Positions 1-64,000 of a DNA stretch of 64,000 bases are shown piece after piece (the stretch's first letter is position 1; every line of letters starts with the position of its first letter). The notes under the pieces were generated by a model. The model was not told where the DNA came from, made no database searches, and saw nothing but the letters and a program-made list of their open reading frames with translations. This DNA is from a bacterium (lineage in GTDB: Bacteria; Bacteroidota; Ignavibacteria; Kapaibacteriales; UBA2268), in assembly GCA_037127915.1 (NCBI GenBank), contig JBAXXL010000007.1:27636-91635 (forward strand). Reading direction: 5' to 3'. A program made the translations under genes and the position numbers.

Positions 1-2097
1 TAATGTAGGATTAAATACCAAATCGGTTTGGATTGATGTTACTCCTGACAAATCTAAATTATTGCCGTTCTTCAATTTAACAGGAATGTTAATTGTGTCG
101 CCGGCATAAGCACTTAAAGTATCTGTCGTAATTAATGCGGATGCATAAGAAGGAACACCCGTTACTATAGTTTCGTAAGTAATACTACAAGGTTCAACCA
201 AAAATTGCAATGTATTGGAATGAGTTATATTATCAGTTGGTGCATAGTGTAAAGTTATATTTTTAATTTCATTAGGCGGTATTGTTAAAGGAAAAGGATT
301 GCCGACAATTGAAAACGGAGCAGTTATTATAGGAGGATTTTGAATTGTCACTGTCCTATTGCTCTTATTCTCGATTGCTAAAATTCCGTCTTTATTTTGT
401 CCAACTAAGCTGGCTATTGTAATTTCAGGTGCATCAAGTATAGGTGTCTGAACAATACCTGATATCGCAAAGGACTTAGTATATCCACATATTGAATCGG
501 TTACAGTTATATTGCCGGTGAACGGACCAAGCGCGACTAGAGAATTGATTGAAAATGATATATTAGCGGCTTCACTTGGATTAAGTACAAATTTATCTGT
601 TGATAGAGTTACGCTTGACGAAGGAGATAATTTGCCATAGAATTTCAATTTACCTATATTTTCAATTTTAAGTATCGAATCTATGGTCGAATTTGGACAG
701 ACATAACCTACATCGATGTTTTCAACACTCAATTCCTGATCGACTATTTCGCCAATTATCTGCACTACCTGAATATAGCCGCAAACAGAATCAACTATAC
801 TAATATTTTCAGTGAAAGGTCCCGGTGCCGCTCCACCTTTGTACGATATATTTATATCTTCTTTATTTCCAATACCCAACGAAACATTGTCTTTATTATA
901 AACCAAATTTGGGTTTACTGTTAATGAAGCACCCGATTTCAATGTACCTGAATTAATTATAGTTATAACTGTATCTTTAACCTCGTTAGCACAAAGGTAA
1001 CCAAGGTTATAAGTATAGTGTTCAGGAGTAATCGAAACAGTATCTTTTTTAGCTGAAATAGGAATTTTCAAAACTGAATCAGGATCGGCATTGCTTATTA
1101 CTTCCAAATCAATAGATTTAGTTCCAACAGAAGTTGGTTTGAATTGAAGCGATATTTCTTTAACGCTATCCTTCTCTATTGTAATTGGATAAGTTTCATT
1201 TACAACAAATTGGTTCGCATCAACGCCGATTTTATTTATTTCTGAGATCACCAAAGGCAATCCACCTCTATTTGTGATTTTCACTTTAGTTTCAACAATT
1301 GATACGCAGGCTATATCGGGAAATGGATCAGTATCAGATAAAATTTTTGGTTTCAATTCAATACCTTCGCCATATAGCTGTACAACCGCGGGACTTCCTA
1401 ATCCATTATAATGGAACTCTAATAGCCCGCTGGTTCTGCCGGGTGACGATGGCGCAAAGCGCAAATCCATTTTACAAACTGCACCGGCATTAAGCGTAAA
1501 ATTGCCCCCACCTGCAAGGGTAGTAAAATCAACATCATTCGGCTTGTTGTGGTTTGTGCCTGTTATAACAAGCGGAGATGTTCCGATATTTTTGATAGTT
1601 ACCGCTTGAAGTGTATCGTGTTTACTTCCAACATTAATCACGCCAAAGTCTATTAAATCGTTAATCACTTGTAGTTGCGGTTGTACACCAACACCCGTAA
1701 TTTTCTGAATCAATGTATCGGATTGGGTAATAATAACCACTTCGGCTGTATGGAGACCAATTCTTGACGGTACAAAGTGAAATTCTCCAGCGTGAAACTC
1801 ACCCACCAGAACAGTATATACCGGCATTCCTGAAACAAGTCCGAAAGCCGATGCATCCGCACCACGAAAATAAATTGAATCCACGCGGCACTTCCAAGCA
1901 CCGGTATTTCGAACGAATGTGGTTATTAACGAATCTCTTCCTTCACCCAAAAGACATTGCTTCATATCAATATCCTGGCTTGCCGCTGTAGGCATAACGA
2001 TTGTCCAGACAGCATCGGATTTGTCGGATTGGGTTTGTGCATTAGTTGTGCTGATTATCGCAACTAAAAGCAGAGCAATTACTAATAAAGTTTTCAT
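1..2097 (-). CDS. Partial (C-terminal part lies off-window) large secreted protein, paralogous to the C-terminal half of the 1476-aa array protein: signal peptide MKTLLVIALLLVAIISTTNA followed by Ig-like/ASH-type repeat domains
   Basis: Translated by hand from the reverse strand: ATG at 2095-2097 gives MKTLLVIALLLVAIISTTNAQTQSDKSDAVWTIVMPTAASQDIDMKQCLLGEGRDSLIT..., clearly homologous to residues about 880-1080 of the 17708..22138 product (VNDINMKTCLVRSIKDSIVTDFIKNVGNLPFTVDSIYFRGTD...). The ORF runs to the window edge with no stop, which is why it is absent from the ORF track. Confidence 0.6.
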   Translation of the reverse strand, partial: MKTLLVIALLLVAIISTTNAQTQSDKSDAVWTIVMPTAASQDIDMKQCLLGEGRDSLITTFVRNTGAWKCRVDSIYFRGADASAFGLVSGMPVYTVLVGEFHAGEFHFVPSRIGLHTAEVVIITQSDTLIQKITGVGVQPQLQVINDLIDFGVINVGSKHDTLQAVTIKNIGTSPLVITGTNHNKPNDVDFTTLAGGGNFTLNAGAVCKMDLRFAPSSPGRTSGLLEFHYNGLGSPAVVQLYGEGIELKPKILSDTDPFPDIACVSIVETKVKITNRGGLPLVISEINKIGVDANQFVVNETYPITIEKDSVKEISLQFKPTSVGTKSIDLEVISNADPDSVLKIPISAKKDTVSITPEHYTYNLGYLCANEVKDTVITIINSGTLKSGASLTVNPNLVYNKDNVSLGIGNKEDINISYKGGAAPGPFTENISIVDSVCGYIQVVQIIGEIVDQELSVENIDVGYVCPNSTIDSILKIENIGKLKFYGKLSPSSSVTLSTDKFVLNPSEAANISFSINSLVALGPFTGNITVTDSICGYTKSFAISGIVQTPILDAPEITIASLVGQNKDGILAIENKSNRTVTIQNPPIITAPFSIVGNPFPLTIPPNEIKNITLHYAPTDNITHSNTLQFLVEPCSITYETIVTGVPSYASALITTDTLSAYAGDTINIPVKLKNGNNLDLSGVTSIQTDLVFNPTL

Positions 2098-2136
2098 AAC
2101 ACCATCTCTATATTTAATTTTCTTTTTTTCTTCTTT

Positions 2137-2169
2137 ACTCATCCGCTGACTGCCAGTCATCGGATGAGT
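2137..2169. promoter_or_regulatory. Long palindromic element ACTCATCCGCTGACTGCCAGTCATCGGATGAGT in the 5-prime region of the partial first paralog
   Basis: 16-bp arms with one mismatch. Related elements at 11048..11062, 17667..17699, 22223..22255 and, as a terminator stem, 29169..29195. Confidence 0.5.
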
Positions 2170-2213
2170 TAATTTATATTTATTATTATTTAATTTCATT
2201 TTTAAAACCTCAT

Positions 2214-4241
2214 TTAATCCCTAAGACAACGGACAGAGAACCCATTCTCCTTAATACCGTAGTACCTTACAAGAGCGGAAAGATTATAATTCAGACTCCT
2301 GCCCCAAGCAGTCGTAGTAACGCTCTCAGTAGAGCTCCACCAGTAACCGAAGCCTCCAACATCATTGAAAATACCATTGTGATAGCGATAGCCGCCCGGG
2401 AGAGCTGAAAAGCCACTTTCATTTGTAGCTCCTGTATTAGGATTAGACCATAGACCATCACCAAATTCAATTGTGCCTGTTGCTTTTAATTTTCCTCCGG
2501 CAATATTGTCCCCACCTAAACAGTCGGATAATACTGCCCATTCCGCATAGCTTGGCATATGCCAACCTGCAGGAGCTAAGCCACGCGGGTCATTTACTGC
2601 GTACCAATTGTAAAGTTTGCCGTAAGTAGCACCCATTTCTGGGTCATTATTATAAAAGCACCACGCTCCAGTGGTCAATTTTGACCATTTTAAAGAATCT
2701 CTAACCTCAGGAATTGGAGTTCCATCGCGGTATGTATCAACATCCAAATTACACCCCATCCATATTTGGTTTCCAATTTTAACATCTGGACAAGTCTCAT
2801 AATAAACAGTTTTAGTTGTTACTCTTGCAAAGCATTGATTACTCGGAGTATTCGGAACACGCCATTGATAAGCTAATCCTGTTGCGTTTTGAGTAATTAG
2901 AATCCAATTCGCTCCATTGTCTGTGCTATATTCTATTTTAACTTTTTCTTCAGGTATTACGCCTTCCCAAGTGATTATTGTATCGTTACCTACAGCTAAT
3001 ATTTCACTACCATTCGGTTCGATTAGTTTTAAAGTCTGAATTTTTGCTTTTTTTCCCGAGAAACCACCACTCGCATAATAATATACAGGACATTTATCAT
3101 TCTCTAAAGTGAATTTTGTAAAAGAATACCCGCTATCCGCCGGCAAGTAACTTACAGTTAAGTTTATGCTCTGACCTGAAGTAAGTATAAAATTTGTTGG
3201 TGAAATAGAATACGCAGCATTGGTAGATGTAATATTTGTAACATTGAAATCTGCATTTCTGGCTGTTACGATAACTGTTGTATCTTTATTTATTCCGGGA
3301 TTGGCATTTAAAAATTTAACTGATTTGGGTGAAAATTCTAATTTTGCTATTGAATTATCAGGTTGTTGATAGCTTGTATTTGAGATTAAATTTAATGATG
3401 TTATCTTTACTTCGACATTTGTTATACCAGCTTTGCAGGTAATCCCGCTTTGCCATTCGATTTGGCAGGGAACGCCACCTTGGGCCATCTGCAATAAATT
3501 CAAATAGGTTAACCGCGCTTCATCAATTGATGTTACATTCTCGAAATATTGTCCGCCTGTTTGTAATGCTATGTCTTTTAAACTTTGCGGAGTCGGCATA
3601 TTCAATGTTACTACATAAACAGTTACATTCTGAGCAAGTGCTTCAGAAATTATTTTTGATGTTAGAGGTTCTTGATTGGGTTGCCCATCCGAGAGAAACA
3701 CAATAACTCTTTTATACTTTGCATTTTGAGTAATTAGTAATCCGCCTGCCATAGAATTCAGCATCGCCGCATCATAATCTGTGCCACCACCGGCAAAAAG
3801 AGAATTTGCTTTTTGTAACAAAAGGGTTCTATCAGTTGTAAAATCCTGAATTAGATAGTTTCGAGAATTAAATGCAGTAATGGCACATTCGCTCTTTCCC
3901 AGTGGTAAACATTCAATCCAAGCTTTTGCCGCCGATTTTGCTAAATTCAAATTACCGGCACCCATTGAACCAGAAGCATCCATAACAAGTACACTCGATA
4001 ATGCTATTGGTGGTTTAGGGCTTGGGCAACTCACATTGGTAATAGTTCTCGGCTGTCCATTTTCAGTTATATTAAAATCAGAATTTGAGAGATTGGTGAT
4101 TTGATTTCCAGCGGCATCGAAAGCATAAAGATTTGCTTTGATGGTTGGAAATGCCGAAGCGTCAACATTAAAAACAGATAAACTCTGGCTATATGCTGTA
4201 TAGCAGAGGAAAAATATAATTATGTAGATGATTCTTTTCAT
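2214..4241 (-). CDS. Array paralog 1 (VWA subtype A): signal peptide, N-terminal module, VWA domain (DASGSM MIDAS), Ig-like domains, PNGGE/ITWEG beta-sandwich, C-terminal FISUMP domain (TIGR02145-like)
   Basis: 675-aa ORF. N-terminus MKRIIYIIIFFLCYTAYSQ is a signal peptide. VLVMDASGSM...VIVFLSDGQPN is a VWA/MIDAS signature. The C-terminus IWMGCNLDVD...KLYNWYAVND..GLAP.GWH.PS..EW..L...GG....GKLK.TG....W..PNTGATNESGFSALPGGYR...YWWSS...GFSVRCLRD matches the Fibrobacter succinogenes major paralogous domain pattern. Confidence 0.85.
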   Translation of the reverse strand: MKRIIYIIIFFLCYTAYSQSLSVFNVDASAFPTIKANLYAFDAAGNQITNLSNSDFNITENGQPRTITNVSCPSPKPPIALSSVLVMDASGSMGAGNLNLAKSAAKAWIECLPLGKSECAITAFNSRNYLIQDFTTDRTLLLQKANSLFAGGGTDYDAAMLNSMAGGLLITQNAKYKRVIVFLSDGQPNQEPLTSKIISEALAQNVTVYVVTLNMPTPQSLKDIALQTGGQYFENVTSIDEARLTYLNLLQMAQGGVPCQIEWQSGITCKAGITNVEVKITSLNLISNTSYQQPDNSIAKLEFSPKSVKFLNANPGINKDTTVIVTARNADFNVTNITSTNAAYSISPTNFILTSGQSINLTVSYLPADSGYSFTKFTLENDKCPVYYYASGGFSGKKAKIQTLKLIEPNGSEILAVGNDTIITWEGVIPEEKVKIEYSTDNGANWILITQNATGLAYQWRVPNTPSNQCFARVTTKTVYYETCPDVKIGNQIWMGCNLDVDTYRDGTPIPEVRDSLKWSKLTTGAWCFYNNDPEMGATYGKLYNWYAVNDPRGLAPAGWHMPSYAEWAVLSDCLGGDNIAGGKLKATGTIEFGDGLWSNPNTGATNESGFSALPGGYRYHNGIFNDVGGFGYWWSSTESVTTTAWGRSLNYNLSALVRYYGIKENGFSVRCLRD

Positions 4242-4462
4242 AAAAACCTTTTCTTTTCTTTTAATGCTAGTGCTAAATTATCATAATTTTATATATTAAA
4301 CAAATATTTCTTTATATCTATTTCGGCTAAAGCCGATTAAAACTTTTTTATCTTTTTCCACGACTTAAAAGTCGTGGCAACTAATTTCTTTCTATCTTTT
4401 TCTTCTTCTACTACTCTCTTATCTTCTTCTATTTAAAAACTTTACAAACTTTACGAACTCAT
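4242..4462 (-). repeat. Conserved inter-paralog spacer, copy 1. Read on the minus strand it is: stop codon, (ACTTTRYRA)n short tandem repeats, TCTTC-rich microsatellite, hairpin CCACGACTTAAAAGTCGTGG (4358..4377), hairpin TCGGCTAAAGCCGA (4323..4336), AT-rich promoter region, then the start of the next paralog
   Basis: Near-identical at the nucleotide level to 6533..6741 and 8791..8986 and largely to 11000..11212. Confidence 0.8.
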
Positions 4463-6532
4463 TTAATCAGTTACACAACGAACAGAGAAACCATATTCCT
4501 TATAATATGCGCCATTGTGAAGAGCCGTAAAATTACAATCCAAGTAAAAGCCATTTGCACTATCGGTATCCTTCTCATCAGAAGTCCACCACATTCCGAG
4601 GTATCCAGCATAGTCGAAAGTTCCATTGATATAACGGAGGCTCCCCGGGATAGCGGAAAAGCCGCTTTCGTTTGTAGCGCCGGTATTAGGAAAATCCCAT
4701 AAACCATCACCTTCGGATTTGGTTCCGGTGCTTTTTAATTTACCACCTCCTTCATCACCTACACATGCATATAATTTAGACCATTCTGCAACGGAGGATA
4801 TATGCCAACCTACTGGTGCTAAACCACGCGAATCATTAACTGCATACCAATTATATAATTTGCCATAGATTTTACCCATAGCAGGATCATTCCTGTAATA
4901 GCACCACGCGCCGGTGGTTAATTTTGACCATTGTGTTGAATCTCTAACCTCAGGTATTGAATCACCGTTACGGTAATGATCAACATCCAAATTACATCCC
5001 ATCCAAATTTGGTCACATATTTGAACATCTCCAATATCGCATCCCAAATACTCATATCCAAGTTTTGTAGTTACTCTTGCCAAGCACTGATTACTTGGTG
5101 TTTTTGGGATTTTCCAATTATAACTTAATCCTGTTGCAGAGTCTGCTATTGTTAGCCAATCCGTACCGTTATTCGTTGAATATTCCAACTTTACTTTTTC
5201 TTCGGGTATTACTCCTTCCCAAGTTATTACAGTGTCGTTTCCAACTGCTAAAACTTCCCCACCGTTCGGTTGAATGAGTTGTAATGTTTGTAATTTTGGT
5301 TTTTTTCCGGGAAATCCTCCGCTAGCAAAATAATTTGCTGTGCATACATCGTTCTCAAAAACAAATTTTGTATAAGTATAACCACTATCCACTGGAATAA
5401 ATCTTATCGTTAAATTTGTGCTTTGACCTGAATTTAAAACAAAGTTATATGGAGTAATAGTAAAAGCCGGATTTGAACTTGTAACGTTATTTATATTATA
5501 ATAAGAATTGACTGCTTTTATGCTGATATTTATATCTCTTGGAACTCCCGGTAAGGCATTAAGTATTTTTACCGATGAAGGAGAAAATTCTAATTTGGCA
5601 ACTGAATTGTTTGGTGATGGGTAGTCGAATCGTGCAATCAGTTTATTTGGTATTAACTTTATATTTACATTCGTAATGCCTGATATACAAGAGGCTTTGC
5701 TTTTCCATTGGATTTGGCAGGGACCGCTACCTTGGGCTTGCGCTTGTATGCGATTCGCTAAATCCTCAGCGGCAATTTTACTTGTGATACCATCGTATAA
5801 AAAACCTCCGGTTGCATCGGCTAATAATTGTAATGATTTCTTTATTCCGTTTGGTTCAGCTTCAGGTCTTGAATAAATTACTGCGTAAAATTGAATATTA
5901 TATTTGGAACAAGTATCTTTACACGCTTGAAGTTCGTTTTCACCTAGAGCAAACCACCAAGCATCGGTATATAGAATTGCCACTCGCTTGTATTGTCCTT
6001 TTTTCGCAATATTTAACAAACCTGCTAATGGATTTAATAAGTGTTCAACAAAATCATTATCACCATTAGCTATAATTGGTAATATTTTTGATAATAACAG
6101 CACCCTATTCGTTGTGAAATCTTGGACAATCAACGCTTGGTCGTTGCAAGTTTGTAAAGCGAATTCTGAAGGCGGCATAGGAATATTTTTACAAAGTTCT
6201 CTGGAAGTCGTTTTACCAAGTTCAACAGGAATTTCACCCGATAAACCTCCCCGCATAGATCCTGACACATCAATACTCATGGCTATTGAAACCTTTAACG
6301 AAGGATTAGGCTCAGGGCAACTCGTATTAGTTACAGTTCTTGACTGCCCATTTTCAGTTATGCTAAAATCAGAATTGGAGAAGTTTATGATTTGATTCCC
6401 AGACCCATCAAAAGCAAAGAAATTTGCTTTGATGGTAGGAAATTCCGAAGCATCAACATTAAATACAGATAAACTCTGGCTATATGCTGTATAGCAGAGA
6501 AAAAATATAATTATGTAAATGATTCTTTTCAT
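4463..6532 (-). CDS. Array paralog 2 (VWA subtype B variant): same architecture, C-terminal FISUMP domain
   Basis: 689-aa ORF. The first 40 aa are nearly identical to paralogs 1 and 3 at the nucleotide level. Middle region IAMSIDVSGSM...KRVAILYTDAWW is a divergent VWA-like domain; the C-terminus ends GFSVRCVTD. Confidence 0.85.
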   Translation of the reverse strand: MKRIIYIIIFFLCYTAYSQSLSVFNVDASEFPTIKANFFAFDGSGNQIINFSNSDFSITENGQSRTVTNTSCPEPNPSLKVSIAMSIDVSGSMRGGLSGEIPVELGKTTSRELCKNIPMPPSEFALQTCNDQALIVQDFTTNRVLLLSKILPIIANGDNDFVEHLLNPLAGLLNIAKKGQYKRVAILYTDAWWFALGENELQACKDTCSKYNIQFYAVIYSRPEAEPNGIKKSLQLLADATGGFLYDGITSKIAAEDLANRIQAQAQGSGPCQIQWKSKASCISGITNVNIKLIPNKLIARFDYPSPNNSVAKLEFSPSSVKILNALPGVPRDINISIKAVNSYYNINNVTSSNPAFTITPYNFVLNSGQSTNLTIRFIPVDSGYTYTKFVFENDVCTANYFASGGFPGKKPKLQTLQLIQPNGGEVLAVGNDTVITWEGVIPEEKVKLEYSTNNGTDWLTIADSATGLSYNWKIPKTPSNQCLARVTTKLGYEYLGCDIGDVQICDQIWMGCNLDVDHYRNGDSIPEVRDSTQWSKLTTGAWCYYRNDPAMGKIYGKLYNWYAVNDSRGLAPVGWHISSVAEWSKLYACVGDEGGGKLKSTGTKSEGDGLWDFPNTGATNESGFSAIPGSLRYINGTFDYAGYLGMWWTSDEKDTDSANGFYLDCNFTALHNGAYYKEYGFSVRCVTD

Positions 6533-6741
6533 AAAACCTTTTCTTTTCTTTTAATGCTAATGCTAAATTATCATAATTTTATATATTAAACAAATATTTC
6601 TTTATATCTATTTCGGCTAAAGCCTATTAAAAACTTTTTTCTATTTTTTCCACGACTTAAAAGTCGTGGCAATTAATTTTTTCTATCTTCTTCTTCTTCT
6701 CTTTATGAACTTTAAAAACTTTATAAACTTTATAAACTAAT
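6533..6741 (-). repeat. Conserved inter-paralog spacer, copy 2 (hairpin CCACGACTTAAAAGTCGTGG at 6650..6669; the second hairpin is disrupted by a point change, AGCCTA)
   Basis: Alignment by eye with 4242..4462. Confidence 0.8.
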
Positions 6742-8790
6742 TTAATCCCTTATACAGCGAACGGCGAAGCCAATTTCTTTTCTATCAATATACTTGTTAA
6801 TATATGAGTAATAATAATCCAGTCCTCTAATCCATGCATATCCGGTATTGTACTCAGTATTGCTCCACCAGTAACCGAGATAAGCCATATTATAGAATAA
6901 CCCATTGTTTCCGCGGTAACCGCCAGGAAGAGCCGAAAATCCAAATGCATTTGTGGCGCCTTCATTAGGACTATGCCATAAACCATCTCCCGCTTCAATT
7001 GTACCGGTACTTTTCAATTTACCGCCGGCTGTAGTTGATCCTCCAAGACAATTTTCTAATTCAGTCCATTCTGCTTCGGTAGGAATATGCCAGCCATAAG
7101 GAGCCAAACCCCTTGGATCGTTCACTGCATACCAATTGTAAAGTTTTCCATAAATTGCACCCAAAGACGTGTCATTATTATAATAACACCATGCACCTGA
7201 TCTTAGATTTGCCCATATTGTTGAATCAGTAACTTCTGGGATTGGTGTGCCATCACGATATTTATCTACATCTAAATTACAACCCATCCAAATTTGGTTA
7301 CATGTTTGGACATCAGGACAGGTAAATTCATAACCTATATTGGCAGTCACTCGTGCCAAGCATTCATTGCTCGGTGTCTTGGGGACACGCCAATTATAAG
7401 CCAATCCGGTTGCATTTTTTGCTACAAGAATCCAATTCAAACCATTATCAATACTATATTCAATATTGACTTTCTCTTCGGGTAATACTCCTTCCCAAGT
7501 TATTACGGTATCGTTTCCGACAGCAAAAAATTCACCACCATTTGGTTGAATGAGTTTTAAAGTCTGTATTTTTGGTTTCTTTCCAGGGAAACCTCCGCTC
7601 GCATAAAAATTGGTTGGGCAAATATTATTTTCAAATGCAAATTTTGCATATGTATAGCCACTGTCCAAAGGGAAATAACTTACTGTCAAATCTTTGCTTT
7701 CACCTGATTTAAGGAAAAAGTTTGTTGGTGTAATAGAATACGCTGTGTTTGTGCTTATTATATTTTGTACATTGAAATCAGCATACTTTGCTGTAACTGT
7801 AATGGTTGTATCTTTTTTTATACCGGGTTTTGCATTATTAAATTTAATAGACGATGGTATTATTTCCAGCTTAGCAACCGTCGAGTTTGGTGATTGATAG
7901 CTTGTGTATGATTTTAAATTATTTGGAATTAGTTTTAATTCTATATTAATTAATTCCGACACACAAGAAACTCCGCTTGTCCATTCTATCTGACATGGTT
8001 CGCCTCCTTGGACTTGCACCTGTATGCGATAAGCAATATCTTTCGCGGCGCTTAAACTCATTATACCATCGTAAAAATATCCGCCAGTGGCTTCGGCAAG
8101 TGATTGTAACGATTTTTTTATACCGTTTGGCTCCGCTTCCTGGTTAGAATAAATAACTGCGTAGAATTGAATACTAAATTTTTTACACGTATCAATACAT
8201 GCTTGGAGTTCACTTTGGTCCATTGCCTTCCACCAAGCATCAGTATATAAAACGGCAATTCGCTTGTTTTTTCCATTTTTTGCGATATTTAGCAAACCAT
8301 TTAATGGATTTAGTAAGTGCTCAACAAAATCATTTTCGCCGGTAGCTACAATTTGCGATATTTTTGATAACAACAATTCCTTGTTTGTTGTGAAATCCTG
8401 AATTATCAATGCTTTGTCGTTACAAGTTTGCAAGGCGAATTCTGATGGCGGCATAGGAACAGTATTACAAAGATCGCCGGCTGTTATTTTTCCGAGCTCA
8501 ACGGCAGTAGTCATAGAACCAGATACATCGATACTCATCGCTATTGAAACCTTTTGCGGCGTAATAGGATTAGGACAAATCACATTTGTAACCGTTCTCA
8601 ATTGGCCATTTTCTGTTATACTAAAATCAGAATTTGTTAGGTTTGCAATAGGCTTTCCTTTGACATCCAAAGCATAAAAATTTGCTTTGATAGTCGGAAA
8701 TGCAGAAGCGTCAACATTAAACAAAGATAAACTTTGGCTATATGCTGTATAACAGAGGAAAAATATTATTATGTAGATGATTCTTTTCAT
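6742..8790 (-). CDS. Array paralog 3 (VWA subtype B variant): same architecture, C-terminal FISUMP domain
   Basis: 682-aa ORF, MKRIIYIIIFFLCYTAYSQSLSLFNVDASAFPTIKANFYALD..., IAMSIDVSGSM, ending GFAVRCIRD. Confidence 0.85.
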   Translation of the reverse strand: MKRIIYIIIFFLCYTAYSQSLSLFNVDASAFPTIKANFYALDVKGKPIANLTNSDFSITENGQLRTVTNVICPNPITPQKVSIAMSIDVSGSMTTAVELGKITAGDLCNTVPMPPSEFALQTCNDKALIIQDFTTNKELLLSKISQIVATGENDFVEHLLNPLNGLLNIAKNGKNKRIAVLYTDAWWKAMDQSELQACIDTCKKFSIQFYAVIYSNQEAEPNGIKKSLQSLAEATGGYFYDGIMSLSAAKDIAYRIQVQVQGGEPCQIEWTSGVSCVSELINIELKLIPNNLKSYTSYQSPNSTVAKLEIIPSSIKFNNAKPGIKKDTTITVTAKYADFNVQNIISTNTAYSITPTNFFLKSGESKDLTVSYFPLDSGYTYAKFAFENNICPTNFYASGGFPGKKPKIQTLKLIQPNGGEFFAVGNDTVITWEGVLPEEKVNIEYSIDNGLNWILVAKNATGLAYNWRVPKTPSNECLARVTANIGYEFTCPDVQTCNQIWMGCNLDVDKYRDGTPIPEVTDSTIWANLRSGAWCYYNNDTSLGAIYGKLYNWYAVNDPRGLAPYGWHIPTEAEWTELENCLGGSTTAGGKLKSTGTIEAGDGLWHSPNEGATNAFGFSALPGGYRGNNGLFYNMAYLGYWWSNTEYNTGYAWIRGLDYYYSYINKYIDRKEIGFAVRCIRD

Positions 8791-8986
8791 AAAAACTTTT
8801 CGTTTCTTTTAATGCTAGTACTAAATTATCATAATTTTATATATTAAACAAATATTTCTTTATATCTATTTCGGCTAAAGCCGATTAAAACTTTCTTTTC
8901 TTTATCCACGACTTAAAAGTCGTGGATATTGATTTCTTTCTATCTTCTTCTTCTCTTTAAAAACTTTATGAACTTTACAAACTGAT
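8791..8986 (-). repeat. Conserved inter-paralog spacer, copy 3 (hairpins at 8871..8884 and 8906..8925)
   Basis: Alignment by eye with 4242..4462. Confidence 0.8.
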
Positions 8987-10999
8987 TTAGTCCACAATAC
9001 AACGAACTGAAAAACCATATTCTTTAAAACCATAAACTCTATAACCATAAGCACTACTGCAGGTTAAATATCTTTGCCATCCATAAGGTTCAGAACTAGA
9101 TGTAGCTGTCCATAAATCAGCGTCATTTCTAACTCCACTAAATCGTCCGTCATTATACCGGAAGCCTCCGGGTAAAATAGATAAACCACTCGAATTTGTT
9201 GCTCCGGTATTTGGACTATTCCATAAGCTAGTACCGGTACTCTTCATTTTGGCACCTGCGACAACCAAGCCACCAAGAAAATTTTCAAGTTTACTCCATT
9301 CTTCATCGCTTGCCAGATGGTATCCATCTGGTGCCAAACCACGGGAATCGTTGAGGGCGTACCAATTATAAAGCTTACCATACACATCACCCATTGCCGG
9401 ATCGTTGTTGTAATAACACCAAGCACCCGTTTTTAGATTTTTCCATTCAGTTGGGTCTTTTACTTCGGGAATTGGATCGCCATTTCTATAAGTATCGACA
9501 TTTAAATTACAACCCATCCACGTTTGATTACCTATTGCAACATCGGGACAAGGTGGTATATAAGGCGAATTTGCGGTTATTCTGGCTAAGCATTGATTAC
9601 TTGGAGTCTTTGGTACCCGCCATAAGTAATTTAGTCCCTTCGATGATTTTGAAAGAAGTATCCAGTCCGCACCATTATTTGTACTGTATTCAAGTCTTAC
9701 ATCTTCCTCCGGCAAAACACCTTCCCAAGATATTAGAGTATCTGATCCAACAGCTAATACTTCACCACCGTTAGGTTGTAGAAGTTTTAAAGTTTGTATT
9801 TTTGGCTTTATACCAGGGAATCCACCGCTCGCATAAAAATAAGTTGGACATTGATTATTTTCAAGTGTGAATTTGCAGTAAGTATAACCGCTATCTGCCG
9901 GAACATAACTTACTATAAGATTAGTACTTTGTCCATTTTCAAGGATAAAGCTTGATGGGGCGATTGTAAATGAAGGACTTGTAGATATAATATTAGTTAT
10001 ATTAAAATCTGAATTTATGGCTTTGACAGTAATTGTCGCGTCTTTTTTTATTCCGGGAATTGCGTTTAAAAATTTTACTGAAGCAGGATTAATTTCCAGA
10101 TTAGCTATTGAATTTACTGGTGGTTGGTAATAGTTAAATGCTGTTAGATTTAATGGTATAAGCTTAAAATTCAGATTAGTCAAACCGGTTTTACAGGATA
10201 CTCCGCTCTTCCATACAATTTGACATGGACTTTCAACTTGGGCGGTCTTTAAAATAACACGGTAACATTGTTCAGCTTCTTCCTTGGTTTTTATATTTTC
10301 GAAATACATACCACCCGTTTGCGATGCAAAATCCTTCATACATTGGGGTGCCGGCATATTTAAAGTAACACAATAAATAGCAATATTGTTAGCCTTAGCC
10401 TCGCTAATTATTTCAGCTGTTTTTGGCTCGGAAGTAGGATCTCCATCAGATAGAAAAACGACAACTCTTTTATGCTTGCCTGTTTTTGCAATTAGAAGCC
10501 CACCACCGACATGGTCTATCATTGCGGCATTGTAGTTTGTACCACCAAAAGTAGTCAAATTATTAATAACAGCAATTAAATTAGGTTTATCTTTAGTAAA
10601 ATCTTGATTAATATAATTATTATCGCTGAAACTTGTTATAGCGCATTCTGAATTATTATCGGGTAGCATATTAATCCATTCAATAGCCGCAGATTTAGCC
10701 ATATCAAGACCAAATCCTTGCATTGAACCGGATATATCGATGACCAATACGCTGGATAATACTTCGGGAATTCTCGGGCTTGAACAAATCACATCTGTAA
10801 TTGTTCTTGCTTGTCCATTTTCCTTCACTTCAAAATCTGAAGGAGTGAGGTTTATAATTTGATTTCCAGTGGCATCCAAAGCATAAAAATTTGCCTTGAT
10901 GGTCGGAAATGCTGACGCATCAACATTAAACATAGATAAACTCTGGCTATATGCTGTATAACCAAATAATAAAAAGAGTATATAAATTGTTTTCTTCAT
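8987..10999 (-). CDS. Array paralog 4 (VWA subtype A): same architecture, C-terminal FISUMP domain
   Basis: 670-aa ORF, MKKTIYILFLLFGYTAYSQ signal peptide, VLVIDISGSM...VVVFLSDGDPTSEP VWA/MIDAS, ending GFSVRCIVD. Confidence 0.85.
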   Translation of the reverse strand: MKKTIYILFLLFGYTAYSQSLSMFNVDASAFPTIKANFYALDATGNQIINLTPSDFEVKENGQARTITDVICSSPRIPEVLSSVLVIDISGSMQGFGLDMAKSAAIEWINMLPDNNSECAITSFSDNNYINQDFTKDKPNLIAVINNLTTFGGTNYNAAMIDHVGGGLLIAKTGKHKRVVVFLSDGDPTSEPKTAEIISEAKANNIAIYCVTLNMPAPQCMKDFASQTGGMYFENIKTKEEAEQCYRVILKTAQVESPCQIVWKSGVSCKTGLTNLNFKLIPLNLTAFNYYQPPVNSIANLEINPASVKFLNAIPGIKKDATITVKAINSDFNITNIISTSPSFTIAPSSFILENGQSTNLIVSYVPADSGYTYCKFTLENNQCPTYFYASGGFPGIKPKIQTLKLLQPNGGEVLAVGSDTLISWEGVLPEEDVRLEYSTNNGADWILLSKSSKGLNYLWRVPKTPSNQCLARITANSPYIPPCPDVAIGNQTWMGCNLNVDTYRNGDPIPEVKDPTEWKNLKTGAWCYYNNDPAMGDVYGKLYNWYALNDSRGLAPDGYHLASDEEWSKLENFLGGLVVAGAKMKSTGTSLWNSPNTGATNSSGLSILPGGFRYNDGRFSGVRNDADLWTATSSSEPYGWQRYLTCSSAYGYRVYGFKEYGFSVRCIVD

Positions 11000-11212
11000 A
11001 AGATTTCTTTCAATTTCTTTTTAACTTATTGCTTATTTTCTTTTTTTACTCATCCGATGAGTTGATATTTCTTTGCTTATTTATTTCGGCTAAAGCCGAT
11101 TAAAACTTTCAATAATTTTCCACGACTTAAAAGTCGTGGCTACTAATAATTTTAAATTTTCTTCTTATCTTCTTATCTTCTTCTCTTTATGAACTTTCCG
11201 AACTTTATGAAC
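11000..11212 (-). repeat. Conserved inter-paralog spacer, copy 4 (hairpins at 11087..11100 and 11120..11139, plus an ACTCATCCGATGAGT palindrome at 11048..11062)
   Basis: Contains all three conserved hairpin/palindrome elements. Confidence 0.8.
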
Positions 11213-13288
11213 TTATTTCATCCTTATGCAACGTACTGAAAATCCATTCTCATAATAATGAGTACTTCTGCCAATAATAGATGCGTCAGTACCTATTCTC
11301 CTATAATATGCGGTTTTGGAACCAAAATCAGTAGATGTCCAAAAGTAGGCATCGACGCCGATGTTTAGAAAATCGCTGACGTGGTACCGGTAACCTCCGG
11401 GAACAGCAGCAAAACCGGTTTCATTTGTTGCACCGTTGTTTGGACTAAACCACAAACCATCACCCGTTTCTATAGTACCCATACTTTTCAATTTTCCTCC
11501 GGCAATATCTTTCCCGCCAATACAGTTTTCTAATTCGGTCCATTCTTCATCGCTCGGTACATACCAGCCTGCAGGAGCTAAACCCCGTGGATCGTTTACT
11601 GCATACCAATTGTATAGTTTTCCGTAAATTTCTCCATTTTTTGGATCATTATTATAATAGCACCAAGCTCCCGTTGTTAAGGCTCGCCATTCTAAAGGGT
11701 CAGAAACTTGAGGAATTGGATCGCCATTGCGGTAATGAGCAACATTAAGATTACAACCCATCCAAAATTGATTACATATTAGCACATCACTGTTATCACA
11801 ACTGATTTCAGTTGTAGCATTAGCAGTAATTCTTGCTAAGCATTGTGTACTTGGTGTTTTCGGTATCCTCCACTTATAAAAAAAATCTGTTCCTGAATCG
11901 GTGATTGTAGTCCATTTCAAACCATTATTAGTGCTATATTCAATTTTCACAGGGTCATCGGGCATAACACCTTCCCAAGTTATTAGAGAATCTGCACCTA
12001 CTGAAAACACTTCACCGCCGTTGGGTTCCATCAAATTTATAGTTTTTGTTTTGGGCTTTTTTCCCTTAAACCCTCCACTTACGTACAATTTCGATAAACA
12101 TTTATCGCTTTCGAATGTTATAACATTAAACTCATAACTGCTGTCTGCTGGAAGATAATAAATCTTTAGATTTCTCCTTTGGCCTTTAGCTAGAAAAAAA
12201 CTCTGAGGAATTACAGAAAAATCAGGATTTGAACAGGTTACGTTAGTTACTGTAAAATCGGTATTATTTGCGAATACCGAAACCGTTGAATCTACTTTGA
12301 TTCCGGGGGTTGGATTTAAAAATACAACAACCGGTGGATTAATTACTAATGCGGCACCGGACCTAATAGGTGCTTCGTATCTAGTTTGAGCTGTTAATGC
12401 ATGCTTACTATCAGTAATTTCGACATTTGTCCAATCTCCTTTACAAAATATTCCACTTTCCCACTCGATTTCACAGAATTTGCCATCTTGAATAATGGTT
12501 TGTAAACGTTTTGCTAAAGCCGTTGCGGCTCCTGCACTCGTAATACCGTCAAATAATAACCCGCCTGTTGCATCGGCTAATGTTTGCAACGATCTTTTTA
12601 TTCCATTTTTATCAGTTTCGGGACTAGAATAAACTACTGCATAAAACTTAATCTTATTAGCTACACAAATATCTTTACAGGTTTCAATCTCACTTTGAGT
12701 TAAGCCAATCCACCCGGCATCGGTGAATAGTACTACATTATGTGTGTAGATTCCTCTTTTTATGATATTTAACAATCCGGTTAAGGGGTTTAGCAGTTGT
12801 TCAACAAAATCATTTTCATTAGAAGTACTAATTGTTTCAATTGCTGAAAGATATTTTGCATTATCAGTAGTGAAATCTTGAACTATCAAAGCTTTTGAAT
12901 TACAAATTTGTAATGCAAATTCGGAAGGCGGCATGATTATGCTGTTAGCTAGTTCTTTTGCTGTGATTTTTGCTAGATCAAAAGGTATATAACCATGCTC
13001 ATCATAAGACATGGAACTTGAAACATCGATACTTATTGCGACCGATACAGCATTAAGAGTATTTTCATTCGAACAATCTACATTAGTAGGCGTCCTAGGG
13101 AATCCGTTTTCGGTTATTTTGAAATCACTAACTGAAAAATTTGTTATAGGATCGCCATTAGAATCAAAGGCAATAAAATTAGCTTTAATTGTCGGAAATG
13201 CCGAAGCATCAACATTAAATACTGATAAACTCTGGCTATATGCTGTATAACCAAATACAAAAAAAAGTATGTAAATCAATTTTCTCAT
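11213..13288 (-). CDS. Array paralog 5 (VWA subtype B variant): same architecture, C-terminal FISUMP domain. The likely true start is the internal Met (MRKLIYILFFVFGYTAYSQ) at 13288, not the 13351 start of the longest ORF
   Basis: The ORF track gives 11213..13351 (712 aa), but the first 21 residues (MFKLKKNDNLVIGKKRNWKSS) precede the conserved signal peptide shared by all paralogs. The ATG at 13286-13288 restores the family N-terminus. VAISIDVSSSM MIDAS-like; ends GFSVRCIRMK. Confidence 0.8.
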   Translation of the reverse strand: MRKLIYILFFVFGYTAYSQSLSVFNVDASAFPTIKANFIAFDSNGDPITNFSVSDFKITENGFPRTPTNVDCSNENTLNAVSVAISIDVSSSMSYDEHGYIPFDLAKITAKELANSIIMPPSEFALQICNSKALIVQDFTTDNAKYLSAIETISTSNENDFVEQLLNPLTGLLNIIKRGIYTHNVVLFTDAGWIGLTQSEIETCKDICVANKIKFYAVVYSSPETDKNGIKRSLQTLADATGGLLFDGITSAGAATALAKRLQTIIQDGKFCEIEWESGIFCKGDWTNVEITDSKHALTAQTRYEAPIRSGAALVINPPVVVFLNPTPGIKVDSTVSVFANNTDFTVTNVTCSNPDFSVIPQSFFLAKGQRRNLKIYYLPADSSYEFNVITFESDKCLSKLYVSGGFKGKKPKTKTINLMEPNGGEVFSVGADSLITWEGVMPDDPVKIEYSTNNGLKWTTITDSGTDFFYKWRIPKTPSTQCLARITANATTEISCDNSDVLICNQFWMGCNLNVAHYRNGDPIPQVSDPLEWRALTTGAWCYYNNDPKNGEIYGKLYNWYAVNDPRGLAPAGWYVPSDEEWTELENCIGGKDIAGGKLKSMGTIETGDGLWFSPNNGATNETGFAAVPGGYRYHVSDFLNIGVDAYFWTSTDFGSKTAYYRRIGTDASIIGRSTHYYENGFSVRCIRMK

Positions 13289-13422
13289 AGAACTTTTCCA
13301 ATTTCTTTTTTTTCCTATAACTAAATTATCATTTTTTTTTAGTTTAAACAAATATTATTTCTAATTTCTTTTTCTTCCTACTTTATGAACTTTACGAACC
13401 TGATAAACTTTATAAACTATGT

Positions 13423-15456
13423 TTAATCTTTTACGCATCGTACTGAAAAACCATTGTCCTTACCGCTAGACCCTTTGCCAATAACTGTGTTTGTTGACGA
13501 TAGATTCCTAAACCAAGCTCGTGTAGCATTAAAATTGGAAGAACTCCACCAATAACCAGCAATCTCAAAACGGTCGAAAACTCCATAATTAAATCTATAA
13601 CCTCCTGGCTGAGCAGAAAATCCGCTTTCATCAGTTCCTCCATCATTGGGGCTTCGCCATAAACCATCATAGTTCTCAATTGTACCTGAAATTTTTAATT
13701 TTCCGCCTGCTAAATCGGCACCTCCTAAGCATTTTTCTAATTCTGCCCATTCAGCATCCGAAGGGATATGCCAACCTTTGGGAGCTAATCCACGCGGATC
13801 ATTCACAGCATACCAATTGTATAATTTTCCATAGACCTTCCCCATCGCCGGGAAATTATTATAATAACACCAAGCACCGGTTGTAAGGTTAGCCCACACA
13901 GTTGGGTCGGTAACCTCGGGTATAGGGTCGCCATTACGGTAGGTATCCACGTCAAGATTACAACCCATCCAAACTTGATTACAAATAAGTACATTCCCAT
14001 TATCACAGCCGAATATCGAATTTGTATTTGCTGTTACTCTTGCCAAACACTTATTACTTATAGTATTGGGTACCCGCCATTTGTAGTTTAACCCGCTCGC
14101 GGTATCTGCTATGAGAATCCAATTCGCGCCATTATTAGTACTGTAATCAATACTGACTTTATCTGTTGGTAGAATACCATCCCAAGTTATCAAAGTATCG
14201 GAACCAACCGGAAATGCTTCTCCACCATTTGGTTTAATTAGCTCAATTGATTTTGATGCCGGTTTCTTTCCAGGGAAGCCACCGCTCACAAAATAATTAG
14301 TAGGGCACTTATTATTTTCAAAAGTATATTTAGCATACGAATAGCTACTGTCAGATGGTAAAAAGCTAACCGTCAAATCCAGGCTTTCTCCTGAATTAAG
14401 CTTAAATTTGGTTGGAGTTATAGTAAAATCAGGATTTGAACTTGTAATATTGGTAAGATTGAAATCTGCGTTTATGGCAGTTGCGGTTACCAATGTATCT
14501 TTCTTAATTCCCGGAATAGCTTTTGAAAATTTTACATTAGGCGGTGTGAACTCGATTCGGGCTAAACCACTATTTGGTAATATATAATTAGTTTTGGCAC
14601 TTATGTTATTTTGGACAAGATTAATTTCAACATTTCTTATTTCCGCTTTACAAGAAACTTCGCTCAACCATTCAATTTGACAGGGTTCGCCGCCTTGTGC
14701 ATTGTATAATATTTTTCGGTAATAATCTTCGGCTTCTTCCTTGTTTTTGACGTTTTCAAAATATAATCCTCCTGTTTGATTTGAAAAATCCTTCATACAT
14801 TGAGGAGCGGGCATATTTATTGAAATACAGTATATAGTGATATCATTGGCATTGGCTTCACTGATTATTTTGAAAGTTTGCGGTTCAGTACTTGGATCAC
14901 CGTCAGACAGAAATACAATAACTCGTTTGTATTTTCCAGTCTTTGCAATTAATATTCCTCCTGCTTCCGGGTCTATCAATGCCGCATTATATTTAGTTCC
15001 TTTCTTGATTGTTAAACTATTAATTCCATTAATTAACTTCGATTTTTTTGTTGTGAAATCCTGATTAAGATAATTAATCTCACTGAAACTAGTAATTGCA
15101 CATTCGGATTTACCCAATGTTATCAAATCTATCCAAGCATAAGCCGCCGCTTTGGCGATATTAAGACCATATTCTGCCATTGAACCTGATACATCCATTA
15201 CTAAAACGGATGATAATGGAATAGGCGGTGTAGGATTTGGACAATTTACACCTGTAACAATTCGCGATTGCCCATTTTCAGTTACGCTAAAATCAATTGG
15301 TAATAAGTTTGTAATTTCATTCCCTGCGGCATCAAATACAAAGAAATCAGCTTTAATTGTTGGAAATGACGAAGTATCAACATTATATACTAAAATACTC
15401 TGGCTATACGCTGTATAACCTAATAAAAATAATACTATGTAAATTGTTTTTCTCAT
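13423..15456 (-). CDS. Array paralog 6 (VWA subtype A): same architecture, C-terminal FISUMP domain
   Basis: 677 aa, MRKTIYIVLFLLGYTAYSQ, VLVMDVSGSM...VIVFLSDGDPSTEP, ends GFSVRCVKD. Confidence 0.85.
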   Translation of the reverse strand: MRKTIYIVLFLLGYTAYSQSILVYNVDTSSFPTIKADFFVFDAAGNEITNLLPIDFSVTENGQSRIVTGVNCPNPTPPIPLSSVLVMDVSGSMAEYGLNIAKAAAYAWIDLITLGKSECAITSFSEINYLNQDFTTKKSKLINGINSLTIKKGTKYNAALIDPEAGGILIAKTGKYKRVIVFLSDGDPSTEPQTFKIISEANANDITIYCISINMPAPQCMKDFSNQTGGLYFENVKNKEEAEDYYRKILYNAQGGEPCQIEWLSEVSCKAEIRNVEINLVQNNISAKTNYILPNSGLARIEFTPPNVKFSKAIPGIKKDTLVTATAINADFNLTNITSSNPDFTITPTKFKLNSGESLDLTVSFLPSDSSYSYAKYTFENNKCPTNYFVSGGFPGKKPASKSIELIKPNGGEAFPVGSDTLITWDGILPTDKVSIDYSTNNGANWILIADTASGLNYKWRVPNTISNKCLARVTANTNSIFGCDNGNVLICNQVWMGCNLDVDTYRNGDPIPEVTDPTVWANLTTGAWCYYNNFPAMGKVYGKLYNWYAVNDPRGLAPKGWHIPSDAEWAELEKCLGGADLAGGKLKISGTIENYDGLWRSPNDGGTDESGFSAQPGGYRFNYGVFDRFEIAGYWWSSSNFNATRAWFRNLSSTNTVIGKGSSGKDNGFSVRCVKD

Positions 15457-15491
15457 AAAAATCTATTCTAATTTCTTATTTCTCATTTTTT

Positions 15492-15527
15492 TTCTTCTCT
15501 TCTTCTCTTCTTCTCTTCTTCTCTTCA
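15492..15527. repeat. Microsatellite (TTCTTCTC) about 4.5 units, immediately followed by (AACTTTATGA)-type 9-10 bp tandem repeats to 15575
   Basis: Direct reading: ttcttctcttcttctcttcttctcttcttctcttc then aactttatgaactttatgaactttacaaactctataaac. Confidence 0.8.
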
Positions 15528-15578
15528 TCTTTACTAACTTTATGAACTTTATGAACTTTACAAACTCTATAAACTCAT

Positions 15579-17612
15579 TTAGTCTTTAATGCACCTGACC
15601 GAAAATCCATTTTCTTTTTTACTATAGCTCCTCGTGACGCTCGTAGTGGTATATGACATACCTCTTAACCAAGCATTTGCTTTATCATACTCCGATGAGC
15701 TCCACCAATAACCACTACTGCCAAGGTTATCGAAAGCCCCGTAAGCAAAGCGGTACCCGCCGGGTAATGCTGAAAAACCGAACTCGTCAGTAGCTTCGGT
15801 ATTTGGATTATACCATAATCCATCTCCATTTTCTATTGACCCTGTACTTTTTAGTTTCGCCCCCGCAATCGTTACACCGCCAAGACAGAATTCCAAATCT
15901 CGCCAATCCGTATCACTCGATATATGCCAACCTTGAGGAGCTAAGCCCCGTGGGTCGTGAACAGCATACCAATTGTACAACTTACCATATTTTGCTTCCA
16001 TTCCAGGGTCGTTGTTATAATAACACCAAGCACCGGTTTTCAAATTTATCCAATCAGTAGGGTCTTGTACTTCAGGAATTGGATCGCCATTGCGATAGTG
16101 ATCCACATTAAGATTGCACCCCATCCAAATCTGCGAACATATTCGTATTTCGCTATTTTGGCAATCGTAAATTGAAGAAGTCTTGGCTGTTACCCTAGCC
16201 AAACATTTATTACTCGGAGTTTTAGGTACCCGCCATTTATGAATTAACCCCTTTGCAGTATCCGATATTTGTAACCAATTTAAACCATTATTAGTGCTAT
16301 ATTCTAATTGCACTTCCTCATCCGACATTATTCCTTCCCAAGTTATCACAGTATCGCTTCCTACCGCGAATACTTCACCGCCATTGGGGCTTATTAGTTT
16401 TAACGTTTGTGTTTTTGGTTTCTTACCCGGAAAACCACCACTTGCATAATACTTTGTCGGGCATATATCATTCTCGAAAGTGAATTTTGTATAAGTATAA
16501 CCACTATCTACGGGTAGATAACTTATAGTTAACACTTTGCTTTGACCTGCATTTAAAATAAAACTTGTTGGATTCATTGTAAAAGCCGGATTGGAACTGA
16601 TAACATCAGTTATATTAAAATCAGCATTTACTGCTTTGATGGTTATGGATGAGTCTTTAGGAATTCCGGGTATAGTTTTTAATAACTTGATCGACATTGG
16701 GTCAAATTCTAATTGCGCAATCGCACTATTTGGTGATTGGTAGCTGGCGTTTGCAGTTGTATTATTTGCTATCAGTTTTAATGCTACATCCGTTATACCG
16801 GATTCACAGGAAATTCCGCTTTCCCAACCAATTTGGCAAGGATCTCCACCTTGTGCAGTAATTAATATTTCTCTATAACACCCTTCGGCTTCTTCATTTG
16901 TTCTAATATTCTCAAAAAACAATCCTCCCGTTTTATTAGAAAATTCCTTCATACATTGAGGAGCCGACATTCTGATTGCAATACAGTATATTGTTATATC
17001 ATTGGCAATTGCAGTACTAATAATCTTTGCTGTATCAGGCTCAAAATTGGGTTCCCCGTCTGAAAGCAAAAGGATGACCCTTTTGTATTTACCCCTATTG
17101 GCAACCAAAATACCGCCTGACATAGCATCTAACATTGCGGCATTATAGTTTGTTCCCTGCATGCAGGTTAAACTATTAATCCCATTCTTCAACTTTGATT
17201 TATCAACTGTGAAATCCTGATTGAGATAATTCGCATCACTGAAACTTGTTATAGCACATTCAGAATTCCCGGCTGGAAGCATATCAACCCAAACATTAGC
17301 CGCCGCTTTGGCAATGTCAAGACCTTTGCCGCTCATAGAACCCGATACATCCATAACTAAAACAGAGGATATTATAATCGGTGGTTTTATCTCAGGACAG
17401 CTCACAAAAGTTATTTTTCTAGGCTGTCCGTTTTCAGTTAATTCAAAATCATTTGGTAATAAGTTTGTCAATTGACTACCCTTTAGATCGAAGGCAAAAA
17501 AGTTCGCCTTGACATTCGGGAATCCCCCAGCATCGACATTGGAAATAGATAAGCTCTGGCTATATGCGGTATAGCTTAATAAAAAGAATACTATGTAAAT
17601 TATTTTTCTCAT
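15579..17612 (-). CDS. Array paralog 7 (VWA subtype A): same architecture, C-terminal FISUMP domain
   Basis: 677 aa, MRKIIYIVFFLLSYTAYSQ, VLVMDVSGSM...VILLLSDGEPNFEP, ends GFSVRCIKD. Confidence 0.85.
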   Translation of the reverse strand: MRKIIYIVFFLLSYTAYSQSLSISNVDAGGFPNVKANFFAFDLKGSQLTNLLPNDFELTENGQPRKITFVSCPEIKPPIIISSVLVMDVSGSMSGKGLDIAKAAANVWVDMLPAGNSECAITSFSDANYLNQDFTVDKSKLKNGINSLTCMQGTNYNAAMLDAMSGGILVANRGKYKRVILLLSDGEPNFEPDTAKIISTAIANDITIYCIAIRMSAPQCMKEFSNKTGGLFFENIRTNEEAEGCYREILITAQGGDPCQIGWESGISCESGITDVALKLIANNTTANASYQSPNSAIAQLEFDPMSIKLLKTIPGIPKDSSITIKAVNADFNITDVISSNPAFTMNPTSFILNAGQSKVLTISYLPVDSGYTYTKFTFENDICPTKYYASGGFPGKKPKTQTLKLISPNGGEVFAVGSDTVITWEGIMSDEEVQLEYSTNNGLNWLQISDTAKGLIHKWRVPKTPSNKCLARVTAKTSSIYDCQNSEIRICSQIWMGCNLNVDHYRNGDPIPEVQDPTDWINLKTGAWCYYNNDPGMEAKYGKLYNWYAVHDPRGLAPQGWHISSDTDWRDLEFCLGGVTIAGAKLKSTGSIENGDGLWYNPNTEATDEFGFSALPGGYRFAYGAFDNLGSSGYWWSSSEYDKANAWLRGMSYTTTSVTRSYSKKENGFSVRCIKD

Positions 17613-17666
17613 AAGATTTTTCTTAATGCACTTTTCTAATTTCTTTTAAATTTTATACTATGTTTT

Positions 17667-17699
17667 ACTCATCGGATGACTCGAAGTCATCGGATGAGT
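17667..17699. promoter_or_regulatory. Palindromic element ACTCATCGGATGACT-cga-AGTCATCGGATGAGT upstream of paralog 7
   Basis: 15-bp arms, one mismatch; 55-87 nt upstream of the 17612 start codon. Confidence 0.5.
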
Positions 17700-17707
17700 T
17701 TAAAGAT

Positions 17708-20700
17708 CTACATCTTCACAAACTTCGCTATTTTAAGCCCTACTTTTACAAAATAAATACCTTTTGGCAAATTGGAGATGTTGAATCGTAGTAGCACGGC
17801 GTGCCGTGCCGAAGCCGTTAACACTTTTTCACCAAGTGTGTTGTAGATTTGAATTTCTGAACCTTCCGAAGGTTCGAAACCTTCGGAAGGTTTCAAAGTT
17901 ATTGTTATAAAATCACCTGCTGGGTTAGGAATAATATCAATAAATTCCGAATCATCATTCACACTCGATTCACCCGTTCTAAATGTCCAAATTTCGCTCC
18001 AGTAAGCTGAATCAATAGATTCTTCATTCCAAATTCGTACACGCCAATAGTAAAGCATCTGTGATTCTAAATTCGGTACAAAATGTTCAGTTGTAATGAT
18101 TGAATCCCGTGAAAAAACTAAATTCGTAAAATTATAGTTTTTTGAAATTTGCAATTGATAGTACTCGGAACCTATTACATCAGACCATTTGAAATTGACT
18201 TCCTCCCCCAAACCGGTTTGAGTGTTTTCAGGGTAGATTAGAGACAATTTTGACATTCCCGTTTTAAATTGCCAAATATTTGACCAATAGCCCAATGTGT
18301 CGCCCGATTCATTTCTCATTCTCCAAAAGTATTTGGTGAAATACTTCAAATCCACAACATTCATATGACTCTGATGTGTAAATATATTATCAGCTATAGT
18401 TTTAAAGTCTTTATCTTCTGAAATTTGCAATCTATAATACTTCTGATATATTCCTTCTTCCCATTCGAATTTGATAACTTGATGTAAATTAGAGGATTGA
18501 TTCACAGGTGCAATCAATTTTATACTATCCATTAATGTTGTAAATTTCCAAACCGGCGACCAATTGCTCTCCTCAGAACCAATAATAGCCTTTACACGCC
18601 AAAAATATGTTTGCAAAAAGTCTAAACGAGTGAACTTATAGTTGGTTAGTTTTGTTGTTGTATCAATTGCAATATCAGAGAAAATTTCATCCTTAGAAAC
18701 TTGTAAATTATATGATTCGTATGCTGAATTATTCTTCCAAATCAATTTGCAATCGATTGGAACATTAATTGTATCGTTAGCAGGCGAGACCAAATCTTGT
18801 GAATTACCCACTACTCCTTCGCCATAAAGCTGAACCTCAGCAGGACTGCCAACTCCATCGTAATAAAATGCAAGTATTCCGCTGGTGCGGCCAATATCGC
18901 TTGGTTTGAAGCGTAAATCAATCTTTTTAGTTTCATTAGGTTTTAAAGTGAAATTATCAATAGTTGCGATAGTTTTGAAATCCGTTAAATTTGGTCCATT
19001 GATTTGGGTATTTGTAATTGCTATAGGTTTCGGGCTTATGTTTTTTATTGTTAACACCTGAATTGAGTCTCTTTGATCACCTACATTCACTTTCCCAAAA
19101 TCCACTATCTCACTTTCGATTTTTAGTTGTTGTTCAATTCCTTCACCCCTAATATTTCGAACTAAAGTATCCGCCTGTGTTATTATGACCATTTCAGCAT
19201 TATATAAGCCTGCATGTTTCGGACTGAATCTGATTTCTTCCGGATGCCATAAATTTGGAAAAACTGTGTATTTTGGTAATTCAGAGACCAGCGAAAATGC
19301 ATTAGTGTCAGTACCACGGAAATAAATAGAATCTACAGTGAATGGAAGATTTCCCACATTTTTGATAAAATCAGTAACTATCGAGTCTTTTATACTTCTA
19401 ACAAGACATGTTTTCATATTTATATCATTGACTTTAATTAAAGGCTCTACTATTGAAAAGACAGCATCTGATTGGTCGGATTGAAGAATTACCTTTTGAA
19501 AATTTAACTTGGCAACCCAAAAATCTTCGTTGGAATCATGATAATCAAAACCAGCGATAATAAGTCCTCCATCAACAGTCGTTTGAAAACTATAGCCTAA
19601 ACTTACATCTCCCATTTGTAAAATTCTTTGAGAAATTATTTTACCTACCGAATTTAACTTAACTAACCAAGTACCTATACGATTATTGGGATTTTTTACA
19701 TCTCCATCATTTGAATATGTAATAATTGCTATAACATACCCTTCGTCATTAGTCCGACAAATCGAACCATAATGTTCAAAGTTACTCCCTCCAATTGCTT
19801 TTTCCCATTCTAACTTACCATTAGTTTTTAATTTTAAAATCCAACAGTCAGAAAAGGGTGTTGAAGGTTGGTTATGTGATCCGGTAACATCACCATCATT
19901 AGACCATGTTTCCCCAGCTACAATGTACCCACCATCTTTTGTTTGTTTAATTGAATATGGATAATCATTTTTAGACCCTCCCCACGTATATTGCCATTCA
20001 ATTAATCCCATTGAGTCAAGTTTACAAACCCAATAATCAGGTTTATGATTGTAAGCTAGGCTTTCACCCACCACGATGTAGCCATTATCATCAGTTATCT
20101 GAACATCGGCAGTGTAGTTTATAGTACCTTTGCTAGACGTTTTTTGCCATTCAATTTCTCCTATAGAATTTAATTTCAATAACCACACAAAACTATCAGT
20201 TGAACTCATATTAACAGCAACAATATAACCTCCATCACGGGTTTGTTTAATTGCACGGGCTTCAGCAGAATAACCCTCACTATAAGTTTTTTGCCACTCC
20301 ACATCACCATTTGTTTTAAACTTTACTATCCAAATATTTGAACCTCCGGTATATCCAATAACATCACCATCCGGTGATTGGGTTGATCCTGCTACAATAT
20401 AACCACCATCCATAGTTTGCTGAACGGAAAAAGCTTCGTCATCTTCACTCCCACCCAAGGACTTCTGCCACATTATCATGCCTAATGAATCCACTTTTAC
20501 TAACCACCAATCAAATTTACCTTTATTTTCTGTTAGGTCTCCATCTTTGGACAAAGAAACACCGGCAACTATATAACCACCATCATTTGTTTGCTGAATG
20601 GAATTTGCAACGTCAGAATCGCTCCCTCCATAAGATTTTTGCCATTCAGTAATTATTTCATCACTAACGTATCCATGACTTATTCTGATTATACAGCGGT

Positions 20701-22138
20701 TGCTTAATGACTTTGGAATGTTTTTCCAAATATATTTCAAACCCGTAGCTTTGTCAGTAATTACTTTCCAAGATACTCCATTATCTATACTGTATTTCAG
20801 TGTGACTAAATCTGAAGGCATAACTCCTTCCCAAGTAATCAGTGTATCCAAACCAGTTACAAAAACTTCACCTCCATTTGGGTGAGTTAGTCTTAGTGTT
20901 TGTTGTATCATAGGCTTATCTGGAAAACCACCAATGGCACTGAAACTCGCTGAACAATTTTCTGTTAATATTTCAAATCCTCCATAGCTTAGATTTGAAT
21001 CAGTTGGAGTAAATCGTATAGGTATTTTAAATGTTGCATTTTTTGGAATGGTTAAAGGAAAAGATACATTTTTTATTCGGTAAGCATTCGAACCATATTT
21101 TAAATTAATAGCTGTGATTTTAAAATCACTTCCGATTGCTTTTATGTTTATAGTTGTATCAATTGATTTTCCCGGAACCACCTGCCCGAATAAAATAGAC
21201 AATGGAGTAACTTCAAGTTTTTGAATGGCTGTCGCCGGCGTAGGGTACATATTCGCTACTTTTAGTCCATTCCAAGTTAACTCAACATTAACATCTGCGG
21301 TATCACAATTTGCTTCACTTTTCCAGGTAATTGAACAAAGTTCGGCACCTTGGGCTAATTTTAAAATTAAGTGATATATTTCGGTGGCTTTGCTTTCAGT
21401 AGTAATATTTTCATACCACTGACCACCGGTTTGAGTTGATATATCCTGCAACTCTTTTGGACATTTCATATCCACTGAAACGACAAATATTTTGCATTTT
21501 TGCAATTTTGCTTCCGCAACTATTTTGCTTACATCTGTTTTTGAGCTAGATAGTCCATCAATCATCAATACAATTACTTTTTGATATTTTCCTGTTTTGG
21601 TTGCGCGCAAACCACCGCAGATCGAGTCAATTAATGCTTTGTTAAAATCGGTACCATCGCCGTAAGATAAATTGTTGACTGCGGTCAGCAATTTATTTTT
21701 ATCGGGTGTGAAATCCTGATTAAAATAGTTAAAGTGGTTGAAAGTTGTCAGAGCGCATTGGCTATTGTTCGCTGGAATAGCATTAACCCAGGCTTGTGCG
21801 GCGGCTTTTGCTATGTCTAAATGTATTCCGTTCATTGAATTTGAAATATCCATAACCAGAACACTCGAAAGCACGAGTGGTTTTATTGGAGTTGAGCACG
21901 TAACATTGAGTACTGTCCTTGTTAATCCATTTTCTTTTATCGACAACTCACCTTTATCAGGACTTTGCTGGTTCCATGAGGCGTCGAAAGCAAAAAAGTT
22001 TGCCTTGACATTTGGGAATCCCGAAGCATCAACATTAGAAATAAATAAGTTCTGACTATTTGCAGAATAAGTAATCAAGAATATAATAAAACAAAGTAAT
22101 CGTTTTTTCATAAAGCACCTACTCAATAAAATGAACAT
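17708..22138 (-). CDS. Giant (1476 aa) array member. Same N-terminal module, VWA and Ig-like domains as the paralogs, then a multi-blade beta-propeller (SBBP-like DGGYIVAG repeats), further Ig-like domains, three fn3-like repeats and a T9SS C-terminal sorting domain; no FISUMP domain
   Basis: N-terminus NLFISNVDASGFPNVKANFFAFDASWNQ...VLVMDISNSM...VIVLMIDGLSS matches the paralog N-module plus VWA. At least seven repeats of the type SYGGSDSDVANSIQQTNDGGYIVAGVS...DWWLVKVDSLGMIMWQK are beta-propeller blades. Three repeats resemble WKNNSAYESYNLQVSKDE...YFWRVKA (fn3-like). C-terminus NPAGDFITITL...IQIYNTLGEKV...LPKGIYFVKVG is a typical T9SS CTD. An alternative start at the internal MKKRLLCF (22111) is possible. 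Confidence 0.85.
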   Translation of the reverse strand: MFILLSRCFMKKRLLCFIIFLITYSANSQNLFISNVDASGFPNVKANFFAFDASWNQQSPDKGELSIKENGLTRTVLNVTCSTPIKPLVLSSVLVMDISNSMNGIHLDIAKAAAQAWVNAIPANNSQCALTTFNHFNYFNQDFTPDKNKLLTAVNNLSYGDGTDFNKALIDSICGGLRATKTGKYQKVIVLMIDGLSSSKTDVSKIVAEAKLQKCKIFVVSVDMKCPKELQDISTQTGGQWYENITTESKATEIYHLILKLAQGAELCSITWKSEANCDTADVNVELTWNGLKVANMYPTPATAIQKLEVTPLSILFGQVVPGKSIDTTINIKAIGSDFKITAINLKYGSNAYRIKNVSFPLTIPKNATFKIPIRFTPTDSNLSYGGFEILTENCSASFSAIGGFPDKPMIQQTLRLTHPNGGEVFVTGLDTLITWEGVMPSDLVTLKYSIDNGVSWKVITDKATGLKYIWKNIPKSLSNRCIIRISHGYVSDEIITEWQKSYGGSDSDVANSIQQTNDGGYIVAGVSLSKDGDLTENKGKFDWWLVKVDSLGMIMWQKSLGGSEDDEAFSVQQTMDGGYIVAGSTQSPDGDVIGYTGGSNIWIVKFKTNGDVEWQKTYSEGYSAEARAIKQTRDGGYIVAVNMSSTDSFVWLLKLNSIGEIEWQKTSSKGTINYTADVQITDDNGYIVVGESLAYNHKPDYWVCKLDSMGLIEWQYTWGGSKNDYPYSIKQTKDGGYIVAGETWSNDGDVTGSHNQPSTPFSDCWILKLKTNGKLEWEKAIGGSNFEHYGSICRTNDEGYVIAIITYSNDGDVKNPNNRIGTWLVKLNSVGKIISQRILQMGDVSLGYSFQTTVDGGLIIAGFDYHDSNEDFWVAKLNFQKVILQSDQSDAVFSIVEPLIKVNDINMKTCLVRSIKDSIVTDFIKNVGNLPFTVDSIYFRGTDTNAFSLVSELPKYTVFPNLWHPEEIRFSPKHAGLYNAEMVIITQADTLVRNIRGEGIEQQLKIESEIVDFGKVNVGDQRDSIQVLTIKNISPKPIAITNTQINGPNLTDFKTIATIDNFTLKPNETKKIDLRFKPSDIGRTSGILAFYYDGVGSPAEVQLYGEGVVGNSQDLVSPANDTINVPIDCKLIWKNNSAYESYNLQVSKDEIFSDIAIDTTTKLTNYKFTRLDFLQTYFWRVKAIIGSEESNWSPVWKFTTLMDSIKLIAPVNQSSNLHQVIKFEWEEGIYQKYYRLQISEDKDFKTIADNIFTHQSHMNVVDLKYFTKYFWRMRNESGDTLGYWSNIWQFKTGMSKLSLIYPENTQTGLGEEVNFKWSDVIGSEYYQLQISKNYNFTNLVFSRDSIITTEHFVPNLESQMLYYWRVRIWNEESIDSAYWSEIWTFRTGESSVNDDSEFIDIIPNPAGDFITITLKPSEGFEPSEGSEIQIYNTLGEKVLTASARHAVLLRFNISNLPKGIYFVKVGLKIAKFVKM

Positions 22139-22222
22139 TTGCTAATTTTTTATAATTCAGTCGTAAAAATATGATTTTTTTTTTTATCGAACAAATTTTT
22201 TTTAGAAATATATGATATTTTT

Positions 22223-22255
22223 ACTTATCCGATGCCTACGAGTCATAGAACGAGT
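22223..22255. promoter_or_regulatory. Degenerate copy of the ACTCATC...GATGAGT element upstream of the 1476-aa gene
   Basis: Aligns at about 24 of 33 positions with 17667..17699. Confidence 0.35.
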
Positions 22256-22326
22256 TGTTTGTTTAGTATTTTTTTCTTAATTTTACATTTCATATTAGGT
22301 ATTAATAACAAACAATAAGTGAAAAA

Positions 22327-23253
22327 ATGAAAAAGTTCGCATTAGTATTAATTCTCACAGCAGTAAGTAGTTTTTCGCTGTTCTCTCAAACAGTTGACAA
22401 TATTGTTGAAAACAACTTGCAATTGCTAGGTCAGGGCAAAGGTAATCAAGTAAAAACAGAACTGATTGATTTAATGGCAAAATATCCTAATGAACCAGGT
22501 ATCCGCTATTTGCTTGCAACCGTATCGAAGGATCATAGCGCGGCTCTAAGTATTTACAACGATATTATTAAGCACAATAGCGAGAGCCAATGGGCTGATG
22601 ATTGCTATTGGCGCCTTATACAGTATTACGCCATAACCGGTGAGGTCACAAAAGCTGAAGATTATTTACAAGCGATGAGAAAAGATTATCCAAACTCAAG
22701 TTTGCTTATGCCGGCTTGCGATGTAATAACAACCGTTTATTCAAAATTGCCAAAAGACGAACAAATAAAGACTTATACATTTACAGCAGTTCCCGAAACT
22801 GATAAGCCCGTTTCGACTCCTGAAAAAATAAATACAGAGTCCATCGCGGTTCAAGAGCAAGCTGTAGAAAAGAAACCCAAAATTGAAGATAAAGTTGTAC
22901 AGAAAGAAATCATTAAACCTCAAGTAATTAAAGCTGATACTACAAAAACGACCATTCAACAAACCAAAGTTGTGGCAAAACAAGACATAGAAGCCGAAGA
23001 CCCGCCGATTAACACAAGTAATGAAAAATTTGCTTTACAAGTAGGTGTTTATAGGGAATTAGTTCGTGCAGAAGCTGAGCAAAAATTCTATATTGATAAA
23101 AGAATACGCTCGGCAATAGCAAAAAAAGTAATCAATGGCGAAACAATGTATTCCGTTGTTGTAGGCGAATATTCTTCTGCGGAGCGCGCTGAAAAAGCTA
23201 AACGAATTGTTGAAAAAGAGTGCAACTGCAAACCAATTATAGTTAACAAATAA
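22327..23253 (+). CDS. Secreted TPR-like protein with C-terminal SPOR (peptidoglycan-binding) domain
   Basis: Signal peptide MKKFALVLILTAVSSFSLFSQ. C-terminal FALQVGVYRELVRAEAEQKF...YSVVVGEYSSAERAEKAKRIV resembles a SPOR domain. Its stop overlaps the tatC start (TAATG), indicating translational coupling. Confidence 0.6.
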   Translation: MKKFALVLILTAVSSFSLFSQTVDNIVENNLQLLGQGKGNQVKTELIDLMAKYPNEPGIRYLLATVSKDHSAALSIYNDIIKHNSESQWADDCYWRLIQYYAITGEVTKAEDYLQAMRKDYPNSSLLMPACDVITTVYSKLPKDEQIKTYTFTAVPETDKPVSTPEKINTESIAVQEQAVEKKPKIEDKVVQKEIIKPQVIKADTTKTTIQQTKVVAKQDIEAEDPPINTSNEKFALQVGVYRELVRAEAEQKFYIDKRIRSAIAKKVINGETMYSVVVGEYSSAERAEKAKRIVEKECNCKPIIVNK

Positions 23254-23978
23254 TGTCTGAAACAGAAGATGAAATACCGCTGATTTCGCATATTAAAGAA
23301 TTGCGATCTAGACTTCTATATTCTCTTATAGCTTTAATTATTAGTTCTGTAATAGCAGGTATATTCAATAAATTTATAATTGAACAACTTGTGCTTTTAC
23401 CAGCTGAAAAAAGCGGTCTAATTTTACAAAATTTACGTGTTTTCGGACAGCCAATTTTATATTTTAAAATTATTTTCGTAGCCGGTTTGATACTTTCATC
23501 GCCGGTTATTTTATATCAAATTTGGCTTTTTGTAAAACCGGCACTTCATAAACACGAAATCCAGTGGTCTCGTTCAATCGCGATATTCACAACAATTTGT
23601 TTTTTATCAGGTGTGGTCTTTTCGTACTTAGTACTTATGCCTACGATGCTTGATTTTGCTTCAAGTTTCGGCACTAAGCTTATTAACAATCAGATAGATG
23701 TGAACTATTATTTGAGCTTTTTAATAATGCTTTTATTATCAATGGGCATATTATTTGAACTGCCAATTTTAACATTTATTTTATCCCGTGCCGGGATAAT
23801 CACTCATAAAACGATGCTGAAATACTGGCGTCATTCATTAATTGTCATATTAATTGTAGCCGCGGTTTTAACACCTACCCCCGACCCTATTAGTCAATCG
23901 ATATTTGCCGCTCCTTTGTGTGTCTTGTATATAATCAGCATTTTTGTGGCTAAATCAGCAGAAAAAAAGAAATCTTAA
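23253..23978 (+). CDS. tatC: Twin-arginine translocase subunit TatC
   Basis: N-terminal ISHIKELRSRLLYSLIALII matches the TatC hallmark (LxxHLxELRxRL); multiple TM segments; 241 aa. Confidence 0.85.
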   Translation: MSETEDEIPLISHIKELRSRLLYSLIALIISSVIAGIFNKFIIEQLVLLPAEKSGLILQNLRVFGQPILYFKIIFVAGLILSSPVILYQIWLFVKPALHKHEIQWSRSIAIFTTICFLSGVVFSYLVLMPTMLDFASSFGTKLINNQIDVNYYLSFLIMLLLSMGILFELPILTFILSRAGIITHKTMLKYWRHSLIVILIVAAVLTPTPDPISQSIFAAPLCVLYIISIFVAKSAEKKKS

Positions 23979-23980
23979 GA

Positions 23981-24820
23981 TTAATTTTCTGAGGCTTTCT
24001 TACGAGCAATAGCGAATACTTCTACACCTGTGATCCAGCTGTAATAATATGCAAGTTTCCTTCTTAAAGATATAGTTTGATTAAAATACTTTCTATAAAC
24101 ACTATTGGATAGGCGCTTAGCTTGATTGGTTTTACAATTCTGAGGTCTTCTACTTTTAACTAAAATAATTTCAAACCCATTATGCTCTAATAAATACGAT
24201 AGTGAATTTATAGTATAATGAAAATAATGGTTTTGAGGTTGAAACCAAATCCATCTGCTTTTTAAAATCCTACTCCAGAATGAACCAATATCGGGTACCC
24301 TAATTGAAATAATGGCTTCCTCATTCATGTATTCTTTAATACTTTGTAAAAACTCAACTGGTTCAACAAGATGTTCTAATGAATGATTCATTGTGACGAT
24401 GTCCACTTTTGAATTAAGTAATCGCAAATTATCATATATGGTTAAACCGTTCATTCTACAGTATTCCGTAGAGCTTTCTGATAATTCTATTCCAACAACA
24501 TTATAGCCAAACCGGCGTGCCTCTTCAATTAAAAATCCTTTATCACACCCAAAATCCAGAAAATTAGCGGGTGCAGGTTTATATTTGCTTATGGTTGATA
24601 GTAAAAACATCTGTTCAGGTAATGCAGATAATCTTCTTATATCAACATCAAGTTTATCACCTTCTTTGATAACATAGTTATTTCTGTAATATTCATCTAA
24701 GTTGTTAATATCTTTATTGTTTGCGCAATATATAATCCCGCATTGAGGGCATTTAATTAAGCTTTCATTTTTAATTTTTAAATCATTGGTTTCTTCACAA
24801 CCACAAATTATACATTTCAT
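23981..24820 (-). CDS. Class I SAM-dependent methyltransferase with N-terminal CxxC...CPQCG zinc-ribbon
   Basis: MKCIICGCEET...CPQCGIIYC zinc ribbon; FLDFGCDKGFLIEEARRFGYNVVGIELSE is methyltransferase motif I. Confidence 0.6.
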   Translation of the reverse strand: MKCIICGCEETNDLKIKNESLIKCPQCGIIYCANNKDINNLDEYYRNNYVIKEGDKLDVDIRRLSALPEQMFLLSTISKYKPAPANFLDFGCDKGFLIEEARRFGYNVVGIELSESSTEYCRMNGLTIYDNLRLLNSKVDIVTMNHSLEHLVEPVEFLQSIKEYMNEEAIISIRVPDIGSFWSRILKSRWIWFQPQNHYFHYTINSLSYLLEHNGFEIILVKSRRPQNCKTNQAKRLSNSVYRKYFNQTISLRRKLAYYYSWITGVEVFAIARKKASEN

Positions 24821-24825
24821 ATTTA

Positions 24826-26286
24826 TTATTCTTTATCATTATTATTAATATTATTAGCTAGTCCTTTAAGGAAATACTCTATTAAAGGACGCTTAGAAAA
24901 ACTTAGAATATAGATAGGAGCATTGTTTTGAATTAATATCCTATGTTCAACAGCTAAAATAAAACCAAATGGAATCCAAAACCAATCACTAATCAATGGA
25001 TAACCGGTTATAAAGTTAATTTCAAACATTTCCAACATCCAGAAGAAAATAATTCCGGCAAATCTTTTCATATCAGGTGATAAATTCATATTATCAATAT
25101 TTTTAATATATTGAAAACCTTTGTAAAACAAAAGCCCAAACATACCTGTAAAAACAAGTGCTGAAAAAATTCCGGTCTCGGAAAGTAATCCCACTAAAGC
25201 AGTGTCAGGGAAAAGTATTTTATATGCTAAGTTGCTTGTGTTATCGAATTGTTGCCCATAAAATGAAGTGCCGCCAAATCCGATACCAAATAAAGGAGAA
25301 ATTGTCCAAATCTTAATTGATACAATTTGACTACCCATTCGGCCAAAGAAAGATTCACCCTGCATCCCTGTACTCATGCCTCCATAACCAAACAGAAATG
25401 ATATTCTATTCCAAAACAAACCTGCTACACTAACTCCTAAATATGCATTGACGATAGTATCAACAATAAATAAAACAACTATGGAACCAATTAATATTGG
25501 CAAAATATATTTTTTGACACGATTAAAGTTAAATATAAGTAACGCAACCAAAATCATTCCAATACCTAAAGCTCCTGTCAAAGAAAATGTCAAAAAAGCG
25601 GCGATAATTGAAAACCCAAAAACAGCTATATTTAAAGCCTTTTTTTTGAAAAACATACCCGTTTTTTGAATAAATGGTACAATGTTTAATAATATTACTA
25701 ATACATTCAATGCGGCTAATGAAGATGGCTCAGGGAAATATGAGGTGGCTCTATAGAAATTCTCATATTGCAAACTTAATTGGGAAAAATCTTCGATAGA
25801 TTCGTGCATTCCTCTGGCAACATAACCTACATTAGTGAATTTTATCCAAGCTAATGGTAAATCGAATCCTCTTGCAAAAATTTGGTACACAGCAAAAATA
25901 TTGGTAATAAGAGAAATTATGAGAAATATCTGGATACACCGCGTTAGAACCTTTTCATCAGGAGGGTCCAAGAAAAAATAAAGCCCAATAAACGACAAAT
26001 AATAAAAATGCGATGAAGTTTTAAAGAACTGGATTATGTGCTCAGTATTTCCTTTGCTTAAAGGATAAATAAGCGACAAAGGAATAATTAATAATAGAAT
26101 TGCTAATAGAATAAATACGCTAGATTTCGGAATAGGATATTTTTTCCCATCAAAAAAAGCTTGTTTAACAAATCTGATGATTAAAAAAGCAATCATTAAA
26201 TCGACAGGTTTGAATCCAAACCCAGCAAAATCAAACAATTGCCATCCGCCGAGGAAATATGATATGAATAATAAATAGTATAGCAA
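24826..26286 (-). CDS. Polytopic membrane protein, O-antigen ligase/polymerase-like (assignment tentative)
   Basis: 486 aa, more than 10 predicted TM helices with a large loop. Gene context with methyltransferase and GT39 glycosyltransferase suggests an envelope glycan function. Confidence 0.45.
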   Translation of the reverse strand: MLYYLLFISYFLGGWQLFDFAGFGFKPVDLMIAFLIIRFVKQAFFDGKKYPIPKSSVFILLAILLLIIPLSLIYPLSKGNTEHIIQFFKTSSHFYYLSFIGLYFFLDPPDEKVLTRCIQIFLIISLITNIFAVYQIFARGFDLPLAWIKFTNVGYVARGMHESIEDFSQLSLQYENFYRATSYFPEPSSLAALNVLVILLNIVPFIQKTGMFFKKKALNIAVFGFSIIAAFLTFSLTGALGIGMILVALLIFNFNRVKKYILPILIGSIVVLFIVDTIVNAYLGVSVAGLFWNRISFLFGYGGMSTGMQGESFFGRMGSQIVSIKIWTISPLFGIGFGGTSFYGQQFDNTSNLAYKILFPDTALVGLLSETGIFSALVFTGMFGLLFYKGFQYIKNIDNMNLSPDMKRFAGIIFFWMLEMFEINFITGYPLISDWFWIPFGFILAVEHRILIQNNAPIYILSFSKRPLIEYFLKGLANNINNNDKE

Positions 26287-26415
26287 ATTTATAAAGTTTT
26301 AATATTTTAACAAGAATTATTTACGAATTTAAAAAAAATATCCTGAAATTAATTGAAGACTCGTTTTTTTTTTATAATTTTGATTTTTTTTAAACGATAT
26401 TTTACGGAATAAACA

Positions 26416-27324
26416 ATGAAAGTCTTAATCACCGATGGAATCGCTAAAGAAGGCGCACAAATATTAATTAACGCCGGATTGGAAGTAATTCAAGAAAAAG
26501 TACCTCAAGAACTTTTACCTGAAATAATAAAAGATTATGATGCAATTATGGTTCGCTCTGCAACAAAAGTTCCAAAAGAAGTAATTGATGCAGGTGTCAA
26601 ATTGAAAGCTATTGCGCGCGGAGGTGTCGGATTAGATAATATAGATGTAGCATACGCCAAAGAAAAAGGGATCGCAGTCTTGAATACTCCTGGAGCTTCT
26701 TCGATTTCAGTTGCAGAATTAGCTATTGCTCACATGATAAGTGTTGGACGTTTTTTGCATCGTTCAAATGTTGAAATGCCTCAGGGTAAATGGCCCAAAA
26801 AAGAGTATAGTGCTGGCCGTGAAGTTACCGGAAAAACTTTAGGCTTGTTCGGTATAGGCAATATTGGAAGAGAAACTGCAAAACGAGCTATTGGATTAGG
26901 TATGAAAGTAATTGCTACCGATCCTTACATTACTTCAGTAGATTTGGATGTAGAACTCGTTTCTAAAGATGAATTATTAAAACGTGCTGATATTATCTCA
27001 ATGCACATCCCTTTTATCAAAGCAGAAGGTCCGGCAATAACCAAAACCGAATTTGACAAAATGAAAGATGGCGTTATAGTAATCAATTGTGCCCGTGGCG
27101 GCGTTATTAAAGAATCAGACTTATTGGATGCTCTTAACAGTGGAAAAGTCGCTCTAGCAGGGATTGACGTATGGGAACAGGAACCTTGCGGTGAAGAACA
27201 ACGTGCTTTAATCGAGCATCCGAATGTTTCTGCTACGCCTCATATTGGTGCTTCAACAAATGAAGCTCAAGACCGCGTTAGTATCGAAATCGCTGAACGC
27301 GTAGTTGCCGCTTTGTTATCATAA
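26416..27324 (+). CDS. serA: D-isomer-specific 2-hydroxyacid dehydrogenase, probable short-form D-3-phosphoglycerate dehydrogenase
   Basis: GLFGIGNIGRETAKRAIGLGMKVIATDPY is a NAD-binding Rossmann motif. RGGVGLDNID and HIPF..AEG motifs are typical of the PGDH/2-HADH family. 302 aa. Confidence 0.75.
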   Translation: MKVLITDGIAKEGAQILINAGLEVIQEKVPQELLPEIIKDYDAIMVRSATKVPKEVIDAGVKLKAIARGGVGLDNIDVAYAKEKGIAVLNTPGASSISVAELAIAHMISVGRFLHRSNVEMPQGKWPKKEYSAGREVTGKTLGLFGIGNIGRETAKRAIGLGMKVIATDPYITSVDLDVELVSKDELLKRADIISMHIPFIKAEGPAITKTEFDKMKDGVIVINCARGGVIKESDLLDALNSGKVALAGIDVWEQEPCGEEQRALIEHPNVSATPHIGASTNEAQDRVSIEIAERVVAALLS

Positions 27325-27360
27325 ATACATTTAGAATAATCTTCATTTGAAGCTTTAATC

Positions 27361-27398
27361 AGAGACTGTTTACAAAAAAAAACAGTCTCTTTTTCTTT
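27361..27398 (+). terminator. Intrinsic terminator after serA-like gene
   Basis: AGAGACTGTTT-acaaaaaaa-AACAGTCTCT perfect 11-bp stem followed by TTTTCTTT. Confidence 0.7.
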
Positions 27399-27462
27399 GG
27401 GAAATACTAATAAATCCTTAGTGAAATCGAATTATTATATATATTTTTTGTAATTTTAAATA

Positions 27463-29121
27463 TTGTTACGTAATAACGGGAAAATTAATATGAACGAAAA
27501 AGCACACTATATCTTAAAAAAAGATATTTTCAAGAGCCCAATTTTCTGGGTGGGATTAGCTGTATTATTGTTAATTCCTACATTATTTTTTCCAATCAGC
27601 GCGGATCTTTCCATTTACCTTATGGGTGGAGAAGCGGTTTTGCATGGTAAGAAATTATATACTGATTTTATTGATATCAAACCGCCGATTTTCTATTATA
27701 CTTTTGCTATGATTGTCAAGTTTTTCGGCAGAAGTGAAATGGGAATTAGAGTTTTTGACATAATACTTCAATCCATTACTGCGTTCTTGATTTTCAGAAC
27801 TATTGATATTAATACAAAAAATAGATTTTTTGCAGGTTGTGCGGCCATTCTATACTCCGTAATTTACACTACAATGGGGTATTCACAAACATTACAAGGC
27901 GAAGCTCTTATAACCCCAATGATAATGGCGGTTTTATATTTCCAAATCTCAACAAAGCAGAGTATTCTTCGTTATATTGCTTCCGGTATTATGATTGGAT
28001 TCGCAATCGGCATAAAATATCCATTAGGAATAATATTACTATTTGTTATATTTGACGATTTACTAAGCCGCAAAATGAGTTTTAAAAAGATTTTATTCAA
28101 GGACTTTGTTATATCGGCAACAGCGTTGGTGGTTTTTGTATTATCCTTAGCCACTCTGTTGGATAAAGATGTATTTAAGGGGTTTATGTTGATTACCGAT
28201 TTAGTGGCGAAGTATTCTTCGAGGCCTGCTTTGGACAGTCAATATTTAGTATTTTCTTTGAATAAGATTGCTGAGTTCTTAGGCGATAATATTTCACTTT
28301 TAATTACGGGCAGTGTCTTAGTTACCATATTCCTGTTAATAACACGCAAAATCGAAGACGAGAAAACTTATCAGCTTTTATCAAAGACACTTTTATTTGC
28401 ATTATTCTTCACGCTTTCAATTTTTGTAGAACGGAAATTTCACGAATATTATTTCGTTCGGATGTTGCCATTGTGGGTAATATTAGCTTCTTTTTCTATA
28501 ACATATCTCTTTAAACAACTGCGGTTAAATTATTCTAAATACGATAACATATCTAAATTTACCGTTATTGTGATCTTGGCATTAAGTTTTTATTTTAGTC
28601 CGGCTTTGAGGTATGTATTCAGAGCAAAAAACGCAGTTTCTTATGTTGTTAATAGGGAAAAATATAATTTAGAAAATGAAAAGTTTTCGTTAGCATCGTA
28701 CAGAGTTCAATGGTTGGATGTATCAAACTATTTAAACAAACAATTACATAATTACGATTACCAACCGTTTTTGCTTAATATACAAACAGGTTCGGGACCA
28801 ATCAATTACTTTACCCCAAAATTCAAGCATTCAGCTTTTCAGCAATCGCAATTCTATTTTTCAGTTGAAGCTCCAAAGTATTGGCAGGATATGTTTTTTA
28901 AGGAATTGAAACAAGCTGACTTCTTGTGTATAGAGACGGATGACACTCATTCCACAATTACAGGCCATTCTTTTTCATCAAGCTCTTATGTATTTGAACA
29001 AAAAGGGAACAGTTTTGCTGATGAAATTAAAGACTATATAAACGAAAATTTTAGTGTTGTTCACCAAGCGGCGAATTTTAATGTATATGAAAGGGTAACA
29101 AAAGCAACTATCTTGAATTGA
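27463..29121 (+). CDS. Glycosyltransferase family 39 (ArnT/PMT-like) integral membrane protein
   Basis: 552 aa, N-terminal multi-TM region with a conserved FxD motif region typical of GT39/GT83 lipid-linked sugar transferases; large C-terminal soluble domain. The true start may be the internal MNEKAHY at 27490. Confidence 0.55.
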   Translation: MLRNNGKINMNEKAHYILKKDIFKSPIFWVGLAVLLLIPTLFFPISADLSIYLMGGEAVLHGKKLYTDFIDIKPPIFYYTFAMIVKFFGRSEMGIRVFDIILQSITAFLIFRTIDINTKNRFFAGCAAILYSVIYTTMGYSQTLQGEALITPMIMAVLYFQISTKQSILRYIASGIMIGFAIGIKYPLGIILLFVIFDDLLSRKMSFKKILFKDFVISATALVVFVLSLATLLDKDVFKGFMLITDLVAKYSSRPALDSQYLVFSLNKIAEFLGDNISLLITGSVLVTIFLLITRKIEDEKTYQLLSKTLLFALFFTLSIFVERKFHEYYFVRMLPLWVILASFSITYLFKQLRLNYSKYDNISKFTVIVILALSFYFSPALRYVFRAKNAVSYVVNREKYNLENEKFSLASYRVQWLDVSNYLNKQLHNYDYQPFLLNIQTGSGPINYFTPKFKHSAFQQSQFYFSVEAPKYWQDMFFKELKQADFLCIETDDTHSTITGHSFSSSSYVFEQKGNSFADEIKDYINENFSVVHQAANFNVYERVTKATILN

Positions 29122-29162
29122 AGTACTATCAATTAATGATAAAACAAAGCCTTCTATTAATA

Positions 29163-29201
29163 GAAAAAACTCATCCGCGTTATCAGTGGATGAGTTTTTT
29201 T
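29163..29201. terminator. Bidirectional intrinsic terminator between convergent genes
   Basis: AAAAAA-ACTCATCC-gcgttatcagt-GGATGAGT-TTTTTTT: 8-bp stem flanked by an A-run and a T-run, so it functions on both strands. Confidence 0.75.
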
Positions 29202-29228
29202 GCTATCAGACAACTAATATTGTTTGAA

Positions 29229-31616
29229 TTATTTTACAATCACAAATTGTTTTGCTTCGTAGCAACCATCAAACTTCAAATAATATACGCCGGATCCTAG
29301 TTTGCTTATATCAATCTTAATATTGTTATTAGACAAATAAGTATCGAAATTTGTCTTTTGAACTAATATTCCTAATGAAGAATAAATTTCAATTGTTTTA
29401 TTCGCTATAAAACCTGAATTTGAAGGATTCAGATTGACGTCAATAAAATCGGACGCAGGATTTGGTGAAACTGTTATATTATCTAATAATATAAAATCTT
29501 TGCACGATTGACCGCTCACATCTTCATCATCAATTTTGCCATCAATTCCCTTTATCTCACCTTCAACCAAACTAATTTCACCGTCTATATACTCATAGTT
29601 CGAGAAGGAGTTTTTATTCGATATAACAAAATACCACTCTTGACTATCTTCAGGAATAGCGAATAATATATCAGCTTTGTTTACTTTGGTATAAGGAAAG
29701 TAGGCACTAAAGGCAATGCTACCTTTAAACTTATTATAATTGATTTGATCAACCAAGAATATATCTACTGACCCCGACGCTGAATCAGCCCATTTTTTAA
29801 ATCTACTTTTTTGGCTGTCGTATCTTGATTCATTACTGATTATTTCATCGGATTGAAATTTAACTTGAAGACCATAATTCGATGTTTCGGGTGCTTGCAA
29901 TTTCTGATAATTTGCTGAAGGGATTTTGTAAGTTTCAATAGGAACTACACCTGTATATTCCGCATTCCCTTGTGATAAATCGGTGTTAATACGGAAAACA
30001 TTAGTTTCGCCCGGGGCATAACCAAGCGTTTTATTATAAACTTGAACATAATAATACTTAGCATCGCCTGCCTTGAATTCAACAATTCCATTTTTGCCAG
30101 TATAGAACGTACCGCTATAAGCCACATTGTTATCACCCGGGTGTCCGGGAGAAGCGTATATCATGACTTGCAAATCTGGAATGGGAATATTAGTTGCTTT
30201 ATCAACTATCGTAAGTTTTACATTACAAGTATATGTATAAGGTTCAGTATTATTGAATTGCCAGCCGTCTGCCCTCCAGCCCTGTATGATTGACATTAAC
30301 CAATAATCCGGTGCTAAAGTTTCATATAATTTCGGGTCGAATGAAGTCCATCCCCAACCGGATTGTACTAATCCGCCGCGGAAAAATTCGTAATGCTGCC
30401 AACCTCCATCCCAAAATCCACCCCACACGTGATCTTCACGCATCGTTCCTTGATAGCAAGCAGGAATTAGCGCAGTTCTGGCGGCGGCTGTGATTAAATA
30501 AGAATCTTCTCCGCAATTACCGCGGTGTTGATACAAGATTTGACATGGATGTATAGCTCTTGCCTTACCGGCTTCCGCATCAATTGGAATAGCTCTCGAT
30601 GCCCAATTACAAAGCATATCTAACGCTCCATCAGTATTAGCAATTTCTCTGCCGAACAATTTTGCGGATTTATCGCCATCCCACAGATATTCTGAGTTGA
30701 CCATCATATCCTTGAATACAAGTATGGTTTTAATTTCACCTACTTGAGTTTTAATATTAACATTTGTATAATCGTGCGTTGGATCGGGATTATTCCAAAT
30801 ATAATCGCGCCAGAAATACCCATAGGTTCTTTGTTGGGTACTATTCACATCATCATCCGACCATAGTCCCTCTTGATATAATTTCGGCATTACCAAATAC
30901 CAATAGTATATATCGCGGGGAATTTCTTTCCAAATATACCCTGTGCCTTTTTTTATTTTATATTCTGTGGTTGTGTAGTCGCTATACTCTTTAAGTCGGA
31001 CGTACTTCAGTTGAGGAGCAATTTCATATATCATTTCGGCATTTTGCTTTAAAAGATTAATACTCTTTAAAAACCTTGAATTAGTCAACGATTGAATTGA
31101 AAGATTGGCTATTTGAAAAGCTATCTCATCTTTAAGTTTGGTTTCGGCTCCCAGAATTAAATCTGCAAAATCATCAGCTTTTGAACCTAGTAATTCTAAA
31201 TTTATAGCTAAATCTTTTCTTAACCACTCCGGAGTTTCGGTTAAGGCTTGTTTACATTTTCCCGTTGCTTCATAGGAAGGTAAAACTTTTTCTATAGATT
31301 TTGTATCTGTATTTATTTTGTAAACGGTATATTTTCCATCATAGATGGTATGGCTTGTATTGACTTTTTGAACTTCAGTAGTTTGACCGGAATAAATTTG
31401 TTCTATTAAATTCTTTTGACTAAAAACAGGAACATTATTCATTGATTGTAATGAATTTGTTTCAACTTTATACAATTGAATATCTTGAATTGGCTTGTAT
31501 TGGTTTTCCACAATTATTCCCTGAGCTGAATTTGGAAGAATACATATCGGCTCTTGAGCCCCAGTAATACTTCTTGATAATATGATAAATAAAATTATAT
31601 AAATAATTTTTTTCAT
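29229..31616 (-). CDS. Secreted transglutaminase-like cysteine-protease-fold protein with carboxypeptidase-regulatory-like beta-sandwich and T9SS C-terminal sorting domain
   Basis: HRGNCGEDSYLITAAARTALIPA...REDHVWGGFWDGGWQHYE carries the Cys/His/Asp arrangement of the transglutaminase-like core. C-terminal SPNPASDFIDVNL...IEIYSSLGILV...GSGVYYLKF is a T9SS CTD. Confidence 0.6.
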   Translation of the reverse strand: MKKIIYIILFIILSRSITGAQEPICILPNSAQGIIVENQYKPIQDIQLYKVETNSLQSMNNVPVFSQKNLIEQIYSGQTTEVQKVNTSHTIYDGKYTVYKINTDTKSIEKVLPSYEATGKCKQALTETPEWLRKDLAINLELLGSKADDFADLILGAETKLKDEIAFQIANLSIQSLTNSRFLKSINLLKQNAEMIYEIAPQLKYVRLKEYSDYTTTEYKIKKGTGYIWKEIPRDIYYWYLVMPKLYQEGLWSDDDVNSTQQRTYGYFWRDYIWNNPDPTHDYTNVNIKTQVGEIKTILVFKDMMVNSEYLWDGDKSAKLFGREIANTDGALDMLCNWASRAIPIDAEAGKARAIHPCQILYQHRGNCGEDSYLITAAARTALIPACYQGTMREDHVWGGFWDGGWQHYEFFRGGLVQSGWGWTSFDPKLYETLAPDYWLMSIIQGWRADGWQFNNTEPYTYTCNVKLTIVDKATNIPIPDLQVMIYASPGHPGDNNVAYSGTFYTGKNGIVEFKAGDAKYYYVQVYNKTLGYAPGETNVFRINTDLSQGNAEYTGVVPIETYKIPSANYQKLQAPETSNYGLQVKFQSDEIISNESRYDSQKSRFKKWADSASGSVDIFLVDQINYNKFKGSIAFSAYFPYTKVNKADILFAIPEDSQEWYFVISNKNSFSNYEYIDGEISLVEGEIKGIDGKIDDEDVSGQSCKDFILLDNITVSPNPASDFIDVNLNPSNSGFIANKTIEIYSSLGILVQKTNFDTYLSNNNIKIDISKLGSGVYYLKFDGCYEAKQFVIVK

Positions 31617-31682
31617 TATTGTTTCCTAAAATGATTATTAAAATTTCTTCTAAATTATAAAAATAAATATGATCGATATGGA

Positions 31683-33296
31683 TTACAATTTTACTATTTT
31701 AGCAGTATAAGTATTAGTTTTACTGATAATTACAACAAAATATATTCCTTTATTTAAGGCACTTAAATCAATTTCGGTTTGTGTGCTAGTAATTTCGGCT
31801 TTGTAAATTTCTTCGCCGAGGAAATCGATAATAACAAGTTGAGATTTCCCTAATTCTACACTCCTAACATTTATTTTTTCTGAAAACGGGTTAGGATAAA
31901 CACTTATCGAAAGCTCTTCCCTATCATTTAAAACTGATGTAACACCTACTTTGGGGCTAGGCATTGTGTCCAATTGTAATTTCCAACCCTTATTGACTCC
32001 GCTTCCTGAATATGCTCCACGATAAACCCAAGTACACGAATCACCATTAAAATCCTTATTCCACCAATTGAGAGTTTGAAAAATATCACTTGAAGACTGT
32101 GTTCCAATAAGTTGCCCAGCTTTGGGGTATAAATTAAGAGTATTTATGTCTTCTGTAGGAGAGTTCACATAAATTGATGCATTGCCATAAGTATCAGTTA
32201 TATTATCATCCATATTATCGAAATTTGTTATTGGTGATGCGGCAAAAACTGCGTTCGCGTTGCAGTATTGTAGATATTTAGTATTAGCATTATAGAGCCT
32301 TATTCCACCTGATGAATTGTTTACCCATAGTGTATTATGAAAAATCTTTATGTTTTGAGGTTGAACACCATTTTGCGAAGAAATATACACAGCGCGAAAG
32401 CCTTCAGAATCGAAGCGGTTAACAAATATATTATTGTATAAACAGATATTACCGGTACCTTGGAACAGAGCTTCATTCGGATTTTGCCAAAAGAAATTAC
32501 CATAAATCTCATAATAATCATTAGCACCCCAACCCTTTAGCGGGAAACCTCCAACTAACAAATTAGGTCTTGCCATACTTCCCGATGAACCATTTGATTC
32601 TTTCGAAAAAACATTATGACGGATTATCGTTTTGCCATTTACGGCGGTTCCTTCACAATCATCTCTAACGCTATCCAATTGATGTTTAATTTCAATATTA
32701 TATCCGATAGTGTTTGCAATATAATTGTTTTCAATTATACCATTAACAAAAGGTTTACCCCCGTCTGAATTTCCGAGATACATTCCGGTTCCGGCACCAA
32801 TAATCTTGTTTTTTCGGATAATCCAGTTCCAAGCAGGGCATTTAGTGCTGATGCCGACAATCTGCTGATTATTGCCGTAATTTATGATATTCATATACTC
32901 TAAAGTAATATGATGAGCCCAATTACCAGCGGTTCCTTCTGCTTTAACAGCATCAACTGAAATATCTTTCCCGTCGAGTTGAAGATTTTTGATTACTAAG
33001 AATGAGGATTTGGTTATGCTTATAGTGTTACTACCCGATTGAGCTTCGAAAACAGTGGTATATAAATCACTATTACCTATTATTACAATCGGTTGCGTTT
33101 CCGTTCCGTTCCTATCGACCACCTTTAAATTGCCTGTATATGTCCCGGCTGTGAGATATAGTGTATCACCGGCTACCAACGAACTCAAAAATGATTTGTA
33201 GTTTTCGGGATTTGCAGTTATTAAATTCGCTATAGTATTTTCAGGAAATGAAAAAACTAAACAAATCAGTAGAGAATAAAAGTAGAATTTTTTCAT
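31683..33296 (-). CDS. Right-handed parallel beta-helix repeat protein (pectate-lyase-like fold) with T9SS C-terminal sorting domain
   Basis: Repeated NxI/GxxN beta-helix rungs (NNYIANTIGYNIEI, NGIIENNYI). C-terminal VYPNPFSEKINV...IIDFLGEEIY...KGIYFVVI is a T9SS CTD. Confidence 0.6.
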   Translation of the reverse strand: MKKFYFYSLLICLVFSFPENTIANLITANPENYKSFLSSLVAGDTLYLTAGTYTGNLKVVDRNGTETQPIVIIGNSDLYTTVFEAQSGSNTISITKSSFLVIKNLQLDGKDISVDAVKAEGTAGNWAHHITLEYMNIINYGNNQQIVGISTKCPAWNWIIRKNKIIGAGTGMYLGNSDGGKPFVNGIIENNYIANTIGYNIEIKHQLDSVRDDCEGTAVNGKTIIRHNVFSKESNGSSGSMARPNLLVGGFPLKGWGANDYYEIYGNFFWQNPNEALFQGTGNICLYNNIFVNRFDSEGFRAVYISSQNGVQPQNIKIFHNTLWVNNSSGGIRLYNANTKYLQYCNANAVFAASPITNFDNMDDNITDTYGNASIYVNSPTEDINTLNLYPKAGQLIGTQSSSDIFQTLNWWNKDFNGDSCTWVYRGAYSGSGVNKGWKLQLDTMPSPKVGVTSVLNDREELSISVYPNPFSEKINVRSVELGKSQLVIIDFLGEEIYKAEITSTQTEIDLSALNKGIYFVVIISKTNTYTAKIVKL

Positions 33297-33413
33297 GGAT
33301 AATTTCGCAATTGAATAATAAAATATCTGCTAATTTATAAAATTCTTTTGATATATTTTGTATTTAAAAAGAATTTATTTATTTTTGGTATAATATTTTT
33401 TATGGAGTTTAAA

Positions 33414-34496
33414 ATGAAATTTACTATTGTTTCTATAATCTTGCTATTTTCCCTAATAAATCTATATTCCAATGACGATCCATATATCGAATCAACTGGT
33501 GGGATATTATATCCTATGAAACAAACTAGAATATCTATTAAAAAAGAATTATTATCATTTTATTGCAATGAAGACACTACTTATGGAGATATGGGCGGTT
33601 ATGCAAATGTCAAAGTAAACTTCGATTTTTTTAATCCTGATGACACAACAATTAAAACATTAGTTGGGTTCGCAGCAAGAGGTGAAGATGTTAAGAATTT
33701 TATAATAAAATTTGAAGGCAAAAAGTTAACCTATAAAAAAATGTCAACGGATAATATTGATAGTGCACTTACTATCTTCGATCCATTATCATCAAAAAAT
33801 TTGTATATTATTTACTTATTCGAAGTGCCATTCAAGCCGGGTTTAAATAAAATCGAACATTCCTATGATTTTTTGGCAGTTAATCAATTTGGAGATTATG
33901 AATATGTTCTCACAACTGGTGCGAAATGGGCAGGTGAAAAAATCGGCCAACTCACAATTGATCTAACAATGAATAATTCTAAATTCTTAGAAATATGCTC
34001 TGACTCTTTAATAACATCTGAATTTAAAACTGAAGTAATTGGTAAAGGAAAATTCTTTTTCGATAGAGGCTTTTTATGTTCATATATTTTAGACGGAAAA
34101 TTACGACTAACCACCGTAAATTATAGACCTAAAAAAGATTTAATGTTTAATAATAAAATCATACCTATTATGCAATACTTCAATGATACAGAATTGAATG
34201 AATTTGATTTTGAAATCTTTAATGCGCTAAACAGAAGAAACTTAGAATGCTTTACTCAAACTATAACCTTAAATGACTTAAATTTAATTGAAAATGGTAT
34301 TTACGCTGAATATGGTTATGACATAACGGATGCCAAAATTAAATCAATTTTTTCAAAAGTACCCTGGTATTCTCCAAATCTTAAATTAAAACTTAAGGAC
34401 ATTAAACTTAATAGCAAAGATAAGGTATTTTTAAAACAAGTTTTAGTAAAAAAGAAACAGTTGCTACTTAATGATAATAAAAAGTATTCGAAATAG
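33414..34496 (+). CDS. Secreted YARHG-domain protein
   Basis: LNLIENGIYAEYGYDITDAKIKSIFSKVPWYSPN matches the YARHG domain pattern (variant YAEYG). A GGAG RBS lies 7 nt upstream of the ATG at 33414; the longer ORF from 33348 lacks an RBS and would bury the signal peptide. Confidence 0.6.
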   Translation: MKFTIVSIILLFSLINLYSNDDPYIESTGGILYPMKQTRISIKKELLSFYCNEDTTYGDMGGYANVKVNFDFFNPDDTTIKTLVGFAARGEDVKNFIIKFEGKKLTYKKMSTDNIDSALTIFDPLSSKNLYIIYLFEVPFKPGLNKIEHSYDFLAVNQFGDYEYVLTTGAKWAGEKIGQLTIDLTMNNSKFLEICSDSLITSEFKTEVIGKGKFFFDRGFLCSYILDGKLRLTTVNYRPKKDLMFNNKIIPIMQYFNDTELNEFDFEIFNALNRRNLECFTQTITLNDLNLIENGIYAEYGYDITDAKIKSIFSKVPWYSPNLKLKLKDIKLNSKDKVFLKQVLVKKKQLLLNDNKKYSK

Positions 34497-34509
34497 GACT
34501 AATTCTTCC

Positions 34510-35040
34510 CTATTTCCCGCTTTTCAATTCTTTCCGCCACACAGATAGGCTTATTACAGTATCATTTACTACATCATAGAATTTGATTTCGTTGTTTTTT
34601 GGATATACATAAAAGTTGAAGTGTGTTACATAGTTCGTACCGTTATCTTCACCAGCTTTCACCCAATAATACTCTTCGTTAGATTCTTTTGGAGTATCAT
34701 AAATCCAAACCATTAAATGACGTTTTCCTTTGGTCTGCTTTTCTATGTATTTTCCTCTTTCCTTAACTTCTGGAAGTGCCAAAATCATATCACAAATCTT
34801 CTGTTCATTTTTATCGCGAATTAAGGGCTTGTCAAGATTATCGAGATTTACCGGATCGGTCTCAATCGAATCCCAAAGTCCGGTTGTATCAACTTTCTTT
34901 TGCTTGACTACTTTCGGATTAACCGTTTCTTTAACATCTTTATATGCTTTTTCGAAATCTATTTTTTTATTCCAAAAATCTGAATCGCAAGCAGTTAATA
35001 TTACAATTAGACTCAAATAAACGAGTATATTCTTTTTCAT
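34510..35040 (-). CDS. Lipoprotein of unknown function
   Basis: MKKNILVYLSLIVILTAC lipobox (LTAC); 176 aa. Confidence 0.55.
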   Translation of the reverse strand: MKKNILVYLSLIVILTACDSDFWNKKIDFEKAYKDVKETVNPKVVKQKKVDTTGLWDSIETDPVNLDNLDKPLIRDKNEQKICDMILALPEVKERGKYIEKQTKGKRHLMVWIYDTPKESNEEYYWVKAGEDNGTNYVTHFNFYVYPKNNEIKFYDVVNDTVISLSVWRKELKSGK

Positions 35041-35198
35041 TGTTAATTATTCCTTTATTCTAAATTTTTCAATATTCATTTCCTAATAGCTTTAAATCGG
35101 CTTTTTTTCGAATGCTGTAATCATACAAATTTTCAAAACAGATTATTTAAAATCAAAACTAACATTTTTTTAATAAATATTAGGTAAAACATTTTTTT

Positions 35199-35216
35199 AA
35201 TTAGAATATTCTAATT
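35199..35216. promoter_or_regulatory. Perfect 18-bp palindrome AATTAGAATATTCTAATT, candidate MarR operator upstream of the marR-like gene
   Basis: Self-complementary sequence 12 nt upstream of the 35228 start. A second copy of the core TTAGAATATTCTAA lies upstream of the ATPase gene. Confidence 0.6.
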
Positions 35217-35227
35217 AATTTTGCCTT

Positions 35228-35644
35228 ATGAATGAATTACAAAATATAATTGCTTTATTATCAAGAGAGATTGTAGAGTTAGAAGAATCCGCAAAGGAAC
35301 AATTTAGTTTCAACGAACTAACTTTGACCCAAATGCATTATCTCGAAACAATTAATCAACAACAAAATCCAAATCTGACTGAGTTGGCATTGGAAATGGG
35401 CTTAACGAAACCTTCAGTCACAGTCGCAATCGATAAATTAATTGAGAAAGAATATGTTTATAAAGTAAAATCAGATGAAGATAGAAGAAGTATGCATTTA
35501 CATCTAACGGAGAAAGGTAAGTTGTTAAATCAGATGCATGATTACGCTCATAAACTATTGGCTGAAAGAATGATTAGTGTCTTCGATGATGATGAATTAA
35601 CAGTTCTGAAACAACTTTTGAAAAAATATCTAAACAGAAAATAA
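35228..35644 (+). CDS. MarR family transcriptional regulator
   Basis: LTLTQMHYLETINQQQNPNLTELALEMGLTKPSVTVAIDKLIEKEYV is a winged-helix MarR signature; 138 aa. Confidence 0.8.
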   Translation: MNELQNIIALLSREIVELEESAKEQFSFNELTLTQMHYLETINQQQNPNLTELALEMGLTKPSVTVAIDKLIEKEYVYKVKSDEDRRSMHLHLTEKGKLLNQMHDYAHKLLAERMISVFDDDELTVLKQLLKKYLNRK

Positions 35645-35659
35645 TTATTTTTGATAATA

Positions 35660-35675
35660 GTTAGAATATTCTAAC
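35660..35675. promoter_or_regulatory. Perfect 16-bp palindrome GTTAGAATATTCTAAC, second candidate MarR operator, upstream of the P-type ATPase
   Basis: Same TTAGAATATTCTAA core as 35199..35216, 31 nt upstream of the ATPase ATG. Confidence 0.6.
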
Positions 35676-35705
35676 ATTATTAATTAACTACAAATTTATA
35701 AAATT

Positions 35706-38261
35706 ATGAATGTAACTTTCGAATCAGAAAAATTTAAAGGCCTCTCCGAAAAAGAGGCAAATGCAAAATTAGCATCAGAAGGCTATAATGAGTTAAACTC
35801 ATCGAAGCCGAAAAATATCTTTTCAATTATGATTGGTGTTATCAAAGAGCCAATGTTTATGCTTTTGGTTGCTTGCGGAACATTATACCTAATTCTGGGT
35901 GATGTACAGGAAGGTATTATGCTGTTAGGTTTTGTTTTTGTAATTATGGGTATTGAGTTTTTCCAAGAAAGAAAAACAGAAAAAGCTCTTGATGCTTTAA
36001 AGGATTTAGCCAGCCCCAGAGCTCTGGTTATACGCGATGGAGTAGAGAAACGCATTGCAGGTCGGGAAGTAGTAACCGAAGATATAGTTGTTTTACAAGA
36101 AGGAGACCGAGTACCGGCAGACGGTACCGTACTTTATTCCATTAATTTAAAAGCCGATGAATCACTTTTAACCGGTGAGTCGGTGCCGGTAGATAAAATT
36201 GAATGGGATGGTGTAAAGGAAGATACTGTACCGGGTGGAGATGATTTACCTTTTGTTTACTCTGGATCGATGATTGTTCAAGGTACCGGTATTTATAAAG
36301 TAAGTAGAACAGGAATGAATACTGAGATTGGAAAAATCGGTAAAGCAATAGAAAACGTCAAAGAAGAACCTACAAAATTAAACAAAGAGATGGGTAAACT
36401 AATTAAGAGAATTGCAATTATCGGAGCTATTTTATGTATTCTGGTAGTTGTAGTATTCACGCTAACACGCGGTAGTTTATTGAATGGTTTTTTAGCTGGT
36501 ATAACACTAGCTATGGCTATGTTGCCTGAGGAATTTCCGGTTGTATTGACCATCTTTTTAGCAATAGGTGCTTGGAGAATGTCAAAAAAGAATGTCCTAA
36601 CACGAAAACCTTCCGCTATTGAAACTTTAGGCTCTGCTACTGTACTTTGTACTGATAAAACAGGAACACTAACTCAAAACAAAATGACCATCACTAAACT
36701 ATATAATAGTAATGACATACTAAGTGTTGAAAAAGAATTGCACGATGACTATCACGAAATTATAGAATACGGTATTTTATCGAGCCAAGCCTCTCCATTC
36801 GATCCGATGGAGAAAGCAATTACCAATTTAGGTGACCAATATTTAAAGAATACTGAACACATTCACGAAGATTGGACAATGATAAGAGAGTATTCCCTTT
36901 CCCGTGAGCTCTTAGCTATGTCGCGAGTTTTTAGAAATACTGTTACCCAGGAATTAACTATTGCTTCGAAAGGAGCCCCTGAAGCAATTTTTGATCTATG
37001 CCATCTTGATTCAGAAACTATTAAGAAACACGAAAAAGCTGTTGAAGAAATGGCAGGATCCGGCCTTAGAGTTATCGGTGTTGCAAAAGCATTGATCAAT
37101 TCCAGCGACTTACCCGATATACAACATGATTTTGATTTTGAGTTTATTGGATTAATCGGGCTTACCGACCCAATACGTGAAACAGTCCCAATGGCGGTTA
37201 AAGAGTGCTATGACGCTGGAATACGAGTAATTATGATTACAGGCGATTATCCAATCACGGCTAAAAATATTGCAAAAGAAATTGGATTGACGGATTACGA
37301 TAATTGTATTACCGGCGCTGAACTGACACTTATGAGTGAAGATGAATTAGCCGAAAGAATCAAAAATGTCAATGTGTTTGCTCGGGTTATACCTGAACAA
37401 AAATTGAAAATAGTAAATGCTTTAAAGAAAAATGGCGAAATCGTGGCAATGACCGGTGATGGAGTTAATGATGCACCCGCTCTAAAAGCCGCGAATATTG
37501 GTATCGCAATGGGTGAAAAAGGAACTGATGTTGCGCGCGAAGCTTCGTCGCTTGTTCTAATGGATGATAATTTTTCTTCAATTGTCGGTGCGGTAAGAAT
37601 GGGACGTAGAATATTTGACAACCTTCAAAAAGCTTTGACTTATATCTTTGCTATACATGTTCCTATTGCCGGACTATCATTAATCCCGATTTTCTTTGCA
37701 AAATTGCCGCTACTACTTTGGCCGGTGCATATTGTGTTTCTTGAGCTAATTATAGACCCGGCTTGTTCCATAATTTTCGAAGCTGAAAAAGAAGAGAAAA
37801 ATGTAATGAATAGACCTCCAAAGGATATAAATGAACCATTTTTTGGAGCCAAAAAAATATTTATGAGCTGTTTGCAAGGTGTTGGTATAATGGTATTAGT
37901 ATTTTTGGTTTATTTTTATGGATATTCCAATGGTATGTTGACTGAAAAAATCAGGGCTTTATCTTTTGTTACTTTAATTGCAGGTAATATTGCAGTTATA
38001 TTATCTAATCGCTCTTGGTCTAAAACCATTTTCCAAATAATTGTATCTCCAAATAAAACTGTAAAATGGGTCGTTGGTGGTGCAATAATCTTCTTACTAA
38101 TTATTCTCAATGTTCCTTTTTTACTAAATTTATTCCAGTTTTCCAGTATTTCCTTTTTCGAAGGTCTAATTTGTGCCGTGATCGGTTTTGCTAGCATTGC
38201 TTGGTTTGAGATTTATAAATATTTTAAAATTAAAAGAAATATTAATAGTAGTATAATCTAA
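35706..38261 (+). CDS. Cation-transporting P-type ATPase (P2-type, Ca2+/Mg2+-like)
   Basis: CTDKTGTLTQN phosphorylation motif, MITGDYPITA, TGDGVNDAPALK hinge motif, 10 predicted TM helices, 851 aa. Confidence 0.85.
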   Translation: MNVTFESEKFKGLSEKEANAKLASEGYNELNSSKPKNIFSIMIGVIKEPMFMLLVACGTLYLILGDVQEGIMLLGFVFVIMGIEFFQERKTEKALDALKDLASPRALVIRDGVEKRIAGREVVTEDIVVLQEGDRVPADGTVLYSINLKADESLLTGESVPVDKIEWDGVKEDTVPGGDDLPFVYSGSMIVQGTGIYKVSRTGMNTEIGKIGKAIENVKEEPTKLNKEMGKLIKRIAIIGAILCILVVVVFTLTRGSLLNGFLAGITLAMAMLPEEFPVVLTIFLAIGAWRMSKKNVLTRKPSAIETLGSATVLCTDKTGTLTQNKMTITKLYNSNDILSVEKELHDDYHEIIEYGILSSQASPFDPMEKAITNLGDQYLKNTEHIHEDWTMIREYSLSRELLAMSRVFRNTVTQELTIASKGAPEAIFDLCHLDSETIKKHEKAVEEMAGSGLRVIGVAKALINSSDLPDIQHDFDFEFIGLIGLTDPIRETVPMAVKECYDAGIRVIMITGDYPITAKNIAKEIGLTDYDNCITGAELTLMSEDELAERIKNVNVFARVIPEQKLKIVNALKKNGEIVAMTGDGVNDAPALKAANIGIAMGEKGTDVAREASSLVLMDDNFSSIVGAVRMGRRIFDNLQKALTYIFAIHVPIAGLSLIPIFFAKLPLLLWPVHIVFLELIIDPACSIIFEAEKEEKNVMNRPPKDINEPFFGAKKIFMSCLQGVGIMVLVFLVYFYGYSNGMLTEKIRALSFVTLIAGNIAVILSNRSWSKTIFQIIVSPNKTVKWVVGGAIIFLLIILNVPFLLNLFQFSSISFFEGLICAVIGFASIAWFEIYKYFKIKRNINSSII

Positions 38262-38360
38262 AACAAATAGTAAACTGATTAAATTGGTCGTATTTTTTTC
38301 TAATTAAAAAAATATTTGTAATTTGGTATTGTAAATATATACTATAATTAAAAAGGAAGT

Positions 38361-38735
38361 ATGCTTTTAAATCAAAAGTCCATATTAGTCGCCGAAGATG
38401 AGGATATAAACTTCCTTTATATTAAGGAAGTTTTAAAAACACTTAATGTTAATGTACTACATGCCAGAAATGGTGTCGAAGCTGTTAGCTATTGCAAAAA
38501 TGATAATACTATTGTACTCGTATTGATGGATATTAAAATGCCAATAATGAATGGTTACGAGGCAACAAAAGAAATACGTAGGTTTAAGCCATATTTGGCA
38601 ATTATAGCACAAACAGCTTTCGCGCTTTTAGAAGATAGAAGGCGTACATTGGAATGCGGTTGTAATGACTATATATCAAAGCCTTTCTCTAGAGAAGCTT
38701 TAATCAATTTGATAAAAAAATATTTAAATGGTTGA
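38361..38735 (+). CDS. Stand-alone response regulator receiver (CheY-like) protein
   Basis: ILVAEDEDINFLY...VLMDIKMPIMNGYEATKEIR carries the receiver-domain Asp pocket and phospho-acceptor D; no output domain. Confidence 0.75.
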   Translation: MLLNQKSILVAEDEDINFLYIKEVLKTLNVNVLHARNGVEAVSYCKNDNTIVLVLMDIKMPIMNGYEATKEIRRFKPYLAIIAQTAFALLEDRRRTLECGCNDYISKPFSREALINLIKKYLNG

Positions 38736-38774
38736 TTTTTTTCAGTTTTTTATTTTTAAAAGGATCAATGAAAT

Positions 38775-39491
38775 ATGAGTCAAGAAATTTACCACACACC
38801 AAAAATCAACATTACACCTGAAAACAGTTTTCGCGGTGACGAAATTCGACCAGCGATTTATGATTTAATTAAGAAAGATAAACCGGAGATTACAAAAAAC
38901 TCCATTATCTCCATTGAGGAGCTTAATAAGTACAGGATGCTACATCTGTCTATGATAGTTCAGCAAGAAAAAGGCGACGCTGACAAATTGGATAAAGAGG
39001 TTGTAGAATCAATTGCTAACAACAAGATATTATCAGAAAATATTGAGGATACAGTTGATGATAATTTAACCACTGGACAAAAAGTTGCAGATGAAGTAGC
39101 TAGATTCGGTGGTAGTTGGAAATTCATAATTCTTTTCTTTTCTTTTATTATGGTTTGGATGATTATAAACTTATGGTTTATAATGAGTAAACCATTTGAT
39201 CCTTATCCATTTATACTTTTGAATTTAGTATTATCTTGTTTAGCGGCTATCCAAGCTCCGATTATAATGATGAGCCAGAATCGCCAAGAGGAAAAGGACC
39301 GAATCAGAAACGAACATGATTATAAAGTCAATCTTAAAGCTGAATTGGAAATAAAAATTCTTAATGAAAAAATTGACCACATGATAGTCAATCATAACCG
39401 ACGTTTATTTGAGACACAAGAGATTCTAACTGAAATATTAGATGATATGATGAATGATGTACATAGCTTGATGAAAAATAAGAATGATTAA
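38775..39491 (+). CDS. DUF1003 family membrane protein
   Basis: ARFGGSWKFIILFF...FDPYPFILLNLVLSCLAAIQAPIIMMSQNRQEEKDRIRNEHDYKVNLKAELE matches the DUF1003 pattern. Confidence 0.6.
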   Translation: MSQEIYHTPKINITPENSFRGDEIRPAIYDLIKKDKPEITKNSIISIEELNKYRMLHLSMIVQQEKGDADKLDKEVVESIANNKILSENIEDTVDDNLTTGQKVADEVARFGGSWKFIILFFSFIMVWMIINLWFIMSKPFDPYPFILLNLVLSCLAAIQAPIIMMSQNRQEEKDRIRNEHDYKVNLKAELEIKILNEKIDHMIVNHNRRLFETQEILTEILDDMMNDVHSLMKNKND

Positions 39492-39810
39492 TATGAGTTG
39501 GGTATATTTATTTTTAGCTGGAATATTAGAAGTAGCTTGGGCTGTGGGAATGGTTTATACATCAGGCTGGACTAAATTGACTCCAAGTATATTAACACTA
39601 TTAGCAATGGCTTTAGGCATTTATCTATTATCAATCTCAATAAAAACTATTCCATTGGGAACTGCTTACGCTGTATGGACAGGAATTGGAACAGTTGGAA
39701 CTGTTATTTACGGGATATTGTTTTTTAAGGAGCCGGTGGATATTATTCGCGTAGTGTGTATTTTATTGATAATAATTGGAATAGTTGGGTTGAAGCTATT
39801 CTCTAAATAA
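39484..39810 (+). CDS. sugE: SMR-family small multidrug/guanidinium exporter (SugE/Gdx-like)
   Basis: WVYLFLAGILEVAWAVGMVYTSGWTKL...GTAYAVWTGIGTVGTVIYGILFFKEP, 4 TM, about 105 aa; conserved Glu in TM1. Alternative start 39493 (MSWVY). Confidence 0.75.
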   Translation: MINMSWVYLFLAGILEVAWAVGMVYTSGWTKLTPSILTLLAMALGIYLLSISIKTIPLGTAYAVWTGIGTVGTVIYGILFFKEPVDIIRVVCILLIIIGIVGLKLFSK

Positions 39811-39856
39811 AAAATTAAAGTTATAATTATAATAACAAAAGATTTCGAGGTATACA

Positions 39857-40507
39857 ATGGCAGAATTTGAAAATTATGTTCAAGATGAACAAGATCCAAA
39901 AGTAGTTGAAAAGGTTTTCGGTAAACTAACTGCTTTATTAACTTCCGGTGAAACTATCCAATATATAGCTGTTCAAAAAAAGCCGGTCGCAAACATTACA
40001 CCTGATAGTATTGTATTGACAAATAAACGAATCATCATTTGCAAACCCAAAAACCTGGGTTTAACAATGGAATTTATAGAATATTTTTGGAAAGATGTAA
40101 AGAATTGCCAAATGAAAGAAGAACTTTTTGGTGCCAGCTTCACTATAATCCTATTAAATAATGAGCTTTATCCAATTGACTTTATCCCAAAAATTCAAGC
40201 TCGCCGATTATATAAAATAGCGCAAGAACAAGAAGAACTTCACCGCGAATTAATAAGAGAACGTGATCTTGAAGAAAAAAGAGCGTCAGCTGGAAGCGTA
40301 TATATGACTCCTGCCCCACCGATTCAAGAAAACATTACTCCAATTTCCAAACAGGTACAAGAACTTGAAGCAGAACAGCCGAATATTGAACCAAAGCCGG
40401 ATGAGATTATGAATTCACTTCAAAAATTAAAGACTCTTTTTGAAGCCGGGTTACTAACTCAAGAAGAATTCGAAAATAAAAAAGCCGATATACTATCCAG
40501 ATTTTAG
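39857..40507 (+). CDS. Bacterial PH (bPH_2/YdbT-like) domain protein with C-terminal SHOCT domain
   Basis: GETIQYIAVQKKP...DSIVLTNKRIIICKPKNLGL matches the bPH pattern. C-terminal LQKLKTLFEAGLLTQEEFENKKADILSR matches SHOCT. Confidence 0.6.
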   Translation: MAEFENYVQDEQDPKVVEKVFGKLTALLTSGETIQYIAVQKKPVANITPDSIVLTNKRIIICKPKNLGLTMEFIEYFWKDVKNCQMKEELFGASFTIILLNNELYPIDFIPKIQARRLYKIAQEQEELHRELIRERDLEEKRASAGSVYMTPAPPIQENITPISKQVQELEAEQPNIEPKPDEIMNSLQKLKTLFEAGLLTQEEFENKKADILSRF

Positions 40508-40895
40508 TTTTAATTTCTAAAATATGAGTTATTTTTTGGAATTTCACGGACACAACGTTTCTAATTAAATTCGAATAGCATTATTTTATTGATATGTTGC
40601 TATTTAAACAGATATTGTTTATCACGGTATATCGGATTTTGTCTATAATAATTCCACTATAAGCCTTTATATGATATATTTACGCAATTATCTTAACAAA
40701 AATCTGTAATCAGAGGATTCGTTCAAAGTTCTGTTTTACCTATAATGTTTTCATTATTAGAGACTTCTCTATGAAATATTTTCGATTTTTGCGTGATTTC
40801 AAGGCATTTTTTTACTATGAATGTTTGTTTTTGTTAAATAATATGTAATTTTGAAGATATTGAATCTACAAATAAGAAAATAAAGATATTTATAA

Positions 40896-41990
40896 ATGAT
40901 AAATAAAAGCGTACAATCAGAGGTATTAAAAACCATACCCTCTTTGAAAATCGGCAACTTAGTAATCAACCCACCAATAGTTCAAGGTGGAATGGGTGTA
41001 CGAGTTTCAGGCCCCAATTTAGCCGCCGCCGTTGCTAATGAAGGTGCTGTCGGGACGATAGCAAGTGTCGGCCTTTCTGACTACATAAACAATCCAAATG
41101 CGGCATTTGACGGTCAAACGACCGAGGCGTTGCGAGAAGCAATTCGCCTTGCTAAATCAAAATCTAACGGTGTTATTGCTGTCAATATTCTAGTCGTCTT
41201 ATCTAATTATGAAGATTTAGTTAAGGTCTGTGTCGAAGAAAATGTCGATATAATTGTCTGCGGTTCAGGCTTACCCTTAGATTTACCTAAGTTTACCCAA
41301 GGAACCGACATAAAAATCATACCAATAGTTTCCTCTACCCGAGCGTTTAACATTATTTATCAGAAATGGAAAAAGAATTATAATAAAATCCCGGATGCTG
41401 TTATTGTCGAAGGTGTCGAAGCCGGCGGACACATTGGATTTTCTTATGATGACATAGTTAACCATACAGCTCCCAAACTTGAATCAATAATCGAAGAAAT
41501 GGTTGTATTGATGAAAACTATTAGCGAGGATATTCCAATCATTGCGGCAGGTGGAATTTTTGATGGTAATGACATAGCAAGATTTCTTAAATTAGGTGCC
41601 TCGGGTGTCCAAATGGCTACCCGCTTCGTCTGTACAGACGAATGTGATGTAGATATCAAATTCAAGGAAGCTTATATTACTGCCCAAAAAGACGATTTAG
41701 AAATTATTAAAAGCCCTGTTGGTTTACCTGGTCGAGTTATAAAAAATAATTTTGTTACTCGAATATTAAATGGTGAAACTTCTCCTTTTAATTGCCCTTA
41801 CAGATGTCTTCGTACCTGCAATCCTAAACAAGCACCATATTGTATTGCTCGTGTTCTAAGTAGCTCTGCTCAAGGCATTTTCGAAAATGCTTTCGCATTT
41901 GCCGGTTCTAATGCCTTCAGATGTACTGAAATTGTTTCTGTGAAATCTTTAATTGCTACTTTGAAACGAGAATTATTAGCCGCATATTAG
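40896..41990 (+). CDS. Nitronate monooxygenase family flavoprotein, FabK-like enoyl-ACP reductase II candidate
   Basis: PIVQGGMGVRVSGPNLAAAVANEGAVGTIAS and EGVEAGGHIG motifs of the NMO/FabK TIM-barrel family; adjacent to a KAS III-like gene. Confidence 0.7.
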   Translation: MINKSVQSEVLKTIPSLKIGNLVINPPIVQGGMGVRVSGPNLAAAVANEGAVGTIASVGLSDYINNPNAAFDGQTTEALREAIRLAKSKSNGVIAVNILVVLSNYEDLVKVCVEENVDIIVCGSGLPLDLPKFTQGTDIKIIPIVSSTRAFNIIYQKWKKNYNKIPDAVIVEGVEAGGHIGFSYDDIVNHTAPKLESIIEEMVVLMKTISEDIPIIAAGGIFDGNDIARFLKLGASGVQMATRFVCTDECDVDIKFKEAYITAQKDDLEIIKSPVGLPGRVIKNNFVTRILNGETSPFNCPYRCLRTCNPKQAPYCIARVLSSSAQGIFENAFAFAGSNAFRCTEIVSVKSLIATLKRELLAAY

Positions 41991-42164
41991 AATTCTTAGA
42001 ATTATTAACCCACTATACTTAATGCAAATTAAGATAGAATTATTGACAATTATTATTACTTTATTTTATCATCAATTTTTTATTCATAATTTCATTTTTT
42101 TTTCTAATTGAATATTATTAGATTAATAATTTGAATTTATTTTAATACATGAACAGGTAACATT

Positions 42165-43247
42165 ATGAATGAATTAGTTAATACTATTATAATCGGAACC
42201 GGTAAATTTATTCCGAAAAACATAATCAAAAACATTGATTTTCTTCAAAACGAATTTTATAATGCTAATGGCGAAAAAAACGCCCGCTCGAATGAAGAAA
42301 TCATTCAAAAATTCCAAGAAATAACCGAAATAGAAGAAAGACGTTATGCCGACGATGATCATGTTACATCGGATTTAGCTTATTTTGCCGCTAAAGATGC
42401 TTTAGATTCTTCAAATATAGATATGGAAAGTCTTGATTATATTATTGTTGCTCACAATTTTGGCGACGTAAAAAAAGACAATCCCCGAACAGATATAGTA
42501 CCAACCTTAGCTTCCAGAGTTAAAGCCAAATTAGGAATTATTAACCCTTTAACAATAGCTTATGATATTCCTTTCGGATGTCCGGGCTGGTTACAAGGTG
42601 TAATCCAAGCAAACTATTACATCAAATCAGGTGATGCTAAACGTATTATGATTATTGGTTCAGAAGCATTATCAAGAATTTCTGATCCTCATGATATTGA
42701 CAGCATGATTTATTCCGATGGTGCGGGTGCTGTAATCCTTGAGCAAAAAATCAGTGAAACGGAAACCGGTATTTTAGCGCATCTTACTCGCTCCGATACA
42801 ATTAAGCACGCATCATTATTAACAATGGACTTATCATATAATCCTGATTACGGAAAAGAGACTTTGTTTTTAAAGATGAATGGCCGCAAACTTTATGAAT
42901 ATGCTTTAACAACAGTTCCGGGTGCAATTAAAGCGTGTATTGATAAAGCTGGATTAGAATTAAAAGACATTAAAAAATTGCTCATTCACCAAGCAAATGC
43001 AAAAATGGACGAAGCAATTTTACAAAGATTATTAAAACTTTATAATACAAAAGAAGTGCCGCCATACATAATGCCTATGACAATTGCAAAACTTGGCAAT
43101 AACTCTGTTGCAACATTACCAATATTATTAGATTTACTTTTAAAAGGTGAATTACCTGACCATTCATTGCAATCAGGTGATATAGTTGTGTTTGCTTCAG
43201 TTGGTGCAGGTATGAATGTTAACGCATTTGTTTATAAATTTCCATAG
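42165..43247 (+). CDS. 3-oxoacyl-ACP synthase III (KAS III, FabH-like) family protein
   Basis: Cys in FGCPGWLQG, His in IHQANAKM, Asn in LGNNSVATLP give the Cys-His-Asn triad of the KAS III family. The N-terminal region carries an insertion relative to canonical FabH. Confidence 0.7.
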   Translation: MNELVNTIIIGTGKFIPKNIIKNIDFLQNEFYNANGEKNARSNEEIIQKFQEITEIEERRYADDDHVTSDLAYFAAKDALDSSNIDMESLDYIIVAHNFGDVKKDNPRTDIVPTLASRVKAKLGIINPLTIAYDIPFGCPGWLQGVIQANYYIKSGDAKRIMIIGSEALSRISDPHDIDSMIYSDGAGAVILEQKISETETGILAHLTRSDTIKHASLLTMDLSYNPDYGKETLFLKMNGRKLYEYALTTVPGAIKACIDKAGLELKDIKKLLIHQANAKMDEAILQRLLKLYNTKEVPPYIMPMTIAKLGNNSVATLPILLDLLLKGELPDHSLQSGDIVVFASVGAGMNVNAFVYKFP

Positions 43248-43269
43248 TTAAACAGCTTGGAGAATATTA

Positions 43270-44460
43270 ATGAAATTCATTAGTAGAATCTCGAGAACAG
43301 TTTGGGTTCTATCGCTTGTAAGTTTATTTACAGATATTTCAAGCGAAATGCTCTATCCGATTATGCCGATATATTTAAAAAGTATCGGCTTTTCTATTTT
43401 ACTAATCGGCATTTTAGAAGGTTGCGCAGAAGCTACTGCCGGTTTGAGCAAAGGCTATTTCGGCAAATTGTCGGATATAAAAAACAAACGCCTTCCTTTC
43501 GTTCAATTAGGTTATCTTTTAAGCGCAGTTTCTAAACCTATGATTGCCCTCTTTACAAACGCGTGGTGGGTTTTCTCAGCACGAACCTTGGATAGGTTAG
43601 GCAAAGGTATAAGAACCGGTGCGAGAGACGCTCTGCTATCAGATGAAGCTACTCCCGAAACCAAAGGAACGGTTTTTGGTTTCCACAGGGCAATGGACAC
43701 TGTTGGAGCGGCTATCGGACCAATTGTAGCTCTGACTTTCCTCTATTTCTTCCCCGGGAAATATAGAATCCTGTTTTTTATAGCTTTTCTACCCGGATTG
43801 ATAGGAGTTTTCACAACCCTATTGATAAAAGAAAAGAAATCTCAACCAGTGCCAAGCAAAACGAAGAACACTTTCTTTAGTTTTTTGAAATACCTACCTC
43901 AGAGCCATAAAGAATACAAAATATTACTAATAGGATTGCTCGCGTTTACGTTGTTTAATAGTTCCGATGTATTCTTATTGCTGATGCTTAAGCATCAAGG
44001 TATGAGCGATATAGGATTAATTGGAGTCTATATCTTTTATAACCTTATCTATGCTCTATTCTCCTATCCGGTTGGAATAATAGCCGATAAAATTGGTTTC
44101 AAAAGAATTTTTGTAATTGGATTGATTATATTTAGCGGTGTATATCTGGGAATGGCTTTTAATACAGCCACTTTTGGTTTTTATGCACTATTCTTTTTCT
44201 ATGGAATTTATGCCGCTTGTACAGAAGGAGTTTCAAAAGCTTGGATAAGCAATATTTCCGATAGAAAAGATACTGCCACGGCTATTGGGACTTATGAAGC
44301 ATTTAAAAGTATCGCTACACTGATTGCAAGCTCTGTCGCAGGATTAATTTGGCAATTTAGGGGAGCATCGACTACCTTTATTGTAACAGCTATTGCAGTA
44401 ATATGCGTATCTTTATACTTTATAATAATATCAGGACGTAAGGTAGAAATACCAAAATAA
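43270..44460 (+). CDS. MFS transporter
   Basis: 12 predicted TM helices; the GKLSDIKNKRLPF and DRLGKGIRTGARDALLSD loop motifs are typical of MFS. Confidence 0.75.
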   Translation: MKFISRISRTVWVLSLVSLFTDISSEMLYPIMPIYLKSIGFSILLIGILEGCAEATAGLSKGYFGKLSDIKNKRLPFVQLGYLLSAVSKPMIALFTNAWWVFSARTLDRLGKGIRTGARDALLSDEATPETKGTVFGFHRAMDTVGAAIGPIVALTFLYFFPGKYRILFFIAFLPGLIGVFTTLLIKEKKSQPVPSKTKNTFFSFLKYLPQSHKEYKILLIGLLAFTLFNSSDVFLLLMLKHQGMSDIGLIGVYIFYNLIYALFSYPVGIIADKIGFKRIFVIGLIIFSGVYLGMAFNTATFGFYALFFFYGIYAACTEGVSKAWISNISDRKDTATAIGTYEAFKSIATLIASSVAGLIWQFRGASTTFIVTAIAVICVSLYFIIISGRKVEIPK

Positions 44461-44616
44461 AAAAACAGCTCCAGGGTCAAACAAACAATCGACTGACAAA
44501 TTAATTCTAGTGTGCAAAAACTAAAATGATTGTATGTAACTTGGAGCAGTAATTCTAAATTATTTAATTATAAGGGTGTATATGTAACACCCTTATAAAG
44601 TGTAAAAAAAGGTATA

Positions 44617-46242
44617 TTATCTTGTAATTACTATTTTTGTGGAGGTGGTATAATCATCAACTTTTGTTTTAATTATATAAACACCACTTTCTAAATTAGA
44701 TCCTTCAATTGTGAATGACTTCTCACCTATCGCTAAAATTCCATCATAAATTACTTTCACTATTCTACCGTTAATGTCGCATAATTCAATTTGGATATGT
44801 TTTGTTTCAAGCATGTTAATTACGCATTTGGTAGAACTATTAAACGGATTGGGGTTAACATTAATAGAGAAAATCGAATTATCATCACCAACCGCACCCT
44901 GTCCACTGGCTTTGCCTGTAATAGCAACATCTTTTTGCGGTGTACCTTCATCGTTAGAATAAATCCTCAATGTAGCTGTATAATCTCCAATTTCTAACGG
45001 ATTAAATGTTACATCAATTTGAATAGAATCTTTACCGTCAATATATACAGGACCCGAAAAAGTATTGATTGAAAAGGCTTCTTTATTATTATTCAATAGT
45101 TGAACATTATTAATCTTCAATTCTCCATCACCACTATTTTTAATAGAAAACTTCTTGGTTTTGGAAGAACCCTCTTCTAATAAACCCATATCAAAGCTAG
45201 ATGCACAGCTGATTTGCGGTTTGGAGGAAATCCCCTTACCCGATAAATTTAATGTATAATCTGTATTTGTTTCATCGTTGGATGTAATTACTAATTGAGA
45301 ATTATATTGCTTGCTTTCTTTCGGTGTAAATTTGACAACAACAGTTTCTGTTCTGCCGGCACCGATTTTTAATGGGAATCCCGGATTCATAAACACAAAA
45401 GCCTTGTCAGGATTATTATTTATAACCATTTTACTTATTGACAATACAGCATCACCTGCGTTTTTAATCTTCAATTCGAATTCTTTTGTGGAATCTATTT
45501 CGGCTTCACCAAACTTTATATCTGTATCAATTATATTTATTAGCGGTTTAGGCGTATTACTTGAATCTGCAATACAACGAATACATACACCGATAGATTT
45601 TGGTATGTTCATTAAAACAAATGTCGAAGCACCGATTTCAATTACCGGAGCATTTTCGGCATCGGCTTGTTCTGAAGTGTAGTAATAAGTTCTTGTATCG
45701 GCGGCGGTTGCACTTACTCTAAAACTTCCGGTGAAAGTACATCTGTAGCCTGTTAATAGGGCATTAAAACCGGACGAACCTCCGGTGAGCATAGCAGTTG
45801 CTAGTGTTGGTTGATCTTTAGCTCCAATAGTGGCAAACAGAGTATTCCACTCCGCGTTTGAAGGAATATGCCAACCGTTTGGACAAATTCCACGAGTTGG
45901 AAGTTGAGGTTGTTGGCCTGTATAATTTTGCAGTGCCTCTTTCCATTCGTAAAATCCGCCTCTTTTCATTTGACCATTAGTTCCATCACATCCTTGAGTA
46001 CCGTTATCCCAACAATAACGTTCAATTTTTCCATTATCACTCATTTGATAACCAGCCTGTGTGGACATAATCAGTTCACCCACATTTAAATTTTCGGTCA
46101 TCCACACTTGTGAACCGATTTGTGCCGTTCTATATACTTTGCTATCACGTGGATCGGTGAAGTCTTCGCCTGGAACCCAAGCATACGTAGCAACAGACCA
46201 AAAGCCAATTATTACAGCTATAATTGTAAATAATCTTTTCAT
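44617..46242 (-). CDS. Secreted protein with N-terminal FISUMP domain, Ig-like (ASH-type) domains and T9SS C-terminal sorting domain
   Basis: VWMTENLNV...GFYEWKEA...GWHIPSNAEWNTL...GFNALLTGYR...IRCIAD is a FISUMP-type domain placed at the N-terminus. C-terminal FSINVNPNPFNSSTKCVI...IELCDINGRIV...ESGVYIIKT is a T9SS CTD. Confidence 0.7.
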   Translation of the reverse strand: MKRLFTIIAVIIGFWSVATYAWVPGEDFTDPRDSKVYRTAQIGSQVWMTENLNVGELIMSTQAGYQMSDNGKIERYCWDNGTQGCDGTNGQMKRGGFYEWKEALQNYTGQQPQLPTRGICPNGWHIPSNAEWNTLFATIGAKDQPTLATAMLTGGSSGFNALLTGYRCTFTGSFRVSATAADTRTYYYTSEQADAENAPVIEIGASTFVLMNIPKSIGVCIRCIADSSNTPKPLINIIDTDIKFGEAEIDSTKEFELKIKNAGDAVLSISKMVINNNPDKAFVFMNPGFPLKIGAGRTETVVVKFTPKESKQYNSQLVITSNDETNTDYTLNLSGKGISSKPQISCASSFDMGLLEEGSSKTKKFSIKNSGDGELKINNVQLLNNNKEAFSINTFSGPVYIDGKDSIQIDVTFNPLEIGDYTATLRIYSNDEGTPQKDVAITGKASGQGAVGDDNSIFSINVNPNPFNSSTKCVINMLETKHIQIELCDINGRIVKVIYDGILAIGEKSFTIEGSNLESGVYIIKTKVDDYTTSTKIVITR

Positions 46243-46294
46243 AATAAATCTTCCCTTTTATTAAAAAAATGAAATTAATTTTCTAAATTTATTA

Positions 46295-46315
46295 AATGTA
46301 AAATTAAAAAAAATT
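46295..46315 (-). promoter_or_regulatory. Shared 21-nt AT-rich motif AATGTAAAATTAAAAAAAATT (plus strand) upstream of T9SS cargo gene 44617..46242
   Basis: A near-identical copy lies at 49955..49976 upstream of gene 47792..49924. Confidence 0.4.
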
Positions 46316-46330
46316 CTGATATGTTGTACT

Positions 46331-47734
46331 CTATCTTTTAATATTTATTTTTTTAAAGTAACTTTTACCGTTATTGGTTAGTTCTATGAGATAACAACCA
46401 GATGGAATGTTACTAATATCAACTTCGAGAGAAATTCTTCCTATTGGGGAAATTTTATCTGTAATTTGTTTTACAATTTTTCCATCTAAATTGATTATTT
46501 GAATTTTGATATTAGTTGATGTGGTTACTTTGTAATCAATCCTTAATACGTTTTCCGCAGGATTTGGATAAACATTAAAATTATCTATTAATTGTTCTGC
46601 ATCATCGATACTTGAATAACTGCTATCCGCTTCGGCAAAAAATTCAATATACTCTTTGTTGCTGTTATTAAAATAATTACTAAAGAGCATTTTCGCGTAA
46701 CCTTGCCCCTTTTTACCCGTTCTGAAAGCTAATTTAAAAACCTTGGTCTCAAGCGGTTTCAAATACATTACAACACTATCCATATCAATCGGAAAACCGC
46801 CATCGGCTGAAAAGTTTACCATCCAATCCATCGGTATGTTTTGGTCTGCAACTTTAATATCTATAAACATTTCTTTGTCCGATGTATTTGTAATTTCGGC
46901 TGATAACTCTAAGCTATTTCCAGGAATTCCTTTAACTTTATTCTGTGAAATATTCGTGATAAAAACAGTGTTCTTATAGAATTCTGTAGTTTTTGATAAT
47001 AATGCTCTTATATCGCGTAGCATATAATATCCCTTGTTGTTCATCCACGAATTGAACCAGGAATTTCTACCGACAACTACACCGTCCGGAGTGATCAAGT
47101 ATGCAATTACCGCACCCGGTCCAAAATGAGTCCAATATTCATTACAAGGTCCATCAATCAAAATTTCAGATTTGATATTTAAGCTTTCTGATGTTAGTCT
47201 TACCATATCCTTGCGTTCGAGATAGGTCTTTGGTTGACGGAAATATATACCTTCGGCTTCATTTTGTGGAGTTATCCAAACTTCTCCGGGAGAATTCGTA
47301 TAGGGACTAACATCAACAACGGGATGTGCTTCAACACAATAAACAATAAATGTAGAAAGTCTATCATAGAAATCGTCATAAATAGCGTTAAGATTCTTAT
47401 ATCTTAATCGAAATACAGGACAAGTATAGCTACCAGTTACGATTAAAATAGGCTTTCCTTTGGAAAGCTCGTTTTTAATATTAAACTCTTTATCATCAAG
47501 AGTATAAAGTGTAAAATCCGGAATAGTATCACCAATTTGATAACCGTAGGATTTAAAAGAATTATCCGGAGCAAAGGGAATTTCGCATATTAAATCTGTA
47601 TCCTGCGGCTTTACACTTTGCCCAATAAATGGCTTTAATTTTATATCTTGCCCGGATAAATCATCGAACAAAATACAAACAAATAGCATAAGACAAAGAA
47701 ACTTCTTTAACTCAATTATCGTCATTCTTAACAT
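46331..47734 (-). CDS. Secreted thioredoxin-fold protein, iodothyronine-deiodinase-like (Cys variant), with T9SS C-terminal sorting domain
   Basis: IPDFTLYTLDDKEFNIKNELSKGKPILIVTGSYTCPVFR resembles the deiodinase active-site region (FGSxT-U/C-PxF) with Cys in place of Sec. C-terminal FNVYPNPAENVLRIDY...IQIINLDGKIV...SGCYLIELT is a T9SS CTD. Confidence 0.5.
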   Translation of the reverse strand: MLRMTIIELKKFLCLMLFVCILFDDLSGQDIKLKPFIGQSVKPQDTDLICEIPFAPDNSFKSYGYQIGDTIPDFTLYTLDDKEFNIKNELSKGKPILIVTGSYTCPVFRLRYKNLNAIYDDFYDRLSTFIVYCVEAHPVVDVSPYTNSPGEVWITPQNEAEGIYFRQPKTYLERKDMVRLTSESLNIKSEILIDGPCNEYWTHFGPGAVIAYLITPDGVVVGRNSWFNSWMNNKGYYMLRDIRALLSKTTEFYKNTVFITNISQNKVKGIPGNSLELSAEITNTSDKEMFIDIKVADQNIPMDWMVNFSADGGFPIDMDSVVMYLKPLETKVFKLAFRTGKKGQGYAKMLFSNYFNNSNKEYIEFFAEADSSYSSIDDAEQLIDNFNVYPNPAENVLRIDYKVTTSTNIKIQIINLDGKIVKQITDKISPIGRISLEVDISNIPSGCYLIELTNNGKSYFKKINIKR

Positions 47735-47791
47735 AATTTAACTCTCAAAATTTCACATTAGAAAGTATAAAATCACTTAGTTTGCAGAATG

Positions 47792-49924
47792 TTACCTTAC
47801 TACAATTTTATCCGTCAAACTGCCATCCGCAGAATGAACTCTTACAAAATAAACGCCCGCGGCGACTCTTGAATTTTCGGAATTAGTTAAGTTCCATATA
47901 AATTCCTGCTGACCTGCTGAAACACTTCCATTGAATAAAGTTTTTACTCTAATACCGCTTTGATTAAATACTTCGACATTGATTGTGGAAGCGCTTAATA
48001 AATTCAACGATATTGTGCTTTCAGTTTCTGCCGGATTAGGATATGAATTAATAGAGAACAATGCGTCATCGCTAACAGAAGAAGAATACATAATATCAAC
48101 CTTTGCCGCTTTACCATGTGCGTAATATGTACCGGTATTTGAAGTTAACAATTCGGCAGTTCGTACTTGGAAATAAATCCTGCCTTCTTTGGCAACATCA
48201 ACTATCATTTCATTTGTTGTAAGGGGTTGTGTATTTACTTTAGTCCAAGAATCTTCAGTTCCGTACCGCATATAGACGTTATAGTGATATACATTTTCGG
48301 TTAGCGCGGCATCCCATTTTAATTGCACAGAGTTTTTGCTATTTTGAACAGCTGATAGATTTTGTATTGAACAGGTTAGGTAACTATCCATTCTTAAAGT
48401 CGGATCACCTAATAAGCACATTTGCCTTCCGGCCAACCCGTTATCCTCAGTTCCCCAACTGCCATTATTTGGATTATTAAATAAATTAGCATAATAAATT
48501 CGTCCTTCATCTGAGTCATTATTTTGGCTTGTTGTTACACTTTTTCCAATAGGTTTACCCATACCCATTTCGTGAAAATACCAATGTGGTCTTCCGTCCC
48601 AACAGCTAGTTAGTGCTGAAGAATCAGAACATAAAGCGGCGCGTAATATATTATTCGAATTATCCCAATCACCGAAATATGACCCAAACATAAATGTAAA
48701 AATTGCATTGATGTTTTTTCCAACAAAATCAGTTGTAACACCAACACCATTACAACTTTGATATGATCCGCCACCCGTACCATAAGCCATTAAGTATTTT
48801 CCTTCGACAAGAGTCTGAATATACTGGTATTCATCAATTCCCGTAACATTTTCGTTCCCGCATAATGATGCAATATTTCGCCAACCCGAAGAAGCAAAAC
48901 CTTCAAGCATAGTTTTAAAGTTATCCATTACTATCCCGCGCTTAGGAAAATCCTTTTTGCCGCCTATTCTATATGAATGATCTTTGTTCAAATATGCTCT
49001 TAATAATTCTATTTCAGGATTTTCCCAACCTGATTTATGAAAAGCCTGCATATTGTATAAATCAACTCTTCCCACACCCAGTTCGGTATTAAAGGAACCA
49101 AGAGCATCTAAATCAAATTTACCATCGTTGGGAACATTACGATTTTCAGGTCTGTCTGCAGAAGAAGTTTTAACGTTGAAATCAGTCCAACCCGTATTAT
49201 CCATTTCACCATAATACATATCAGCAGGCCAAGCACCAACATGTTCTGGATGTCCATCAGTATTAGATATTCCTGAATAAGGTACCGGCACTCTGCCAAA
49301 TAAAAATACTGTCGTTATTTTTTTATCTTTAGCCCATTCGTCTGCAATGACTTTTTTTACTTTTTTCACTTTGGCGCCGTTGAATTGTTCGGCTCTTGTT
49401 ACTAAGCGCAAAACTACAGCCCAGCCTTCGTTTTCCATATCGCTTATTAAACGGCTTACTTGAGCGTAAAGCGGTTCATAGACTGTTGAATCTACCAAAA
49501 GCAGTACTTTCCCCATTTCATATTCCCGTGCTTCTATGCCGCCTTCTACATAACCGAAACCATAATAATTTTTGGGGTTATTATTTCCATAATTATAGAT
49601 TGCTTTGCCTAAAGCCGCGATTTTGTACGTATAACGCTCACCTATGACAACGCTTTTATCGATGTAGCTGTAAATACCTGAATCAACATTAGCGATGGCG
49701 GTAGTTGGGAAAGCAATATCGGTAGCTTTCTTTCTATAAATCTCGTATTTTATTTGTGAATCGTTTGGTGCCCAGCTCAGCATTAATTGTGGTTCTGTCC
49801 CACCTGTCGCTTGAGCATTAATCATCACAGCATGGTCTTGGTTTTTTAAATCCCTATAAGCGGATAAATCCATATAAGCAATTGATAATACAAAGAGAAT
49901 GATAATAAGTAATCTTGTTCTCAT
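47792..49924 (-). CDS. Large secreted fn3-containing protein with T9SS C-terminal sorting domain; possibly a C25/caspase-fold cysteine peptidase-like protein (tentative)
   Basis: Signal peptide, fn3-like modules (QLMLSWAPNDSQIKYEIYRK; VQLKWDAALTENVYHYNVYMRYG). TDGHPEHVGAW could carry a catalytic His but no convincing Cys motif was found. C-terminal FSINSYPNPAETESTISL...VEVFNQSGIRV...AGVYFVRV is a T9SS CTD. Confidence 0.5.
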   Translation of the reverse strand: MRTRLLIIILFVLSIAYMDLSAYRDLKNQDHAVMINAQATGGTEPQLMLSWAPNDSQIKYEIYRKKATDIAFPTTAIANVDSGIYSYIDKSVVIGERYTYKIAALGKAIYNYGNNNPKNYYGFGYVEGGIEAREYEMGKVLLLVDSTVYEPLYAQVSRLISDMENEGWAVVLRLVTRAEQFNGAKVKKVKKVIADEWAKDKKITTVFLFGRVPVPYSGISNTDGHPEHVGAWPADMYYGEMDNTGWTDFNVKTSSADRPENRNVPNDGKFDLDALGSFNTELGVGRVDLYNMQAFHKSGWENPEIELLRAYLNKDHSYRIGGKKDFPKRGIVMDNFKTMLEGFASSGWRNIASLCGNENVTGIDEYQYIQTLVEGKYLMAYGTGGGSYQSCNGVGVTTDFVGKNINAIFTFMFGSYFGDWDNSNNILRAALCSDSSALTSCWDGRPHWYFHEMGMGKPIGKSVTTSQNNDSDEGRIYYANLFNNPNNGSWGTEDNGLAGRQMCLLGDPTLRMDSYLTCSIQNLSAVQNSKNSVQLKWDAALTENVYHYNVYMRYGTEDSWTKVNTQPLTTNEMIVDVAKEGRIYFQVRTAELLTSNTGTYYAHGKAAKVDIMYSSSVSDDALFSINSYPNPAETESTISLNLLSASTINVEVFNQSGIRVKTLFNGSVSAGQQEFIWNLTNSENSRVAAGVYFVRVHSADGSLTDKIVVR

Positions 49925-49954
49925 GAAACTCTCCTAAAAATATTAAATAAATAT

Positions 49955-49976
49955 AATGTAAAATTAAAAAAAAATT
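49955..49976 (-). promoter_or_regulatory. Second copy of the shared AT-rich motif (AATGTAAAATTAAAAAAAAATT) upstream of gene 47792..49924
   Basis: Matches 46295..46315 except for one extra A. Confidence 0.4.
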
Positions 49977-50018
49977 GTAATTTTATTAGTATTTATTTTC
50001 AAAATTTCAAAAAATAAT

Positions 50019-52805
50019 ATGAATTTCTTTGAGAAACATAGTTGGTTGTTTCGGATTTTACTGCTATCTTTAGCTATAATATTCATTTACATAATACTAC
50101 TTCAATTAACGGGCAGGCAAACTGATCAAAATTCGTTTACCGGCTTGAAAAATTTTCTATATGTAAACAAAAACTTAGTGGTTTACAACGATAATGGCAA
50201 AGTGGATACTTTGAATAGTTTCGATTGTATTATGGAAATTGATTCCAAAGCAGTAGTTTCTCCAGAAATATTCAAAAGCATTGCCGACGATAGTAAAAAG
50301 TTCCACCAAATTAAAGTTTTACATTTACCCGATTCTGCGCTTTCTATTAAAAAGATACAAAAAGACAATCTTGTTCAAGAAAATTTTATGTTCTTTAGTT
50401 CCGGAATTTATATTTTCTCTGTTCAAAAGAATGGAACCTCCTACAAGGCAGGGGTTCGTAAAGGCGATTTACTGTTAAGGATTAATAACTATAAAACCAG
50501 CGACCCTGTTCAAGCTGACAATATTATTCGTAATAATACACCGGAAAAACTAATAAAATATGACATCATAAGAAATGGAACAATTAAGTCATATTATGTA
50601 GAATTAGCGAAAATAACCCTTAAAGTATATTTCGTAATCTTTATTATTACAGGATTTATTTTCTTAATAACTTCGCTATTTATTGGTTTAAACCGACCTA
50701 AATTAAAATCCGCCCGATTAACGTCGTTGGCTTTGGCAATGTTCGGATTTGTTTTGGTAGTATCATTTGGTTCATTATCTTCCCCAAGCAGTACTGCCGC
50801 GGTTATAACATTCTTATTTATGGGAATATTAGCATATTTTTGGATGCCTGTATCTATCCACAGTTTGTTTTACTTTCCAACAGAATATATTACTATACCA
50901 AATAAAAAATGGCTTATCAGATTTCCGTATTTTTTGATAATTCTGTGTATTGTTTCGCGTTTCCTTCTTACTGTATTTGGTAGTGAATTTGATAAAACCT
51001 TCACTATATTCAATTATTTACTTGTATTTTATTTAATCTATTTGTTGTTTTACATATACAAGATAACACCCCCTAACTTACGCCACATACTAAAAGCTCC
51101 TTATATAGGTTGGTTACTTTTTTGTATCTCTTATATTATAATCGGTATTGTTGGTACCTTTGTAATCAAATCACCGGCAATAGCTGAAAAATACTTGTAT
51201 TTAAATTATATTTTGTTAAGTTCGGTATTTATACCATTGGCATATATTTATTCAATAAGTAAAAATAGTCTGTTTAAACTTCGTATGAAAATGCGTAGAA
51301 ATATTAAATATCTTCTGATTTCATTTATTTACAAGTTGATATTATTTGTCGGATTAGCGTATGTGATTCATTTAGCACTGCATATAAATGTGATTTTCCC
51401 AAGTATTCGATTTACATACACAACCATTGAATATTTAGAAAAACCTTTAAGACCGGCACTACAAGTATATTATTCGAAATTATTAGCAATTCTATTTTCA
51501 TTGGTAGGTATATATTTTTACAGAAAATTCGTAAAACTTGGTCAGAAAATATTAGATGATATTTTTTACCGTGTTCATGTGGATTTCCGCCAATTATCTG
51601 CTCAAATGCATCAATTACAGCAAAATGATATTGAAGCAAACAAATTGGCCGATAATTTTATTAAAACTCTTAGCCATGGAATGAAATTGAAGCATGGCGG
51701 AATTTTATTTATCGGTGATAATAACGAAATTGTTGTTCAGAAATACTACGGTTTCAAATCCAATACCGAGCTTCGCGAGTTTATATCTTTAATCTCAAAA
51801 GATTTAATATGTGAAACAATGAAACATAAAGATCCATTTTCTACTTCTTTATTGAACGACAATATCAAATCCGTTTTTGATGAATATCAAATAGAATATA
51901 TTGTTCCTGCTATATCGAAAGATAAATATCATGGGATTATTTTAATAGGTGAAAAACTTTCCGAAAGCACTTTCAACACCGAAGAATTAAGCTTTATGAA
52001 AGATATAGCCGACCACGCATCTGTCGTAATAGAAAATGCTCTACTTTATCAGAAATCATTAAAACAAGAACGTTTGAACCATGAATTGGAATTAGCTAGA
52101 CAAATTCAATATAACTCTTTACCTCAATCGAATCCTAAAATTGATTGTTTCGACATATATGGCTTATCCGCTCCGGCTTATGAAGTTGGCGGTGATTTTT
52201 ATGATTATTTCCATGAAGGTAACTACTTGGACGTAATTATTGGCGACGTTGCCGGCAAAGGTACATCTGCGGCGATGTATATGTCAAATGCCATCGGTAT
52301 TATAAGAACTTTACAAAAATTCTCTTTAAACCCTAAGCAAATTCTTATAAATTTGAATGAGCTAATGAGTAATAATCTCAGCAAAAATTCTTTTATTACT
52401 GCGCTTTGCGGTAGATTTGATATTGCTAAAAAGACACTTACCATATCTAGAGCAGGACATATCCCATTGTATCATTATAATTCATTAACAAATTCAGTTG
52501 AAAAATTAATTCCTAAGGGAATTGCAATAGGGGTAGTTGACACACCATCATTCACTCATATAACGGAAGAAATGCTGTTGCCATATAATACCGGTGACAT
52601 TTTCTTGTTTGTTACAGACGGAATAATTGAAGCTAGAGGTTATGAAAATGAAGAACTTGGCGAAAGTTTAATTTATAAACATATAAAGAATCAAAAACTT
52701 ACCGCTAATCAGTTAATCCAAAACATTATCATTGATATTAATAACATTGCTTCTGAAAATCCTCAATTTGATGATATAACTGCAGTTGCGATAAAAATAA
52801 TATAG
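50019..52805 (+). CDS. Membrane-bound PP2C-family (SpoIIE/RsbU-like) protein phosphatase with N-terminal PDZ domain, multi-TM sensor region and GAF-like domain
   Basis: GVRKGDLLLRINNYK...KYDIIRNG is a PDZ-like domain. About 8 TM helices follow. C-terminal GGDFYDYFH...VIIGDVAGKGTSAAMYMS...RAGHIPLY...FVTDGIIEAR are SpoIIE/PP2C motifs. Confidence 0.75.
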   Translation: MNFFEKHSWLFRILLLSLAIIFIYIILLQLTGRQTDQNSFTGLKNFLYVNKNLVVYNDNGKVDTLNSFDCIMEIDSKAVVSPEIFKSIADDSKKFHQIKVLHLPDSALSIKKIQKDNLVQENFMFFSSGIYIFSVQKNGTSYKAGVRKGDLLLRINNYKTSDPVQADNIIRNNTPEKLIKYDIIRNGTIKSYYVELAKITLKVYFVIFIITGFIFLITSLFIGLNRPKLKSARLTSLALAMFGFVLVVSFGSLSSPSSTAAVITFLFMGILAYFWMPVSIHSLFYFPTEYITIPNKKWLIRFPYFLIILCIVSRFLLTVFGSEFDKTFTIFNYLLVFYLIYLLFYIYKITPPNLRHILKAPYIGWLLFCISYIIIGIVGTFVIKSPAIAEKYLYLNYILLSSVFIPLAYIYSISKNSLFKLRMKMRRNIKYLLISFIYKLILFVGLAYVIHLALHINVIFPSIRFTYTTIEYLEKPLRPALQVYYSKLLAILFSLVGIYFYRKFVKLGQKILDDIFYRVHVDFRQLSAQMHQLQQNDIEANKLADNFIKTLSHGMKLKHGGILFIGDNNEIVVQKYYGFKSNTELREFISLISKDLICETMKHKDPFSTSLLNDNIKSVFDEYQIEYIVPAISKDKYHGIILIGEKLSESTFNTEELSFMKDIADHASVVIENALLYQKSLKQERLNHELELARQIQYNSLPQSNPKIDCFDIYGLSAPAYEVGGDFYDYFHEGNYLDVIIGDVAGKGTSAAMYMSNAIGIIRTLQKFSLNPKQILINLNELMSNNLSKNSFITALCGRFDIAKKTLTISRAGHIPLYHYNSLTNSVEKLIPKGIAIGVVDTPSFTHITEEMLLPYNTGDIFLFVTDGIIEARGYENEELGESLIYKHIKNQKLTANQLIQNIIIDINNIASENPQFDDITAVAIKII

Positions 52806-52812
52806 AAGTTAA

Positions 52813-53913
52813 ATGCAAAATAAATCTAAACCTGAATGGATACCCGATAACGCGGGTAATGAATATACTACGAGTATAATGCCCGGTATTAAAGATATAA
52901 AGCACAAATCTAAACCCGGTAAAACTGCAAAACATTTAACAGTTGATGATTATACTAACGGAATTTTGGCTGGTAATATTACAATTTTGTCAAAAGCAAT
53001 TACTTTAATCGAAAGTAACGCCCAAAGACACTATCATTTAGCCCAGGATGTTTTAAAAAATGTATTACCCTATTCCGGAAATTCGATAAGAATTGGTGTA
53101 ACAGGTTCTCCGGGTGCGGGAAAAAGTACGCTTATAGAATCCCTCGGTTTAAAACTTATTAAAAATGGCCTAAAAGTTGCCGTCTTGGCAATTGACCCGA
53201 GCAGTACCGTCACACATGGGTCTATTTTGGGTGATAAAACGCGCATGGAGAGTTTGTCGCAGGAAACACGAGCATTTATCAGACCTTCTCCTTCAAGTGG
53301 AACCTTGGGCGGTGTAACGCGAAAAACTAGAGAAACAATGCTCCTCTGTGAAGCTGCGGGATACGATGTGATTTTAATCGAAACCGTCGGTGTTGGTCAG
53401 AGCGAAACAACAGTCCGTTCTATGGTAGATTTCTTTATGCTTCTTTTACTTCCGGAAGCGGGCGATGAATTGCAGGGTATCAAAAAAGGTGTTGTTGAAT
53501 TGGCTGATTTATTAGTCGTTAATAAAGCTGAAGCACAAAATAAAATGCGCGCTGAATTAACACAACGGGCTTATTCAAATGCATTATCACTTCTACAACC
53601 CGCAACCAAAGGTTGGTCTCCAAAAGTGCTAACTTGTTCAGCTGTTGAGGAAACCGGAATATGGGAAATCTGGTCCGCGGTGAATGAATTCCGCTTGATA
53701 ACAGAAGATTCAGGAATTTTTAGAGAACGTAGGCAAAAGCAATTATTGGATTGGGTGGATACTATGCTCAACGATGGATTACAAAGAATGTTCTTCGATA
53801 ATCCATTGATTAAAAGTAAATATAAAATATGTCAAGAAGCCGTATTGAAAGGTACTATGACTCCATCGCAATCTGTATTTGATTTATTGGAAATTTTTAG
53901 AAAGACAAAATGA
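52813..53913 (+). CDS. meaB: Methylmalonyl-CoA mutase-associated GTPase MeaB (ArgK family)
   Basis: GVTGSPGAGKSTLIE P-loop, AIDPSS, IRPSPSSGTLGG, ETVGVGQSE motifs. Confidence 0.8.
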   Translation: MQNKSKPEWIPDNAGNEYTTSIMPGIKDIKHKSKPGKTAKHLTVDDYTNGILAGNITILSKAITLIESNAQRHYHLAQDVLKNVLPYSGNSIRIGVTGSPGAGKSTLIESLGLKLIKNGLKVAVLAIDPSSTVTHGSILGDKTRMESLSQETRAFIRPSPSSGTLGGVTRKTRETMLLCEAAGYDVILIETVGVGQSETTVRSMVDFFMLLLLPEAGDELQGIKKGVVELADLLVVNKAEAQNKMRAELTQRAYSNALSLLQPATKGWSPKVLTCSAVEETGIWEIWSAVNEFRLITEDSGIFRERRQKQLLDWVDTMLNDGLQRMFFDNPLIKSKYKICQEAVLKGTMTPSQSVFDLLEIFRKTK

Positions 53914-54512
53914 AATTAGTATTAGCATCGAACAATAAGCATAAAGCCGAAGAATATTCCGCTATGTTTAAAGCTGACAATGGAATCGATATTACGGTTC
54001 TATTGCCTAAAGATTTACTCCATGAAGAGATAGAAATCGAAGAGACAGGATTAACATTTGAAGAAAATGCATCAATAAAAGCTAGGCATATTTTTGAATT
54101 GGCTAAATTACCTTGCTTTTCAGATGATTCAGGTCTCGAAGTGAAGGCTTTAGGTAATAAGCCCGGTTTGAATTCCGCTCGTTATAGCGGTTCACATGGT
54201 GATGATAAAGCTAATCGTAAAAAAGTAATATCGGAGTTAATTGATTTAAATACAGATGATTGGTCAGCTCGTTTCCGTTGTGTGATTTGTTTTTATGATG
54301 GTCTAAATGAGTACTTTTTTGAAGGTATCTGTACCGGAAAATTAATTAGCGAAGAAAAAGGTACTAGCGGATTCGGTTATGACCCTATTTTTATTCCCGA
54401 TGGATATAATATCACTTTTGCTGAAATGCCAAGCAAGCAAAAAAACAGCATTAGCCATAGAGCAAATGCAGTTGATAAATTCCAACAATTTTTGAAAGAA
54501 TATAATGGATGA
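53910..54512 (+). CDS. rdgB: Non-canonical purine NTP pyrophosphatase (RdgB/Ham1 family)
   Basis: MKLVLASNNKHKAEEY..., FSDDSGLEV, GFGYDPIF, SHR motifs. Its start overlaps the meaB stop (ATGA). Confidence 0.8.
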   Translation: MKLVLASNNKHKAEEYSAMFKADNGIDITVLLPKDLLHEEIEIEETGLTFEENASIKARHIFELAKLPCFSDDSGLEVKALGNKPGLNSARYSGSHGDDKANRKKVISELIDLNTDDWSARFRCVICFYDGLNEYFFEGICTGKLISEEKGTSGFGYDPIFIPDGYNITFAEMPSKQKNSISHRANAVDKFQQFLKEYNG

Positions 54513-54521
54513 ACTTATAAA

Positions 54522-55202
54522 ATGCCAAGAATAACTCAAAATCGAATCTTGCGCAATTGGTTATTTATAATGCCCACTAAGCTGAAAAGATTAAAGAAAA
54601 CTTATGGAAATAGAGAATTTTATTTATTAGACGTAGGTGCAGGAAATCATTCGGCTACACAATTAAAAAAATATTTTCCTAATTGTAAATACTATGGTAT
54701 TGATATTTCTAAAGATTATAATAACGACGCTGAAGATTTCAATTTGATGGAGAACTTTTGGGAAAAAGACCTTACAAAACTGGATTTTTCAGATATTCCT
54801 GATGGGTTTTTTGATGCGCTCTTAATGACGCATATTATTGAGCATTTATATAATGGTGAATTAGTCGTGGATGCTTTGTTAAATAAAGTAAAAACAAATG
54901 GTTTTATTTATTTGGAATACCCTTCTCAAAAAAGTACTCGATTACCCAGTAAAAAGGGAACATTGAATTTTTACGATGACGATACTCACGTAAGGTTATA
55001 TAATATCAATGTGCTAATAGATATTATTAAAAGCAATGGTTTTACTGTATTGAAATTTGGTGCTAGGAAGGATTTTGCAAATATAATGACAATGCCGATA
55101 AGAATCATAATTAGTAAAATCAAGCATGGATACGTACCCGGCGGAGTCTTTTGGGATTTATTAGGTTTTGCAGAATTTATTTGGGCAAAAAAAAAGGTTT
55201 AA
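54522..55202 (+). CDS. Class I SAM-dependent methyltransferase
   Basis: LLDVGAGNHSATQ motif I and MTHIIEHL motif; 226 aa. Confidence 0.6.
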   Translation: MPRITQNRILRNWLFIMPTKLKRLKKTYGNREFYLLDVGAGNHSATQLKKYFPNCKYYGIDISKDYNNDAEDFNLMENFWEKDLTKLDFSDIPDGFFDALLMTHIIEHLYNGELVVDALLNKVKTNGFIYLEYPSQKSTRLPSKKGTLNFYDDDTHVRLYNINVLIDIIKSNGFTVLKFGARKDFANIMTMPIRIIISKIKHGYVPGGVFWDLLGFAEFIWAKKKV

Positions 55203-55223
55203 AATATATTTAAGGTTTTTGGT

Positions 55224-55625
55224 ATGAAAAAAATAAGAGTAGCAACGATTATTATACTATTTTTCAATGCTGTTTCAGGACTTGTTGGCGGGTTAGGTTT
55301 AATACTTGACCCTAGTGGAAAAATAATGCAAATGCCGATAGAATGGTTAGCTCCTACCCCATTTACAAATTTCTTGATTCCAGGCATTATCCTATTTTTG
55401 TTTATTGGCTTATTCAGTTTATTAGTTGCTATATTGACCATAATAAAATCAAAATACTATCAATATTTAATTATTTTTGAAGGGATTATTTTATTTATCT
55501 GGTTGTCAGTAGAAATAATAATGCTGAAACTATTCTTTGCACCGCTCCATTTACCGTACTATTTGGTCGCATTTGCCTTATTGAATCTAGGATATTTATT
55601 AAATAAAAAGAGACTCGCCAATTAA
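55224..55625 (+). CDS. Small integral membrane protein of unknown function
   Basis: 133 aa, 4 predicted TM segments. Confidence 0.4.
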   Translation: MKKIRVATIIILFFNAVSGLVGGLGLILDPSGKIMQMPIEWLAPTPFTNFLIPGIILFLFIGLFSLLVAILTIIKSKYYQYLIIFEGIILFIWLSVEIIMLKLFFAPLHLPYYLVAFALLNLGYLLNKKRLAN

Positions 55626-55636
55626 ACGAGTCTCTT
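55601..55636. terminator. Intrinsic terminator hairpin between convergent genes (AGAGACTCG-ccaattaaa-CGAGTCTCT), effective mainly for the minus-strand gene 55686..56147
   Basis: 9-bp perfect stem. On the minus strand it is followed by TTTTTATTT; on the plus strand it is preceded by AAATAAAA. Confidence 0.6.
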
Positions 55637-55685
55637 ATAAATCTTCATTAACAATTAATAATTAACCATTAATAATTATTGTTGG

Positions 55686-56147
55686 TTACTTTTTCTTGAA
55701 GGCAGAAAATACACTTGCAAATCCTTCGAAAAAATTCCCAATTCTTACAAATGGGCTAGTAACTTTATTAGCAACATCTCTCATTGTATCCTGCACATTG
55801 TGAAATGCATTTGAGCAACGCTCGGCATTTTCTTTAAACTTTGAAGCCATATTTTTGATTTCATAAGTTGCATAACGTAGATTTGTCATAGAATCTACAG
55901 CGATGTCCTTTAAATCGGCAATACCGGCCGCAATACTATTAATTCGTTTTGAAAAGATGTTGATTTCGTCAATCACTTCGCTAGTTTTTTCACGCATAAT
56001 GCGCATATCTTTAGATAATTTATCTATACTCAAACTCACATCGGATAAAAACTTTTTTATCGAAGTTGTTAAAATTATTAGATAAACAGCTAATGCTATA
56101 AACATTATTAACGCTATTATAACTAAGATTTCATGTAGTAATTCCAT
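55686..56147 (-). CDS. DUF948-like membrane-anchored coiled-coil stress protein
   Basis: N-terminal TM helix, then a long helical region (LSDVSLSIDKLSKDMRIMREKTSEVIDEINIFSKRINSIAAGIADLKD). Confidence 0.45.
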   Translation of the reverse strand: MELLHEILVIIALIMFIALAVYLIILTTSIKKFLSDVSLSIDKLSKDMRIMREKTSEVIDEINIFSKRINSIAAGIADLKDIAVDSMTNLRYATYEIKNMASKFKENAERCSNAFHNVQDTMRDVANKVTSPFVRIGNFFEGFASVFSAFKKK

Positions 56148-56202
56148 TTAAGCTCCCGTGGCAATAATATATTTATTGTAGTTAGTTAGCAACTTAATAA
56201 GC

Positions 56203-56514
56203 TTATTTCTTCTTCAATTCTGCTTCGACTTCTTCTTCAAATTGTCCTTCATTCTTTTTGAATGAGTCAATAATTGATTTTGTTTTTGTACTAACAGTAT
56301 CAACTACTTTAGCCGCTGTAGCTTCTACTTTTTTCTCGACATCGGCAACGTAATCAGTTGCTTTGCCATAAACTTCGCCACTTTTTGTGCTAATATCTTT
56401 TCTTAATTCAGCACCGGATTTTGGTGCCAATAATAAAGCTGTGATTGCTCCGGCAACTCCGCCGATAAATGTTCCCAAAGCTAATCCTTTCAAATAATCT
56501 TTTTGTTCAGCCAT
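56203..56514 (-). CDS. YtxH-domain protein
   Basis: GLALGTFIGGVAGAITALLLAPKSGAELRKDI matches the YtxH Gly-zipper plus APKSG motif. Confidence 0.6.
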   Translation of the reverse strand: MAEQKDYLKGLALGTFIGGVAGAITALLLAPKSGAELRKDISTKSGEVYGKATDYVADVEKKVEATAAKVVDTVSTKTKSIIDSFKKNEGQFEEEVEAELKKK

Positions 56515-56594
56515 CTCAATATTCCTTTTTAGTTAAACTAATTAGTTATTTATTTTTAATGCATTCGCATATAAAATTCTTTTACATATTCATT

Positions 56595-57044
56595 CTAAAG
56601 TTCTCGAACATCTAAAATCATTTCGCATATTTCTCGAACGGCACCTTCGCCGCCTTTGGAATTACAAACATAATCTACAACCTTTTTCAAAGGCTCAATC
56701 GCATTTGCAGGAACCGCACTAAAACCGGCAAGCTTCAAAGCTTCCAAATCATTAACATCATCGCCTATATAGGCTATTTCATCAGTCGAAATATTCATTT
56801 TCTGTGATATTTCTTTAAGTGCTACATCTTTTTCCCAACAGCCAATATAAATATGTTGTACATTAAGTACTTCTGCTCTTTTTTTAGCTATTTTCGAATC
56901 CTTACTTGTTATAAATGCCGTTTGTATTCCGTATTTGTGTAGTAAAGTAATACCCATTCCGTCATAAGCTGAGAACTTTTTTAGGGCTTCACCCTCGGCG
57001 GAGTAGTACATACTGCCATCGGTAAGTGTTCCGTCAACGTCCAT
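56595..57044 (-). CDS. kdsC: 3-deoxy-D-manno-octulosonate 8-phosphate phosphatase (HAD family)
   Basis: MDVDGTLTDG HAD motif I, GDDVNDLEALKLAGFSAVPANA motif III, 149 aa. The N-terminus appears short relative to typical KdsC, and upstream in-frame sequence (NIKDKLKRIKLFA) looks KdsC-like but lacks a canonical start codon before the next stop. Confidence 0.7.
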   Translation of the reverse strand: MDVDGTLTDGSMYYSAEGEALKKFSAYDGMGITLLHKYGIQTAFITSKDSKIAKKRAEVLNVQHIYIGCWEKDVALKEISQKMNISTDEIAYIGDDVNDLEALKLAGFSAVPANAIEPLKKVVDYVCNSKGGEGAVREICEMILDVREL

Positions 57045-57153
57045 TGCAAAAAGCTTTATTCTTTTTAGCTTATCTTTGATATTTTCTACCCTATAATTTT
57101 GTAATTTTGTAGTTATAATTAGAAGTTTATTTATACAAAATATTGCATTCGAT

Positions 57154-57990
57154 ATGATTAATTACGTAAAAATAGCATTAAATGTTGCAGAAGAAGATTA
57201 CGAAAAAGCCTACTATGTCCTAACTGATTATGATTTCTGCGGAATTGAAGAAGGTTTCGATTTATTATCTATAACATTTACAGAAGAGTATTTTACTGAA
57301 GAATTGAAAACACAATTATTAGATGAATTGAGTAAGTTGATTGAAGATTTCACGGTTAAAGAAATAGAAATAATTGAAGATAAAAACTGGAACGAAGAAT
57401 GGGAAAAGAATCTTGTTCCATTTAAGGTAAATGAGCGTATCGCCATTACCCCTTCCGCACGGGCAGACGAAATTGACGCTCCGATAAAGCTCCTCATAAA
57501 TCCTAAAATGTCATTCGGTACCGGAGAGCACGCGACAACCCGATTAGTTGCCACATTGATGGACGGGCTGGTCCAAAAAGACAGCTTTTGGATTGATGCA
57601 GGAACAGGAACGGGCGTTTTGGGTATTTTAGCAGTGAAACTTGGCGCTAAATCCTGCTATGCTTTCGATAATGACCCTTGGTCGGTGGATAATTCAATTG
57701 AAAATGCTGAAATGAACGGCGTAGCTGATAAAATGGATATAGAAATCGGCAATATTGACACAATGGAGCTACCACCTGCCGATGGTATCGCCGCTAATCT
57801 ATTCTATCACTTAGTTAAAGCCGCTCTGCCTAAATTCCGCAAGGCGTTGGAAATCTCCAAAGGCGATTTATTAATCTCCGGCATTATGGTTCACGACGCA
57901 AAATCAATCATCGAAACAGCCGAAGGTTTGGGCTTCAAAATTCAAAATTCCATTACAGAAAATGAATGGATTGCTTTTCACTTCAGATAA
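57154..57990 (+). CDS. prmA: Ribosomal protein L11 methyltransferase
   Basis: INPKMSFGTGEHATTRL and DAGTGTGVLGILA motifs; 278 aa. Confidence 0.8.
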   Translation: MINYVKIALNVAEEDYEKAYYVLTDYDFCGIEEGFDLLSITFTEEYFTEELKTQLLDELSKLIEDFTVKEIEIIEDKNWNEEWEKNLVPFKVNERIAITPSARADEIDAPIKLLINPKMSFGTGEHATTRLVATLMDGLVQKDSFWIDAGTGTGVLGILAVKLGAKSCYAFDNDPWSVDNSIENAEMNGVADKMDIEIGNIDTMELPPADGIAANLFYHLVKAALPKFRKALEISKGDLLISGIMVHDAKSIIETAEGLGFKIQNSITENEWIAFHFR

Positions 57991-58020
57991 TGATTAATTA
58001 TAAATTATTAATTATTAATG

Positions 58021-58420
58021 GGATGAAGACGGATGTCATTACCGCGGAAGCGGTAATCCATCTTCTTGAATAGCCACGACCTCCGGTAGAGACGCGATTT
58101 ATCGCGTCTAATGTGCCGAAATTGGAGACGCGATAAATCGCTTCTCTACAATCCAACGCACTTTTTTTCCCGTAATTCGTTATTGATAACGCGCCCGGCC
58201 AAGGCAAAAAAATGACCTCCGGCGGGGAGGTCAGAATTTTCTATTACCATCATCCTGTAAATCCTCTAATCCTGTATATCCAGATTCAGACAAGAAGGCG
58301 GACAGGTCACGACCTATCCCTACGGTTAAAAATTCTCTGCGTCTTCGCGTCTTTGCGGTGAATTCTTCTTCCGTGCTACGTCTTGTTCTCCTATACCCCA
58401 AAACCCTACACCCCAAACCC
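58021..58420. ncRNA. GC-rich, hairpin-dense intergenic block; candidate structured RNA or regulatory region, class undetermined
   Basis: Roughly 50 percent GC against a background near 33 percent. It contains ATTACCGC-GGAA-GCGGTAAT (8-bp stem, GNRA-type loop), AGACGCGAT-TT-ATCGCGTCT, the related GAGACGCGATAAATCGCTTCTC, and GACCTCC-GGCGG-GGAGGTC. It lies between the ends of convergent genes and no ORF of significance covers it. Confidence 0.3.
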
Positions 58421-58421
58421 T

Positions 58422-58447
58422 AAAAAAAAGGGGCTTAATTGCCCCTA
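58422..58447 (-). terminator. Intrinsic terminator of the ptsN-like gene
   Basis: On the minus strand GGGGCAATTAAGCCCC is followed by TTTTTTTT. Confidence 0.75.
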
Positions 58448-58897
58448 TGCATCATATTCTTTAATCAAATTGTATGCGGTAGTTTCGTCTTTTGCCGCTA
58501 TCAGTTTTTCTTTGAACTCAGCATTATTCATCAGGTGCGATATCCGGCTGAGTAGCTTTAAGTGCATACCGACATTGTTTTCCCTACCCAGTATCAAAGA
58601 CACCAAGTTCACGGGTACATTGTCCAAGGATTGAGAGTCAATTGGTTCAGCCAACACACCAACTGCAATTATTGTGTCCTCAACTGCGCCTGTTTTTGCG
58701 TGCGGCAGAGCAACACCAAAGCCAATACCGGTACTCATTATCTCCTCGCGATGAATAATTTCTTTGAGTGCCCGGTCTTTATCTTTTAATTTATCTGAAT
58801 TATTAGCAAGATCAACCATTACATTCAATAAGTCATCCTTATCTTTTGCAATAAGACCGACTTTGATTGAATTTATGTTGATGATTTCTTGTAACAT
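58445..58897 (-). CDS. ptsN: PTS EIIA-type (fructose/nitrogen family) regulatory protein, PtsN-like
   Basis: GIGFGVALPHAK with the phosphorylatable His; 150 aa. Confidence 0.7.
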   Translation of the reverse strand: MLQEIININSIKVGLIAKDKDDLLNVMVDLANNSDKLKDKDRALKEIIHREEIMSTGIGFGVALPHAKTGAVEDTIIAVGVLAEPIDSQSLDNVPVNLVSLILGRENNVGMHLKLLSRISHLMNNAEFKEKLIAAKDETTAYNLIKEYDA

Positions 58898-58922
58898 ACT
58901 AATTTCCTATTTTTTAAAAATT

Positions 58923-61427
58923 CTAATTTTCTAATTTCCATTTGTGAATCAGTTCTGCGTACTTTTTCGCTAACGATTCAACCGATTCAGCTGAAAAACT
59001 TTCAGCAAATATACTGAATATCCCCTTTTCTTGGTCTGGTAATATCAATACATTTTCCGATTCACTTTCAAATATCTTAATTCCGTCAATAAGTTCGCGC
59101 TTCATATCATTACTGTAATCCATTGCTTTACGCATTACCGCACCTTTTTTATACCACGGAACGCTTACATAAATCAATTTGTTATGCGTCTGCGGTAAAC
59201 TATCATCGATTTGCGAGATTGTTAATCCCGAAGTAGCTAACATTTCTAAGATTTTGCCTATCGAGAACATAGCATCCGATGCGAATAAAAAGTCAGTAAA
59301 CACGTATCCGCCATAAATACCGCCAACAAACAAATAGTTGTCATCCAACGTGATATCCATCATAGCGGAATGGTTGTTTTTAACACGAGTAACCTCGACA
59401 TTATAATCTTTTGCTATTATATCAATAGTGTTAGGCGCGGCAACCGATACCGCAATCTTATACGGCTCTCTATGACGATTGGTTTCCAAAAATAATTTAG
59501 TAATAATGGAGAGCATTCTATTTTGTGAATACCATCTCCCCCGCTCATCAATAATGGAAATTTTTTCCGCACCGCGAAGTATCGAAAATCCAAGTTCATA
59601 TCCAAGCGATGTCATAATTTTGCCACTTGGGTCTTCGTCCAAATTGCCTTCTGTAGGATCGGGATGAAATTTATATGCGTCGATGTAATTATTCAATGAC
59701 AATGCATTTACATTTAGTTCACCCAAAACGCTTGGGAAAATTGTCGAAGCCATTCCATAGGAGTAATCTATCAATAATTTAAAATTTCCAGAGCGAACGC
59801 GCTCAATATCCAAAGCTTCAAGATATCTATTTCTATATACTTCAATTGACCGGTCAGAATAAACGAGGCTTCCAATTTCGTTAAAGTTAACTCTCTTTAT
59901 ATCTTCACCAAAGAAGTAACGCTCAATTTTTTTTGTCGTCGATATAGGAATATCCCTGCCATCTTTAGAAAATATTATAATATCTGTACAATTTGGTAAA
60001 CGCAGTGATGGTCGTACGTGAATTCCGCCTTCGAATTTTCCTCTTTGTAATTCCTGACGTGTTTGTGGAATCGGAATTTCCTGAATATCGGAAACATTAA
60101 CTCCTACTGAGGCTAACCCGCAAGTAATAGCGCGTTTTATAATCCTTGAAACAAGGTCAGGAGCACGACTGGCGCAGATAGTAGTATTTTTACCGAAAGT
60201 CAATCCTAAAGCTGAGCCTAACTTAGCCGCAAATTCAGGATTAATTTCTATATTAGATATACCTGTGATACGGGCACCCGAGAATAGCTCGCGTTGCCAT
60301 TTATCTTCTTGCACTAGTGAAGTTGACAGAGTGGCACCATCTTCTATCCGTTTATTAGGCCAAAGTTTTATATTCGAATTAATAACAGCGTTTTTTCCTA
60401 CTTTGCAATTCTCTGCTATAAATACATTATCAGAAACAAATACTTCTGAACCGATTATGCAGTTGGAGCAGATTACATCGGAGTTCAATTCAGCAAAATC
60501 ATCAATTTGGACATTGTCCCAAAGTGTTGTTCTATTGAGTTTAACACCATTGCCAATAATAACTTTATCACCGATTATACAATTGGTAATTACTGCGCCC
60601 TCGCCTATCTTTGTGTTTTTACCAATATGATTATTTTCATTAAAAATTGCGGATGCGGCTATTTCGGAAGTCCTTCCCATAACAGAAAGTTCGTTGCAAT
60701 CAGGATGGTGTAGAGTACATTTGCCATTCAAGGCATCTAATTGGCTTTGCTGATATTCGTTCAAATTACCGATATCACGCCAATAACCATCGGCTATATA
60801 ACCGTATAATGGCAAGCCTTTTCTTAACATATCCGGAAATAAATCCTGACTGAAATCATATTCCTTTTGGTAAGGAATCAAATCCATTATTTCCGGTTCA
60901 AATATATAAATTCCGGTATTAATCGTATCGCTGAAAACTTGTCCCCAAGATGGCTTCTCTAAAAAGCGAGAAATTTTCCCTTCGGGTTCGGTCATTACAA
61001 TACCGTATTGAAGCGGTGTTTCAACGCGCGTTAAAAGTATGGTTGCCATAGCGCCTTTTTCTATATGGAATGCCAAGGCTTTTTCAATATCAAAATCAGT
61101 GAGAACGTCGCCGCTGATAACAATAAATCTTTCCTTCAAACCTTCAGCGGCATTACGAACAGCACCTGCTGTACCGTAATCTTCTTCTGCAATGACATAT
61201 TTCATATCTATGCCATGCTCGACACCCTTGCCAAAATGATTTATTATAGTATCAGGTTGAAAATAAAGCAGTGATGTAACATCAACTATATTATGGTGTT
61301 TTAACAAGTAAACTATATGCTCCATCATTGGAGCGTTCATAATGGGAACCATTGGTTTGGGAATACTCATTGTAAGTGGCCTTAAGCGTGTACCGAAACC
61401 GCCTGCCATAATAACTGCTTTTTTCAT
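58923..61427 (-). CDS. Bifunctional sugar-1-phosphate nucleotidyltransferase (GDP-mannose pyrophosphorylase-like, with left-handed beta-helix) and phosphohexomutase-like domain
   Basis: MKKAVIMAGGFGTRLRPLT nucleotidyltransferase motif, hexapeptide-repeat region, and a C-terminal alpha-D-phosphohexomutase-like region (GGIHVRPS resembles the active-site loop); 834 aa. Confidence 0.65.
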   Translation of the reverse strand: MKKAVIMAGGFGTRLRPLTMSIPKPMVPIMNAPMMEHIVYLLKHHNIVDVTSLLYFQPDTIINHFGKGVEHGIDMKYVIAEEDYGTAGAVRNAAEGLKERFIVISGDVLTDFDIEKALAFHIEKGAMATILLTRVETPLQYGIVMTEPEGKISRFLEKPSWGQVFSDTINTGIYIFEPEIMDLIPYQKEYDFSQDLFPDMLRKGLPLYGYIADGYWRDIGNLNEYQQSQLDALNGKCTLHHPDCNELSVMGRTSEIAASAIFNENNHIGKNTKIGEGAVITNCIIGDKVIIGNGVKLNRTTLWDNVQIDDFAELNSDVICSNCIIGSEVFVSDNVFIAENCKVGKNAVINSNIKLWPNKRIEDGATLSTSLVQEDKWQRELFSGARITGISNIEINPEFAAKLGSALGLTFGKNTTICASRAPDLVSRIIKRAITCGLASVGVNVSDIQEIPIPQTRQELQRGKFEGGIHVRPSLRLPNCTDIIIFSKDGRDIPISTTKKIERYFFGEDIKRVNFNEIGSLVYSDRSIEVYRNRYLEALDIERVRSGNFKLLIDYSYGMASTIFPSVLGELNVNALSLNNYIDAYKFHPDPTEGNLDEDPSGKIMTSLGYELGFSILRGAEKISIIDERGRWYSQNRMLSIITKLFLETNRHREPYKIAVSVAAPNTIDIIAKDYNVEVTRVKNNHSAMMDITLDDNYLFVGGIYGGYVFTDFLFASDAMFSIGKILEMLATSGLTISQIDDSLPQTHNKLIYVSVPWYKKGAVMRKAMDYSNDMKRELIDGIKIFESESENVLILPDQEKGIFSIFAESFSAESVESLAKKYAELIHKWKLEN

Positions 61428-61448
61428 ACTATTCTCTATATTAGTAGT

Positions 61449-62762
61449 TTATATTTTTTTCGATATATAATAGTAATGACTTCCGAAGCGTTCGAAAGCC
61501 GCTTTTTCTAGCTCTTCCCTATAAGACGGATGAGCAATATCAATTAGTGCTTTAGCTCGTTTTTGTAATGATTTACCATATAAGTATGCTATTCCGTATT
61601 CGGTTACAATATAATGAACCTCAGGGCGGGTAGTAACAACACCTGCGCCGACAGTCAAGGTTGGCACAATCTTGCTGATACCTTTTAACGTCGAAGACGG
61701 CATTGCGATTATTGGTTTCCCACCAATACTTTTCGCGGCACCGCTGATAAAATCAACCTGTCCACCAACACCGGAATAATGTAATGTACCTATTGAATCG
61801 GCACAAACCTGTCCGGTCAAATCAATTTGTAATGCTGAATTTATTGCTGTTACTTTCGGGTTTTTGGCAATGTTGATAATTGAATTAGTATAATCTACAG
61901 CCATCATCGCTACCATAGGGTTATCATCAACAAAATCGTAAAGTGCTTGAGAACCCATAAGAAATGATGCAACTATTCTGCGTTTGTCAATCATTTTCTC
62001 TTCACCGGTGATAATTCCTTTTTCTACTAACGGAATCAATCCATCAGAAAACATTTCTGTATGAACACCTAAACGTTTGTGATTGCCTAATTCGGCTAAT
62101 ACAGCATTTGGTATCGCCCCTATTCCCATTTGTAAAGTTGCGCCATCTTCAACTAATGATGCTACCTGGTGCCCGATTTTTGTGTCTATTTCAGTGATAC
62201 AAGGTGTGTGTGCTTCGTAAAGCGGTTCGTCGTGTTCGACAAAAATATCGAAATAATCGAGTGGCATCATAGCGTCGCCCCAAGCTTTAGGAACATATTT
62301 ATTAATTACTGCTATTACAATTTTGGCTTTTTCTATTGCGGCACGTGTAGCTTCTACAGAGGTTCCTAACGATACCCATCCGTGTTGGTTCGGTTTCGAA
62401 ATCTGAACCAAAGCTACGTCAACCGGACAAATATCTTGATATATTAAAGTTGCTGTTTCAGATAAAAACACAGGAATATAATCAGCGCGGCCTGCTTGAG
62501 TTGCCTTTCTTACATTGCCGCCTACAAAAAATGATTCCAAATTAAAAATATTCTCGAATTCCGGTTCTACATACTGTGCATAGCCTTCTGTGTGCAGATG
62601 CTGGATTGTAACATCTTCAATTTCTCCCCGTCTCGCGCGTTCACACATTGCATTTACTAAAATTTGTGGGAAACACGCTACAGCGTGGATATGAACTCGA
62701 TCACCGCTTTTTATAGCTTTAACTGCTTCTTCTGCTGAAACCGGTTTATACGTTTTTTTCAT
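61449..62762 (-). CDS. Acetyl-CoA hydrolase/transferase family protein (4-hydroxybutyrate/succinyl-CoA:acetate CoA-transferase-like)
   Basis: 437 aa with AcetylCoA hydrolase/transferase N- and C-terminal signatures (GDRVHIHAVACFPQILVNAM; GIGAIPNAVLAEL; the EXG Glu region). Confidence 0.7.
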   Translation of the reverse strand: MKKTYKPVSAEEAVKAIKSGDRVHIHAVACFPQILVNAMCERARRGEIEDVTIQHLHTEGYAQYVEPEFENIFNLESFFVGGNVRKATQAGRADYIPVFLSETATLIYQDICPVDVALVQISKPNQHGWVSLGTSVEATRAAIEKAKIVIAVINKYVPKAWGDAMMPLDYFDIFVEHDEPLYEAHTPCITEIDTKIGHQVASLVEDGATLQMGIGAIPNAVLAELGNHKRLGVHTEMFSDGLIPLVEKGIITGEEKMIDKRRIVASFLMGSQALYDFVDDNPMVAMMAVDYTNSIINIAKNPKVTAINSALQIDLTGQVCADSIGTLHYSGVGGQVDFISGAAKSIGGKPIIAMPSSTLKGISKIVPTLTVGAGVVTTRPEVHYIVTEYGIAYLYGKSLQKRAKALIDIAHPSYREELEKAAFERFGSHYYYISKKI

Positions 62763-62823
62763 TATTCATTCTTATATTTGTTTATATACAAATTACAAAA
62801 TTAAAGTTTTTAAATTAAATACT

Positions 62824-64000
62824 ATGAAAAATCGTAAAAATATCACAATAGAATTGGAAATTGAGTCCAATGGATTCGAAGGTTCTTCTGTTGCACGCAA
62901 AGATGGATTGGTCTATTTCGTTAAAGGAGCCATTGCCGGAGATAAGGTTAACGCATTGGTTATTAAGAAGAAAAAGAAATACTGTATGGCGAACATGCTT
63001 GAGCTTCTCGAACCATCACCGGAAAGAATCGAACCCAAATGTAAATACTTCGGAACCTGCGGTGGATGCTCGTGGCAAATGCTGAGTTATCCGAACCAAT
63101 TAAAGTGGAAACGCCAGCACGTAATTGATTCGTTTGAGCATATCGCGAAAATTTCACCAAAAATAATTGAAGAGACAATTCCGTCGGTTCGTGAATTCCA
63201 TTATCGCAACAAAATGGAGTATTCATTTAGCGCAAGTAGGTGGTTATTTGATAGCGAGATAAAGTCTATCTCCCCTATCGAAAACAAAAATTTTGCTCTC
63301 GGTTTGCACGTACCCGGACGTTATGACAAAGTAATTGACCTCGATTATTGCTTAATTGATGAAGAAATAAATGACGAGATTGTAAATAAAATTCGTCAGA
63401 AAGCGGTCGAATTAAAAATTACCGCATATAATACTTTCACAAAAAAAGGCTTTTTGAAAAATCTTGCTCTGCGGAATTCTGTTAAGAATAATGAAATTAT
63501 GGTAATTTTAATTACCGACGATATTAAAGAAGAGAATGAGCAAACTTTTATTGATTGGTATAAAACCGAATTTGGTGAATTTTTCCCAACTATTAGCAAT
63601 ATCGTTCACGCTATAAATAATAAAGTTACTCCAGTAGCTATCGGTAGTATTGTTTTCACCAAGGGACGCGGATTTATAACTGAAGATATTTTGGGAATTT
63701 CTTATCAAATCTCCCCATTCTCCTTTTTCCAGACAAATTCATATCAATTGGATAGATTCATTGGAAAAATTATTGAAATAGCCGATATTAAACCTACCGA
63801 CATAGTTTGGGATTTATACTGCGGGACCGGCTCAATCACTCTCCCTGCGGCTAAACAAGCTAAGCATATATATGGATTGGAGCTTTCGGAAACAGCAATT
63901 GGCGATGCGCGTAAGAACGCTGAATTGAATAATCTTACGAATGTGGAATTCTTCTGCGAAGACTTGCATAGAGACCACATACCGGCTTTGCTGAATTCAT
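62824..64000 (+). CDS. rlmD: 23S rRNA (uracil-5-)-methyltransferase RlmD/RumA, partial (continues past window end)
   Basis: Hand translation from the ATG at 62824: MKNRKNITIELEIESNGFEGSSVARKDGLVYFVKGAIAGDKV (TRAM), CKYFGTCGGCSWQ (Fe-S cluster cysteines), DLYCGTGSITLPAA (SAM motif I). No stop before the window end, so it is absent from the ORF track. Confidence 0.75.
   Translation, partial: MKNRKNITIELEIESNGFEGSSVARKDGLVYFVKGAIAGDKVNALVIKKKKKYCMANMLELLEPSPERIEPKCKYFGTCGGCSWQMLSYPNQLKWKRQHVIDSFEHIAKISPKIIEETIPSVREFHYRNKMEYSFSASRWLFDSEIKSISPIENKNFALGLHVPGRYDKVIDLDYCLIDEEINDEIVNKIRQKAVELKITAYNTFTKKGFLKNLALRNSVKNNEIMVILITDDIKEENEQTFIDWYKTEFGEFFPTISNIVHAINNKVTPVAIGSIVFTKGRGFITEDILGISYQISPFSFFQTNSYQLDRFIGKIIEIADIKPTDIVWDLYCGTGSITLPAAKQAKHIYGLELSETAIGDARKNAELNNLTNVEFFCEDLHRDHIPALLNS

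What the first reader, a model, noticed from the sequence alone, without database searches (positions are those of the whole stretch)
46331..47734. Secreted deiodinase-like thioredoxin-fold protein on a T9SS tail
The motif LIVTGSYTCPVFR closely resembles the iodothyronine deiodinase active-site segment (FGSCT-Sec-PPF) with Cys replacing selenocysteine. It sits in a thioredoxin-like context (PDFTL...GKPILIV). Bacterial deiodinase-like proteins are poorly characterised, and one that is exported to the cell surface is unusual and suggests extracellular redox or dehalogenation chemistry.
Basis: partly seen in the sequence, partly recalled or inferred. Interest (0 to 1): 0.5.

Follow-up and report, generated by a model that had tools for sequence, protein, structure and literature searches.

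The report
Secreted cysteine-type deiodinase-like redox protein
This gene encodes a real bacterial relative of the enzymes that remove iodine from thyroid hormone, built with cysteine instead of selenocysteine and fitted with export signals that send it to the cell surface. It belongs to a sizeable, unstudied family whose actual substrate is unknown.

Summary
ORF 46331-47734 (-), 467 aa, contains LIVTGSYTCPVFR (aa 97-109) and ends in a type IX secretion (T9SS) type A sorting domain that passes the curated cut-offs.

Deiodinase-specific residues are kept in register: Pro(-10), Ser-x-Thr-Cys-Pro-x-Phe, Tyr-x-x-Glu-Ala-His-Pro, Trp, Gln, Arg, Asp and Asn. Missing are selenocysteine, both accessory cysteines, His219 and the membrane anchor.

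The protein belongs to an always-exported family: 352 clusters at E<=1e-30, in Bacteroidota, Ignavibacteria and Kapabacteria-like MAGs. Members carry one invariant nucleophilic Cys plus a Cys50-Cys197 pair that is lost only together, which I read as a disulfide. No gene neighbour is conserved and nothing has been published on this architecture.

Function is inferred, not shown. My best guess is a surface-displayed 1-Cys reductase, acting as a deiodinase-type dehalogenase (about 0.3) or a peroxidase (about 0.25). It is a new variant of a known, uncharacterised kind, of moderate interest.

The parts
46331..47734 (-). Whole ORF, 467 aa plus stop. The order is signal peptide, N-terminal extension, deiodinase-like thioredoxin-fold domain, Ig-like spacer, T9SS C-terminal domain.
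47651..47734 (-). Predicted Sec signal peptide, aa 1-28 (MLRMTIIELKKFLCLMLFVCILFDDLSG). Inferred cleavage is before Gln29, as expected from the Bacteroidetes 'Q-rule'.
   Evidence: The hydrophobic run is read directly from the sequence. 84 of 85 relatives have a Gln at the same place, just before the conserved IG motif. The Q-rule is described in PMC5837995. The cleavage site is inferred and was not predicted with a dedicated tool.
47537..47650 (-). Family-specific N-terminal extension, aa 29-66 (consensus LKPxIGxxxLPxDxDxICxIPxY). It carries Cys50 (nt 47585-47587).
   Evidence: I37, P43 and C50 are nearly invariant. The model places a strand at aa 34-38 with pLDDT above 90.
46985..47536 (-). 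Deiodinase-like thioredoxin/peroxiredoxin-fold catalytic domain, aa 67-250.
47408..47434 (-). Active-site motif GSYTCPVFR, aa 101-109. Cys105 (nt 47420-47422) sits at the position of Dio3 Sec170, at the N-terminal cap of helix alpha1.
   Evidence: T104 and C105 are 85/85 invariant and R109 is 83/85. The mapping is S102=Ser167, T104=Thr169, C105=Sec170, P106=Pro171, F108=Phe173. The helix runs aa 106-122 in the model.
47321..47332 (-). E135-A-H137-P138, equivalent to the Dio3 Glu200-Ala-His202-Pro motif at the start of loop-D.
   Evidence: All four residues are 85/85 invariant and align to Dio3 200-203. Their role in the Dio proton relay is described in PMC11592359.
47141..47155 (-). D194-G-P-C197-N198 loop, equivalent to Dio3 Asp244-Thr-Met-Ala-Asn248. 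Cys197 (nt 47144-47146) is the inferred disulfide partner of Cys50.
   Evidence: D194 is 85/85, C197 is 84/85 and N198 is 81/85. Cys50 and Cys197 are lost only together.
46619..46969 (-). Ig-like beta-sandwich spacer domain, aa 256-372, with no Pfam family.
   Evidence: The model is all-beta here with pLDDT mostly above 90. Foldseek matches tandem Ig-like barrels of transglutaminases, RbmA and CEP192. The domain is absent from the ~320-aa and ~240-aa family members.
46334..46573 (-). T9SS type A C-terminal sorting domain, aa 388-467.
   Evidence: PF18962 scores 53.1 bits (cut-off 27) and TIGR04183 scores 41.9 bits (cut-off 23). The profile hits solved T9SS CTDs 8GLK and 8GLJ at E 1.7e-9 and 2.6e-7.

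Best explanation
The gene encodes an exported, cysteine-type member of the iodothyronine-deiodinase branch of the thioredoxin/peroxiredoxin fold.

Route. A Sec signal peptide takes the protein to the periplasm, with inferred cleavage before Gln29. There it folds and Cys50-Cys197 form a structural disulfide that ties the N-terminal extension to the DGPCN loop (inferred). The type A C-terminal domain then directs it through the type IX secretion system to the cell surface or the medium. This follows from established knowledge of CTD cargo. An Ig-like domain acts as a spacer.

Chemistry (inferred). Cys105 sits at the N-cap of helix alpha1 in the deiodinase motif S-x-T-C-P-x-F. It is the only redox-active residue, so this is a 1-Cys mechanism. 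As a thiolate it attacks an electrophilic atom of a small, probably aromatic or hydrophobic, substrate. The conserved deiodinase-type hydrogen-bond relay (Ser102, Thr104, Tyr132, Glu135, His137) supplies the proton to the leaving group.

My single most likely reaction is deiodinase-like abstraction of a halogen as X+ from a halogenated phenolic compound, giving Cys-S-X and then Cys-SOH (about 0.3). Reduction of a hydroperoxide by the same residues is nearly as likely (about 0.25). There is no resolving cysteine and no partner gene. The oxidised cysteine would therefore have to be recycled by environmental thiols or sulfide, or the protein turns over only once.

Sub-confidences: homology to deiodinases 0.9; export through T9SS 0.85; Cys50-Cys197 disulfide 0.75; Cys105-based redox catalysis 0.6.
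For: Homology.
- T4_deiodinase is the best Pfam hit and matches 27/28 family members, best E 7e-13. AhpC-TSA matches 16/28 and Redoxin 14/28.
- NF038285 'deiodinase family protein' scores 71-74 bits here and matches 28/28 members.
- The family profile against PDB gives Dio3 4e-10 and Dio2 6.8e-9. The next thioredoxin-fold protein is GPx5 at 1.5e-4.
- hhalign gives 98% probability and E 9e-13.

Fold.
- Models have pLDDT 89.5 (full length) and 92.9 (domain).
- Foldseek gives 4TR3 E 6.7e-9 with TM 0.72 and 9H48 with TM 0.74.
- The order of secondary-structure elements matches the seven strands and four helices described for Dio2 and Dio3 (PMC11592359).

Residues.
- Dio3 P160, S167, T169, Sec170, P171, F173, Y197, E200, A201, H202, P203, W207, Q218, R225, D244, N248 and G255 all align to identical residues, with Cys at the Sec position.
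- T104, C105, E135, A136, H137 and P138 are invariant in 85/85 relatives.
- In the tandem two-domain protein P0042, the second domain has lost the Cys (to Ser) and the His (EASP) together.

Disulfide. Cys50 and Cys197 are both present in 84/85 relatives and both absent in L064, in P0040 and P0041, and in many domain-only forms. Cys105 stays in all of these.

Export. The CTD is above its cut-offs. There is a signal peptide and a Q-rule Gln in 84/85 relatives. At least six CTD proteins lie in this window.

A natural Cys-type deiodinase is catalytically active: the amphioxus enzyme of Klootwijk 2011, cited in PMC8143656.
Against: - No activity has been measured for any bacterial deiodinase-like protein (PMC1088965, PMC13188914).
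- The protein scores below Pfam's gathering threshold (23-25 bits against 27).
- Cys is a much poorer halogen acceptor than Sec (own knowledge of Dio Sec-to-Cys mutants).
- Dio3 His219 is Pro168 here. The proximal Cys168 and distal Cys239 are Tyr103 and Ser189.
- The region of the thyronine-binding Arg275 does not align reliably. It holds an invariant Trp226 instead.
- No reductant is known at the outer surface of a Gram-negative cell.
- No conserved neighbour was found across 80 loci: no DsbD/CcdA, halide transporter or aromatic-catabolism gene.
- I could not read model coordinates, so no Cys-Cys distance was measured.
- The conserved relay could equally serve peroxide reduction, or be mainly structural.
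Confidence: 0.45

Rival explanations
1. It is a surface or extracellular 1-Cys thiol peroxidase. Cys105 reduces H2O2 or organic or lipid hydroperoxides to a sulfenic acid. The deiodinase resemblance only reflects the common peroxiredoxin-like ancestry of both groups.
Against: The Prx signature PxxxTxxC is absent. Pro is at -10 and Ser at -3, exactly as in deiodinases. The Prx catalytic Arg position before strand beta3 is Val209 here, Asn in the family consensus and Glu259 in Dio3. Prx models score lower than deiodinase models in every test. The problem of an outside reductant applies here too.
Confidence: 0.25
2. It is a thiol-disulfide oxidoreductase or covalent thiol 'catcher' acting on proteins or on low-molecular-weight disulfides or thiols outside the cell. 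One example would be loosening disulfide-rich protein substrates for secreted proteases, in the manner of TlpA/ResA/DsbE-like proteins or the T9SS cargo HBP35.
Against: There is no CxxC. The motif is C-P-V-F, with Phe/Tyr/Trp at +3 in 82 of 85 relatives. ResA, DsbE and MauD models match only 2-8 of 28 members, and weakly. The invariant Glu-Ala-His-Pro, loop-D and the other Dio-specific residues have no role in that family.
Confidence: 0.12
3. It is a non-catalytic or metal- or ligand-binding surface protein that merely retains a thioredoxin-fold scaffold. It could be a pseudo-enzyme or adhesin, or a Cys/His/Glu metal site as in SCO1-type proteins.
Against: The Cys and the relay residues are strictly invariant in 85/85 relatives spread over several orders, which is typical of catalysis. 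SCO1-type matches are much weaker than deiodinase matches. The CxxxC...H copper motif is absent.
Confidence: 0.1

Closest known systems
Vertebrate iodothyronine deiodinases Dio1-3 (structures: mouse Dio3 4TR3/4TR4, mouse Dio2 9H48)
   Different: This protein has Cys instead of Sec. It has no proximal or distal accessory Cys, and His219 is replaced by Pro. Loop-D is about 11 residues longer. There is no N-terminal transmembrane anchor. Instead it has a cleavable signal peptide, an extra N-terminal extension tied by an inferred disulfide, an Ig-like spacer and a T9SS sorting domain. It is extracytoplasmic, not cytosol-facing. Sequence identity is only 16-20%.
Amphioxus non-seleno (Cys) deiodinase (Klootwijk et al. 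2011, cited in PMC8143656)
   Same: It is a natural Cys-for-Sec replacement in a deiodinase-family active site that is still catalytically active in dehalogenation.
   Different: It is an animal, membrane-anchored, intracellular enzyme that acts on thyroacetic acids. I did not compare the sequences because I did not hold that sequence.
Bacterial 'deiodinase-like' selenoproteins and their Cys homologues from marine metagenomes (Zhang, Fomenko & Gladyshev 2005, PMC1088965; listed with motif UxxC in PMC13188914), and NCBIfam NF038285 'deiodinase family protein'
   Same: These are prokaryotic PF00837-related proteins of unknown function. NF038285 matches this protein at 71-74 bits over profile positions 174-295.
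   Different: The selenoprotein form is listed as UxxC, whereas this family is C-P-V-F like the animal U-P-P-F. NF038285 is a 347-position model with about 170 N-terminal positions that have no counterpart here, and its cut-off is 250 bits. No Sec (in-frame TGA) member was seen among 85 relatives. Export signals and T9SS domains are not described for those groups.
Porphyromonas gingivalis HBP35 (PMC2907840, PMC3120885)
   Same: It is a thioredoxin-fold redox domain fused to a T9SS C-terminal domain, secreted by the T9SS and displayed on the surface.
   Different: HBP35 has a classical thioredoxin CxxC-type motif and binds haemin. It is not deiodinase-like, and there was no sequence match to it in any search here.
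1-Cys and atypical 2-Cys peroxiredoxins (Prx6, AhpE, Bcp/PrxQ, Tpx)
   Different: This family lacks PxxxTxxC and the Prx catalytic Arg. It keeps the deiodinase-specific Glu-Ala-His-Pro, loop-D and DxxxN motifs.

Membership tests
Iodothyronine deiodinase family (Pfam PF00837 T4_deiodinase) | Score at or above the Pfam gathering threshold (27 bits) | tested here: not met
   The score is 23.3 bits for the full protein and 25.1 bits for the domain alone (E 4.5e-5 and 1.3e-5), over aa 67-139 only. It is still the best Pfam hit for the domain. 27/28 family members match at E<=0.01, best 7.1e-13.
Iodothyronine deiodinase family | Thioredoxin fold extended by an N-terminal Prx-like two-strand module and the deiodinase insertion (loop-D, helix alphaD, strand betaD) | tested here: met
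Iodothyronine deiodinase family | Active-site motif G-S-x-T-Sec-P-x-F with Pro at -10 | tested here: met
   P95...G101-S-Y-T-C105-P-V-F108 aligns without gaps to Dio3 P160...G166-S-C-T-U170-P-P-F173. T104 and C105 are 85/85 invariant.
Iodothyronine deiodinase family | Catalytic residue is selenocysteine | tested here: not met
   The codon at nt 47420-47422 encodes Cys. All 85 relatives have Cys and none has an in-frame stop at this position.
Iodothyronine deiodinase family | Hydrogen-bond/proton relay: Ser167, Thr169, Tyr197, Glu200, His202 (Dio3 numbering) | tested here: met
   The equivalents are S102 (Ser 60, Asn 24 of 85), T104 (85/85), Y132 (81/85), E135 (85/85) and H137 (85/85). The relay is defined in PMC11592359.
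Iodothyronine deiodinase family | Sixth relay residue His219 (Dio2 His182) | tested here: not met
   It aligns to Pro168. The family has Pro 74, Ala 5 and His 4 of 85 at this position.
Iodothyronine deiodinase family | Accessory cysteines: proximal Cys168 and distal Cys239 (Dio3) for resolving the oxidised Sec | tested here: not met
   They align to Tyr103 and Ser189. The family's other conserved cysteines are at different positions (Cys50; Cys197 = Dio3 Ala247) and behave as a pair.
Iodothyronine deiodinase family | Thyronine-binding clamp Arg275 (Dio3) or Lys241 (Dio2) in the beta4-alpha3 loop | tested here: inconclusive
   hhalign does not align this loop reliably. The corresponding family segment is K-H-G-W226-F-N with an invariant Trp and no basic residue.
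Iodothyronine deiodinase family | N-terminal transmembrane anchor, with a cytosol-facing homodimeric enzyme | tested here: not met
   The N-terminus is a cleavable-type signal peptide followed by Gln. The C-terminus is a T9SS sorting domain. Dimerisation was not tested.
Iodothyronine deiodinase family | Reductive deiodination activity | not testable with these tools
   This needs a biochemical assay.
NCBIfam NF038285 deiodinase_rel ('deiodinase family protein') | Full-length match above the curated cut-off (250 bits, 347 positions) | tested here: not met
   The score is 71.4-73.8 bits and covers only profile positions 174-295. All 28 family members match, best E 3.2e-27, which is likewise far weaker than a 250-bit match would give.
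T9SS type A cargo (TIGR04183 / PF18962 C-terminal sorting domain) | C-terminal sorting domain above curated cut-offs, at the extreme C-terminus | tested here: met
   PF18962 scores 53.1 bits against 27 and TIGR04183 scores 41.9 bits against 23, over aa 388-466 of 467. The profile matches solved CTDs 8GLK and 8GLJ.
T9SS type A cargo | N-terminal Sec signal peptide | tested here: met
   There is a hydrophobic h-region at aa 12-23, and Gly28|Gln29 fits the Q-rule. The same layout occurs in 84/85 relatives (PMC5837995). No dedicated signal-peptide predictor was available.
T9SS type A cargo | T9SS machinery in the same genome, and actual secretion | not tested
   No machinery gene was looked for. 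At least six CTD-bearing ORFs lie in the 64-kb window, which implies a working T9SS. Secretion itself needs experiments.
Peroxiredoxin (Pfam PF00578 AhpC/TSA; PF08534 Redoxin) | HMM score above the gathering threshold (26 / 26.6 bits) | tested here: not met
   The scores are 18.6-19.7 and 16.9-18.0 bits.
Peroxiredoxin | PxxxTxxC active-site signature and the conserved catalytic Arg before strand beta3 | tested here: not met
   Pro is at -10 and Ser at -3. The Arg position is Val209 here, Asn in the family consensus and Glu259 in Dio3. Placing the Prx Arg at this position rests on my own knowledge of Prx alignments.
TlpA/ResA/DsbE-type thiol-disulfide oxidoreductases | CxxC redox pair at the N-terminus of helix alpha1 | tested here: not met
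   The motif is C105-P-V-F108, with aromatic residues at +3 in 82/85 relatives. ResA and DsbE models score E 0.018-0.052 for this protein.

The most novel reading that the evidence does not exclude
This family may be a cofactor-free, cysteine-based reductive dehalogenase displayed on the outer surface of Bacteroidota, Ignavibacteria and Kapabacteria. It would be a prokaryotic, extracellular counterpart of thyroid-hormone deiodinases that strips iodine or bromine from halogenated phenolics, such as algal bromophenols, iodotyrosines, or thyroid hormones and iodinated xenobiotics in wastewater. Environmental thiols or sulfide would serve as the reductant. If so, it would also indicate what the deiodinase fold did before thyroid signalling existed.
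Probability: 0.15. Interest if true: 0.75.

Novelty: new variant of a known kind. Interest (0 to 1): 0.42.

Why it matters
Bacterial deiodinase-like proteins have been known from sequence since 2005, and a 2026 review still lists them without a function. This analysis defines a coherent, always-exported clade: 352 clusters at 50% identity with E<=1e-30, and 180 matching stretches in species-representative genomes. The clade keeps the animal-type active site and most of the deiodinase proton relay. It also replaces Sec with Cys, has lost both accessory cysteines, has gained a covarying cysteine pair, and is usually fused to a T9SS sorting domain.

That gives experimenters a soluble, selenium-free, signal-peptide-defined domain of about 225 aa with clear mutational targets (C105, E135, H137, R109, W226). 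With it they can ask what deiodinase-type chemistry does outside animals. If the domain dehalogenates, it would be a new class of extracellular dehalogenase, relevant to halogen cycling and micropollutant removal. If it is a peroxidase, it shows that the 'deiodinase-specific' residues are not specific to dehalogenation. Public annotation of the family is currently inconsistent: 'T9SS type A sorting domain-containing protein', 'hypothetical protein', 'TlpA family protein disulfide reductase' and 'peroxiredoxin'.

Tried and rejected
1. Gene neighbourhood. I clustered all ORFs of at least 90 aa from 80 related loci. Nothing is shared beyond lineage synteny. The largest co-occurring cluster, in 12 loci, is a group of large repeat-rich, adhesin-like ORFs, mostly in Saprospiraceae and Lewinellaceae loci. 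I saw no DsbD/CcdA, no recurring halide transporter and no aromatic-catabolism gene. Contexts of P0151 and P0313 were also unrelated.

2. Domain fusions as functional hints. A second profile search listed 120 relatives with their Pfam content. These showed only PF00837/PF00578/PF08534 plus PF18962, with one unexplained PF21274.

3. Selenocysteine forms. No in-frame stop occurs at the active site in 85 relatives. N-terminally short database entries such as P0182 look like fragments, and I did not pursue them.

4. Promoter and terminator scan of 44300-50200. Counts equal those of shuffled sequence, so it is uninformative about an operon.

5. AFDB Foldseek search. That library was not available.

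6. Model coordinates. They are not exposed to scripts, so I could not measure Cys-Cys distances or inspect the pocket. I used covariation of Cys50 and Cys197 instead.

7. The upstream 710-aa T9SS protein. No catalytic domain was found by Pfam, NCBIfam or PDB sequence search.

8. Rejected readings. Generic AhpC/TSA or redoxin is rejected on lower scores and the wrong motif register. TlpA/ResA is rejected because there is no CxxC. Formal membership of NF038285 is rejected at 71-74 bits against 250.
Full report
OBSERVATION. The ORF at 46331..47734 on the minus strand is real: 467 aa with an ATG start. A second ATG at codon 4 gives the 464-aa product used in one public annotation of the identical gene. 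That gene lies on contig CAZYBI010000007.1 of assembly GCA_964645665.1. NCBI names the 467-aa version 'T9SS type A sorting domain-containing protein [bacterium]'. The quoted motif LIVTGSYTCPVFR is aa 97-109 (nt 47408-47446). PDFTL and GKPILIV lie just upstream of it. The last 80 residues match the T9SS type A sorting domain well above curated cut-offs: PF18962 53.1 bits against 27, and TIGR04183 41.9 bits against 23.

ANATOMY. A full-length AlphaFold model built on 38 homologues is confident (mean pLDDT 89.5). It shows, in order:
- an N-terminal hydrophobic helix (the signal peptide);
- a short extension with a strand at aa 34-38;
- an alpha/beta domain at aa 67-250;
- an all-beta Ig-like domain at about aa 256-372;
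- the beta-sandwich sorting domain at aa 388-467.

The signal peptide ends ...DDLSG|Q29. In 84 of 85 relatives a Gln sits at the same place, right after the hydrophobic run and a few residues before a conserved IG motif. That is the layout of the Bacteroidetes 'Q-rule' for signal peptidase I substrates (PMC5837995). The cleavage site itself is inferred.

IS IT DEIODINASE-LIKE OR A GENERIC REDOXIN?

(a) Pfam. T4_deiodinase is the best hit for the domain, at 23.3 bits for the full protein and 25.1 bits for the domain alone. AhpC-TSA scores 18.6-19.7 and Redoxin 16.9-18.0. All are below their gathering scores. Across 28 family members, T4_deiodinase matches 27 (best E 7e-13), AhpC-TSA 16 and Redoxin 14.

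(b) NCBIfam. NF038285 'deiodinase family protein' scores 71-74 bits here and matches 28 of 28 members. This is only over profile positions 174-295 of 347 and far below the cut-off of 250.

(c) PDB by sequence. A profile of the catalytic domain searched against all PDB sequences finds mouse Dio3 (4TR3, E 4e-10) and Dio2 (9H48, E 6.8e-9). The next thioredoxin-fold protein is a glutathione peroxidase at 1.5e-4. ResA, DsbE and Bcp are at 1e-3 or worse.

(d) Profile against profile. Comparison with Dio3 and Dio2 gives 98% probability and E 9e-13 over 170 columns.

The 20-30 extra aligned residues fit a shared deiodinase insertion. The model's element order is the seven-strand, four-helix topology described for Dio2 and Dio3 (PMC11592359): two N-terminal strands, b1, a1, b2, a long loop, aD, bD, a2, b3, b4, a3.

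RESIDUE-LEVEL COMPARISON (Dio3 numbering first). These positions align to identical residues:
- Pro160 = P95, Gly166 = G101, Ser167 = S102, Thr169 = T104.
- Sec170 = C105, Pro171 = P106, Phe173 = F108.
- Tyr197 = Y132, Glu200 = E135, Ala201 = A136, His202 = H137, Pro203 = P138.
- Trp207 = W153, Gln218 = Q167, Arg225 = R174.
- Asp244 = D194, Asn248 = N198, Gly255 = G205.

T104, C105, E135, A136, H137 and P138 are invariant in all 85 relatives I aligned. The Dio2 structure paper assigns Ser, Thr, Tyr, Glu and two His residues to a catalytic proton relay. Five of those six are kept here and the sixth, His219, is Pro168.

Several deiodinase features are not kept:
- selenocysteine: Cys in all 85 relatives, with no in-frame stop;
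- the proximal Cys168, which is Tyr103 here;
- the distal Cys239, which is Ser189 here;
- the N-terminal membrane anchor;
- probably the thyronine clamp Arg275. Its loop does not align, and the family has an invariant Trp226 in that segment.

Loop-D is about 11 residues longer than in Dio3. The family also adds an invariant Arg109 one helical turn after the cysteine. The peroxiredoxin signature PxxxTxxC and the Prx arginine are absent, and so is a CxxC.

THE OTHER CYSTEINES. Apart from Cys105, two cysteines are conserved in the domain. Cys50 lies in the N-terminal extension. Cys197 lies in the DGPCN loop, at the position of Dio3 Ala247. Both are present in 84 of 85 relatives. In the single exception (L064) both are replaced, by Ser and Gly. 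The two divergent homologues P0040 and P0041 lack both. So do many domain-only forms, whose loops read DSPDN, DGPGN, DAPDN or DTPQN, while forms that keep Cys50 keep Cys197. Cys105 is retained throughout.

Repeated joint loss is what a disulfide pair predicts. I therefore infer a structural Cys50-Cys197 bond, which leaves Cys105 as a lone nucleophile. I could not check distances because model coordinates are not exposed.

One further hint concerns Cys105 and His137. In the tandem two-domain protein P0042, the second copy has lost both at once (GSYTSP and EASP). This suggests the two residues work together.

THE FAMILY.
- Size. A search of 1.84 billion cluster representatives with the domain profile gives 352 clusters at E<=1e-30, 1442 at E<=1e-10 and 2956 at E<=1e-3.
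- Architectures. About 440-470 aa is domain plus Ig-like spacer plus CTD. About 320 aa is domain plus CTD. About 240 aa is the domain alone. Every domain-only form I read begins with a signal peptide or a lipoprotein-type signal ending in Cys, so the family looks extracytoplasmic throughout.
- Distribution. A scan of species-representative genomes found 180 matching stretches. The best 80 are all in metagenome-assembled genomes. Most are Bacteroidota (Saprospiraceae, Lewinellaceae, Chitinophagales, Flavobacteriales, Vicingaceae), several are Ignavibacteria, and a few are bins labelled as other phyla. They come from wastewater, freshwater, marine, soil and subsurface samples.
- Position of this protein. 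The window protein is a divergent member, at most 49% identical to any other. It lacks two further cysteine pairs present in most members (near aa 240/249 and 309/313). It also has GAVI where the consensus is APNN before strand b3.
- Host. The MeaB protein of this window is closest to named Kapabacteria (61-62% identity), then to Ignavibacteria (57-58%). The host is therefore probably a deep-branching Kapabacteria-like member of the FCB group.

CONTEXT. Across 80 loci no neighbouring gene is conserved beyond lineage synteny. The gene is normally stand-alone, with no dedicated reductase, transporter or catabolic partner. In this window it lies between two other T9SS cargo genes on the same strand, with gaps of 57 and 88 nt. 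Upstream is a 710-aa protein with only fn3 and CTD matches. Downstream is a protein with a FISUMP domain, two Ig-like domains and a CTD. The closest relative, P0002, is likewise followed 20 nt downstream by a FISUMP plus Ig gene. That pairing is therefore conserved within this small sub-lineage, but it is absent from the other 80 loci. Consensus promoter and terminator scans are uninformative. The wider surroundings are housekeeping genes: FabH, a FabK-like gene, MeaB and PrmA.

HOW IT MOST LIKELY WORKS.
Shown by computation: the domain is a homologue of the deiodinase catalytic core with the animal-type active-site register; it carries a signal peptide and a T9SS sorting domain; Cys105 is the only invariant cysteine that does not covary with another.

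Inferred from established T9SS knowledge: Sec export, folding and disulfide formation in the periplasm, then CTD-dependent translocation and either release or surface attachment.

Inferred chemistry: Cys105 sits at the N-cap of helix alpha1 and acts as a thiolate nucleophile on an electrophilic atom of a small substrate. The pocket is rich in invariant aromatic residues (F74, Y103, F108, Y145, Y171, W201, W226) and has two invariant arginines. The Glu135-His137-Tyr132-Ser102-Thr104 network delivers a proton to the leaving group.

The only characterised relatives remove a halogen as X+, and a natural Cys form does so (amphioxus, cited in PMC8143656). I therefore rank deiodinase-type dehalogenation of a halogenated phenolic first, at about 0.3. 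Hydroperoxide reduction by the same residues is close behind, at about 0.25. The relay could serve either reaction, peroxides are ubiquitous, and Cys is a poor halogen acceptor. Thiol-disulfide exchange (0.12) and a non-catalytic or metal-binding role (0.1) follow.

A common weakness of all catalytic readings is the missing reductant outside the outer membrane. The enzyme would depend on environmental thiols or sulfide, or act stoichiometrically.

COMPARISON WITH WHAT IS KNOWN, AND NOVELTY. Bacterial deiodinase-like proteins, both Sec and Cys forms, were reported from the Sargasso Sea in 2005 with the comment that they probably serve another redox function (PMC1088965). A 2026 review still lists them as uncharacterised and gives the selenoprotein motif as UxxC (PMC13188914). 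That motif differs from the C-P-V-F here. No paper in the searchable library contains both 'deiodinase' and 'type IX secretion'. A thioredoxin-motif T9SS cargo does exist, P. gingivalis HBP35 (PMC2907840, PMC3120885), so a redox domain on a T9SS tail is not unprecedented.

The protein works like, and is homologous to, a deiodinase core. It fails several membership features of the animal enzyme family: Sec, the accessory cysteines, His219, the membrane anchor and the formal Pfam threshold. It is not a member of NF038285. I therefore file it as a new variant of a known kind. It is an exported, 1-Cys, disulfide-braced and mostly T9SS-linked clade of the deiodinase-like superfamily.

VERDICT. What remains open is the substrate. 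Interest is moderate (0.42). The family is sizeable, coherent and experimentally tractable, and it bears on what deiodinase chemistry is for outside animals. However, the evidence for any particular function is indirect, and secreted thioredoxin-fold proteins of unknown role are common.

Noticed in passing
window 2214-17612 (-): There are seven tandem paralogous ORFs of 670-712 aa: 2214-4241, 4463-6532, 6742-8790, 8987-10999, 11213-13351, 13423-15456 and 15579-17612. The first was checked and has a VWA domain (aa 84-240) and a C-terminal FISUMP/Fib_succ_major domain (aa 487-674). This is a striking local expansion of a putative surface or adhesin family.
   Followed up: partly
window 17708-22138 (-): This is a 1476-aa ORF directly upstream of the paralog array, with VWA, several Ig-like domains and a T9SS sorting domain. 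At least six CTD-bearing ORFs lie in the 64-kb window. The others are 29229-31616 (transglutaminase-like core plus CTD), 31683-33296, 44617-46242, 46331-47734 and 47792-49924.
   Followed up: partly
window 47792-49924 (-): This 710-aa T9SS cargo lies immediately upstream on the same strand, 57 nt away. About 500 N-terminal residues have no family or solved-structure match. Only fn3, FlgD-Ig-like and CTD hits were found. Its function is unknown.
   Followed up: partly
window 44617-46242 (-), and the contig of P0002: The downstream neighbour, 88 nt away, has a FISUMP domain, two choice-of-anchor-D Ig domains and a CTD. The closest relative of the deiodinase-like protein (P0002, 49% identity) is also followed by a FISUMP plus Ig gene, only 20 nt downstream. 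The pairing is absent from 80 other loci. It may be lineage synteny or a local functional pair.
   Followed up: partly
window 46331-47734 (-), aa ~207-210, ~240-249, ~309-313: The window protein and P0002 form a divergent sub-clade. They have GAV[IL] instead of the family's APNN before strand b3. The window protein also lacks two cysteine pairs that most members have: one near the end of the catalytic domain (66/85) and a CxxxC in the Ig-like domain (82-83/85).
   Followed up: partly
P0042 (469 aa); loci L021, L048, L074: P0042 carries two deiodinase-like domains in tandem, and the second has lost both the Cys (to Ser) and the His (EASP). Some genomes carry two or three copies of the family within one locus: L021 has three hits, and L048 and L074 have two each.
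   Followed up: no
window 58923-61427 (-): This is an 834-aa fusion of a nucleotidyl transferase, a hexapeptide-repeat (LbH) domain and a complete phosphoglucomutase/phosphomannomutase. It looks like a fused sugar-nucleotide synthesis enzyme.
   Followed up: no
window 52813-53913 (+) and the whole window: The host is annotated only as 'bacterium'. Its MeaB is 93% identical to unnamed metagenome proteins, but only 61-62% identical to the nearest named taxa (Candidatus Kapabacteria/Kapaibacterium) and 57-58% to Ignavibacteria. The window therefore comes from a poorly sampled FCB-group lineage. GC content is about 29-39%.
   Followed up: partly
L084 8225-9991 (-): In one relative's locus a CLC-type voltage-gated chloride (halide) channel gene lies about 1.3 kb downstream, and a small CTD protein overlaps the 3' end of the deiodinase-like gene. 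This is a single case and does not recur in the other loci.
   Followed up: no

Follow-up and report, generated by a model that had tools for sequence, protein, structure and literature searches.

Two families of tagged REPs provide the closest described parallels to the locus considered here. The GTAG REPs carry an unpaired GTAG (GYRG), a stem of 5-13 bp and usually a loop of 2-3 nt (TY), and they often occur as head-to-head dimers with the GTAG outside (Di Nocera et al. 2013, PMC3733652). The CGTC REPs have a CGTC, TGTC or CCTC tag, a stem of 8-9 bp that almost always begins with A-T pairs, a loop of 4-5 nt and a 3-nt tail that is mostly CCA (PMC3733652). REPs typically lie in extragenic positions, between convergent or co-directional ORFs and near 3' ends, and the GTAG REPs are associated with transposases whereas the CGTC REPs are not (PMC3733652). 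A preprint on REPIN-RAYT systems describes them as mostly vertically inherited (bioRxiv 10.1101/2022.05.22.493013). Bertels et al. 2017 (PMC5581495) describe Group 4 RAYTs, which many Cyanobacteria, Chlorobia and Caldilineae possess and whose flanking 16-mers are only moderately repeated.

Mosaics of short repeats are known from E. coli, in the form of BIMEs, and from the intergenic regions of Neisseria; in both, short repeats of several families are interleaved within a single intergenic region, the structured parts are REPs, and the make-up differs from strain to strain. In cyanobacteria, STRR heptamer repeats were reportedly described by Mazel in 1990, and small dispersed repeats (SDR) are said to have been described by Elhai in 2008. 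We describe here a block of DNA from an uncultured bacterium (57991-58422) that is probably a non-coding, BIME-like mosaic of REPs and short repeats, accumulated between convergent genes. REPs, REPINs and BIMEs are well known as a kind, and the cluster is a fairly ordinary one; what is new is the lineage, for which they have no earlier description.

The window, the whole 64-kb stretch of DNA that was analysed, contains the block between two convergent genes, prmA (57154-57990, plus strand; Pfam PrmA, E 7e-49) on the left and a PTS EIIA-2 gene (58445-58897, minus strand; profile match, E 3.5e-35) on the right. The gap between them is 454 nt and the block lies between the two stop codons. A preliminary description had placed a GC-rich, structured intergenic block without a credible ORF at 58021-58420. 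The position between convergent genes stands, but the natural boundaries are slightly wider than those limits (Table 1). The GC content is indeed above the window average (0.478 for 58021-58420 against 0.348), and that of the neighbouring 3' half of prmA and of the EIIA gene is likewise 0.43-0.46. The two longest ORFs, of 61 and 69 aa, have TTG starts and no Pfam match, and a search of 5.8 billion proteins with the 61-aa ORF gave no homologue; we regard the short ORFs inside the block as spurious. The same sequence is present in the MAG GCA_964645665.1 (contig CAZYBI010000007.1). Homologues of PrmA at ~50% identity bear the labels Kapabacteria, Bacteroidota or Chlorobi group; the host is therefore taken to be uncultured, with its nearest named relatives in those groups. 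For comparisons within the genome the window was extended by 10 kb on each side, to ~84 kb in total.

Table 1. Features of the block between prmA and EIIA and of its right-hand border, in window coordinates.
Feature	Position	Strand	Basis
Presence/absence block, 432 nt, from the prmA stop codon to the A-run of the EIIA terminator	57991..58422	.	blastn against L129
AT-rich heptamer array (TAATTAT x4.6) running into AATGGGATGAAGACGGA/AATGGGATGAAGA; recurring lineage module	57988..58033	+	TRF
CGTC-1-type REP: TGTC tag, 8-bp stem ATTACCGC/GCGGTAAT, loop GGAA, tail CCA	58034..58060	+	Sequence and DNA fold
Module TCCATCTTCTTGAATAGCCAC, ending in a truncated half (ATAGCCACGAC, 58070-58080) of the CCACGACTT-TT-AAGTCGTGG hairpin	58057..58080	+	Comparison with L003
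Head-to-head (GTAG-outside) dimer of a GTAG-tagged REP, REPIN-like	58086..58149	.	Inverted repeat and folds
Left unit of dimer: GTAG AGACGCGAT TT ATCGCGTCT	58086-58109	+	Sequence
Spacer of dimer, 16 nt	58110-58125	.	Between the two units
Right unit of dimer, one stem mismatch, ends CTAC	58126-58149	-	Sequence
Terminator-like hairpin TGACCTCC-CCGCC-GGAGGTCA followed by T7	58206..58240 (hairpin 58233-58213)	-	Consensus scan, predicted; weaker on + strand
AGGAT module: TTGTCTGAATC + 4x (n)AGGAT, 9-nt period	58246..58296	-	Alignment; TRF period 9
Second GTAG-tagged REP, singlet: GTAG GGATAGGTC GT GACCTGTCC	58300..58323	-	Tagged-hairpin scan and fold
Module GGAAGAAGAATTCACCGCAAAGACGCGAAGACGCA with tandem 8-nt repeat of REP-arm sequence AGACGCGA	58338..58372	-	TRF period 8; comparison with L003
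C-rich tract (ACCCCAA heptamer x4.1, or 15-mer x2.3)	58390..58422	+	TRF
EIIA intrinsic terminator, hairpin and T8, outside the insertion	58429..58446	-	Consensus scan, predicted

Comparison with related genomes defines the block as a unit of presence and absence. Three independent assemblies of a close relative (L129, L130 and L131), whose EIIA protein is 97% identical to that of the window, keep the convergent prmA/EIIA pair, with the two genes 20 nt apart. This 20-nt intergenic region, cactttaaaTAAaaaaaggggcttaatcgcccCTAtgc, is a single shared terminator hairpin. When the window is aligned with L129 by blastn, positions 55207-57990 (93.6% identity) and 58423-61898 (88.5% identity) map to abutting positions, so that the 432 nt from 57991 to 58422 represent an insertion/deletion difference between the two genomes. 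The filled allele is identical in the three assemblies that carry it, namely the window, L001 and L002. Its junctions read agaTAA/tgatt...aaaccc/TAAaaaaaagggg, the slashes marking the edges of the block; a 3-nt target duplication may be represented by the TAA found at each junction, although this is ambiguous, and a search for terminal inverted repeats of the block found none. The predicted EIIA terminator forms a conserved anchor common to the relatives, being kept in L129, L132 and L135.

Other relatives show that the same junction is occupied in different ways. In L003, whose PrmA is 95% identical, prmA is followed by a different non-coding region of 1.2 kb and then by another downstream gene. 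This 1.2-kb region is itself a mosaic and has three modules in common with the window block, in other order and orientation. Yet other neighbours are found in L005, L132 and L135, and L008 has only the left edge of the block in common. Because synteny differs in more distant relatives, no outgroup polarises the indel as a gain or a loss. The prmA/EIIA junction is therefore a hotspot where strains differ by insertion and rearrangement.

All of the hairpins claimed in the preliminary description are present in the sequence. The ATTACCGC-GGAA-GCGGTAAT hairpin is located at 58038-58057 and the GACCTCC-GGCGG-GGAGGTC hairpin at 58214-58232. The two GACGCGAT..ATCGC palindromes, said to be perfect and 45 bp apart, lie at 58089-58109 and 58125-58145, which puts their starts 36 nt from each other; the second copy is imperfect (ATCGCTTC). 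The pair makes up a single inverted repeat of 24 nt, with 96% complementarity and 16 nt between the arms, and the palindrome motif occurs at this site only within the 64-kb window (0.02 chance matches expected). Folding of the plus strand from 57985 to 58250 gives z = -7.2, and the individual elements behave similarly as DNA: -24.5 kcal/mol (z = -9.6) for the 64-nt dimer, -7.9 kcal/mol (z = -4.9) for the CGTC hairpin and -8.1 kcal/mol (z -4.1) for the terminator-like hairpin at 58213-58233. The secondary structure of the block is far beyond chance.

The inverted repeat at 58086-58149 is a head-to-head dimer with REPIN architecture. Its REP has a 9-bp stem, AGACGCGAT/ATCGCGTCT, with a TT loop, and one mismatch in the second unit. 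The GTAG tags of the dimer, at 58086-58089 (plus strand) and 58146-58149 (minus strand), are unpaired in the folds, as is that of the second GTAG REP at 58320-58323 (minus strand). The latter REP has a 9-bp stem that includes one G-T pair, and its consensus-like form, GTAGGGAYAGGTCGYGACCTGTCC, is found in 6 viral contigs. As in the published GTAG REPs and REPINs (PMC3733652; PMC3116915), we see an unpaired GTAG, a perfect 9-bp stem with a 2-nt TY loop, and an inverted head-to-head doublet that can be folded into one long hairpin. The location is also the typical one, between the stop codons of the convergent prmA and EIIA genes, with presence or absence among close strains, and in other genomes the same REP adjoins or sits inside RAYT-like Y1 transposase genes.

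The principal departures from the published GTAG systems concern copy number and setting. High copy number is a classical REP property, with hundreds per genome in Pseudomonas and E. coli, whereas the GAGACGCGAT REP is represented by only one dimer in ~84 kb of this genome; the 16-nt spacer is short, and the same ~84 kb contain no RAYT. GTAG-tagged hairpins of other sequence occur at window positions 11120-11143 and, as a tail-to-tail dimer, in another part of the genome (L377 18003-18069). The supplements to PMC3733652 contain no sequences that fix the exact GTAG family number, and searching the literature by sequence strings returned nothing relevant.

The hairpin at 58034-58060 has every published structural feature of a CGTC-1 REP (PMC3733652), a type that includes Neisseria dRS3 and Rickettsia RPE-6 (PMC3733652): a tag, an 8-bp stem that starts with A-T, a 4-nt loop and a CCA tail. 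It differs in being a singlet, where a head-to-head dimer is usual; because the family allows singlets (PMC3733652), this is compatible with membership. Compared with the commonest form, its stem (ATTACCGC/GCGGTAAT) has a compensated change from C-G to A-T. Its host lineage, only distantly related to named bacteria of the Kapabacteria, the Bacteroidota and the Chlorobi group, is outside the 2013 coverage of the family. The exact ATTACCGC variant was found in 105 metagenome stretches, mostly soil contigs with a GC content of about 0.54, where it is usually half of a head-to-head heterodimer; of 108 copies, 99 have a C before the GTC of the tag and 105 carry the CCA tail. The commoner related form, ATTCCCGC, occurs in 109 viral stretches and, as ATTCCCGC-GAAA-GCGGGAAT, in the relative L003. 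A second CGTC-1-type unit with another stem, TGTC-ATTCCCGA-AGCA-TCGGGAAT-CCA, is present in the same genome (L377 20951-20977).

Most of the remaining sequence of the block consists of short modules that recur elsewhere. Copies similar to the AT-rich heptamer module are found at window positions 55647-55678, after prmA in L008 and, several times, in L003; it is the only part of the block that recurs within the window when the block is compared with the rest of it. The TCCATCTTCTTGAATAGCCAC module is identical at 20 of 21 positions to L003 4702-4722, where the full hairpin follows. Full copies of the CCACGACTT-TT-AAGTCGTGG hairpin are present at window positions 11120-11143 and at no fewer than five (at least 5) other sites in ~84 kb, and in the block its truncated remainder, ATAGCCACGAC, lies directly to the left of the GTAG dimer as a fourth hairpin cut short. 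Over 35 nt, the GGAAGAAGAATTCACCGCAAAGACGCGAAGACGCA module matches L003 4549-4583 at 94% identity, the two being oppositely oriented. The AGGAT module is found again in this genome at L377 20607-20660, and three times between genes of the Dolichospermum plasmid pAfl69 (91% over 44 nt). The C-rich tract, noted as an oddity in the preliminary description, is real and is a short tandem array; on the minus strand it has a canonical G-quadruplex motif, of which the 64-kb window contains no other. A diverged second copy at L377 20983-21007 has 20 identical positions across the core tract. The part of the block at 58150-58245, put at about 150 nt, has no identified repeat relative, and a search for a second copy of the terminator-like hairpin at 58206-58240 found none.

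A second mosaic intergenic block lies in the same genome about 7 kb outside the window (L377 20396-21036). It contains AT heptamers, GTAG-type hairpins, an AGGAT module, a CCACGAC hairpin, a CGTC-1 REP and a C-rich tract, and the presence of the latter there marks the C-rich tract as another recurring module. The likeness between the two mosaics is at the level of motifs and was brought out by targeted alignment; blastn-short of the block against L377 gave nothing significant.

One CGTC-1 REP, one GTAG dimer, one GTAG singlet and a truncated fourth hairpin are thus set among the heptamer arrays, the AGGAT repeats and the C-rich tract, and the block itself is not a gene. Like the E. coli BIMEs and the Neisseria mosaics, it brings several families of short repeats together in a single intergenic region; REPs supply its structured parts, and its make-up changes from strain to strain. 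The companions differ, being here the heptamer arrays, the array of AGGAT 9-mers and the C-rich tract. In having tandem heptamers that flank or host hairpin-forming dispersed repeats of 21-27 nt, the block also resembles what is reportedly seen in the cyanobacterial STRR and SDR repeats, and several of its modules are near-identical to copies in Nostocales genomes and plasmids; the host here, unlike theirs, is no cyanobacterium. GTAG- and CGTC-tagged REPs in BIME-like mosaics are hereby documented for an uncultured lineage.

The GTAG REP is distributed far beyond this lineage. The exact 24-mer, GTAGRGACGCGATTTATCGCGTCY, occurs in more than 120 stretches, from at least 10 phyla, of a collection of species-representative genomes, where arithmetic gives ~0.02 expected by chance. 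Its hosts, among the matches listed, include Nostocales, Oscillatoriales, Bacteroidota, Chlorobiota, Ignavibacteria, Chloroflexota, Omnitrophota, Cloacimonadota, Patescibacteria, Abditibacteriia, Spirochaetia and Gammaproteobacteria. From one locus to the next the flanks are unrelated, and the 24-mer is present as singlets or inverted dimers, with a partner within 140 nt for 29 of the 168 copies among the matches listed. The first stem pair, in the same set of listed matches, is A-T in 147 copies and G-C in 21, with no mixed pairs. In IMG/VR, 19 viral contigs carry the exact 24-mer, as does plasmid alpha of Nostoc PCC 7120; TTCACCGCAAAGACGCGAAGACGCA was sought in the viral contigs and was found in none.

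RAYT-like genes accompany the GTAG REP in some of these genomes. Across 376 loci, comprising 120 GTAG-REP genome stretches and 256 others that include the CGTC and viral sets, such genes are present in 6 of the 120 REP-bearing stretches (among the matches listed) and in none of the 256 others. Four of the six genes lie within 150 nt of the REP or overlap it. Those of L116, L126, L072 and L128 adjoin or overlap the GTAG REP, and the homologues in L054 and L080 are within 4.5 kb of it. In L116, from a Halpernia MAG, the REP lies in frame within the gene for a 186-aa protein that has an HUH motif (PNHTHGI); it is translated there as VETRFIASL, and a second, inverted copy of the REP lies 55 nt downstream of that gene's stop. 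Against NCBIfam NF047646 (REP-associated tyrosine transposase), the proteins of L116, L126 and L080 give E values of 1e-12 to 1e-16 and scores that fall below the equivalog cut-off; of these three, which were scanned, L126 and L080 exceed the Pfam Y1_Tnp cut-off and L116 is just below it. The restriction of RAYT-like genes to the GTAG-REP set fits the published contrast between GTAG and CGTC REPs. A tblastn search for a RAYT homologue found none in ~84 kb of this genome (window, L377 and L379) or in the relatives. Assignment to Group 4 would fit the low copy numbers seen here.

These features suggest how the block could have arisen. Short repeat modules would pile up in the neutral space between the 3' ends of prmA and EIIA. 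If the published REP/RAYT model is carried over by analogy, the GTAG hairpins would be substrates of a REP-associated tyrosine (Y1, HUH) transposase working in trans, which would recognise a hairpin together with its unpaired GTAG in single-stranded DNA and copy REP doublets to extragenic positions; it would follow from that model that a RAYT mobilised them in this genome. The CGTC REPs would also be spread by an enzyme. The hairpins would end up in the 3' untranslated region of prmA, where they and the terminator-like site at 58213-58233 could, as a side effect, stabilise or end prmA transcripts, and where the hairpins may promote rearrangement.

The preliminary description had suggested that the block could encode a structured ncRNA or be a remnant of a foreign element. 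The ncRNA proposal does not survive comparison with Rfam 15 and with related genomes. At gathering thresholds the whole window gave no Rfam match anywhere, and a permissive scan of the region returned chance hairpin matches only, such as miRNA precursors at 18-24 bits against cut-offs of 67-85, the top match being a plant miRNA hairpin at 23.5 bits against a cut-off of 67 bits. A tRNA/tmRNA scan found none. No described Rfam family is recognised in the block, there being no match at or near a gathering score. The block is missing from L129, L130 and L131, which keep both flanking genes, and other sequence takes its place in L003 and L005; with the syntenic position empty or differently filled in close relatives, this empty site and the variable junction exclude a conserved ncRNA gene. 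There could still be a minus-strand sRNA that starts at about 58420, just past the EIIA terminator, and ends at the terminator at 58233-58206, its AGGAT motifs serving as a CsrB-like sponge for a protein or for ribosomes. The block does contain a canonical terminator of hairpin and T7, and the four AGGAT motifs follow a regular 9-nt period that is conserved in the genome copies and in the cyanobacterial plasmid. Yet folding of the minus strand barely outscores shuffled sequence (z -2.0), no promoter was found on that strand in that stretch, and the AGGAT module occurs elsewhere without an accompanying terminator. These points, the absence of any Rfam match and the lack of the whole region in close relatives make such an sRNA very improbable. 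We also consider it very unlikely that the hairpins are insulators of the two convergent genes, selected by the host, kept for their usefulness as terminators or as stabilisers of mRNA 3' ends. REPs between convergent genes have been reported as RNA stabilisers or terminators (PMC3733652), and the 900 nt scanned around the block contain five terminator-like sites against 1.2 expected; the relative, however, manages with its single 20-nt shared terminator, and the modules are found in contexts and orientations that have nothing in common. Since EIIA keeps its own terminator beyond the edge of the block, the block adds nothing needed for EIIA.

The second suggestion, a foreign remnant, comes close to the truth, in that the block is a lineage-specific insertion; what it contains are short mobile or repeated modules that recur in many other genomes. 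A rival reading is that the block is one composite, non-autonomous, MITE-like transposon that entered by a single insertion after the prmA stop codon. With MITEs it shares short length, absence of coding capacity, structure, insertion polymorphism and a possible 3-nt target duplication, seen as the same TAA at both clean indel edges, and its filled allele is invariant in the three assemblies. MITEs are nevertheless poorly matched by a block that has no terminal inverted repeats and no second full-length copy: neither the block nor its right half was found again by the search with the 61-aa ORF, among plasmids and phages or in ~84 kb. The presence of only the left edge in L008 and of reordered modules in L003 also fits modular accretion better than one insertion, and we judge a single MITE-like insertion to be unlikely. 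The BIME-like mosaic is the reading that we prefer, and under it this conspicuous, structured, GC-rich intergenic block is repeat DNA and no new RNA gene, which for the window amounts mainly to a clean negative.

The only unusual aspect of the locus is the sharing of identical 24-nt REPs and of companion modules across phyla and viral contigs, which bears on strict vertical inheritance; the REP copies in frame inside RAYT-like genes also go beyond the textbook picture. It is conceivable, though doubtful, that some REP/RAYT-type systems, perhaps those of Group 4, travel horizontally between phyla as a kit, possibly borne by phages, and insert the REP into their own transposase gene. The modules behind this idea are the GTAG 24-mer, found across phyla and in viral contigs, the CGTC-1 variant found in metagenome contigs, the array of AGGAT 9-mers with its copies on a Nostocales plasmid, and the C-rich sequence that adjoins the GTAG REP in Nostocales genomes. 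If true, such a kit would contrast with the prevailing view of REPIN-RAYT systems as vertically inherited residents, with which an identical 24-mer common to at least 10 phyla and viral contigs is at variance. The phage database gave no match to the block and plasmids gave single modules only. The other modules are not enriched in the 120 cross-phylum REP loci (among the matches listed), so the modules do not always travel together.

Near-identical copies of three of the modules, the GTAG REP, the AGGAT module and a GAATTAC-like heptamer, are present in Nostocales genomes or plasmids. In Nostocales genomes a C-rich sequence similar to that of the block lies immediately 5' of the GTAG REP. The 5' flank of the REP in Nostoc, CCCAAAACCCT, and the C-rich tract of the window are composed of similar words, placed in a different orientation relative to the GTAG.

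Five of the loci that carry the exact 24-mer, the tagged palindrome of the GTAG REP, hold a gene for a RAYT-like Y1 transposase with REP-derived sequence in its own reading frame. The segment lies directly C-terminal of the HUH motif, and its position in the protein is the same across these genes; the type of REP that has been taken into the frame varies from one gene to another. To our knowledge, REPs within the gene of their own transposase have not been described. In the copy from a Peribacteria MAG (L128) the RAYT-like frame holds several stop codons, and it is either a pseudogene or translated with a non-standard code.

Repeat-associated features in the window, in its genome beyond the window (L377, L379) and in other loci
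Feature	Location	Detail
RAYT-like Y1 transposase gene	L116 1598-2236	In-frame REP-derived peptide VETRFIASL
RAYT-like Y1 transposase gene	L126 3044-3861	Three degenerate in-frame REP copies
RAYT-like Y1 transposase gene	L128 3-551	In-frame inverted REP pair VETS...DAINRVST
RAYT-like Y1 transposase gene	L080 6995-7678	In-frame REP-derived sequence VETLQYVETLQCNVST
RAYT-like Y1 transposase gene	L054 5971-6603	In-frame REP-derived VGAGLDPAHD...VGAGLAPAHD
Stutter copies next to the 24-mer	L017, L061, L062, L063, L087, L109, L117	e.g. repeated ccctCGCGTCTccctCGCGTCT and cacacacaGCGTCT
Larger element around the REP, Nostoc	e.g. L037, L041, L078, L084, L103 (from L012-L120)	
Hairpin CCACGACTT-TT-AAGTCGTGG	Window 11120-11143; L377 20719; L379 8237	
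Hairpin CCACGACTT-TT-AAGTCGTGG	Window ~8907-8930, ~6651-6674, ~4359-4382	Coordinates converted from L377
Palindrome ACTCATCSGATGA(n)TCATCSGATGAGT	Window 2137-2169, 11048-11062, 17667-17699; L377 18113-18147; L132 ~3680-3720	Intergenic

Many REP copies are directly adjoined by 'stutter' sequences, in which part of the REP 3' arm is reiterated in tandem; such a pattern points to slippage, or to copying that aborts, at the hairpin. The module AAAGACGCGAAGACGCAG at window 58339-58357 looks like the same phenomenon.

The GTAG REP also occurs in other settings. In a viral contig (L151, IMG/VR 3300027728_001619) the 24-nt repeat is present 10 times without a mismatch at 860-1881, forming an array with a periodicity of ∼448 nt. 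Within the Nostocales the REP is embedded in a larger conserved element, ...cagttcagataagCCCAAAACCCTcat-[REP]-tcaaagaccaa..ctacaccaataacccttaac, which suggests that there it is nested within a genus-specific MITE; its C-rich 5' flank is similar to the C-rich tract of the window.

The hairpin CCACGACTT-TT-AAGTCGTGG has at least seven copies in ∼84 kb of the window's genome, most of them flanked by tandem paralogous Fib_succ_major/VWA genes. Since only a single copy bears the GTAG tag, most copies may have spread via gene duplication and not by transposition. The intergenic palindrome ACTCATCSGATGA(n)TCATCSGATGAGT is likewise repeated: its motif matches the window at 9 places, where 0.03 chance matches would be expected.

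A second mosaic intergenic block, of 641 nt, lies at L377 20396-21036, ∼6-7 kb ahead of the window start and flanked by yebC-like and dinB-like genes. Its modules are of the same kinds as those of the block at window 57991-58422: a CGTC-1 REP, GTAG hairpins, an AGGAT array, a C-rich tract and AT heptamers.

The 3'-3' junction of prmA and the EIIA gene (window 57991/58422) is an exact break in gene order in several relatives with 84-95% protein identity (L003, L005, L132 and L135 were compared), and thus synteny is broken at the very gap that holds the repeats. In L003, whose PrmA is 95% identical to that of the window, the region 3' of prmA contains 4.2 tandem copies, with 94% matches, of a 115-nt unit (3928-4414); each unit is in turn made up of a CGTC-like hairpin, AATGGTC/AATTGTC heptamers and GTAATTC repeats.
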